From positions 74,028,001 to 74,092,000 of the forward strand of contig OX597819.1 of the NCBI GenBank assembly GCA_951406725.2: a stretch of 64,000 nt of DNA, written 5' to 3'. Made by a program: the position numbers and the translations under genes. The notes beneath the pieces are model-generated. The model had not been told where the DNA came from, made no database searches, and saw nothing but the letters and a program-made list of their open reading frames with translations. Within the stretch, counting starts at the first letter, position 1. Every line of letters begins with the position of its first letter. The DNA comes from Octopus vulgaris (lineage: Eukaryota). Of this stretch, positions 1 to 64,000 are shown one piece after another.

Positions 1-69
1 GTAATATAATATATATAAAATATATATTGAAGTGAAAGAAATGACTGTAACATGAAATATAAAAAGAAA

Positions 70-462
70 TCTTTATATATAAAAGTTAAGTTGTGTGTCT
101 GTCTCCCACGATTTAGATTCCTAACCACTCCCACATTTTGCGGTGCAGTGTAACCAAAAGCGGGTATCTTATAGTCGTGATTCGTATGAAGACATTCTGG
201 TTATTAGCGCGCGTCTACGATGAGTCTACGATTTAAAAAAAAATTACCATCATTTTTCCCCCTTTTTCATGCATCTTTTTGCTATTATATATGGGAAGTA
301 ACTCTCTAAAAATGTATTAATAAATCTCAGAACGTAAAAAGCTACAGTAACACCCCCTTTGTGGTTAGCCATATTGAGATGGCTATTATACTTTACATCT
401 CTAAAAATGCTTATATAGTTATTTCCCTTATAAACCCGAGCAACGGCGGACGATACTGCTAG
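70..462 (+). mobile_element. Non-autonomous Helitron-like element (3' flank of gene A)
   Basis: A|TC...subterminal GC hairpin (cccgagcaacggcgg)...CTAG|T. The empty A|T site is seen in other paralogue flanks (e.g. ~63640). Confidence 0.75.
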
Positions 463-1197
463 TTATTTACAAAATAAATCACATCTTTTCATATCAAGAA
501 ATAATGGAACAAGTAATAAATAAGATATGGATGTCTGTAACGAAGTTGTAATCCACTCATTGAACAAAATCAAAAACACAAACAACTGAATATAAAATAA
601 AATATTAACTCTTTAATGTTTCCATACAAAAATATAATTCCCATTTATATAATAAATAATAGAAATGATGTTGGCGTATATGTGTGTGTGTGTGTGTGTG
701 TGTGAGTATGCAGGGAAGTCTTGCTAGTATAATGCATAGGAATATGGTGTATATATTATAATGAAGATTAAAAAAATAGGAAATGGAATCGGAAAATAAA
801 AAAATTAAAAATGAATTAATTAACGTAGCTATAGTTATGTATATATGAATATATATATATATATATAGATAAATATAGGTATGTATATATGAAAAATATA
901 TATAGATTGATCCGTCACAGTCCCATTGGTTTAATCCGAACAACATCGATGTAACACGATATTAAATAGAAATATTTATTTCATAAAGGAGAAATATATG
1001 TTGTTTACGATTATAAACGTGATAAGAAAATATAAGATATAAATTTATGGAAATATTGGTATTTAACGATTAATATAATCGTCGATATGATTATTAAGTG
1101 GTGAAGCTAAAACACTTCTACATAATTGAAACGATACACTTGTATCTGATTTTTCTCTAACTGAGATTGGTTCCAGAAGTATTATAACGGGGATAAA

Positions 1198-3402
1198 TTA
1201 CATAAAGGATTCTAGAGTATTTTGAATGTGGTTTATATTTTCATGAAGTGTATGGAGTGTAATTATGGTAAACCATCGCTGCTTGGTTATTGGCACATCG
1301 TCCGGTAGCAAAAGACTGTTATCCACTTCGACATTTTGTTTGATGTTTGAAAATATCTGAAATATATGAAAAGAACATTGTAAATAAGAGATACACATTA
1401 ATTGATATTAATACACACACAAATACAAACACACACACACACACATACACATGTAATGAAACCTACTGGAGCTCACAGTCCATAGGAAACCCAACGTGGA
1501 GGAGATCTAAACATGGTCAATGTAGCTATTTCTCTCTACATTCAATACTATAGAGACATTTATACACACATATTATATATCACATTTAGTGATACTAACA
1601 ATATACGCACACATGTTAGTAATATTATTAAATTAGAACGATTCAAAATTATTCTAATTGTAGTAATTCCGTCAAATAATTAGACATTCTACGCAGATTA
1701 CAATTCTATGCATTGTTGTCTACATCATAAAAATGAGGAAAGTGTGCAGAACGTCAGCTGATTATCGTCTGCACGAAGTAATTTACGACAGAAATCTTAG
1801 AAACCCTGAAGAGATGTAATCTGTAATCTTTTAGTAGTCATGAAACACTTTGAAAAAATGCTTCGAAATGAGTATATATTACTCCGAGGGAATCTAAAGA
1901 ATAGAACCATTGATCTTTGACAACAGTTTCTGTAAATAAACTGACTATATCTTCCCGGATCAATTCTATGATATATATATTTAATATATTCCCATAAACA
2001 TGAGGATATTTTGGTGCTGTTTTATTGACCAGGGAATTTACCCACATTAATTTTTCGTAAGGAAATAAAAGAGAAATCGCGTGAATCTTCATCTAGGAAA
2101 ATATATTACGAGAATAATACTTACTGGTGATTCCAGAAAAAGTATCGTATCAACCAGGTAAGAAAGTGTTTGTTTTAAGTAACAATAAAATATGGCATCA
2201 GATGTGGGAGTGAGTTTAGAACAGGCAGCCGGATAATAACACTCTGTCTGTATACGTTTGGCAGGGGCACACAGCTGGTCATATTCTTTTTCCGTTTGAT
2301 TCTTCAACACAGTAACATATTGACTGAGGGTTACAGACATATTGGATAGAGCAATCTGTAATAAAGAATTGTGAGAAGCTTGAATTTTATTCGACACTGA
2401 TTGAGATTTCTTATAAAATATAGAATCGAGTTTAGATAGAAAGTGTATAAATATTTCAAGAAAATATGTTTGATAATATGTCCATACCTTGACTAAGTCT
2501 GTCTGCGCGAGGGTGATATTGTCTTGAATGTAGAGCTGAGGGAATGAAAGTTCCGTCTGGTTGAGTAGCCTATGAATAAAGTGAGGACAGGATACCGCAG
2601 ATGCCAATGGAGTGTTGCGGCACTGTAGAAAAACACGTGACATATTATGAGTCTGAGATTTGGACAGATAGGATTAGAAAAGAATGGAGTAGAAAATTCG
2701 TTTACACTGAACTAGTAGTTATAAATATTGATCTTTATGAGAACTTTATTAATATTTATGTGGGTAGTATTTTAAGGAATATATTATTGGAGTGGTATAA
2801 GAAGTTGTAATAATGATGATGATGATGATGATGATGATAACAATATCAAGTACAACAATAATAATAACAATAATATATGAATGAATATATGTAAACTTAC
2901 AAAAGAGTGCAAAGTAGTGTTCACAGCTACTGAGGCCTTGCGAGCCGTATCCAGTTGAGCTTTTATGTTATTTATTGGTATCGCTGTAGGTTTTATCGAC
3001 GCTCCATGGATGAATGAAATCCAGACTGAGAGACATAGGACCAATATATATTGCCAGTCTACGGGAAAATGGAAAAAAATACCATTAAGGAACATTTGGA
3101 AGGAAAGGGAGACATTGAAGGAATTGTTATTATTAAAAAGAAATGACTCAATAAGTCGCTGTTAGTTTTTCACGTGTAGTAAACAATGAGCTGAACATTT
3201 TGGAACTCAATAAACGATATTCACAAATATTTAACATAGTTCCACTAAACATAAACAATAATTTCTTGTGTTGTGTGTCAATGTGTCTATATAATTAATA
3301 GTAGTAAATTCATATATAATATGTGTGTGTATATTGTTAGTATTAGTAAATGTGATATATAATATGTGCGTTTAAAACCACTTATATTAAAGCCACTTAC
3401 AT

Positions 3403-3459
<57 letters not shown>

Positions 3460-3864
3460 TAGATAGATAGATAGATAGATGGATAGATAGATAGATAGAA
3501 AGAATTGGATACATAGATATATAGATAGAGAAATAGAGAGAGATAATTGCAAACATTGACAGGCACATACATATATTTACATATGTCTGTGCGCGTGTAT
3601 GTATGCGTATATGTGTGTGGGGTGTGTGTCATTGTCGCTCTCTCTTGAGTACCGCTTGATGACCAATGCTTGTGTGTATATATACAGGAAAAGTAACTCT
3701 TCGGTTAAAAGTTATCAACAGAATAAGTACATAGCTTTCAGAAATAAGTCCTCGAGTTGGTAAATTCGACCTAAACAGTTTTCAAGGTTGTGTCACGGCA
3801 TGGCCGCAAACCAGCGAACTAACACAAGAAATAGACAGTTTATATACGTATGTATGTATGTATG

Positions 3865-3898
<34 letters not shown>

Positions 3899-3948
3899 TA
3901 TATATATAGATGTATGTATATATATCTATATATATGTATATATGTGCG

Positions 3949-4025
<77 letters not shown>

Positions 4026-4520
4026 GGGTGGAAAGATTCGATGATTGTATGTGTTAACAATTACTTCCTCATGACAATATAACCTTTAATCTATTCAAGA
4101 TATCCTTCGACTGAATATTACCCGGCCGTATACACCTCATTTGGATTTACCACTTTTGAGGTTTCATTCGCAATGAAACACATGTAGCCCGAATTATTCT
4201 TTTCCATTCTGTAACTCTTATATTCTTTTCAGCAAACTCGACAAACCTTGTCGCCTACCGTAGAATATAAAAAGAACTTTTTTTCTTCGTATCATTTTTC
4301 GATAAAAAAAGATGAAATAATCCCCAATCTTCCGCCTGAATACACCGAAATTTGTTCCGAAAGTTGTTTTTTCTTAATATTTACTACAAATTGCTTGAAA
4401 TTAACTGTCTTCATACACCTCGATCCCTGGATCTTACATTTGTGTATGTGTGTGTATTCCTATAAATGTATGTGCGTATGTATGTATATGTTTATGTAAG
4501 TATGTAAATATGTGTTTCTG

Positions 4521-4554
<34 letters not shown>

Positions 4555-4623
4555 TGTATGTATGTATGTATGTATGTATGTATGTATGTATATAATGCCG
4601 ACCTCATACTTACAGTTATTCAT
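1198..4623 (-). CDS. Gene A: secreted 274-aa protein, putative long-chain four-helix (IL-6/G-CSF-like) cytokine, 4 coding exons
   Basis: Exons (minus): 4623-4614 (ATGAATAACT|gtaagt), 3058-2901 (cccgtag|..CTCTTTT|gtaagt), 2622-2125 (ttctacag|..TCACCA|gtaagt), 1356-1198 (tttcag|..TAA). All GT-AG, phases 1,0,0, 825 nt in frame: [27 protein letters not shown]...QNTLESFM*. The cytokine identity is inferred. Confidence 0.82.
3645..3835 (+). mobile_element. Diverged SINE body in intron 1 of minus-strand genes (also ~22120, ~31085, ~55545; related fragments at 14300-14428, ~30045, ~48100)
   Basis: Shared ..agaataagtac..aataagtcct..tcgac.taaa..gcatggccgca motif, which I recognise from octopus SINEs. 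Confidence 0.5.
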
Positions 4624-4726
4624 TTTGTTATTCATTTTTGTTATGAAAAATGTTTTAAGAGAACGTCAATTTGTAGTTCCTTTGCTTGTTACGAATTATT
4701 GTGTTTAAGTGACGATGGAAGATCGG

Positions 4727-5010
4727 CTTATATAGTTGTTTCAGCAGTGATAGGTTTGGAAAATCCCGTTCTATATGATGGCCTTCATGAAGCTGGAAGA
4801 TATCATCTTCCTTTATCTATTGTTTAAATTTAGTTTACGAAAATTGCTTGCTTTCATTTCTGGCGGAAGTTGAAGCTTGTGCCAATATTTTTTTTTCAAT
4901 GTATCAGAGATTTAGGTTTACGGAAAGAGGGAAGCTTTTATGAATGAACTATTTTTATCACAGTATATAGGTCACAGTCCAATTGCTAGTAGGTTACTTT
5001 CGCTTAACGG
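4727..5010 (-). promoter_or_regulatory. Gene A proximal promoter: TATA, NF-kB, IRF-like and STAT-like motifs
   Basis: TATATAAG at 4734-4727; GGGATTTTCC at 4767-4758; GAAATGAAAGC and AAGCGAAAGT further upstream; TTTCCGTAA at 4926-4918. Confidence 0.65.
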
Positions 5011-5504
5011 GAAGTAACCGAGCGGGAAATAGTGAGTTACAGTTTCATGTTATAAATCGTTGGTACTATCGCCGTCGCCAACGTCGTCGTCGTCATTATC
5101 ATTATCATCATCATGTGTATCAGCTCCATCATCTTCACGACGACGACGACGACCACCACCACTACCACCACCACCACCACAATCCTCACCATCACCACCG
5201 CCAGAACGAAATAAAGAAACCAATCACTCAAACATCGTATAATTCCCTGAAGCACAACTCAGATACCTTCAGAAATCAAGTGTCTAATATCCCAAAAAAC
5301 GAATACAGAAACTATTGAAAATAATTTACAACCAGCAATACCGACAGTCACAAATGGAGAAATGTGCTTAGAAGGCGGGGAAAGGGGAGGAGAAGAAGAG
5401 GAGGAAGGGGGTACGAAACAGAAGAAACAGCATTAATATAAGAATATGGCAAGAACAGAAATCTTCGACTAGATAATAGAAATCCTTGTTGCAAGCGGCC
5501 TGAT

Positions 5505-5690
5505 TCTCCGTCGGTTATTACGACGTGTGTTCCAGATGATACAATCAAACGAACAGAGTTTTCATGAAATTAACGTGCTAGCGGCTGAGTACTCCACAGA
5601 CACGTGTACACTTAACGTAATTCTGAAGGAGATTCAGTATGATAAAGAATGTGATAAGGCTGACCCCTTCTGAATTGCAGGTACAGCTCA
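5505..5690 (-). mobile_element. Old SINE 3'-half relic inside the bidirectional promoter region (also ~16410-16597 +, ~39743-39930 -, ~49795-49982 +, ~57380-57565 -)
   Basis: The reverse complement aligns by eye with 15120-15305 (tacgttaag.gtacacgtgtctgtggagtactcagcc..cacgttaatttca). Confidence 0.6.
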
Positions 5691-6095
5691 ACATTTATGA
5701 CTCGGGAATGGCAAACATAGAGACATACACCAATGTGACTCTCTCAATCCTTTCTTCGAAGCACAAACGTAAAGGACTTGGTCTTCAAAAGCCCAACCAT
5801 CAACACCATGCATTAATCAAAAACCCTCATGAAATATCTAGCAAGGATGAATTCACTTACCCACCCCAACCCCGAATTTTCTGTAAAAACTTGTGGAGAT
5901 AGCTGATCCGGAATACAAATTAGGCAAAGTTACAACCATTTAGAAATATCCGAGGGATAAAGACGGATATTAATTGCGAAACAAGAAATCTCTTATGTTA
6001 CATAATCTGGCCTAGTCGTAAGGAAAACTATATTGGTTAAACCGGAATCTCCTTGAGTGATAGAGAGAACATACACACACTTTATCCCGACCAAA

Positions 6096-6105
6096 GGGAA
6101 ATCCC
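6096..6105 (+). promoter_or_regulatory. Distal NF-kB consensus site (GGGAAATCCC) between the divergent genes
   Basis: Perfect GGGRNNYYCC match. A variant GGGAAATCCT lies at 6802-6811. Conserved at ~40333, ~57970 and in the orphan copies (15998-16007, ~49383). Confidence 0.45.
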
Positions 6106-7151
6106 ACTTAGTGAAAATTAACTAATTTGCGATGACAAGTTTATTTTTGTCCTGTTTGTCTTTGCAAAAGAGACAATCCAAAATATTTTTTAAAAATTGA
6201 GAAGTATTTTTTAAAAATAAATTCTCCAAAATTAACTTTGCTTTAAAAGACAATACTGAACAAAAGACAATAGTTTTTTTTACTTCCGTCTCGAAATACT
6301 TCTTAAGGAGAGATGAAAACGACCCTAAACTGAAAAATTCCGCCTCACATACATATTTTTATATTACTTTCTCTTTTTCTTATTTTTTAATTGAAAATTA
6401 GGTGAAACGGAATTTTGACATTTTCACTTCTATCTCTCAATGAATTGTTTCTAGTTTTGCTACTCGTTTATTAATTCTACACATATTAGTATAGAAATTG
6501 TGTGTGTATATGTGTGTGTATGTGTGTTTGTGTGTGTATGTATGTATTTATATAACACTGATCCATGTACATGCCTGCACATAAACGCGATGTATATCTT
6601 AAAGAATTGCTTCTTTTTCATTTTATCACGGGGCCTGTGTGTATGTGGTTGTTATTTTCTCTCCTTCATATTTCATATCAGCTATCTCCACAAGCATTTG
6701 GAGAAACAATTCCAGATGTGTTTTCAAATAAATTTCACCTTTGTTAGGTATTGCATGAGAGCATGAACGGGGCCTCATACACACACATTTTCCCGAGCAA
6801 AGGGAAATCCTACTTTGTGAAAATTAACTAATTTGCGTTAAGAAGTTTAATTTTTTTTCCTGTTTGTCTTTGCTTAAGAGACAATCCACGACAATTATAA
6901 CCTTTAATCTAATGAAGATATCCTTGGCATGATGATTAGGTGGCAGTATACACCTCACTTGGATTTTACCACTTCTGAAGTTTCACTCGCCATGAAACAC
7001 ATGTATCCCGGATTTTCCTTCTCCATTCCGCATTCTTTTTGCAAATTCGCGAAACCTTGTCGCCTACCGTAGAATTGCATGAAGCTGTCTTACTAAATCT
7101 CCATCCCTGGATCTTACATTTATATGTGTGTGTGTGTGTGTGTGCGTGTGC

Positions 7152-7216
<65 letters not shown>

Positions 7217-7388
7217 TGTGTTCCTATGCATGCATGTATTTATATATGTATGAATGTATATATGTATGTGCTGGTGGTGAAGATGATGATAATTATAATG
7301 ACGACGACGACTTTGGCGACGGCGATAGTAACAACGATTTGTAACATGAAACTGTAACTCACTATTCCTCGCTCGATTACCTCCCGTT

Positions 7389-7666
7389 AAGCGAAAGTAA
7401 CCTACTAGCAATTGGACTGTGACCTATATACTGTGATAAAAATAGTTCATTCATAAAAGCATTCCTCTTCGCGTAAACCTAAATCTCTGTCACACTGAAA
7501 GTAAAATATTAACACAACCTTCAACTTCCGCGAGAAATGAAAGCGAGCAATTTTTGTAAACTAAATTTAAACGGTAGATAAAGGAAGATGATATCTTCCA
7601 GCTTCATGAAGGCCATCACATAGAATGGGATTTTCCAAACCTATCACTTCAAAAACAACTATAAAA
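7389..7666 (+). promoter_or_regulatory. Gene B proximal promoter
   Basis: AAGCGAAAGT 7389-7398, GAAATGAAAGC 7534-7544, GGGATTTTCC 7627-7636, TATAAAA 7660-7666. ATG is 110 bp downstream of the TATA. Confidence 0.65.
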
Positions 7667-7769
7667 GCCGATATTCTATCGTCACTTAAACACAATAAAT
7701 TGTAACAAGCAAAGGAACTACAACATGACGTTCTCTCAAAACCTTTTTCATAACGAAAATTCACACAAA

Positions 7770-7788
7770 ATGAATAACTGTAAGTATG

Positions 7789-7867
<79 letters not shown>

Positions 7868-7889
7868 CAATTCATCCATTTATCTCTCA

Positions 7890-7965
<76 letters not shown>

Positions 7966-8917
7966 ATCCAATTCATCCATTTATCTCTCTCGCTCTCTCT
8001 CACTCTCTATCTATCTTTTTTTCTTTTTATTCTTTTAATTTTTTTTTTATTTATTTATTTTTTTCTTTTCTTCCCTTTTACGATCCCTCTTGATCGAAAA
8101 CCTACGCCACCCCCTTTTTTTCTTTTGTTTTTTGTTTTCTTCATCCCCCAAAAGCTCTACCTTGTTACTTGTCCCATCTGTGTGCAGCCCTGTGTGGCCA
8201 ATAAAGAAACTTATCTATCTATCTATCTATCTTTCTATGTATATAAGTGGTTTTAAATAGCCCCGTCATTCCTGTGATATATGAAATATCGCATCTTTCC
8301 CTAAAGTGAATATTTCTATTTTTATTACTGTTGAATACAAGCATCACAGTGCAGTGCATTGTTTTTATATCTATTATCTAAGTATCGCACCCAATTCCTA
8401 TGGTAGAACAAAACACAACAAAACACTTAAAACGTGGCCTTCTTCCACTCAGCCAAATATCTATTCACTTCCCTTTAACACACTACACAAACAATTATGG
8501 TTTATATTTAGTGGAACTATGTTAAATATTTGTGAATATCGTTTATTGAGTTCCAAAATGTTCAGCTCATTGTTTACTACACGTGAAAAACTAAGAGCGA
8601 CTTATCGAGTTATTTCTTTTTAATAATAACAATTCCTTCAATGTCTCCCTTTCCTTCTAAATGTTCCTTAATGGTATTTTTTTCTATTTTCCCGTAGACT
8701 GGCAATATATATTGGTCCTATGTATCTCAGTCTGGACTTCATTCATCCATGGAGCATCGATAAAACCTACAGCGATACCATTAAATAACATAAAAGCTCA
8801 GCTGGACGTGGCTCGCAGGGCCTCAATAGCCGTGAACACTACTTTGCATTCTTTTGTAAGTTTACATTTATTTCTTCATATATTATTGTTATTATTATTG
8901 TTATTCTTGATATTGTT

Positions 8918-8955
<38 letters not shown>

Positions 8956-8956
8956 T

Positions 8957-8991
<35 letters not shown>

Positions 8992-10687
8992 TATCATCAT
9001 CATCATCATTATTACAACTTAAAACACTCCAAAAATATATTACTTAAATTACTACCCACAAAATAATTAATAAAGTTCTCATAAAGATCAATATTTATAA
9101 CTATTCAGTGTAAACGGACTTCTACTCCGTTGTTTTCTAATCCTATGTCCAAATCTCAGACTCATAATATGTCACGTGTTTTTCTACAGTGCCACAACAC
9201 TCCAATGGCTTCTGCGGTATCCTGTCGTCAGTTTATTCATATGCTACTCAACCAGACGGAACTTACATTCCCTCAGCTCTACATTCAAGACAATATCACC
9301 CTCGCGCAGACAGACTTAGTCAAGGTATGGACATATTATCAAACACTTTTTCTTGAAATATTTATACACTTTCTATCTAAACTCGATTCTATATTTTATA
9401 AGAAATCTCAATCAGTGTCGAATAAAATTCAAGCTTCTCACAATTCTTTATTACAGATTGCTCTATCCAATATGTCTGCAATCCTCAGTCAATATGTTAC
9501 TGTGTTGAAAAACCAGACGGAAAAAGAATATGACCAGCTGTGTGCCCCTGCCAAACGTATACAGACAAAATGTTATTATCCCGCTGCCTGTTCTAAACTC
9601 ACTCCCACATCTGATGCCATATTTTATTGTTACTTAAAACAAACACTTTCTTACCTGATTGATACGATACTTTTTCTGGATTCACCGGTAAATATTATTA
9701 TCGTAATATATTTTTCTAGATGAAGATTCACGCGATTTCTCTTTTATTTCCTCACGAAAAATTAATGTAGATAAATGCCTTGTTCAATAAAACAGCACCA
9801 AAATATTCTCATGTTTATCGGAATTTATTAAATATATATCTCATAGAATAGATCCGGGAAGATATAGTCAGTTTATTTACAGAAATTGTTGACAAGTAAT
9901 ATATACTCATTTCGAAGCATTCTTTCAAAGTATTCTTGTATTTCATGACTACCAAAAAATTACAAATTACATCTCTTCAGGGTTTCTAAGATTTCTGTCG
10001 TAAAATACTTCCTGCAGACGATAATCAGCTTACGTTCGGCACACTTTCCTCATTTTTATAATGTAGACAACAATGCGTAGAATTGCAATCAGCGTAGAAT
10101 GTCTAATTATTTGAAAGAATTACTACAATTAGAATAATTTTGAACTTACTCTATCAAAATGTTATCCGTAATATATACGTGTTTTTGCAATTATGTCTAT
10201 ATTATTATTAGTAGTAAATTCATATATAAGATGTGTTTGTATATTGTTAGTATTGGTAAAGGTGATATATAATATGCACGTATAAATATCTCTATAGTAT
10301 TGAATGTAGGGGGAAAAAGCTACATTGACCATGTCTAGATCTCCTCCAATTAGGGCTTCCTATGGATAAATATATATATATATAGCTTTATAATGTGTGG
10401 ACTGTGAGCCACGTTATTCGGTTTCATTACATGTGTGTATGTGTGTATGTGAGTCTTCGTGTGTGTCTGTGTATTAATATCAATTAATGCTTATCCCTAA
10501 TTTACAATGTTCTTTTCATATATTTCAGATATTTTCAAACATCAAACAAAATGTCGAAGTGGATGACAGTCTTTTGCTACCGGATGATGTGCCAATAACC
10601 AAGCAGCGATGGTTTACCATAATTACACTCCATACACTTCATGAAAATATAAACCACATTCAAAATACTCTAGAATCCTTTATATAA
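7770..10687 (+). CDS. Gene B: paralogue, 274-aa secreted putative helical cytokine
   Basis: Exons 7770-7779, 8698-8855, 9190-9687 (donor gtaaat), 10529-10687. Intact frame. kB site and TATA upstream. Confidence 0.82.
8070..8210 (+). mobile_element. Probable 3' end of a non-LTR retroelement in intron 1 of B (also ~42275-42416 in F)
   Basis: Unique segment ending gccAATAAAgaaac followed by (CTAT)n. Absent from D and H intron 1. Confidence 0.35.
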
Positions 10688-11285
10688 TTGATTCCTGTTA
10701 TAATACTTCTGGAACCAATCTCAGTTAGAGAAAAATCAGATACAAGTGTATCGTTTCAATTATGTAGAAGTGTTTTAGCTTCACCACTTAATAATCATAT
10801 CGACGATTATATTAATCGTTAAATACCAATATTTCCATAAATTTTTATCTTATATTTTCTTATCACGTTTATAATCGTAAACAATATATTTCTCCTTTAT
10901 GAAATAAATATTTCTATTTAATATCGTGTTACATCGATGTTGTTGGGATTAAACCAATGGGACTGTGACGTATCAATCTATATATATTTTTCATATATAC
11001 ATACCTATATTTATCTATATATATCTTCATATATACATAACTGTACCTACGTTATTTAATTCATTTTTTATTTTTTATTTTCCGATTCCATTTCCTATTT
11101 TCTTAATCTTCATTATAATATATACACCATATTCCTATGCATTATACTAGGAAGACTTCCCTGCATACTCACACACACACACACACACACATATACGCCG
11201 ACATCATTTCTATTATTTATTATATAAATGAGAATTATATTTTTGTATGGAAACATTAAAGTGTTAATATTTTATTTTATATTCT
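10688..11285 (+). promoter_or_regulatory. Putative 3'UTR of gene B with triloop hairpin, ARE nonamers and poly(A) signal
   Basis: ACGATTA-TAT-TAATCGT at 10803-10819; TTATTTAAT at 11052-11060; TTATTTATT at 11213-11221; ATTAAA at 11255-11260 (AATAAA in D) followed by a T/GT-rich tract. A proximal AATAAA at 10903 is lost in D, F and G. Confidence 0.45.
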
Positions 11286-12220
11286 GTTGTTTGTGTTTTT
11301 GATTTTGTTCAATGAGTGGATTACAACTTCGTTACAGACATCCATATTATATTTACTACTTGTTCCATAAATCACATGAATAGATGTGTTTTATTTTATG
11401 AATTATTTCTTTTTATATTTCATGTTACAGTCATTTCTTTATCTTTATTATATATTTTATATACATTATATTACAATGTATTTCACCAGTAGGACATTTT
11501 TTTCTTCCCGTCTTCATAAAATAAGTACCATTTACGTAATGGGGTCGTCGAAATCCATTACACCTACCCCGAAATTGCTGGCCCATAGCCAAGTTGGAAA
11601 CTATCAATTCTTGTATCGAACCTGGGCCAGAGGGAATCGTTTCCTCTTTTGAATAAAGCAACTGAGAGGAAAATACGAAGATGATACAAACCTAGAAACA
11701 CCTTTCTTCTCTTTTTCGTTCTTCCAATGTTATGACGAGATTATGTCCTACGGCCCTCACTAGAGAAAATGCAGCAGGAGAAAATATTCCGGGACTCGTG
11801 CAATCCTCATCGAAGCTCATCGAAATACCACAATATTTTTGTCAATATTAGATCAATAATGATCACTGTTATTGAATAATCTTTTAGGAGAATCTCATAT
11901 TTTCTATAAGAAAATGTCTCCTTCAAACATCAGAAAGTTAGTTGGAAAAGTCGTCCTTTTTCTGCTCAGTGGTGGCCATGGTTAGAGCGTAGTGCCTGTG
12001 AAACATAGCGTTCCAATCAAGCCGTGACATAATAGTCTTGATGCGATCAGAAATACGAGAGCTGCGTGTCTCGTTCTCATTTCTTGCTGTGGTGTTTCAC
12101 TGAGTGCAGCCATGTCAGAGACGCACAGCTTTACTCGTAACTATGTATATTATTATTCAGTCTATTTCAAGATTTCTTGCCAATATAGAAAGAACAAGTT
12201 TCTAACCTAGCTACACACAC

Positions 12221-12318
<98 letters not shown>

Positions 12319-12348
12319 TGTATGTTTGTATGTATGTATGTATATATA

Positions 12349-12435
12349 GGCTCTGGCCTGGCTGTGGTAAGAAGATTTCTTTCGATCTACACGCTTGCAG
12401 GTTCCGTCCCACTGTGTGGCTCCCGTGTGAGTGGA
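12349..12435 (+). mobile_element. Degenerate tRNA-like SINE head (also ~27963, ~46499)
   Basis: tggctgtggtaagaag...ggttc.gtcccactgtgtggc A/B-box pattern. Confidence 0.45.
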
Positions 12436-12483
12436 TTTGGTAGATGGAAATTGAAAGAAACACGTCGTATATATATATATATG

Positions 12484-12537
<54 letters not shown>

Positions 12538-12572
12538 GATATACAAAGAGTGAGAGAGAAGGAGAGAGAGAA

Positions 12573-12623
<51 letters not shown>

Positions 12624-12667
12624 AAGAGAGAGAGAGAAAGAGAGAGAGACAAGCAGAGATGTATGTA

Positions 12668-14267
12668 CAATGGCGAAAATTAATTTAAGACCGATGATAA
12701 AAGTTCTATTTCTTATAAAATATTTTGTTACTGACACCATACAAATCCTTTTCATCTGTTACACCTCATGCAGAATGTATTTCTCTTCCGAATGATGCAG
12801 GCAATAACTATGTTTATACAACTTGAATAATTCTAATGCTAAATTCATAGAATCGTTTCAAATTTACCGGCAAAATTAGTTTAAGACCACGTAATATGTA
12901 TGCAAAGATTTTTGCCAAAATGGGTGGTCACACAACTAGCCTAACTGGACGATATAGTGTTATAATTTAACGTTATTATACAATTGATTAATAAGGGGGG
13001 AAACAACGTCACCTCAGTCCAGTCACGAGAGCAAAAATCGTAGTACTTCACCAGCAAGCAACTAAAGTGCAGTAAAACGGCTTGCGTGAAAGCGTGGATG
13101 TTATACTCGGAGACTGGTCAATATAAAGATCGGCAAAGACTGGTGCCCCAAGAAAAACATCGGCACAGTTGGAACGTCGAATCCACCGACTTCGGAAGGC
13201 AACCGACAGCCGTTGATAGTTGTAAACAATTGTCCATCGAGAATTGTGTTATTTTTGCACTACCAAACCGTCCGCAACCTTTTGAGAGAAATTGGACTAC
13301 ATGGATGAATCGCTAGGAAAAAGCCAATAATATCCGAAAGAAATCGACTCAAACGCCTTAATTTCGCAAAAAGCCATGCTCAATGAACTGCCGTAGATTG
13401 GTGCAGGTTCCCTTTGAGTGAAGAGTCACGCTTCTGTATATTTGGATCAGATGGTAAAACATACGTCAGACATTGCCCAACCGAGGAATTCCATCCCAAA
13501 TACGTGAAAAAGCGGCGCAAGCGGTGGGTGGGGATGGGTTTGTGATGGTGAGGGCGGCATTTAGTAGTTTTGGTGTTGGCCCTCTAGTTAAAGTTGATGG
13601 AAAGCTAAATAGTGTAGGTTATATGAATCTACCATAGGATAATGATGTGCCATATTTGACTCACCAAATGCCTTCGGGGCTATTTATCAGAAGGACAATA
13701 TTCCTGTGCACATAGCCCCCAAGTTATGGAATTTTTTTATCACCATAATATTGACGTAATCGAATGGCTTCCCCAGAGCCCGGACCTGAATCCGATCGAC
13801 AACCTGTGGAATTATGTTTCCCAAATGTCTATGCTAATAAACCATCTAATCTAAAACAATTATTCGATTGGCAAAATATTTCCATACAATTTTGTTTTCA
13901 CTTAGCGAATTCAATGCCGAGACGTTGTTCAGCCGTTATTAAGAATAAAGGCTACGGCACAAAGTACTAATCTGTATTTCGTTCTTGTTGCTCAGTTTTG
14001 CTACAATCTTAAGCTTTAAATAAAATTATAATGATATGGTTTTAAACTAATTTTGCCGGTAAATTTGAAACGGTTATATTAATTTAGCATTAGAATTCAT
14101 CAAGTTGTATAAAAATAGTTATTGTCTGCATCATTCGAAAGAGAAATAAATTCTGCATAAGGTGTAAGATAAGATAAAGATAAAGATAATTTGTATGGTG
14201 TTAGTAACAAAATATTTTGTAAGAAATAGAAATTTTAACAACGGTCTTGCATTTATTTTCGCCAGTG
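12668..14267 (+). mobile_element. Decayed Tc1-family (IR/DR-type) DNA transposon
   Basis: TA|CAATGGCGAAAAT...ATTTTCGCCAGTG|TA; ~220-bp TIRs with internal direct repeats (aaaattaRtttaagacc). Transposase relics SxESRF, KDN, W..QSPDLNPI, NSMPRRC..VIKNKGYGTKY, with frameshifts and stops. Confidence 0.9.
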
Positions 14268-14473
14268 TATGTATGTATGAATGTTTGTGTCGCCCCACCC
14301 CAGCATTGCTTGAGACCCGATGCTGGTGCGGTTTCGTCCCCGTACACTAGCGGTTCGGCAAAGTAGTCCGATAGAAAACGTATTTGATTTGCAAAGAATA
14401 AGTCTTGGGGTCGATTTGTTCTGCTAATGGCGAAATAATAAATGAAGTAAGTAAAAGACAAAGAGGAAAAGCA

Positions 14474-14873
14474 TCTCTCTATATATAAACGGCAGTTTGT
14501 CTGTCTGTGTGTCTGTCAGGTTGTACCCTCACCCTGACCACGGCTTTCAACCGATTCTGATGAAACTTGACACACACATAGCCCAATGCCATAATTCAAA
14601 ACTAACACAGCGAAAATTTTGAAAAGTTCCCCCAGTTTTGAAAAAATTCGATAAATTCGACATGGGGTCGAGAATCTAAGCTTTTTATATGCAACACATT
14701 TTCTGTCGGGAGACAGCTAGGAACATCGTATACATAGAAGTGATCGAGTGAAGAGAAGACGTTGCAACCTACACATGCACCTTCGTTCCCTAGAGGGAAA
14801 GAACTAGATTGGAATTAGTCGTTGCCTACTAGGGGCTCTTACATACCTGGGCAAAGCCGGGCTATGCTGCTAG
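14474..14873 (+). mobile_element. Non-autonomous Helitron (400 bp)
   Basis: gcA|TCtctctata...cctgggcaaagccggg hairpin...CTAG|Tatatt, no TSD. Precise empty site gca|tatatt at ~48272. Confidence 0.8.
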
Positions 14874-14931
14874 TATATTATATTAATAAATTTGTGTGTG
14901 TGCATGTGTATGTGTGTGTGTATGTGTGAGT

Positions 14932-15315
14932 GGAGGTGCAATGGCCCAGTGGTTAGGGCAGCGGACTCGCGGTCGTAGGAACGCGGTTTCCATTCCCAGA
15001 CCGGGCGTTGTGAGTGTTTATTGAGCGAAAACACCTAAAGCTCCATGAGGCTCCGGCAGGGATGGCGGTCATCCCTGCTGTACTCTTTCACCACAACTTT
15101 CTCTCACTCTTACTTCCTGTTTCTGTTGTACCTGTATTTCAAAGGGCCGGCCTTGTCACTCTCTGGGTCACGCTGAATATCCCCGAGAACTACGTTAAGG
15201 GTACACGTGTCTGTGGAATGCTCAGCCACTTACACGTTAATTTCACGGGCAGGCTGTTCCGTTGATCGGATCAACCGGAACCCTCGTCGTCGTAACTGAC
15301 GGAGTGCTTCCATCC
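14932..15315 (+). mobile_element. Full-length tRNA-derived SINE with target-site duplication
   Basis: A-box TGGCCCAGTGG, B-box-like GGTTTCCATTCC, flanked by GTATGTGTGAGT on both sides. Absent at the equivalent site ~30250. Confidence 0.8.
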
Positions 15316-15834
15316 GTATGTGTGAGTGTGTGTTTGTGTGTGTGTGTCTGTGTCTGTGTGTATGAGAGAGAGAGAAAGAGGGAGGGAGAGAAAGCATTTA
15401 CTATGAGAAAAGTACAACATTAAAATAGAAATATCTTTTAACAGCGAACTCGTTAGTAGGAGTGAGAAAGAGAGAAGAAAGAAAACAAATGGAAAACGAA
15501 TCGGCCTTACTTCTGAAAATGTATACCCTACGCCAAATAGTGCGACTCTATTCAGAATGGGCAAAGCCCATCACATCGGGCTTTACAACATGATAATCTT
15601 TGGTGCCATTTCACAAATATTTCTTGAAGACAAACAATTTTTACATGTCAGAGAATATCTGCTCTGTAAACTTCGGATGTTGCTCCCCACGCGTTGTCAA
15701 AACAGCAAGAGGAAATAAACAACTTTATCGATACGACGATTCCATACAAATTTCGCTCTTTAGACTTCTATAGCTCATCTTAGCGAATTCATCCTAGAAA
15801 TATATGTGTACTTATCAATTAATTTGTCCATATT

Positions 15835-17408
15835 TTCTTTTGTTCATTATTGTTTTTTTAAGCAAAGTTAATTTTGGACAATATATTTTTAGAAAATACT
15901 TCTCAATTTTTAAAAAATATTTTGGATCGTCTCTTAAGCAAAGACAAACAGGATAAAAATAAACTTGTTATCACAAATTAGTTAATTTTCACCAAGTGGG
16001 ATTTCCCTTTGCTCGGAATAACGTGTGTGTATGTTCACTCTTTCATCCAAGGAGATTCCGGTTTAACCAATGTAGTTTCCTTAAGATTGACCAGATTATG
16101 TAACATAAGAGATTTCTTGTTTCGCAATTAATATCCGTCTTTATCCCTCGGATATTTCTAACTGGTTGTAACTTTGCCTAATTCATATTCCGCATCAGCT
16201 ATCTCCACAAGTTTTTACAGAAAATTCGGGGTTGGGGTGGGTAAGTGAATTAATCTTTGCCAGATATTACTTGAGGGTTTTTGATTGACGCATGGTGTTG
16301 ATGGTTGGGCTTTTGAAGACCAAGTCCTTTACGTTTGTGCTTCGAAGAAAGGATTGAGAGAGTCACATTGGTGAATGCCTCTATGTTTGCCATTCCTGAG
16401 TCACAACTGTTGAGTTGTACCTGCAATTCAGAAGGGGTCAGCCTTATCACATTCTTTATCATATTGAACCTCTTTCAGAATTACGTTAAGTGTACGCGTG
16501 TCTGTGGAGTACTCGGCCGCTTGCACGTTAATTTCATGAGCATTCTGTTCGTTTGATTGTATCATCTGGAAAACTCGTCGTCATAACCGACGGAGAACTA
16601 GGTCGCTTGCAATAAGGATTTCTATAATCTAGTCGTAGGTTTCTGTTCGTGCCATATTCTTATATTGATGCTGTTTCTTCTGTTTCGCCTCCCCTCCCTC
16701 CTCTTCTACCTCTTCCTCCTTTTTCTCCTCCACCACCACCACCACAACCTCCTCCCCTTTTTCCTCCTCCTCCTCCTCCTCCTCCTCCTCCGCCTAAGTA
16801 CCTTTCTCCATTTGTGACTGTCGGTATTGTTGGTTGTAAATTATTTTCAATAGTTTCTGTATTCGTTCTTTGGGATATTAGACACTTGATTTCTGAACGT
16901 ATGTGAGTTGTGATGGAGGGAGTTATATGATGTTTGAGTGATTGGTTTCTTTATTTCGTTCTGGTGGTGGTGGTGGTGGTGGTAGTGGTGGTGGTGGTGT
17001 TGGTAGTTGCGGCGGTTGTGATGGTGTTGGTTGTAGTGAAGATGATGATGGAGATGATATATATGATGGTTACAATGATAATGACGACGACTTTGTCGAC
17101 GGCGATAGTAACAACGATTTGTAACATGAAACTGTAACTCACTATTCCCCGCTCAGTTCTTTCCCGTTAAGCGAAAGTAACCTACTAGCAATTGGACTGT
17201 GACCTATATACTGTGATAAAAATAGTTCATTCATAAAAGCTTTCCTCTTCCCGTAAACCTAAATCTCCTGACACATTGAAGGTAAAATATTAGCACAAGC
17301 TTCAACTTCCGCCAGAATTGAAAGCGAGCAATTTTCGCAAACTAAATTGAAACAATAGATAAAGGAAGATGATTTCTTCCAGCTTCATGAAGGCCATCAC
17401 ATAGAATG
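15835..17408 (+). other. Orphan copy of the upstream/promoter region with no gene (second copy ~49215-50781)
   Basis: Reverse complement of ~4770-6270. It breaks off at catcacatagaatg, immediately before the kB site and TATA. Confidence 0.7.
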
Positions 17409-17615
17409 TGATTGTGATTGTACGATACTCTGTTTAGTATCGTACAATGTTCATTATCCGGCAATGTTCCACATCAATGTTTATGATATCATGCTATTCA
17501 TTATCTAGAAGTATTCATTGTATATTCGACATCATATATTCGACATCAAATTCCCACACTTACATATCACAGCACGTTCTCTCAAACTCCCTCGTATTTC
17601 TAATCAGTTATTCAT

Positions 17616-17674
<59 letters not shown>

Positions 17675-18198
17675 TACACACACACACACATACATACATA
17701 CATACATCTAGGTTAGAAACCAGTTCTTTCTCTATTGGCAAGAAATGCTATGTTTGACACGCTATGTTTGACAGGCACTACTCTCTAACCATGGCCACCT
17801 CTGAGCAGAAAAAGGACAACTTTTCCAACTAACTATCCGATGTATTGAAGGAGACATTTTCTTATAGAAAATATAAGATTCTTCTAAAAGATTATTCAAT
17901 GCAAGTGTGGCGATATAACAATGATCATAATTGATCTAATATTGACAAAAATTTTGTGGTATTTCTATAAGCTTCGAGTAAAAATGCTCGAGTCCCGGGA
18001 TATTTTCTCCTGCTGCATTTTCTCTAGTGAGGGCCGTAGGACATAATCTCGTCATAACATTGGAAGAACAAACAAGAGAAGAAAGGCTTTTCTAGGTTTG
18101 CATCATCTTTGTATTTTCCTCTCAGTTGCTTTATTCAAAAGACAAAACGATTCCCTCTGGCACAAGTTGGATGCAAGAATTGATAGTTTCCAACTTTG

Positions 18199-18884
18199 GA
18201 TATGGGCCAGCAATTTCGGGGGAGGTGTAATGGATTTCGACGACCCCATTACGTAAATGGTACTTATTTATGATGACAGGAAGACTGAATATCCTACAGG
18301 TGAGATACATTGTAATATAATGTATATAAAATATATATTACAGATAAAGAAATGACTGTAACATAAAATATAAAATGAAATTATAAAATAAATCACAACA
18401 ATAGTTGTACACATATATTTCTAGGATGAATTCGCTAAGATGAGCTATAGAAGTCTAAAGAGCGAAATTTGTATGGAATCGTCGTATCGATAAAGTTGTT
18501 TATTTCCTCTCGCTCTCTTGACAACGCGTGGAGAGCAACATCCGAAGTTTACAGAGCAGATATTCTCTGACATGTAAAAATTGTTTGTCTTCAAGAAATA
18601 TTTGTGAAATGGCTCCAAAGATTATCATGTTGTAAAGCCCGACGTGATGGGCTTTGCCCATTCTGAATACAGTCACACTATTGTTGTGATTTATTTTATA
18701 ATTTCTTTTTATATTTTATGTTACAGTCATTTCTTTATCTTTAATATATATTTTATATACATTATATTACGATGTATCTCACCTGTAGGATATTCAGTCT
18801 TCCTGTCATCATAAAATAAGTACCATTTACGTAATGGGGTCGTCGAAATCCATTACACCTCCCCCGAAATTGCTGGCCCATATC
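18199..18884. repeat. ~207-bp inverted repeat enclosing a 271-bp templated insert (second copy 51590-52274)
   Basis: Arms 18199-18405 and 18677-18884. The spacer is the reverse complement of ~15541-15811. Confidence 0.8.
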
Positions 18885-19578
18885 AAGAAATAATGGAACA
18901 AGCAGTAAATATAAGATGGATGTCTGTAACGAAGTTGTAATCCACTCATTGAACAAAATCAAAAACACAAACAACAGAATATAAAATAAAATATTAACAC
19001 TTTAATGTTTCCATACAAAAATATAATTCTCATTTATATAATAAATAATAGAAATGATGTTGGCGTATATGTGTGTGTGTGTGTGTGTGTGAGTATGCAG
19101 AGAAGTCTTCCTAGTATAATGCATAGGAATATGGTGTATATATTATAACGAAGATTAAAAAAATAGGAAATGGAATCGGAAAATAAAAAAATAAAAAATG
19201 AATTAAATAACGTAGGTATAGTTATGTATATATGAAGATATATATATATATAAATATAGCTATGTATATATGAAAAATATATATAGATTGATCCGTCACA
19301 GTTTCATTGTTTTAATTCCAATAACATCGATGTAACACGATATTAAATAGAAATATTTATTTCATAAAGGAGAAATATATATTGTTTACGATTATAAACG
19401 TGATAAGAAAATATAAGAAAAAAATTTATGGAAATATTGGTATTTAACGATTAATATAATCGTCGATATGATTATTAAGTGGTGAAGCTAAAACACTTCT
19501 ACATAATTGAAACGATACACTTGTATCTGATTTTTCTCTAACTGAGATTGGTTCCAGAAGTATTATAACGGGAATTAA

Positions 19579-19872
19579 TTACATAAAGGATTGTAGAGTA
19601 TTTTGAATGTGGTTTATATTTTCATGAAGTGTATGGAGTGTAATTATGGTAAACCATCGCTGCTTGGTTATTGGCACATCATCCGGTAGCAAAAGACTGT
19701 CATCCACTTCGACATTTTGTTTGATGTTTGAAAATATCTGAAATATATGAAAAGAACATTGTAAATAAGAGATACACATTAATTGATATTAATACACACA
19801 CGCATACAAACACACACACACGATACACGTGCAATGAAACCTACCGGGGCACACAGTCCACACCCTATAAAG

Positions 19873-19916
<44 letters not shown>

Positions 19917-21330
19917 ATATATATATTTATTTATCCATAGTTCACCCAACGTGGATGAGATCTAAACATGGTCAATGTAGCTATTTCTCTCTACATTCAA
20001 TACTATAGAGACATTTATACACACATATTATATATCACATTTACTAATACTAATAATATACGCACATATGTTATATATGAATTTACTACTAATAATAATA
20101 TAGACACATATGCACACACACGTATGTATATATTACGTATAATATTTTGATAGACTAAGTAATATTATTAAATTATAACGGTTCAAAATTATTCTAATTG
20201 TAGTAATTCCGTCAAATAATTAGACATTCTACGAAGATTACACATATTCGCATTGTTGTCTACATCATATAAATGAGGAAAGTGTGCAGAACGTAAGCTG
20301 ATTATCGTCTGCACGAAGTATTTTACGACAGAAATCTTAGAAACCCTGAAGATGAAACACAAGAATACTTTGAAAGAATGCTTCGAAATGAGTATATATT
20401 ACTCCGAGGGAATCTAAAGAATAGCACTTTTGGACTTTTGACAACAGTTTCTGTAAATAAACTGACTATATCTTCTCGGATCAGTTCTATGAGATATATA
20501 TTTAATATATTCCGATAAACATGAGGATATTTTGGTGCTGTTTTATTGAACAAGGCATTTATCTACATTAATTTTTCGCGAGGAAATGAAAGAGAAATCG
20601 CGTGAATATTCATCTAGGAAAATATATTACGAGAATAATACTTACCGGTGAATCCAGAAAAAGTATCGTATCAACCAGGTAAGAAAGTGTTTGTTTTAAG
20701 TAACAATAAAATATGGCATCAGATGTGGGAGTGAGTTTAGAACAGGCAGCGGGATAATGACACTCTGTCTGTATACGTTTGGCAGGGGCACACAGCTGGT
20801 CATATTCTTTTTCCGTCTGATTCTTCAACACAGTAACATATTGACTGAGGGTTGCAGACATATTGGATAGAGCAATCTGTAATAAAGAATTGTGAGAAGC
20901 TTGAAATTGATTCGACACTAATTGAGATTTCTTATAAAATATAGAATCGAGTTTAGATAAAAAGTGTATAAATATTTCAAGAAAATGTGTCTGATAATAT
21001 GTCCATACCTTGACTAAGTCTGTTTGCGCGATGGTAATATTGTCTTGAATGTTGAGCTGAGGGAATGTAAGTTCCGTCTGGTTGGGTAGCATATGAATAA
21101 ACTGACGACAGGATACCGCAGAAGCCATTGGAGTGTTGTGGCACTGTAGAAAAACACGTGACATATTATGAGTCTGAGATTTGGACATAGGATTAGAAAA
21201 CAAGTGAGTAGAAGTCCGTTTACACTGAACTAATAGTTATAAATATTGATCTTTATGAGAACTTTATTAATTATTATGTGGGTAGTATTTTAAGTAATAT
21301 ATTATTGGAGTGGTATAAGAAGTTGTAATA

Positions 21331-21365
<35 letters not shown>

Positions 21366-21585
21366 AACAATATCAAGTATAACAATAATAATAACAATAA
21401 TATATGAATGAATATATGTAAACTTACAAAAGAGTGCAAAGTAGTGTTCACGGCTATTGAGGCCCTACGAGCCGCCTCCAGCTGAGCTTTTATGTTATTT
21501 ATTGGTATCGCTGTCGGTTTTATAGACGCTCCATGGATGAATGAAATCCAGACTGAGAGACATAGGACCAATATATATTGCCAGT
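19579..21585 (-). pseudogene. Gene C: exons 2-4 intact, exon 1 (ATG) and promoter deleted
   Basis: Exons 21585-21428, 21143-20646, 19737-19579 are open. Intron 1 joins directly to the 5'UTR of gene D at 22974-22978, so there is no ATGAATAACT exon, TATA or kB site (compare the G/H pair). Confidence 0.75.
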
Positions 21586-22304
21586 CTACGGGAAAATGGA
21601 AAAAAATACCATTAAGGAACATTTGGAAGGAAAGGGAGACATTGAAGGAATTGTTATTATTAAAAAGAAATAAGTCGTTAAGTCGCTGTTAGTTTTTCAC
21701 GTGTAGTAAACAATGAGCTGAACATTTTGGAACTCAATAAACGATATTCACAAATATTTAACATAGTTCCACTAAATATAAACCATAATTTCTTGTGTAG
21801 TGTGTCAATGTGTCTATATAATTAATAGTAGTAAATTCGTATGTAAGATGTGTGTGTATATTGTTAGTATTAGTAAATGTGATATATAATATGTGCGTTT
21901 AAAACCACTTATATTAAAGCCACTTACATTGATAGATAGAATGATAGATAGATAGCTAGATGGATAGATAGATAGAAAGAATTGGATAGATAGATATATA
22001 GATAGAGAAAGAGAGAGAGATAATTGCATACATTGACGGGGACATACCTATATTTACATATTTCTGTGCGCGTGTATATGTGTGTATATGTGTGTGGGCG
22101 GTGTCATTGTCGCTCTCTCTTGAGTACCGCTTGATGGCCAATGCTTGTGTGTATATATACAGGAAAAGTAACTCTTCGGTAAAAAGTTACCAACAGAATA
22201 AGTACATGGCTTTAGAAATAAGTCCTCGGCTGGTAAATTCGACCTAAACAGTTGTGTCACAGCATGGCCGCAAACCAGCGGACTCAAACAAGTAATAGAC
22301 AGTT

Positions 22305-22338
<34 letters not shown>

Positions 22339-22436
22339 TGTATGTATGTATGTATGTATGTATGTATGTATATGTATATATATAGGTATGTATGTATATA
22401 TATCTATATATATGTATGTATATGTGTGTATGTATG

Positions 22437-22499
<63 letters not shown>

Positions 22500-23042
22500 G
22501 TGGAAAGATTCGATGTTTGTATGTGTTAATAATTACTTCCTCATGACAATATAACCTTTAATCTATTCAAGGTATCCTTCGCCTGAATATTACACGGCCG
22601 TATACACCTCATTTGGATTTACCACTTTTGAGGTTTCATTCGCCATGAAACACATGTAGCCCGAATTATTCTTTTCCATTCTGTAACTCTTATATTCTTT
22701 TTCGCAAACTCGACAAACCTTGTCGCCTACCGTAGAATATAAAAAGAACTTTTTTTTTCGTATCATTCTTCGATAAAAAAAAATTAAATAATCCCCAATC
22801 TTCCGCCTGAATACACCCAAATTTCTTCCGAAAGGTGTTTTTTCTTAATATTTACTACGAATTGCCTGAAATTAACTGTCTTCATACACATCGATCCCTG
22901 GATCTTACATTTGTGTATGTGTGTGTATTCCTATAAATGTTTGTGCGTATGTATGTATGTGTTTATGTAAGTATGTAACAAGCAAAGGAACTACAACATG
23001 ACGTTCTCTCAAAACATTTTTCACAACGAAAAATCACACAAA

Positions 23043-25625
<2,583 letters not shown>

Positions 25626-27299
25626 TTAATTCCCGTTATAATACTTCTGGAACCAATCTCAGTTAGAGAAAAATTATGTAGAAGTGTTTTAGCTTCACCA
25701 CTTAATAATCATATCGACGATTATATTAATCGTTAAATACCAATATTTCCATTAATTTTTATCTTATATTTTCTTATCACGTTTATAATCGTAAACAATA
25801 TATATTTCTCTTTTATGAAATCAATATTTCTATTTAATATCGTGTTACATCGATGTTATTGGTATTACACCAATGGGACTGTGACGGATCAATCTATATA
25901 TATTTTCCATATATACGTACCTATATTTATCTATATATATATTCATATATACATACCTATACCTACCTTATTCAATTCATTTTTAATTTTTTTATTTTCC
26001 GATTTTATTTCCTATTTTTTTAATCTTCATTATAATATATACACCATATTCCTATGCATTATACTAGTAAGACTTCCCTGCATACTCACACACACACACA
26101 TGTACGACAACATCATTTATTATATAAATGAGAATTATATTTTTGTATGGAAACAATAAAGTGTTAATATTTTATTTTATATTCAGTTGTTTGTGTTTTT
26201 GATTTTGTTCAATGAGTGGATTACAACTTCATTACAGACATCCATATTATATTTACTACTTGTTCCATTATGTCTTTTTATATTTCATGTTACAGTCATT
26301 TCTTTCTCTTCAATATATATTTTATATATATTATATTACAATGTATCTCACCAATAGGACATTTTTTTTCTTCCCGTCATCATAAAATAAGTACCATTTA
26401 CGTAATGGGGTCGACGAAATCCATTACACCTACCCCGAAATTGCTGGCCTTGAGTCAAAGTTGGAAACTATCAATTCTTGCATCGAACCTGTACCAGAGG
26501 GAATCGTTTCCTCTTTTGAATAAAACAACTGAAAGGAAAATACGAAGATGATGCAAACCTAGAAAAGTCTTTCTTCTTTTTTTCGTTCTTCCAATGTTAT
26601 GACGAGATTATGTCCTGAATGGAGAAAATGCAGCAGGAGAAAATACCACAATATTTTTGTCGATATTACATCAATAATGATCACTGTTATATCGCCACAC
26701 TTGTATTGAGTAATCTGTTAGAAGAATCTCATATTTCCTATAAGAAAATGTCTCCTTCAAACATCAGAAAGTTAGTTGGAAAAGTCGTCCTTTTTCTGCT
26801 CAGAGGTGGCCATGTTTAGAGCTTACTACCTGTCAATCATAGCGTGTTCCAATCAAGCCGTGACATAATAGTCATGATGCGATCAGAAATACGAGAGCTG
26901 CGTGTCTCGTTCTCATTTCTTGCAGAAACATGTCTGTCCAGAATCTTAAGTGTCCAGCTTTCCATTCGTCTAACTGTGGTGATTCACGGAGTGCAGCCAT
27001 GTCAGAGTCGCACAGCTTTACTCGTAGTCTTTTATGTATGTACGTTGTTATTCAGTCCATTTCAAGATTCCTTGCCAATAGAGAAAGAACAGGTTTCTAA
27101 CCTAGATCTAAGGTTCCTAAGTTGGAATTTCAACATCAACAAGAGGGTAGTTTTGTATGTATGTATGTATGCATGTATGCATGCCTGTATGTATGTATAT
27201 ACATATGTGCAGATTTGTATGTTTTATGTATGTATTCTTATGCAGATAGTTGCATAACTTGATATGCACGTATATATTTAAATGATAATCTTCTGGAAA

Positions 27300-28372
<1,073 letters not shown>

Positions 28373-28390
28373 CAAACAGAGATGTATGTA

Positions 28391-30018
28391 CAATGCCGAA
28401 AATTAATTTAAGACCGATGATAAAAGTTCTATTTCTTACAAAATATTTTGTTACTAATACCATACAAATTATTTTTATCTTTTACACCTTATGATGAATT
28501 TATTTCTCTTTCGAATGATGTAGACAATAACTATTTTTATACAACTTGAAGAATTCTAATGCTAAATTCATAGAAACGTTTCTAATTTACTGGCAAAATT
28601 AGTTTAAGACCACGTAATATATATGCAAACTTTTTGCCAAAATTGGAGGTCACACAACTAGCCTAACTTCACTATATAGTGTTATAATTTAACGTTATTA
28701 TACAATTGATTAATAAGAGGAAAACAACATAACCTCAGTCCAGTCACGAGAGCAAAAATTGTAGTACTCCACCAGCAAAAAGTTTCCTTTTCAAACATCA
28801 GCAAGCACCTAAAGTGCAGTAAAACGGCTTGTGTGCAAGCGTGGAAGATATACTCGGAGACTGGTCAATATAAAGATCGGCAAAGGACTGGTGCCCCAAG
28901 AAAAAACAACGGCACAGTTGGAACGTCGAATCCACCGACTTTCAGAAGGCAACGGACCGCCGTTGACAGTTGTAAGCAATTGTCCGACGAGAATGGTGTT
29001 ATTTTTACACCACAAACCGTCCGCAACCTTTTGAGAGAATTAGGACTACATGGACGAATCGCTAGGTAAAAGCCAATAACATCCGAAAGAAATCGATTCA
29101 AACGCCTTAATTTCGCAAAAAGCCATGCTCAATGAACTGCCGTAGATTGGTGCAGGGTCCTTTGGAGTGACGAGTCACGCTTCTGTATATTTGGATCAGA
29201 TGGTAAAACATACGTCAAATATCGCCCAACCGAGGAATTCCATCCCAAATGCCTGAAAAAGACAGCGCAAGCGGTGTGTGGGGGTGTTATGGTGCGGGCG
29301 GCATTTCGTAGCTTTGATGTTGGCCCTCTAGTTAAAGTTAATGGAAAGCTAAATAGTGTAGGTTATATGAATCTACTAAAGGATAATGATGTGCCATATT
29401 TGACTCACCAAATGCCTTCGGGGGCTATTTATCAGCAGGACAATAGTCCTGTGCACAAGGCCCAGAAGTTATGGAATTTTTTGATCACCATAATATTGAC
29501 GTAATCGAATGGCCTCCCCAGAGCCCGGACCTGAATCCGATCGACTACCTGTGGAATTATGTTTCCAAAATGTCTATGCTAAAAAACCATCTAATCTAAA
29601 ACAATTATTCGATTATATCATTGAAACATGGCAAAATATTCCCATAGAATTTTGTAATCACTTAGCGAATTCAATGCCGAGACGTTGTTCAGCCGTTATT
29701 AAGAATAAAGGCTACGGCACAAAGTACTAATATGTATTTCGTTCTTGTTGCTCATTTTTGCTACAATCTTAAGCCTTAAATAAAATTATAATGATATAGT
29801 TTTAAACTAATTTTGCCGGTAAATTTGAAACGTTTATATTAATTTAGCATTAGAATTCTTCAAGTTGTATAAAAATAGTTATTGTCTGCATCATTCGAAA
29901 GAGAAATAAATTCTGCATAAGGTGTAAACGATAAAGTTAATTTGAATGGTGTTAGTAACAAAATATTTTGTAAGAAATAGAAATTTTAACATCGGTCTTG
30001 CATTTATTTTCGCCAGTG
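28391..30018 (+). mobile_element. Decayed Tc1-family transposon, copy 2 (best preserved)
   Basis: Same TIRs. WSDESRF, YQQDNSPVH and WPPQSPDLNPI motifs, interrupted by stops and frameshifts. Confidence 0.9.
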
Positions 30019-30253
30019 TGTATGTATGAATTTTTGTGTACCCCCAGCATTGCTTGAGAGCCGATGCTGGTGTGGTTTCGTCCCTGTAAACTAGTGGTCC
30101 GGCAAATTAGTCCGATAGAATACGTATTTGACTTGCAATGAATAAGTCTTGGGGTCGATTTGTTCTGCTAATGGCGAAATAATGAGAGAGATAATTAAGA
30201 GACAAAAAAGAAAAAATATATTATATTAATCTGTTTGTGTGTGTGCATGTGTC

Positions 30254-30285
<32 letters not shown>

Positions 30286-31303
30286 GGAGAAAGAGAAAAA
30301 ATTTACTAAGAGAAACGTACAATATTAAAATAGAAATATTTCTTAACAGCGAACTCGTTAGTAACAGTGAGAAAGAGAGAAGAAAGAAAACAAATGGAAA
30401 ACGAATCGGCCTTACTTCTGAAAATGTATAACATACGAATTATAATGCGACTGAATTTATAATGGGGATAACCCATCACGTCGGGCTTTAATAATATAAC
30501 ATGATAATCTTTGGTGCCATTTCACCAATATTTCTCAAAGACAAACAATTTTTACATGTCAGAGATTATCTGCTCGGTAAACTTCGGACGTTGCTCTCCG
30601 CGCGTTGTCAAAACAGCGAGAGGAAATAAACAACGTTCTCGATACGACGATTCCATACTAATTTTGTTCTTTAGAAGACTTCCATAGCTCAGCTTAGCGA
30701 ATTCATTCCTAGAAATATATGTGTATTTATCAATTAATTAGGGCATTTTTTTAAATTTTGGCCCAAACTCGATATTTGATGTCTTAGACTTGTATTTCTT
30801 TTGAACACTCATCTTGCGCGAATGTATGATTGACAAGAAGCCTCACTATCCATCCATTTATCCTATCCGAACAGTCGTGGTTGTAAGCCTTCTTTTCATT
30901 AACTTTACATTTGCCAGATTTTACAATGGCCGGACTGAATTCACGTGAAATTTTTCCTTTTTAAGAGATAAAAATTTCTAAGTAAAAGATTTTGTTAATT
31001 TTCTAAATGAAAATTAATGATAAATTTTCACTTTTATATTTCATAGCAATTATCTGACCTACACTCATCGATTTCTAATCTTTCTTGAGTAGCGCGTGAC
31101 GACCAATGCTTGTGTGTTTATATACACGTTACTTACCTGTTTGGCAAAAAGTGACCAAGGGAATCAGTACATAGCTTTCTGAAATAAGTCCTTGGGTCGT
31201 AACATTCGACTAAAAATTCTTGAATGTCGATCAACAGCATGGCCGCAAACTAGTGGACTAACACAAGTAAAAGAAGATATATATGTGTATATGTATATAT
31301 ATT

Positions 31304-31371
<68 letters not shown>

Positions 31372-32029
31372 AGTATGTATGTATGTATGTATGTATGTAT
31401 GTATGTATGTATGTATGTATATACAGGTGGAAAGACGATTCGAATCTTGCATGTGTTAAGAAGTACTTCCTCACGATAATACGGTTCATATTTAGTGGAA
31501 CTATGTTAACGATTTGGGAAAGCATTTTCATAACAGCATATAGGTCACAGGCCAATTGCTAGTAGGTTACATTCGCTTAACGGGAAATTACCGAGCAGGG
31601 AAAGTGCGTTACAGTTTCATGTTAAAAATCGTTGTTACTGTCGCCACTACCATCATCATCACACCCAGCATACAGTGGTGTTACATATTACACGCTTTCC
31701 CTGGGGCTGCAATGTAAATATTAATGAGTTGTGTAGGCACGTGCGATTTCGTTATGCATAACGTGCCTACAAGTCGCTTATAGTGCCTATGTAGTATCAC
31801 CCAGATACCCTATATTACTATGAGGTCATTAATAATTCTGCACCGATATATTCTGAGGCATAAATAATCTGGAGCGTCTACCTTTTAGTAAAATATTGGT
31901 TAGAGCAAGGATTCTCTCAGCTCTCCCACTTCTTCTTAGATGAATGCCCAAGAATTATCAGACTGTAGACACGGAACAGGTAAGCTGACAGAATCAGAAG
32001 CACTTTGGACAAAATGCTTAGCCAACCAG

Positions 32030-32930
32030 CAATGTTGATGACCCAGTAGTGTTCATTATCCAGCAGTGTTCACTGTGTTGTGTTCATGCGAATCACAATT
32101 CAGTAATGATTACTATCCAAAAGCGTTTGTTCTCCAACAGTGTTCATAGCACCAAAGAATTTACCGTTTATCTGCTTTCACCATCTAAGAGACTTACCAT
32201 TTTACAGTGTACATAACTGAGCACTGTTCAATATCCAACAGTTTCTATTAAGGAAAAGTATTTATTTTCTAACGTCTAATAGAGATCCCCATCTACTACT
32301 ACCCAACAATGTTCACTATTCTACAATGTTTATTACCCAACACTGTTTACTAACGAACATCATTCATTGTCCAAAAGAGACCATTACCCAACAGTGATAA
32401 TTTTCCAAGAATGTCTATTCATGTTGTTCAATATTTAACAGCGTACGTTATCCAAGAGTCTCTGCTGTATATTAATGTTCACTAACAAACTCTGTCCACC
32501 AGCCTGCGACGTTCATTCTGCGACAGTGTTCACTATCTCGTTTCCTAACAAGCCATGTTCATTGTCCAGCAGTGTTCACCACAAACCAATGCCCATTATC
32601 TAACGTTATTTACAATCCTAAAGCATTCATTATCTGACATTTCTTAGTATCCATCATCTTTCATTATACAGCAATGTTAACCATCTTACATTACTCGATA
32701 TCTAACAGTGTTTACTTTGCTACCACGCTCATTGTCCAACAATGTTCACCACCCAACAGTGTTCACAATCCAATACTGTTACATATCAGTCTCACTATCA
32801 GATAGTGTACATTATCTAACAGAGCACACCATCATACTCTGTTTACTATCGTACAATGTTCACTATCCGGCAATTTCCTCATCAATGTTTATGATCTCAT
32901 GATATTCATTATCCAGAAGTATTCATTGTA
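32030..32930 (+). repeat. Degenerate ~17-bp minisatellite (consensus ~AGTGTTCACTATCCAAC)
   Basis: Consecutive 17-mers, e.g. aatgttcactattctac aatgtttattacccaac actgtttactaacgaac at ~32308-32360. Confidence 0.7.
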
Positions 32931-33224
32931 TACTGGATGTGAACATCCTTCTCATATATTCTTCAAAGTTCCCATACTTACATATCACAGCACAATCTCT
33001 CAATCTCCCTCGTATTTCTAATTAGTTATTCATACACAAACAGACACACACACACTCACACACACACACACACATACATACATACATACATACATACATA
33101 CATACATACATACATACATACATACGTACTTACATACATAGATCTAGTTTAGAAACCTGTTCTTTCTCTATTGGCAAGGAATCTTGAAATAGACTGAATA
33201 ACAACATACATACATACACAGCTG

Positions 33225-33895
33225 CGAGTAAAGCTGTACGACTCTGACATGGCTGCACTCAGTGAATCACCACAGTTAGACGAATGGAAAGCTGGACACT
33301 TATGATTCTGGAGACGCATGTTTCTGCAAGAAATGAGAACGAGACACGCAGCTCTCGTATTTCTGATCGCATCATGACTATTATGTCACGGCTTGATTGG
33401 AACACGCTATGTTTGACGGGTACTACGCTCTAAACATGGCCACCTCTGAGCAGAAAAGGACGACTTTTCCAACTAACTTTCCGATGTTTGAAGGAGACAT
33501 TTTCTTATAGAAAATATGAGATTCTTCTAAAAGATTACTCAATACAAGTGTGGCGATATAACAGTGATCATTATTGATGTAATATCGACAAAAATATTAA
33601 TTGTGATATTTTGCCGCGCATCATTAGGAATGCTCGAGTCCTGAGATATTTTTCTCCAGTGATGGCCGTAGGACATAATCTCGTCATAACATTGGAAGAA
33701 CGAAAAAGAGAAGAAAGGTGTTTCTAAGTTTGCATCATCTTCGTATTTTCCTCTCAGTTGCTTTATTCAAAAGAAGAAACGATTCCCTCTGGTACAGGTT
33801 CGATGCAAGAATTGATAGTTTCCAACTTTGGCTCAAGGTCAGCAATTTCGGGGTAGGTGTAATGGATTTCGTCGACGCCATTACGTAAATGGTAC
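33225..33895 (+). mobile_element. Decayed LINE (RTE-like) APE-endonuclease relic in the 3' flank of gene copies B-H (also ~11530-12140 -, ~17750-18260 +, ~26390-27030 -, ~45720-46300 -, ~51150-51650 +, 63770-64000 -)
   Basis: Frameshifted translation gives ISDRIMTI..., YYALNMATSEQKKDDFSN*LSDV..., LLxD.NxSV..., NLVIT. These match the SDRIM / YAPT..KDxFY..L / GDFNARVG / LVITNT series of RTE endonucleases. Confidence 0.5.
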
Positions 33896-34014
33896 TTATT
33901 TTATGATGACGGGAAGAAAAAAATGTCCTACTGGTGAGATACATTGTAATATAATATATATAAAATGTATATTGAAGAGAAAGAATTGACTGTAACATGA
34001 AATATAAAAAGAAA

Positions 34015-34407
34015 TCTTTATATATAAAAGTGAAGTTGTGTGTCTGTCTCCTACGATTTAGATTCTCAACTACTCCCACATTTTGCGATGCAGTGTAACC
34101 AAAAGCGGGTATCTTATAGTCGTGATTCGTATCAAGCCATTCTGGTTATTAGCGCGCGTCTACGATGAGTCTACGATTTAAAAAACAATTACCATTACTT
34201 TTTACCATTTTTAATGAATTTTTTGGCTATTATATAAGGGAAGTAACTCTCTAAAAATGTATTAATAAATCTCAGAACGTAAAAAGCTACAGTAACACCC
34301 CCTTTGTGGTTAGCCATATTGATATGGCTATTATACTTTGTATCTCTAAAAATGCTTATATAGTTATTTCCCTTACAAACCCGAGGAACGGCGGGCGATA
34401 CTGCTAG
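34015..34407 (+). mobile_element. Same Helitron-like insertion, duplicated copy (3' flank of gene E)
   Basis: Same termini and flanks as 70-462. Confidence 0.75.
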
Positions 34408-34614
34408 TTATTTACAAAATAAATCACATCTTTTCATATCAAGAAATAATGGAACAAATAATAAATAAGATATGGATGTCTGTAACGAAGTTGCAATCCA
34501 CTCATTGAACAAAATCAAAAACTCAAACAACAGAATATAAAATAAAATATTAACTCTTTAATGTTTCCATAGAAAATTCCCATTTATATAATAAATAATA
34601 GAAATGATGTTGGC

Positions 34615-34653
<39 letters not shown>

Positions 34654-35140
34654 TATGCAGGGAAGTCTTGCTAATATAATGCATAGGAATATAATGTATA
34701 TATTATAACGAAGATTAAAAATATAGGAAATGGAATCGGAAAATAAAAAAATTAAAAATGAATTAAATAACGTAGCTATAGTTATGTATATATGAATATA
34801 TATATATTTAGATAAATATAGGTATGTATATATGAAAAATATATATAGATTGATCCGTCACAGTCCCATTGGTGTAATACCAATAACAGCGATGTAACAC
34901 GATATTAAATAGAAATATTTATTTCATAAAGGAGAAATATATATTGTTTACGATTATAAACGTGATAAGAAAATATAAGATAAAAATTAATGGAAATATT
35001 GGTATTTAACGATTAATATAATCGTCGATATGATTATTAAGTGGTGAAGCTAAAACACTTCTACATAATTGAAACGATACACTTGTATCTGATTTTTCTC
35101 TAACTGAGATTGGTTCCAGAAGTATTATAACGGGAATTAA

Positions 35141-38852
<3,712 letters not shown>

Positions 38853-38954
38853 TTTGTGTGAATTTTCGTTATGAAAAATGTTTTAAGAGAACGTCAATTT
38901 GTAGTTCCTTTGCTTGTTACGAATTATTGTGTTTAAGTGACGATGGAAGATCGG

Positions 38955-39240
38955 CTTATATAGTTGTTTCAGCAGTGATAGGTTTGGAAAATCCCGTTCT
39001 ATGTGATGGCCTTCATGAAGCTGGAAGATATCATCTTCCTTTATCTGTTGTTTAAATTTAGTTTACGAAAATTGCTCGCTTTCATTTCTGGCGGAAGTTG
39101 AAGCTTGTGCTAATATTTTACTTTCAGTGTGACAGAGATTTAGGTTTACGGGAAGAGGAAAGCTTTTATGAATGAACTATTTTTATCACAGTATATAGGT
39201 CACAGTCCAATTGCTAGTAGGTTACTTTCGCTTAACGGGA
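38955..39240 (-). promoter_or_regulatory. Gene E proximal promoter
   Basis: kB at 38995-38986, TATATAAG nearby, STAT core TTCCCGTAA at 39154-39146. Confidence 0.62.
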
Positions 39241-41357
39241 AGTAACCGAGCGGGAAATAGTGAGTTACACTTTCATGTTACAAATCGTTGTTACTATCGC
39301 CGTCGCCAACGTCGTCGTCGTCATTATCATTATCATCATCATGTGTATCAGCTCCATCATCTTCACGACGACGACGATTACCACCACCACTACCACCACC
39401 ACCACCACCACCCTCACCATCACCACCATCACCACCGCCAGAACGAAATAAAGAAACCAATCACTCAAACATCGTATAATTCCCTGAAGCACAACTCAGA
39501 TACATTCAGAAATCAAGTGTCTAATATCCCAAAAAACGAATACAGAAACTATTGAAAATAATTTACAACCAGCAATACCGACAGTCACAAATGGAGAAAT
39601 GTGCTTAGAAGCCGAGGAAGGGGGAGGAGAAAGAAGAGGAGGAAGGGGGTACGAAACAGAAGAAACAGCATCAATATAAGAATATGGCAAGAACAGAAAT
39701 CTTCGACTAGATAATAGAAATCCTTGTTGCAAGCGACCTGATTCTCCGTCGGTTATTACGACGTGTGTTCCAGATGATACAATCAATCGAACAGAGTTTT
39801 CATGAAATTAACGTGCAAGCGGCTGAGTACTCCACAGACACGTGTACACTTAACGTAATTCTGAAAGAAGTTCAATATGACAAAGAATGTGATAAGGCTG
39901 ACCCCTTCTGAAATGCAGGCACAACTCAACAGTTATGACTCAGGAATGGCAAACATAGTGACATACACCAATGTGACTCTCTCAATCCTTTCTTCGAAGC
40001 ACAAACGTAAAGGACTTGGTCTTCAAAAGCCCAACCATCAACACCATGCATTAATCAAACACCCTCATGAAATATCTAGCAAGGATGAATTCACTTACCC
40101 ACCCCAACCCTGAATTTTCTGTAAAAACTTGTGGAGATAGCTGATGCGGAATACGAATTAGGCAAATTTACAACCATTTAGAAATATTCGAGGAATAAAG
40201 ACGGATATTAATTGCGAAACAAGAAATCTCTTATGTTACATAATCTGGCCTAGTCGTAAGGAAAACTATATTGGTTAAACTTGAATCTCCTTGAGTGATA
40301 GAGAGAACATACACACACTTTATCCCGACCAAAGGGAAATCCCACTTAGTGAAAATTAACTAATTTGCGATGACAAGTTTATTTTTGTCCTGTTTATCTT
40401 TGCTTAACAGACAATCCAAAATATTTTTTAAAAATTGAGAAGTATTTTTTAAAAATAAATTCTCCAAAATTAACTTTGCTTTAAAAGACAATACTGAACA
40501 AAAGACAATATTTTTTTTACCTCCGTCTCGAAATACTTCTTTAGGAGAGATGAAAACGACCCTAAACTGAAAAATTCCGCCTCAAATACATATTTTTATA
40601 TTACTTTCTCTTTTTCTTATTTTTTAATTGAAAATTAGGTGAAACGGAATTTTGACATTTTCACTTCTATCTCTCAATGAATTGTTTCTAGTTTTGCTAC
40701 TCGTTTATTAATTCTACACATATTAGTATGGAAATTGTGTGTGTATATGTGTGTGTATGTGTGTTTGTGTGTGTATGTATGTATTTATATATCACTGATC
40801 CATGTACACGCCTGCACATAAACGCCATGTATATCTTAAAGAATCGCTTCTTTTTCATTTTATCACGGGGCCTGTTTGTATGTGGTTGTTATTTTCTCTC
40901 CTTCGTATTTCATATCAGCTATCTCCACAAGCATTTGGAGAAACAATTCCAGATGTGTTTTCAAATGAATTTCACCTTTGTTAGGTATTGCATGAGAGTA
41001 TGAACGGGGCCACATACACACACATTTTCCCGAGCAAAGGGAAATCCTACTTTGTGAAAATTAACTAATTTGCGTTAAGAAGTTTAATTTTTTTTCCTGT
41101 TTGTCTTTGCTTCAGAGACAATCCACGACAATTATAACCTTTAATCTAATGAAGATATCCTTGGCATGATGATTAGGTGGCAGTATACACCTCACTTGGA
41201 TTTTACCACTTCTGAAGTTTCACTCGCCATGAAACACATGTATCCCGGATTTTCCTTCTCCATTTTGCATTCTTTTTGCAAATTCGCAAAACCTTGTCGC
41301 CTACCGTAGAATTGCATGAAGCTGTCTTACTAAATCTCCATCCCTGGATCTTACATT

Positions 41358-41413
<56 letters not shown>

Positions 41414-41418
41414 CGTGC

Positions 41419-41451
<33 letters not shown>

Positions 41452-41648
41452 TGTGTGTGTTCCTATGCATGCATGTATTTATATATGTATGAATGTATAT
41501 ATGTATGTGCTGGTGGTGAAGATGATGGAGCTGATACACATGATGATGACAATGATAATGACGACGACGACGTTGGCGACGGCGAGAGTACCAACGATTT
41601 GTAACATGAAACTGTAAATAACTATTCCCCGCTCGATTACCTCCCGTT

Positions 41649-41927
41649 AAGCGAAAGTAACCTACTAGCAATTGGACTGTGACCTATATACTGTGATAAA
41701 AATAGTTCATTCATAAAAGCATTCCTCTTCGCGTAAACCTAAATCTCTGTCACACTGAAAGTAAAATATTAACACAAGCTTCAACTTCCGCGATAAATGA
41801 AAGCGAGCAATTTTCGTAAACTAAATTTAAACGGTAGATAAAGGAAGATGATATCTTCCAGCTTCATGAAGGCCATCACATAGAATGGGATTTTCCAAAC
41901 CTATCACTGCTAAAACCACTATATAAG
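41649..41927 (+). promoter_or_regulatory. Gene F proximal promoter
   Basis: kB GGGATTTTCC at 41887-41896, TATATAAG at ~41920. Confidence 0.62.
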
Positions 41928-42029
41928 CCGATATTCCATCGTCACTTAAACACAATAAATTGTAACAAGCAAAGGAACTACAACATGACGTTCTCTCAAA
42001 ACCTTTTTCATAACGAAAATTCACACAAA

Positions 42030-42048
42030 ATGAATAACTGTAAGTATG

Positions 42049-42146
<98 letters not shown>

Positions 42147-43127
42147 TTATCTATCTATCTTTCTATCCAATTCATCCATTTATCTCTCTCGCTCTCTCTC
42201 ACTCTCTATCTATCTTTTTTTCTTTTTATTCTTTTAATTTTTTATCTTATTTATTTATTTATTTTTCTCTTTTCTTCCCTTTTGCGATCCCTCTTGATCG
42301 AAAACCTACGCCACCCCCTTTTTTTTCTTTTGTTTTTTGTTTTCTTCATCCCCCAAAAACTCTACCTTGTAACTTATCCCATCTGTGTGCAGCCCTGTGT
42401 GGCCAATAAAGAAACTTATCTATCTATCTATCTATCTATCTTTCTATCTATATAAGTGGTTTTAAATAGCCCCGTCTTTCCTGTGATATATGAAATATAG
42501 CATCTTTCCCTAAAGTGAATATTTCTATTTTTATTACTGTTGAATACAAGCATCACAGTGCAGTGAATTGTTTTTATTTCTATTATTTAATTATCACACT
42601 CAATTCCTATGGTAGAACAAAACACAACAAAACACTTAAAACGTGGCCTTCTTCCACTCAGCCATGTATCTATTCACTTCCCTTTAACACACTACACAAG
42701 AAAGTATGGTTTATATTTAGTGGAACTATGTTAAATATTTGTGAATATCGTTTATTGAGTTCCAAAATGTTCAGCTCATTGTTTACTACACGTGAAAAAC
42801 TAACAGCGACTTATCGAGTTATTTCTTTTTAATAATAACAATTTCTTCAATGTCTCCCTTTCCTTCCAAATGTTCCTTAATGGTATTTTTTTTCTATTTT
42901 CCCGTAGACTGGCAATATATATTGGTCCTATGTATCTCAGTTTGGACTTCATTCATCCATGGAGCATCGATAAAACCTACAGCGATACCAATAAATAACA
43001 TAAAAGCTCAGCTGGACGTGGCTCGCAGGGCCTCAATAGCCGTGAACACTACTTTGCATTCTTTTGTAAGTTTACATTTATTTCTTCATATAATATTTTT
43101 ATTATTATTGTTATTCTTGATATTGTT

Positions 43128-43191
<64 letters not shown>

Positions 43192-44864
43192 ACATCATTA
43201 TTACAACTTAAAACACTCCAATAATATATTACTTAAATTACTACCCACATAATAATTAATAAAGTTCTTATAAAGATCAATATTTATAACTATTCAGTGT
43301 AAACGGACTTCTACTCCGTTGTTTTCTAATCCTATCTGTCCAAATCTCAGACTCATAATATGTCACGTGTTTTTCTACAGTGCCACAACACTCCAATGGC
43401 TTCTGCGGTATCCTGTCCTCACTTTATTCATATGCTACTCAACCAGACGGAACTTACATTCCCTCAGCTCTACATTCAAGACAATATCACCATCGCGCAG
43501 ACAGACTTAGTCAAGGTATGGACATATTATCAAACATATTTTCTTGAAATATTTATACACTTTATATCTAAAGTCGATTCTATATTTTATAAGAAATCTC
43601 AATCAGTGTCGAATAAAATTCAAGCTTCTCACAATTCTTTATTACAGATTGCTCTATCCAATATGTCTGCAACCCTCAGTCAATATGTTACTGTGTTGAA
43701 GAACCAGACGGAAAAAGAATATGACCAGCTGTGTGCCCCTGCCAAACGTATACAGACAAAATGTTATTATCCCGCTGCCTGTTCTAAACTCACTCCCACA
43801 TCTGATGCCATATTTTATTGTTACTTAAAACAAACACTTTCTTACCTGGTTGATACGATACTTTTTCTGGATTCACCGGTAAGTATTATTATCGTAATAT
43901 ATTTTCCTAGATGAAGATTCACGCGATTTCTCTTTTATTTCCTCACGAAAAATGAATGTAGATAAATGCCTTGTTCAATAAAACAGCACCAAAATATCCT
44001 CATGTTTATCGGAATATATATTAAATATATATCTCATAGAATAGATCCGGGAAGATATGGTCAGTTGATTTAGAGAAATTGTTGACAAGTAATATATACT
44101 CATTTCGAAGCATTCTTTCAAAGTATTCTTGTATTTCATGACTACCAAAAAATTACAAATTACATCTCTTCAGGGTTTCTAAGATTTCTGTCGTAAAATA
44201 CTTCCTGCAGACGATAATCAGCTTACGTTCTGCACACTTTCCTCATTTTTATAATGTAGACAACAATGCATAGAATTGCAATCAGCGTAGAATGTCTAAT
44301 TATTTGAAAGAATTACTACAATTAGAATAATTTTGAACTTACTCTATCAAAATGTTATCCGTAATATATACGTGTTTTTGCATTTATGTCTATATTATTA
44401 TTAGTAGTAAATTCATATATAAGATGTGTTAGTATATTGTTAGTATTGGTAAATGTGATATATAATATGCTCGTATAAATATCTCTATAGTATTGAATGT
44501 AGGGGGAAAAAGCTACATTGACCATGTCTAGAACTCCTCCAAGTAGGGCTTCCTATGGATAAATATATTCGGTTTCATTACATGTGTGTGTGTGTGTATG
44601 TGTGTGTGTATGTGTGTGTGTGTGAGTGAGTCTTCGTGTGTGTCTGTGTATTAATATCAATTAATGCTTATCCCTACTTTACAATGTTCTTTTCATATAT
44701 TTCAGATATTTTCAAACATCAAACAAAATGTCGAAGTGGATGACAGTCTTTTGCTACCGGACGATGTGCCAATAACCAAGCAGCGATGGTTTACCATAAT
44801 TACACTCCATACACTTCATGAAAATATAAACCACATTCAAAATACTCTAGAATCCTTTATGTAA
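42030..44864 (+). CDS. Gene F: paralogue, 274-aa secreted putative helical cytokine
   Basis: Exons 42030-42039, 42908-43065, 43381-43878, 44706-44864. GT-AG, intact. Confidence 0.82.
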
Positions 44865-46384
44865 TTGATTCCTGTTATAATACTTCTGTAACCAATCTCA
44901 GTTAGAGAAAAATCAGATACAAGTGTATCGTTTCAATTATGTAGAAGTGTTTTAGCTTCACCACTTAATAATCATATCGACGATTATATTAATCGTTAAA
45001 TACCAATATTTCCATTAATTTTTATCTTATATTTTCTTATCACGTTTATAATCGTAAACAATATATATTTCTCCTTTATGAAATCAATATTTCTATTTAA
45101 TATCGTGTTACATCGATGTTGTTGGGATTAACCAATGGGGCTGTGACGGATCAATCTATATATATTCTTCATATATACATACCTATATTTATCTATATAT
45201 ATATATTCATATATACATAACTATAGCTACGTTATTTAATTCATTTTTAATTTTTTTATTTTCCGATTCCATTTCCTATATTTTTAATCTTCGTTATAAT
45301 ATATACACCATATTCCTATGCATTATACTAGCAAGACTTCCCTGCATACTTACACACACACACACATATACGCCGACATCATTTCTATTATTTATTATAT
45401 AAATGAGAATTATATTTTTATATGGAAACATTAAAGTGTTAATATTTTATTTTATATTCTGTTGTTTGTGTTTTTGATTTTGTTCAATGAGTGGATTACA
45501 ACTTCGTTACAGACATCCATATTATATTTACTACTTGTTCCATTATTTCTTGATATCAATAGATGTGATTTATTTTATGAATAATTTCTTTTTATATTTC
45601 ATATTACAGTCATTTCTTTATCTTTATTATATATTTTATATACATTATATTACAATGTATCTCACCAGTAGGACATTTTTTTCTTCCCGTCTTCATAAAA
45701 TAAGTACCATTTACGTAATGGGGTCGTCGAAATCCATTACACCTACCCCGAAATTGCTGGCCCATAGCCAAAGTTGGAAACTATCAATTCTTGTATCGAA
45801 CCTGGGCCAGAGGGAATCGTTTCCTCTTTTGAATAAAACAACTGAGAGGAAAATACGAAGATGATACAAACCAAGAAACACCTTTCTTCTCTTTTTCGTT
45901 CTTCCAATGTTATGACGAGATTATGTCCTACGGCCCTCACTAGAGAAAATGCAGCAGGAGAAAATATCCCGGGACTCGTGCATTCCTCATTGAAGCTCAT
46001 CGAAATACCACAATATTTTTGTCAATATTAGATCAATAATGATCACTGTTATTGAATCTCATATTTTCTATAAGAAAATGTCTCCTTCAAGACATCAGAA
46101 AGTTAGTTGGAAAAGTCATCCTTTTTCTCCTCAGAGGTGGTCATGGTTAGAGCGTAGTGCCTGTGAAACATAGCGTTCCAATCAAGCCGTGACATAATAG
46201 TCTTGATGCGATCAGAAATACGAGAGCTGCGTGTCTCGTTCTCATTTCTTGCTGTGGTGTTTCACTGAGTGCAGCCATGTCAGAGACGCACAGCTTTACT
46301 CGTATCTATGTATATTATTATTCAGTCTATTTCAAGATTTCTTGCCAATATAGAAAGAACAAGTTTCTAACCTAGCTACACACA

Positions 46385-46468
<84 letters not shown>

Positions 46469-46617
46469 TGTATGTATGTATGTATGTATGTATATATAGG
46501 CTCTGGCCTGGCTGTGGTAAGAAGATTTCTTTCGATCTACACGCTTGCAGGTTCCGTCCCACTATGTGGCTCCCGTGTGAGTGGATTTGGTAGATGGAAA
46601 TAGAAAGAAACACGTCG

Positions 46618-46661
<44 letters not shown>

Positions 46662-46694
46662 TATACAAAGAGTGAGAGAGAAGGAGAGAGAGAA

Positions 46695-46725
<31 letters not shown>

Positions 46726-46731
46726 AAGAGA

Positions 46732-46765
<34 letters not shown>

Positions 46766-46783
46766 CAAACAGAGATGTATGTA

Positions 46784-48066
46784 CAATGGCGAAAATTAAT
46801 TTAAGACCGATGATAAAAGTTCTATTTCTTACAAAATATTTTGTTACTAACACCATACAAATCATTTTCATCTGTTACACCTTATGCAGAATGTATTTCT
46901 CTTTCGAATGATGCAGGCAATAACTATTTTTATACAACTTGAAGAATTCTAATGCTAAATTCAGAGAATCGTTTCAAATTTACCGGCAAAATTAGTTTAA
47001 GACCACGTAATATGTATGCAAAGTTTTTTGCCAAAATGGGTGGTCACACAACTAGCCTAACTGGACGATATAGTGTTATAATTTAACGTTATTATACAAT
47101 TGATTAATAAGGGGGAAACAACGTCACCTCAGTCCAGTCACGAGAGCAAAAATCGTAGTACTTCACCAGCAAAAAGTTTCCTTTTCGAACACCAGCAAGC
47201 AAGTAAAGTGCAGTAAAACGGCTTGCGTTCAAGCGTGGAAGTTATACTCGGTGACTGGTCAATATAAAGATCGTCAAAGACTGGTGCCCCAAAAAAAACA
47301 ACGGCACAGTTGGAACGTCGAATCCACCGCCTTCCGGAAGGCAACCGACAGCCGTTGATAGTTGTAAACAATTGTCCATCGAGAATTGTGTTATTTTTGC
47401 ACTACCAAACCGTCCGCAACCTTTTGAGAGAAATTGGACTACATGGACGAATCGCTAGGAAAAAGCTAATTATATCCGAAAGAAATCGACTCAAACGCCT
47501 TAATTTCGCAAAAAGCCATGCTCAATGAACTGCCGTAGATTGGTGCAGGTTCCCTTTGAGTGAAGAGTCAAATGGCTTCCCCAGAGCCCGGACCTGAATC
47601 CGATCGACAACCTGTGGAATTATGTTTCCCAAATGTCTATGCTAATAAACCATCTAATCTAAAACAATTATTCGATTGGCAAAATATTTCCATACAATTT
47701 TGTTTTCACTTAGCGAATTCAATGCCGAGACGTTGTTCAGCCGTTATTAAGAATAAAGGCTACGGCACAAAGTACTAATCTGTATTTCGTCCTTGTTGCT
47801 CATTTTTGCTACAATCTTAAGCTTTAAATAAAATTATAATGATATGGTTTTAAACTAATTTTGCCGGTAAATTTGAAACGGTTATATTAATTTAGCATTA
47901 GAATTCATCAAGTTGTATAAAAATAGTTATTGTCTGCATCATTCGAAAGAGAAATGAATTCTGCATAAGGTGTAAAAGATAAAGATAATTTGTATGGTGT
48001 TAGTAACAAAATATTTTATAAGAAATAGAAATTTTAACAACGGTCTTGCATTTATTTTCGCCAGTG
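46784..48066 (+). mobile_element. Decayed Tc1-family transposon, copy 3 with internal deletion
   Basis: Same TIRs and flanks as 12668-14267. About 330 bp of the catalytic domain is deleted at ~47570 (gaagagtca|aatggct). Confidence 0.88.
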
Positions 48067-48330
48067 TATGTATGTATGAATGTTTGTGTCGCCCCCCCCC
48101 AGCAATGCTTGAGACCCGATGCTGGTGCGGTTTCGTCCCCGTACACTAGCGGTTCGGCAAAGTAGTCCGATAGAAAACGTATTTGATTTGCAAAGAATAA
48201 GTCTTGGGGTCGATTTGTTCTGCTAATGGCGAAATAATAAAATAAGTAAGTAAAAGACAAAGAGGAAAAGCATATATTATATTAATAAGTTTGCGTGTGT
48301 GCATGTGTATGTGTGTGTGTATGTGTGAGT

Positions 48331-48714
48331 GGGGGTGCAATGGCCCAGTGGTTAGGGCAGCGGACTCGCGGTCGTAGGATCGCGGTTTCCATTCCCAGAC
48401 CGGGCGTTGTGAGTGTTTAGTGAGCGAAAACACCTAAAGCTCCATGAGGCTCCGGCAGGGATGGCGGTCATCCCTGCTGTACTCTTTCACCACAACTTTC
48501 TCTCACTCTTACTTCCTGTTTCTGTTGTACCTGTATTTGAAAGGGCCGGCCTTGTCACTCTCTGGGTCACGCTGAATATCCCCGAGAACAACGTTAAGGG
48601 TACACGTGTCTGTGGAATGCTCAGCCACTTACACGTTAATTTCACGGGCAGGCTGTTCCGTTGATCGGATCAACCGGAACCCTCGTCGTCGTAACTGACG
48701 GAGTGCTTCCATCC
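48331..48714 (+). mobile_element. Same SINE insertion in the second 34-kb unit
   Basis: Near-identical to 14932-15315, same flanks. Confidence 0.8.
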
Positions 48715-50984
48715 GTATGTGTGAGTGTGTGTTTGTGTGTGTGTGTCTGTGTCTGTGTGTATGAGAGAGAGAGAAAGAGGGAGGGAGAGAAAGCATTTAC
48801 TATGAGAAAAGTACAACATTAAAATAGAAATATCTTTTAACAGCGAACTCGTTAGTAGGAGTGAGAAAGAGAGAAGAAAGAAAACAAATGGAAAACGAAT
48901 CGGCCTTACTTCTGAAAATGTATACCCTACGCCAAATAGTGCGACTCTATTCAGAATGGGCAAAGCCCATCACATCGGGCTTTACAACATGATAATCTTT
49001 GGTGCCATTTCACAAATATTTCTTAAAGACAAACAATTTTTACATGTCAGAGAATATCAGCTCTGTAAACTTCGGATGTTGCTCCCCACGCGTTGTCAAG
49101 ACAGCAAGAGGAAATAAACAACGATTCCATACAAATTTCGCTCTTTAGACTTCTATAGCTCATCTTAGCGAATTCATCCTAGAAATATATGTGTACTTAT
49201 CAATTAATTTCTCCATATTTTCTTTTGTTCATTATTGTTTTTTTAAGCAAAGTTAATTTTGGAGAATATATTTTTAGAAAATACTTCTCAATTTTTAAAA
49301 AATATTTTGGATCGTCTCTTAAGCAAAGACAAACAGGATAAAAATAAACTTGTTATCACAAATTAGTTAATTTTCACTAAGTGGGATTTCCCTTTGCTCG
49401 GAATAACGTGTGTGTATGTTCACTCTTTCATCCAAGGAGATTCCGGTTTAACCAATGTAGTTTCCTTAAGATTGACCAGATTATGTAACATAAGAGATTT
49501 CTTGTTTCGCAATTAATATCCGTCTTTATCCCTCGGATATTTCTAACTGGTTGTAACTTTGCCTAATTCATATTCCGCATCAGCTATCTCCACAAGTTTT
49601 TACAGAAAATTCGGGGTTGGGGTGGATAAGTGAATTAATCTTTGCTAGATATTACTTGATGGTTTTTGATTGACGCATGGTGTTGATGGTTGGGCTTTTG
49701 AAGATCAAGTCCTTTACGTTTGTGCTTCGAAGAAAGGATTGAGAGAGTCACATTGGTGAATGCCTCTATGTTTGCCATTCCTGAGTCACAACTGTTGAGT
49801 TGTACCTGCAATTCAGAAGGGGTCAGCCTTATCACATTCTTTATCATATTGAACCTCTTTCAGAATTACGTTAAGTGTACGCGTGTCTGTGGAGTACTCG
49901 GCCGCTTGCACGTTAATTTCATGAGCATTCTGTTCGTTTGATTGTATCATCTGGAAAACTCGTCGTCATAACCGACGGAGAACTAGGTCGCCTGCAATAA
50001 GGATTTCTATAATCTAGTCGTAGGTTTCTGTTCGTGCTATATTCTTATATTGATGCTGTTTCTTCTGTTTCGCCTCCCCTCCCTCCTCTTCTACCTCTTC
50101 CTCCTTTTTCTCCTCCACCACCACCACCACAACCTCCTCCCCTTTTTCCTCCTCCTCCTCCTCCTCCTCCTCCTCCGCCTAAGTACCTTTCTCCATTTGT
50201 GACTGTCGGTATTGTTGGTTGTAAATTATTTTCAATAGTTTCTGTATTCGTTCTTTGGGATATTAGACACTTGATTTCTGAACGTATGTGAGTTGTGATG
50301 GAGGGAGTTATACGATGTTTGAGTGATTGGTTTCTTTATTTCGTTCTGGTGGTGGTGGTGGTGGTGGTGGTGTTGGTAGTTGCGGCGGTTGTGATGGTGT
50401 TGGTTGTAGTGAAGATGATGATGGAGATGATATATATGATGGTTACAATGATAATGACGACGACTTTGTCGACTGCGATAGTAACAACGATTTGTAACAT
50501 GAAACTGTAACTCACTATTCCCCGCTCAGTTCTTTCCCGTTAAGGGAAAGTAACCTACTAGCAATTGGACTGTGACCTATATACTGTGATAAAAATAGTT
50601 CATTCATAAAAGCTTTCCTCTTCCCGTAAACCTAAATCTCCTGACACATTGAAGGTAAAATATTAGCACAAGCTTCAACTTCCGCCAGAATTGAAAGCGA
50701 GCAATTTTCGCAAACTAAATTGAAACAATAGATAAAGGAAGATGATTTCTTCCAGCTTCATGAAGGCCATCACATAGAATGTGATTGTGATTGTACGATA
50801 CTCTGTTTAGTATCGTACAATGTTCATTATCCGGCAATGTTCCACATCAATGTTTATGATATCATGCTATTCATTATCTAGAAGTATTCATTGTATATTC
50901 GACATCATATATTCGACATCAAATTCCCACACTTACATATCACAGCACGTTCTCTCAAACTCCCTCGTATTTCTAATCAGTTAT

Positions 50985-51083
<99 letters not shown>

Positions 51084-52963
51084 CATACATACACACATCC
51101 AGGTTAGAAACCTGTTCTTTCTCTATTGGCAAGAAATGCTATGTTTGACACGCTATGTTTGACAGGCACTACTCTCTAACCATGGCCACCTCTGAGCAGA
51201 AAAAGGACAACTTTTCCAACTAACTATCCGATGTATTGAAGGAGACATTTTCTTATAGAAAATATAAGATTCTTCTAAAAGATTATTCAATGCAAGTGTG
51301 GCGATATAACAATGATCATAATTGATCTAATATTGACAAAAATTTTGTGGTATTTCTATGAGCTTCGAGTAAAAATGCTCGAGTCCCGGGATATTTTCTC
51401 CTGCTGCATTTTCTCTAGTGAGGGCCGTAGGACATAATCTCGTCATAACATTGGAAGAACAAACAAGAGAAGAAAGGCTTTTCTAGGTTTGCATCATCTT
51501 TGTATTTTCCTCTCAGTTGCTTTATTCAAAAGACAAAACGATTCCCTCTGGCACAAGTTGGATGCAAGAATTGATAGTTTCCAACTTTGGATATGGGCCA
51601 GCAATTTCGGGGAGGTGTAATGGATTTCGACGACCCCATTACGTAAATGGTACTTATTTTATGATGACAGGAAGACTGAATATCCTACAGGTGAGATACA
51701 TTGTAATATAATGTATATAAAATATATATTAAAGATAAAGAAATGACTGTAACATAAAATATAAAATGAAATTATAAAATAAATCACAACAATAGTTGTA
51801 CACATATATTTCTAGGATGAATTCGCTAAGATGAGCTATAGAAGTCTAAAGAGCGAAATTTGTATGGAATCGTCGTATCGATAAAGTTGTTTATTTCCTC
51901 TCGCTCTCTTGACGACGCGTGGAGAGCAACATCCGAAGTTTACAGAGCAGATATTCTCTGACATGTAAAAATTGTTTGTCTTCAAGAAATATTTGTGAAA
52001 TGGCTCCAAAGATTATCATGTTGTAAAGCCCGACGTGATGGGCTTTGCCCATTCTGAATACAGTCGCACTATTGTTGTGATTTATTTTATAATTTCTTTT
52101 TATATTTTATGTTACAGTCATTTCTTTATCTTTAATATATATTTTATATACATTATATTACAATGTATCTCACCTATAGGATATTCAGTCTTCCTGTCAT
52201 CATAAAATAAGTACCATTTACGTAATGGGGTCGTTGAAATCCATTACACCTCCCCGAAATTGCTGGCCCATATCAAGAAATAATGGAACAAGCAGTAAAT
52301 ATAATATGGATGTCTGTAACGAAGTTGTAATCCACTCATTGAACAAAATCAAAAACACAAACAACAAAATATAAAATAAAATATTAACACTTTAATGTTT
52401 CCATACAAAAATATAATTCTCATTTATATAATAAATAATAGAAATGATGTTGGCGTATATGTGTGTGTGTGTGTGAGTATGCAGGGAAGTCTTCCTAGTA
52501 TAATGCATAGGAATATGGTGTATATATTATAACGAAGATTAAAAAAATAGGAAATGGAATCGGAAAATAAAAAAATAAAAAATGAATTAAATAACGTAGG
52601 TATAGTTATGTATATATGAATATATATATATATATATAAATATAGCTATGTATATATGAAAAATATATATAGATTGATCCGTCACAGTTCCATTGTTTTA
52701 ATACCAATAACATCGATGTAACACGATATTAAATAGAAATATTGATTTCATAAAGGAGAAATATATATTGTTTACGATTATAAACGTGATAAGAAAATAT
52801 AAGAAAAAATTTATGGAAATATTGGTATTTAACGATTAATATAATCGTCGATATGATTATTAAGTGGTGAAGCTAAAACACTTCTACATAATTGAAACGA
52901 TACACTTGTATCTGATTTTTCTCTAACTGAGATTGGTTCCAGAAGTATTATAACGGGAATTAA

Positions 52964-53257
52964 TTACATAAAGGATTGTAGAGTATTTTGAATGTGGTTT
53001 ATATTTTCATGAAGTGTATGGAGTGTAATTATGGTAAACCATCGCTGCTTGGTTATTGGCACATCATCCGGTAGCAAAAGACTGTCATCCACTTCGACAT
53101 TTTGTTTGATGTTTGAAAATATCTGAAATATATGAAAAGAACATTGTAAATAAGAGATACACATTAATTGATATTAATACACACACGCATACAAACACAC
53201 ACACACGATACACATGCAATGAAACCTACCGGGGCTCACAGTCCACACCTTATAAAG

Positions 53258-53311
<54 letters not shown>

Positions 53312-54729
53312 ATATATATATATTTATTTATCTATAGTTAACCCAACGTGGATGAGATCTAAACATGGTCAATGTAGCTATTTCTCTCTACATTCAATAC
53401 TATAGAGACATTTATACACACATATTATATATCACATTTACTAATACTAATAATAAACGCACATATGTTATATATGAATTTACTACTAATAATAATATAG
53501 ACACATATGCACACACACGTATGTATATATTACGTATAATATTTTGATAGACTAAGTAATATTATTAAATTATAACGGTTCAAAATTATTCTAATTGGAG
53601 TAATTCCGTCAAATAATTAGACATTCTACGAAGATTACACATATTCGCATTGTTGTCTACATCATATAAATGAGGAAAGTGTGTAGAACGTAAGCTGATT
53701 ATCGTCTACACGAAGTATTTTACGACAGAAATCTTAGAAACCCTGAAGATGAAACACAAGAATACTTTGAAAGAATGCTTCGAAATGAGTATATATTACT
53801 CCGAGAGAATCTAAAGAATAGCACTTTTGGACTTTTGACAACAGTTTCTGTAAATAAACTGACTATATCTTCCCGGATCAGTTCTATGAGATATATATTT
53901 AATATATTCCGATAAACATGAGGATATTTTGGTGCTGTTTTATTGAACAAGGCATTTATCTACGTTAATTTTTCGTGAGGAAATGAAAGAGAAATCGCGT
54001 GAATCTTCATCTAGGAAAATATATTACGAGAATAATACTTACCGGTGAATCCAGAAAAAGTATCGTATCAACCAGGTAAGAAAGTGTTTGTTTTAAGTAA
54101 CAATAAAATATGGCATCAGATGTGGGAGTGAGTTTAGAACAGGCTGCCGGATAATGACACTCTGTCTGTATACGTTTGGCAGGGGCACACAGCTGGTCAT
54201 ATTCTTTTTCCGTCTGATTCTTCAACACAGTAACATATTGACTGAGGGTTGCAGACATATTGGATAGAGCAATCTGTAATAAAGAATTGTGAGAAGCTTG
54301 AATTTGATTCGACACTAATTGAGATTTCTTATAAAATATAGAATCGAGTTTAGATAAAAAGTGTATAAATATTTCAAGAAAATGTGTTTGATAATATGTC
54401 CATACCTTGACTAAGTCTGTCTGCGCGATGGTGATATTGTCTTGAATGTTGAGCTGAGGGAATGTAAGTTCCGTCTGGTTGAGTATCATATGAATAAACT
54501 GACGACAGGATACCGCAGAAGCCATTGGAGTGTTGTGGCACTGTAGAAAAACACGTGACATATTATGAGTCTGAGATTTGGACAGATAGGATTAGAAAAC
54601 AAGTGAGTAGAAGTCCGTTTACACTGAACTAATAGTTATAAATATTGATCTTTATGAGAACTTTATTAATTATTATGTGGGTAGTATTTTAAGTAATATA
54701 TTATTGGAGTGGTATAAGAAGTTGTAATA

Positions 54730-54770
<41 letters not shown>

Positions 54771-55742
54771 AACAATATCAAGTATAACAATAATAATAAC
54801 AATAATATATGAATGAATATATGTAAACTTACAAAAGAGTGCAAAGTAGTGTTCACGGCTATTGAGGCCCTGCGAGCCGCCTCCAGCTGAGCTTTTATGT
54901 TATTTATTGGTATCGCTGTCGGTTTTATAGACGCTCCATGGATGAATGAAATCCAGACTGAGAGACATAGGACCAATATATATTGCCAATCTACGGGAAA
55001 ATGGAAAAAAATACCATTAAGGAACATTTGGAAGGAAAGGGAGACATTGAAGGAATTGTTATTATTAAAAAGAAATAAGTCGTTAAGTCGCTGTTAGTTT
55101 TTCACGTGTAGTAAACAATGAGCTGAACATTTTGGAACTCAATAAACGATATTCACAAATATTTAACATAGTTCCACTAAATATAAACCATAATTTCTTG
55201 TGTAGTGTGTCAATGTGTCTATATAATTAATAGTAGTAAATTCATATGTAAGATGTGTGTGTATGTTGTTAGTATTAGTAAATGTGATATATAATATGTG
55301 CGTTTAAAACCACTTATATTAAAGCCACTTACATTGATAGATAGAATGATAGATAGATACTTAGATGGATAGATAGATAGAAAGAATTGGATAGATAGAT
55401 AGAAAGCATTGGATAGATAGATATATAGATAGAGAAAGAGAGATAGATAATTGCATACATTGACAGGGACATACATATATTTACATATTTCTGTGCGCGT
55501 GTATATGTGTGTATATGTGTGTGGGCGGTGTCATTGTCGCTCTCTCTTGAGTACCGCTTGATGGCCAATGCTTGTGTGTTTATATACAGGAAAAGTAACT
55601 CTTCGGTAAAAAGTTACCAACAGAATAAGTACATGGCTTTCTCAAATAAGTCCTCGGGATGGTAAATTCGACCTAAACAGTTTTGAAGGTTGTGTCACAG
55701 CATGGCCGCAAACCAGCGGACTAAAACAATTAATAGACAGTT

Positions 55743-55776
<34 letters not shown>

Positions 55777-55878
55777 TGTATGTATGTATGTATGTATGTA
55801 TGTATGTATGTTTGTTTGTATGTATGTATATGTATGTGTGTATATATATCTATATATATGTATGTATATGTGTGTATC

Positions 55879-55930
<52 letters not shown>

Positions 55931-56425
55931 CAGGTGGAAAGATTCGATGTTTGTATGTGTTAACAATTACTTCCTCATGACAATATAACCTTTAATCTAT
56001 TCAAGATATCCTTCGACTGAATATTACCCGGCCGTATACACCTCATTTGGATTTACCACTTTTGAGGTTTCATTCGCCATGAAACACATGTAGCCCGAAT
56101 TATTCTTTTCCATTCTGTAACTCTTATATTCTTTTTCGCAAACTCGACAAACCTTGTCGCCTACCGTAGAATATAAAAAGAACTTTTTTCTTCGTATCAT
56201 TTTTCGATAAAAAAAGATGAAATAATCCCCAATCTTCCGCCTGAATACACCGAAATTTGTTCCGAAAGTTGATTTTTCTTAATATTTACTACGAATTGCT
56301 TGAAATTAACTGTCTTCATACACCTCGATCCCTGGATCTTACATTTGTGTATGTGTGTGTATTCCTATAAATGTATGTGCGTATGTATGTATGTGTTTAT
56401 GTAAGTATGTAAATATGTGTTTATG

Positions 56426-56459
<34 letters not shown>

Positions 56460-56496
56460 TGTATATAATGCCGACCTCATACTTACAGTTATTCAT
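52964..56496 (-). CDS. Gene G: paralogue, 274-aa secreted putative helical cytokine
   Basis: Exons 56496-56487, 54990-54833, 54540-54043, 53122-52964. GT-AG, intact. Promoter present. Confidence 0.82.
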
Positions 56497-56597
56497 TCTG
56501 TTTGATTTTTCGTTATGAAAAATGTTTTAAGAGAACGTCAAGTTGTAGTTCCTTTGCTTGTTACGAATTATTGTGTTTAAGTGACGATGGAATATAG

Positions 56598-56885
56598 GTT
56601 TATATAGTGGTTTTAGCAGTGATAGGATTGGAAAATCCCGTTCTATGTGATGGCCTTCATGAAGCTGGAAGATATCATCTTCCTTTATCTGTTGTTTAAA
56701 TTTAGTTTACGAAAATTGCTCGCTTTCATTTCTGGCGGAAGTTGAAGCTTGTGCTAATATTTTACTTTCAATGTGTCAGAGATTTAGGTTTACGGAAAGA
56801 GGAAAGCTTTTATGAATGAACTATTTTTATCATAGTATATAGGTCACAGTCCAATTGCTAGTAGGTTACTTTCGCTTAACGGGAA
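56598..56885 (-). promoter_or_regulatory. Gene G proximal promoter
   Basis: kB at 56639-56630, TATATAAA at ~56606-56599. Confidence 0.62.
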
Positions 56886-58985
56886 GTAACCGCGCGGGAA
56901 ATAGTGAGTTACAGTTTCAGGTTACAAATCGTTGTTACTATCGACGTCGACAACGTCTTCCTCGTCATTATCATTATCATCATCATGTGTATCAACTTCA
57001 TCATCTTCAAGACCACGACCACCACGAACACCACCACTACCGCCACCACACCCATCCTCACCATCACGAATACCAGAACGAAATAAAGAAACCAATCACT
57101 CAAACATCGTATAACTCCCTCAATCACAAACTCACATACATTCAGAAATCAAGGGTCTAATATCCAAAAAAACGAATACAGAAACTATTGAAAATAATTT
57201 ACAACCAACAATACCGACAGTCACAAATGGAGGAATGTGTTTAGAAGGAGGGGAAGGGGGAGGAGAAAGAAGAGGAGGAAGGGGGTACGAAACAGAAGAA
57301 ACAGCATCAATATAAGAATATGGCAAGTACAGAAATCTTCGACTAGATAATAGAAATCCTTGTTGCAAGCGACCTGGTTCTCCGTCGGTTATGACGACGT
57401 GTGTTCCAGATGATATGATGAAACGAACAGAGTTTTCATGAAATTAACGTGCAAGCGGCTCAGTACACCACAGACACGTGTACACTTAACGTAATTCTGA
57501 AGGAGATTCAGTATGATAAAGAATGTGATAAGGCTGACACATTCTGAATTACAGGTACAGCTCACCAGTTATGACTCAGGAATGGCAAACATAGAGACAT
57601 ACACCAATGTGACTCTCTCAATCCTTTCTTCGAAACACGAACGTAAAGGACTTGGTCTTCAAAAGCCCAACCATCAACACCATGCGTCAATCAAAAACCC
57701 TCAAGAAATATCTAGCAAGGATAAATTCACTTACCCACCCCAACCCCGAATTTTCTGTAAAAACTTGTTGAGATAGCTGACGCGGAATCTGAATTAGGCA
57801 AAGTTACAACCATTTAGAAATATCCGAGGGATAAAGACGGATGTTAATTGGGAAACAAGAAATCTCTTGTGTTACATAATCTGGCCTAGTCGTAAGGAAA
57901 ACTATATTGGTTAAACCGGAATCTCCTTGGGTGATAGAGAGAAAATACACACACTTTATCCCGACCAAAGGGAAATCCCACTTAGTGAAAATTAACTAAT
58001 TTTCGATGACAAGTTTATTTTTTTCCTGTTTGTCTTTGCTTAACAGACAATCCAAAACATTTTTTAAATATTGAGAAGTATTTTTTAAAAATAAATTCTC
58101 TAAAATTAACTTTGCTTTAAAAGACAATACTGAACAAAAGACAATATTTTTTTTACCTCCGTCGCTAAAAACGTCTTAAGGAGAGATGAAAACGACAATA
58201 AAATGAAAAATTTTCCGCCTCACTTCCATATTTTTTTTATTACATTCTCTTCTTCATATTATTTTATTGAAAATTAGGTGAAACGGAATTTTGACATTTT
58301 CACTTCTATCTCTCAATGAATTGTTTCTAGTTTTGCTACTCGTTTATTAATTCTACATATATTAGTATGGGAATTGTGTGTGTATGTGTGTTTGTGTGTG
58401 TATGTATGTATTTATATATCACCGATCCATGTACACGCCTGCACATAAACGCCATGTATATCTTAAAGAATCGCTTCTTTTTCATTTTATTACGGCGCCT
58501 GTTTGTATGTGGTTGTTATTTTCTCTCCTTCATATTCCATATCAGCTATCTCCACAAGCATTTGCAGAAACAAATCCAGATGTGTTTTCAAATGAATTTC
58601 ACCTTTGTTAGGTATTGCATGAGAGCATGAACGGGGCCACATACACACACATTTTCCCGAGCAAAGAGAAATCCTACTTATTGAAAATTAGCTAATTTGC
58701 GTTAAGAAGTTTAATTTTCTTTCCTGTTTGTCTTTGCTTCAGAGACAATCCAAGACAATTATAACCTTTAATCTAATGAAGATATCCTTGGCCTGATGAT
58801 TAGGTGGCAGTATACACCTCACTTGGATTTTACCACTTCTGAAATTTCCCTCGCCATGAAACACATGTATACCGGATTTTCCTTCTACATTCTGTATTCT
58901 TTTTGCAAATTCGCCAAACTTAGTCACCTACCGTAGAATTGCTTGAAGCTGTCTTACTAAATCTCCATCCCTGGATCTTACACTT

Positions 58986-59021
<36 letters not shown>

Positions 59022-59593
59022 GTGTGTGTGTGTGTGTGCGTTCCTATGCATGTATTTATATACGTATGAAAGTATGTATTTATGTGTTTATGTATTTATG
59101 TATGTATGTATGTATGTTTGTATGTATGTAGATTTAAGGATTTCTATGATCTAGCCGTAGGTTTCTGTTCTTGCCATATATTGATGCTGTTTCTTCTGCT
59201 TCGTACCCCTTCCTCCTTCTCCATCCCCTCCTTCTAAACACATTTTTCCATTTGTGACTGTTTGTATTGTTGGTTGTAAATTATTTTCAATAGTTTATGT
59301 ATTCGTTTTTGGGGATATTAGACCCTTGATTTCTGAATGTATGTGAGTTGTCATTGAGGGAGTTATACGATATTTGAGTTATGGGTTTCTTTATCTCGTT
59401 CTGGTGGTGGTGATGGTGGTGATGGTGGTGGTAGTGGTTGTAGTGGTGGTGGTGGTGGTGGTGAAGATGACTGAGCTGATACACATGATGATGACAATGA
59501 TAATGACGACGACGACGTAGGCGACGGCGATAGTACCAACGATTTATAACATGTAACTGTAACGCACTATTCCCCGCTCGGGCCATTCCCGTT

Positions 59594-59872
59594 AAGCGAA
59601 AGTAACCTACTAGCAATTGGACTGTGACCTATATACTGTGATAAAAATAGTTCATTCATAAAAGCTTTCCTCTTCCCGTAAACCTAAATCTCTGTCACAC
59701 TGAAAGTAAAATATTAGCACAAGCTTCAACTTCCGCCAGAAATGAAAGCAAGCAATTTTCGTAAACTAAATTTAAACAATAGAGAAAGGAAGAGTAAATC
59801 TTCCAGCATCATGAAGGCCATCACATAGAACGGGATTTTCCAAACCTATCACTGCTAAAACAACTATATAAG
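59594..59872 (+). promoter_or_regulatory. Gene H proximal promoter
   Basis: TTCCCGTAA at 59673-59681, kB at 59832-59841, TATATAAG at ~59865. Confidence 0.62.
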
Positions 59873-59974
59873 CCGATATTCCATCGTCACTTAAACACAA
59901 TAAATTGTAACAAGCAAAGGAAATACAACATGACGTTCTCTCAAAACCTTTTTCACAACGAGTAATCACACAAA

Positions 59975-62895
<2,921 letters not shown>

Positions 62896-64000
62896 TTAAT
62901 CCATGTTATAATATTTCTGGAACCATAATTCCTCTTATAATATTTCTGGAACCAATCTCAGTTAGAGAAAAATTAGATACAAGTGTATCGTTTTAATTAT
63001 GTAGAAGTGTTTTAGCTTCACCACTTAATAATCATATCGACGATTATATTAATCGTTAAATACCAATATTTCCATAAATTTTTATCTTATATTTTTCTTA
63101 TCACGTTTATAATTGTAAACGATATATATTTCTCCTTTATGAAATAAATATTTCTATTTAATATCGTGTTACATCGATGTTATTGGTATTACACCAATGG
63201 GACTGTGACGTATCAATCTCTATATATTTTTCATATATACGTACCTATATTTATCTATATATATTCATATAAACATACCTGTACCTACCTTAATTAATTT
63301 ATTTAAAATTTTTTTATTTTCCGATTACATTTCCTATTTTTTTAATCTTCATTATAATATATACACCATATTCCTATGCATTATACTAGGAAGGTTTCCC
63401 TGCACACTCACACACACACACATATACGCCAACATCATTTCTATTATTTATTATATAAATGAGAATTATATTTTTCTATGGAAACATTAAAGTGTTAATA
63501 TTTTATTTTATATTCAGTTGTTTGTGTTTTTGATTTTGTTCAATGAGTGGATTACAACATCGTTACAGACATCCATATTATATTTACTACTTGTTCCATT
63601 ATTTCATGAAAAGAAAAGATGTGATTTATTTTATAAATAATTTCTTTTTATATTTCACGTTACAGTTATTTCTTTATCTTCAATATATATTTTATATATA
63701 TTATATTACAATGTATCTCACCAGTAGGACATTTTTTTCTTCCCGTCATCATAAAATTAGTACCATTTACGTAATGGAGTCGACGAAATCCATTACACCT
63801 ACCCCGAAATTGCTGGCCTTGAGTCAAAGTTGGAAACTATCAATTCTTGCATCGAACCTGTGCCAGAAGGAATCGTTTCCTCTTTTGAATGAAACAACTG
63901 AGAGGAAAATACGAAGATGATGCAAACCTAGAAAAGTCTTTCTTCTCTTTTTCGTTCTTCCAATGTTATGACGAGATTATGTCCTACGGCCCTCACTGGA

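Follow-up and report, generated by a model that had tools for sequence, protein, structure and literature searches.

In the parts of the literature cited here, an IL6R/Domeless-like receptor, JAK and STAT are reported from Mollusca with no known IL6-like ligand (PMC13203501). Ligands of the IL-6 family, Unpaired aside, are described in the cited portions of three sources as not found in invertebrates or outside the jawed vertebrates (PMC13203501, PMC8226699, PMC12284397). The Unpaired (Upd) proteins are secreted protostome ligands of the gp130-like receptor Domeless and act upstream of JAK/STAT, and in the same source the aromatic residue of receptor site III, at the start of helix D, is W157 in IL-6 and W144 in vIL-6 (PMC7378365). 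The cited account of the vertebrate genes gives five exons for IL-6, places the first intron of IL-11 7 nt beyond the start codon, and defines an IL-6/G-CSF/MGF signature, C-x9-C-x6-G-L-x2-[FY]-x3-L (PMC3271213). Type I interferons, as summarized in the section cited, have five helices and intron phases of 0-0-0-0 (10.64898/2026.05.30.728932).

Here we describe a gene from a 64-kb stretch of Octopus vulgaris DNA, referred to throughout as the window, and compare it with these systems. The gene occupies positions 7770..10687 of the window on the forward strand. It is one of eight related copies there and is designated c2.

Gene structure and the third intron

The initial annotation had spliced a 10-nt ATG micro-exon and three open reading frames into a protein of 274 residues. 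All four segments exist with GT-AG splice sites and sum to 825 nt in one frame (274 codons plus a stop), so that the coordinates, splice sites and frame of that model stand; its treatment of 9190..9687 as a single exon does not, because a 132-nt intron lies inside it. The gene c2 is real, and its model needed this one correction. In the corrected gene the coding sequence is divided among five exons (10, 158, 135, 231 and 159 nt), the intron phases are 1-0-0-0 and the product has 230 residues.

The coding part of exon 1 (7770..7779, 10 nt) ends at a phase-1 donor, GTAAGT, and annotated homologues start with the identical residues. Exon 2 (8698..8855, 158 nt) encodes a predicted signal peptide, extending to about residue 22-23, and predicted helix A (residues 32-59). 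Exon 3 (9190..9324, 135 nt, residues 57-101) covers the long AB loop, including C57, C68 and a short helix (68-78). It is followed by the phase-0 intron 3 (9325..9456, 132 nt), which is open in frame and at times retained. Exon 4 (9457..9687, 231 nt, residues 102-178) encodes helix B, helix C and, between the two, an insert carrying C130, C140, C146 and C159; every invariant column of the family (E125, C130, A133, P143, C146, C159) falls in this exon. The coding part of exon 5 (10529..10687, 159 nt including the stop) encodes the CD loop and helix D (201-229), the latter containing W206. A candidate polyadenylation signal, AATAAA, lies 3' of the gene at 10903..10908, on the same plus strand as all of these features. 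AU-rich elements in the 3' flank are no more frequent than chance (five ATTTA seen, 6.5 expected) and were discarded. The predicted mature chain is about 208 residues (23.6 kDa). A hydrophobic stretch, the hydropathy peak, covers residues 8-18 and no membrane segment follows it; judged by hydropathy, the product would be a secreted protein with a mature chain in the range of 170-210 residues.

Introns 2, 3 and 4 of c2 follow residues 56, 101 and 178. The first of these sites closes helix A, the second lies at the beginning of helix B and the third comes shortly after helix C. Human IL-6 likewise has introns where helix A ends, where B starts and where C ends. Vertebrate genes of the IL-6/IL-11/G-CSF type have later introns in phase 0, and G-CSF has a five-exon layout. 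The plan of five exons, with a tiny phase-1 first exon and phase 0 in the rest, is thus present in c2, and the later three introns are kept in the paralogue L003. An IL-6-like order of motifs and introns had been proposed from the four-exon model. The helix-B motif in that proposal proved to be intronic, whereas the corrected five-exon layout is closer to IL-6 and IL-11 than the four exons were.

Transcript evidence comes from contigs of four of 24 listed runs, which are RNA by guess only and from which splice ratio, strand and tissue cannot be read. In X2, one contig has exon-2 letters attached at 9190 and its match ends at 9324, leaving six letters unplaced, and another contig skips 841 nt between GT and AG at 9687/10529. 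Two of the junctions proposed initially, 8855/9190 and 9687/10529, are therefore seen in contigs, and the third, 7779/8698, is supported by the conserved ATG-N7-GTAAG of exon 1 and by the annotated proteins P0003, P0004 and P0007, which share that start. Contigs of X2 and X4 also run from within intron 3 into exon 4, and retention or pre-mRNA therefore exists. In X1 the introns are covered evenly, a DNA-like pattern. The annotated O. vulgaris protein P0008 includes residues 57-230 of c2 letter for letter, with intron 3 spliced out.

Several observations bear on the third intron. It has an AAG|GTATGG donor, a branch-like CTCAC at -20 and a TTACAG acceptor, and its GC content is 26% versus 34-47% in the exons. 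In L003 this position is occupied by an intron of 1085 nt whose fourth codon is already a stop, and the exons around it are of 135 and 231 nt, then 159 nt, as in c2; its exon 3 comprises the same 45 codons. In L002 the intron at this position is 3308 nt long. None of the 11 non-cluster homologues that span the junction carries the 44 residues that the intron would encode. Most annotated relatives lack these residues as well, and among annotated cluster-type proteins ten junctions are spliced here and three retain the intron. Three copies (L023, L028 and L029) have a stop, a +2 or a -1 shift inside the intron, and exons 3, 4 and 5 are gap-free in the alignment. The intron signals, the long introns of L003 and L002, the absence from homologues and the disrupted copies together lead us to the gene of five coding exons and 230 residues. 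In two distant paralogues, L005 and L006, intron 3 is short (about 125 nt in L006) and its read-through is faintly like that of c2, possibly through AT bias.

The intron nevertheless keeps an open frame in each of the 16 intact copies, against about 5% of shuffles, although the copies are not independent, and a 274-residue form may therefore arise as a side product of the gene. Read as coding, the intron shows 3 synonymous and 17 non-synonymous variants (ratio 1.43, p 0.8, with low power). An AlphaFold2 model of the 274-residue form keeps the helical bundle (pLDDT 77.3, pTM 0.70, Z 14.9), but the intron-derived residues form a low-confidence extra helix (pLDDT 54-70), and 157 residues align to IL-11 versus 156 for the 230-residue model. 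Because the 274-residue model keeps intron 3, the helix B that had been proposed from it is translated intron, and the actual predicted helix B spans residues 97-129 of the 230-residue protein.

Predicted fold and comparison with long-chain cytokines

We modeled the fold with AlphaFold2 on P0004, a paralogue that shares 215 of 230 residues with c2 (about 93%), from a shallow alignment of 17 rows. The best model has pLDDT 83.2 and pTM 0.78, and the five models range from 78.9 to 83.2 in pLDDT. It predicts a signal helix followed by helices at 32-59, 97-129, 153-175 and 201-229; the AB and CD loops are long. A VIA structural search covered 48,161 chains; its aligner warns that a Z below about 13 may reflect a generic helical bundle, and nine rows lie above that value. 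Long-chain class I cytokines take ranks 1-14, every match down to rank 26 is a helical cytokine, and the highest-scoring non-cytokine reaches Z 7.9. The leading matches are IL-11 (Z 15.2, rmsd 2.9, 156 residues aligned), LIF (Z 15.1, rmsd 3.4, 162 aligned), CLCF1 (Z 15.0, rmsd 3.0, 162 aligned) and IL-6 (Z 14.7, rmsd 2.9, 149 aligned), with CNTF at Z 13.9; placental lactogen (13.4), growth hormone (11.2) and leptin (10.3) score lower. Sequence identity in the structural matches is 8-17%. In Foldseek, long-chain cytokines or hormones, led by G-CSF and LIF, account for 43 of the 46 rows shown, with a best E value of 0.018 and none reaching 0.001. The end-to-end alignments with IL-11, LIF and IL-6, from which the topology was read rather than from the coordinates, indicate an up-up-down-down arrangement in which the AB and CD loops are long.

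A search with ESM features of residues 23-230 points the same way. Its first match scores 0.92 (204 of 256 features shared) and is a cluster in which 11% of members carry the LIF_OSM family; the ten best named matches all belong to one family or clan, and the clusters found include LIF/OSM, IL-12 alpha (0.90), cardiotrophin, IL-6/G-CSF and IL-11. One mostly molluscan cluster, with the Pfam IL6 family on 11% of its members, was matched at 0.88. The 166-residue "exon 3" of the four-exon model gave no usable match in this search. The initial proposal of a long-chain four-helix protein of the IL-6/G-CSF class is thus supported by AlphaFold2, VIA, Foldseek and the ESM search, and on these predictions the protein almost certainly adopts the long-chain helical cytokine fold.

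Against individual members of this class the comparison is more mixed. With the IL-6 family (IL-11, LIF, CLCF1, IL-6, CNTF, OSM and IL-27 p28) the modeled octopus protein shares its fold along the entire mature chain (Z 13.2-15.2, rmsd about 3), a signal peptide, predicted here, a five-exon gene with a tiny phase-1 first exon, and a pair of cysteines at the start of the AB loop. It differs in its low identity (8-16%), in the absence of a Pfam match, in an extra four-cysteine insert of 20-25 residues between helices B and C, in the position of its tryptophan, apparently four residues off the site-III register, and in being encoded by about 30 tandem copies. Neither the IL-6/G-CSF/MGF signature nor the Pfam IL6/GCSF families match the protein, in which the pair C130-x9-C140 is part of the BC insert and is not followed by a G-L-x2-[FY] tail. 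A site-III Trp had also been claimed. W157 of IL-6 and W144 of vIL-6 correspond to residue 202 by chain-end register, which assumes an ungapped helix D, and residue 202 is T, I or N in the cluster. There is a Trp in predicted helix D, as claimed, but by this register W206 (W in 6 of 10 rows) would sit about four residues, or one turn, past the site-III position.

G-CSF provides the top Foldseek rows, with probability 1.00 and TMt 0.77 for 1cd9_A and up to 0.80, but the E values are 0.018 or weaker and its NMR representative reaches just Z 8.7 in VIA. The alpha chains IL-12 p35 and IL-23 p19 score Z 12.2-12.6, and the IL-12 alpha cluster is matched at 0.90 in the ESM search. With four long predicted helices, intron phases of 1-0-0-0 and interferon Z scores of 9-10 versus 15, the protein falls outside the type I interferon class. 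Upd1-3 would be its counterparts in the role we propose, that of a Domeless-type ligand upstream of JAK/STAT; no Unpaired match appeared in Pfam scans or library searches.

The cluster, its promoters and its relatives

The eight copies in the 64-kb window alternate in orientation, and their products are 92-100% identical per exon, which bears out the earlier claim of a gene family. Six are intact. Copy c1 (1198..4623, minus strand) is intact and stands head to head with c2, and c5 (35141..38852, minus), c6 (42030..44864, plus), c7 (52964..56496, minus) and c8 (59975..62895, plus) are intact as well. In c3 (19579..21585, minus) exons 2-5 are open, but neither exon 1 nor a promoter was found, and c4 (23043..25625, plus) has CG at its first acceptor and a promoter replaced upstream of about -70. 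Two segmental duplications of 94-97% identity join parts of the window, 14874-22978 with 48273-56412 and 3893-13057 with 38124-47172. The first ends at about 22978, where a deletion apparently took exon 1 of c3 and the promoters of c3 and c4. Broken transposase-like frames, presumably of Tc1/mariner type, lie at 28710-29504 and 13044-13316, both on the plus strand.

A search of the genome gave 47 matches, of which 24 are full length (87-100% identity) and lie on C6 at 73.98-74.28 Mb. Of 30 cluster copies examined, 16 pass a strict test of intactness and encode 13 distinct proteins of 86-100% identity. Three copies at C6 74.11-74.20 Mb (L021, L025 and L029) have GC in place of GT at the donor of intron 4, together with a variant exon 1; L021 and L029 are probably intact too. 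The cluster holds about 30 copies, a count that identical pairs could inflate. An assembly artefact as the source of the whole cluster is ruled out by the 13 distinct proteins from 16 intact copies and by the cluster-type genes of two other Octopus species, at least two in each. The database models P0008, P0010 and P0031 join exons of adjacent copies into chimeras of 318-368 residues, and annotation of the cluster is faulty.

The 16 intact copies show a deficit of amino-acid changes, with 40 synonymous and 83 non-synonymous variants (pN/pS 0.59, p 0.006); for exon 3 alone the ratio is 1.92. All six cysteines (57, 68, 130, 140, 146 and 159) are invariant. The seven variable positions of predicted helix A share a single face, rotated some 150 degrees away from the hydrophobic side (p 0.002), a pattern that fits a receptor-binding site II and equally fits plain tolerance of change at the surface.

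The promoter of c2 has a TATA-like box, TATAAAA, at 7660..7666 (plus strand), 110 nt upstream of the ATG. A candidate kB-type site, GGGATTTTCC, at 7627..7636 (plus) lies 33 nt upstream of this box and 143 nt upstream of the ATG; we take it to be identical in all ten letters to the kB site of human IL-6. Such a promoter site is found in 6 of 8 copies in the window and in 14 of 16 intact cluster copies, which are not independent of one another, and would be expected by chance in about 1% of 200-nt stretches. No kB consensus was seen at the promoter position in the five loci of older paralogues that were scanned, although exon 1 could not be placed in these. Spacer DNA contains a second type of kB-like site (GGGAAATCCC or GGGATTTCCC) at window positions 6096, 15998, 40334, 49383 and 57970, and three of these sit between head-to-head copies. 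The 11 kB matches in the window are all of either the promoter type or the second, spacer type. A STAT-like palindrome was set aside as common by chance (28%).

The family is present in octopods and cuttlefish. A search of a library of 1.84 billion sequences gave 17 matches, the named ones from Octopus, Argonauta and Sepia. Because this search used one query, the single 274-residue protein, and no profile, the coleoid restriction is a lower bound on the range. The Octopus proteins among the named homologues are all "uncharacterized" or "hypothetical". Older paralogues lie on C6 at 71.1, 74.30, 124.0, 124.8 and 131.4 Mb. In a tree of 19 rows, the cluster-type proteins of O. sinensis and O. bimaculoides form a group (93/99) separate from three or more older lineages; several of its branches are long, and its deeper forks are weakly placed. 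The annotated forms of two older paralogues, P0016 and P0032, skip exon 3 and with it the AB loop, as real isoforms or as prediction errors. The Pfam scan assigned the protein to no significant family, the sequence search of the PDB had no cytokine among its matches, and the library searches revealed no sequence link to bivalve proteins. A literature search, which included six locus ids of the family and did not cover subscription journals or supplements, found no report of the octopus family. An oyster IL12p35-like protein has reportedly been described, though our literature search did not find it, and the octopus family may therefore not be the first molluscan helical cytokine.

Proposed function and alternatives

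The best explanation overall, and a likely one, is that this gene of about 30 copies and five exons encodes a secreted cytokine of the IL-6/IL-11/LIF type, induced by NF-kB, that serves as a ligand of the Domeless/gp130-JAK/STAT pathway. The kB-type site near the TATA box would drive induction through NF-kB. The secreted protein would have one disulfide between C57 and C68 and two more within the BC insert, and might be N-glycosylated at up to five sites. It would bind a Domeless/gp130-type receptor through helices A and C and so activate JAK/STAT, and the extra copies may provide a higher dose or varied affinities for the receptor. Signaling through a class I receptor and JAK/STAT is likely as a component of this account, and a mainly immune or injury role is favored with rather less assurance.

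We looked for the receptor and the pathway in the genome with Pfam models applied exon by exon, an insensitive approach whose negative results do not show absence. For IL6Ra-bind there were only candidates ridden with stops, for Lep_receptor_Ig the best match was a generic Ig exon, and LIFR_D4 and EpoR_lig-bind revealed no receptor gene. The listing for fn3 was filled by a long array on C2 and contained no receptor; this array, at C2:122.23-122.42 Mb, comprises more than 100 FN3 exons of a single domain each. The DNA pattern for G-x-W-S-x-W-S has 55 matches in the genome, and none of the 40 that were read lies in an FN3-like frame. STAT_bind found nothing in the genome. An exon similar to the F2 part of a JAK FERM domain was matched weakly at C22:21688026-21688190 (L082; Pfam E 2.4e-5, JAK1 E 0.003).

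An unlikely alternative keeps the fold and the receptor class but makes the protein a hormone, a growth factor or a neural survival factor, comparable to leptin, prolactin, CNTF or LIF. Fold leaves function undecided, with placental lactogen (13.4), CNTF (13.9), growth hormone (11.2) and leptin (10.3) all close in VIA, and the older single-copy paralogues lack a kB consensus at the promoter position in the stretches scanned. The amplified clade, however, has its kB-type site beside the TATA box, ligands of the gp130 family take the top VIA ranks, and the cluster shows recent amplification with many broken copies. Such amplification is more typical of defence genes.

It is quite improbable that the protein is a secreted four-helix protein, such as a component of saliva or venom or a decoy, whose resemblance to cytokines is convergent or whose signaling has been lost. 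Neither Pfam nor PDB sequence searches link it to cytokines, its named homologues come from coleoids only, the vertebrate matches showed no such cysteine-rich insert, and tandem amplification occurs in venom genes too. Yet the modeled chain aligns sequentially over its full length with long-chain cytokines, far above other bundles, the ESM features match independently, and the gene is laid out in five exons, phases 1-0-0-0, with its introns at the borders of helices. We prefer common descent to convergence mainly because fold and gene layout agree.

The least probable reading makes the 274-residue form, with the 132-nt piece as coding sequence, the main functional product of the cluster clade; it would account for the frame open in 16 of 16 intact copies, the 274-residue RefSeq isoform P0007, the X2 and X4 contigs that cross into exon 4 and the bundle that survives in the model, but it is hardly credible for a piece that has intron signals and low GC, is missing from 11 of 11 older homologues, shows no deficit of amino-acid changes at its low power, is disrupted in three copies with clean flanking exons, and is spliced out of c2's own annotated protein, P0008.

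Returning to the cytokine reading, the protein is a new coleoid branch of the long-chain helical cytokines and not an IL-6 orthologue. A broader view is evenly poised: that these are the missing molluscan ligands of Domeless/gp130-like receptors, that they share descent, including intron positions, with vertebrate IL-6, IL-11 and G-CSF, so that a long-chain cytokine gene of five exons would predate the protostome-deuterostome split, and that the octopus has expanded one kB-driven branch into an interferon-style cluster of about 30 copies in which one face of helix A varies.

The gene would supply a concrete ligand candidate for a molluscan receptor-JAK-STAT module that lacks a canonical ligand, an open problem in the portion of the source cited (PMC13203501). 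The candidate is known to databases merely as uncharacterised, and its predicted fold and its gene layout both point to the IL-6 type. The combination of five exons with phases 1-0-0-0, followed by folding, provides a recipe for searches in other invertebrates. In the octopus itself, a farmed and laboratory animal, the family may offer a marker of inflammation or of the response to wounds.
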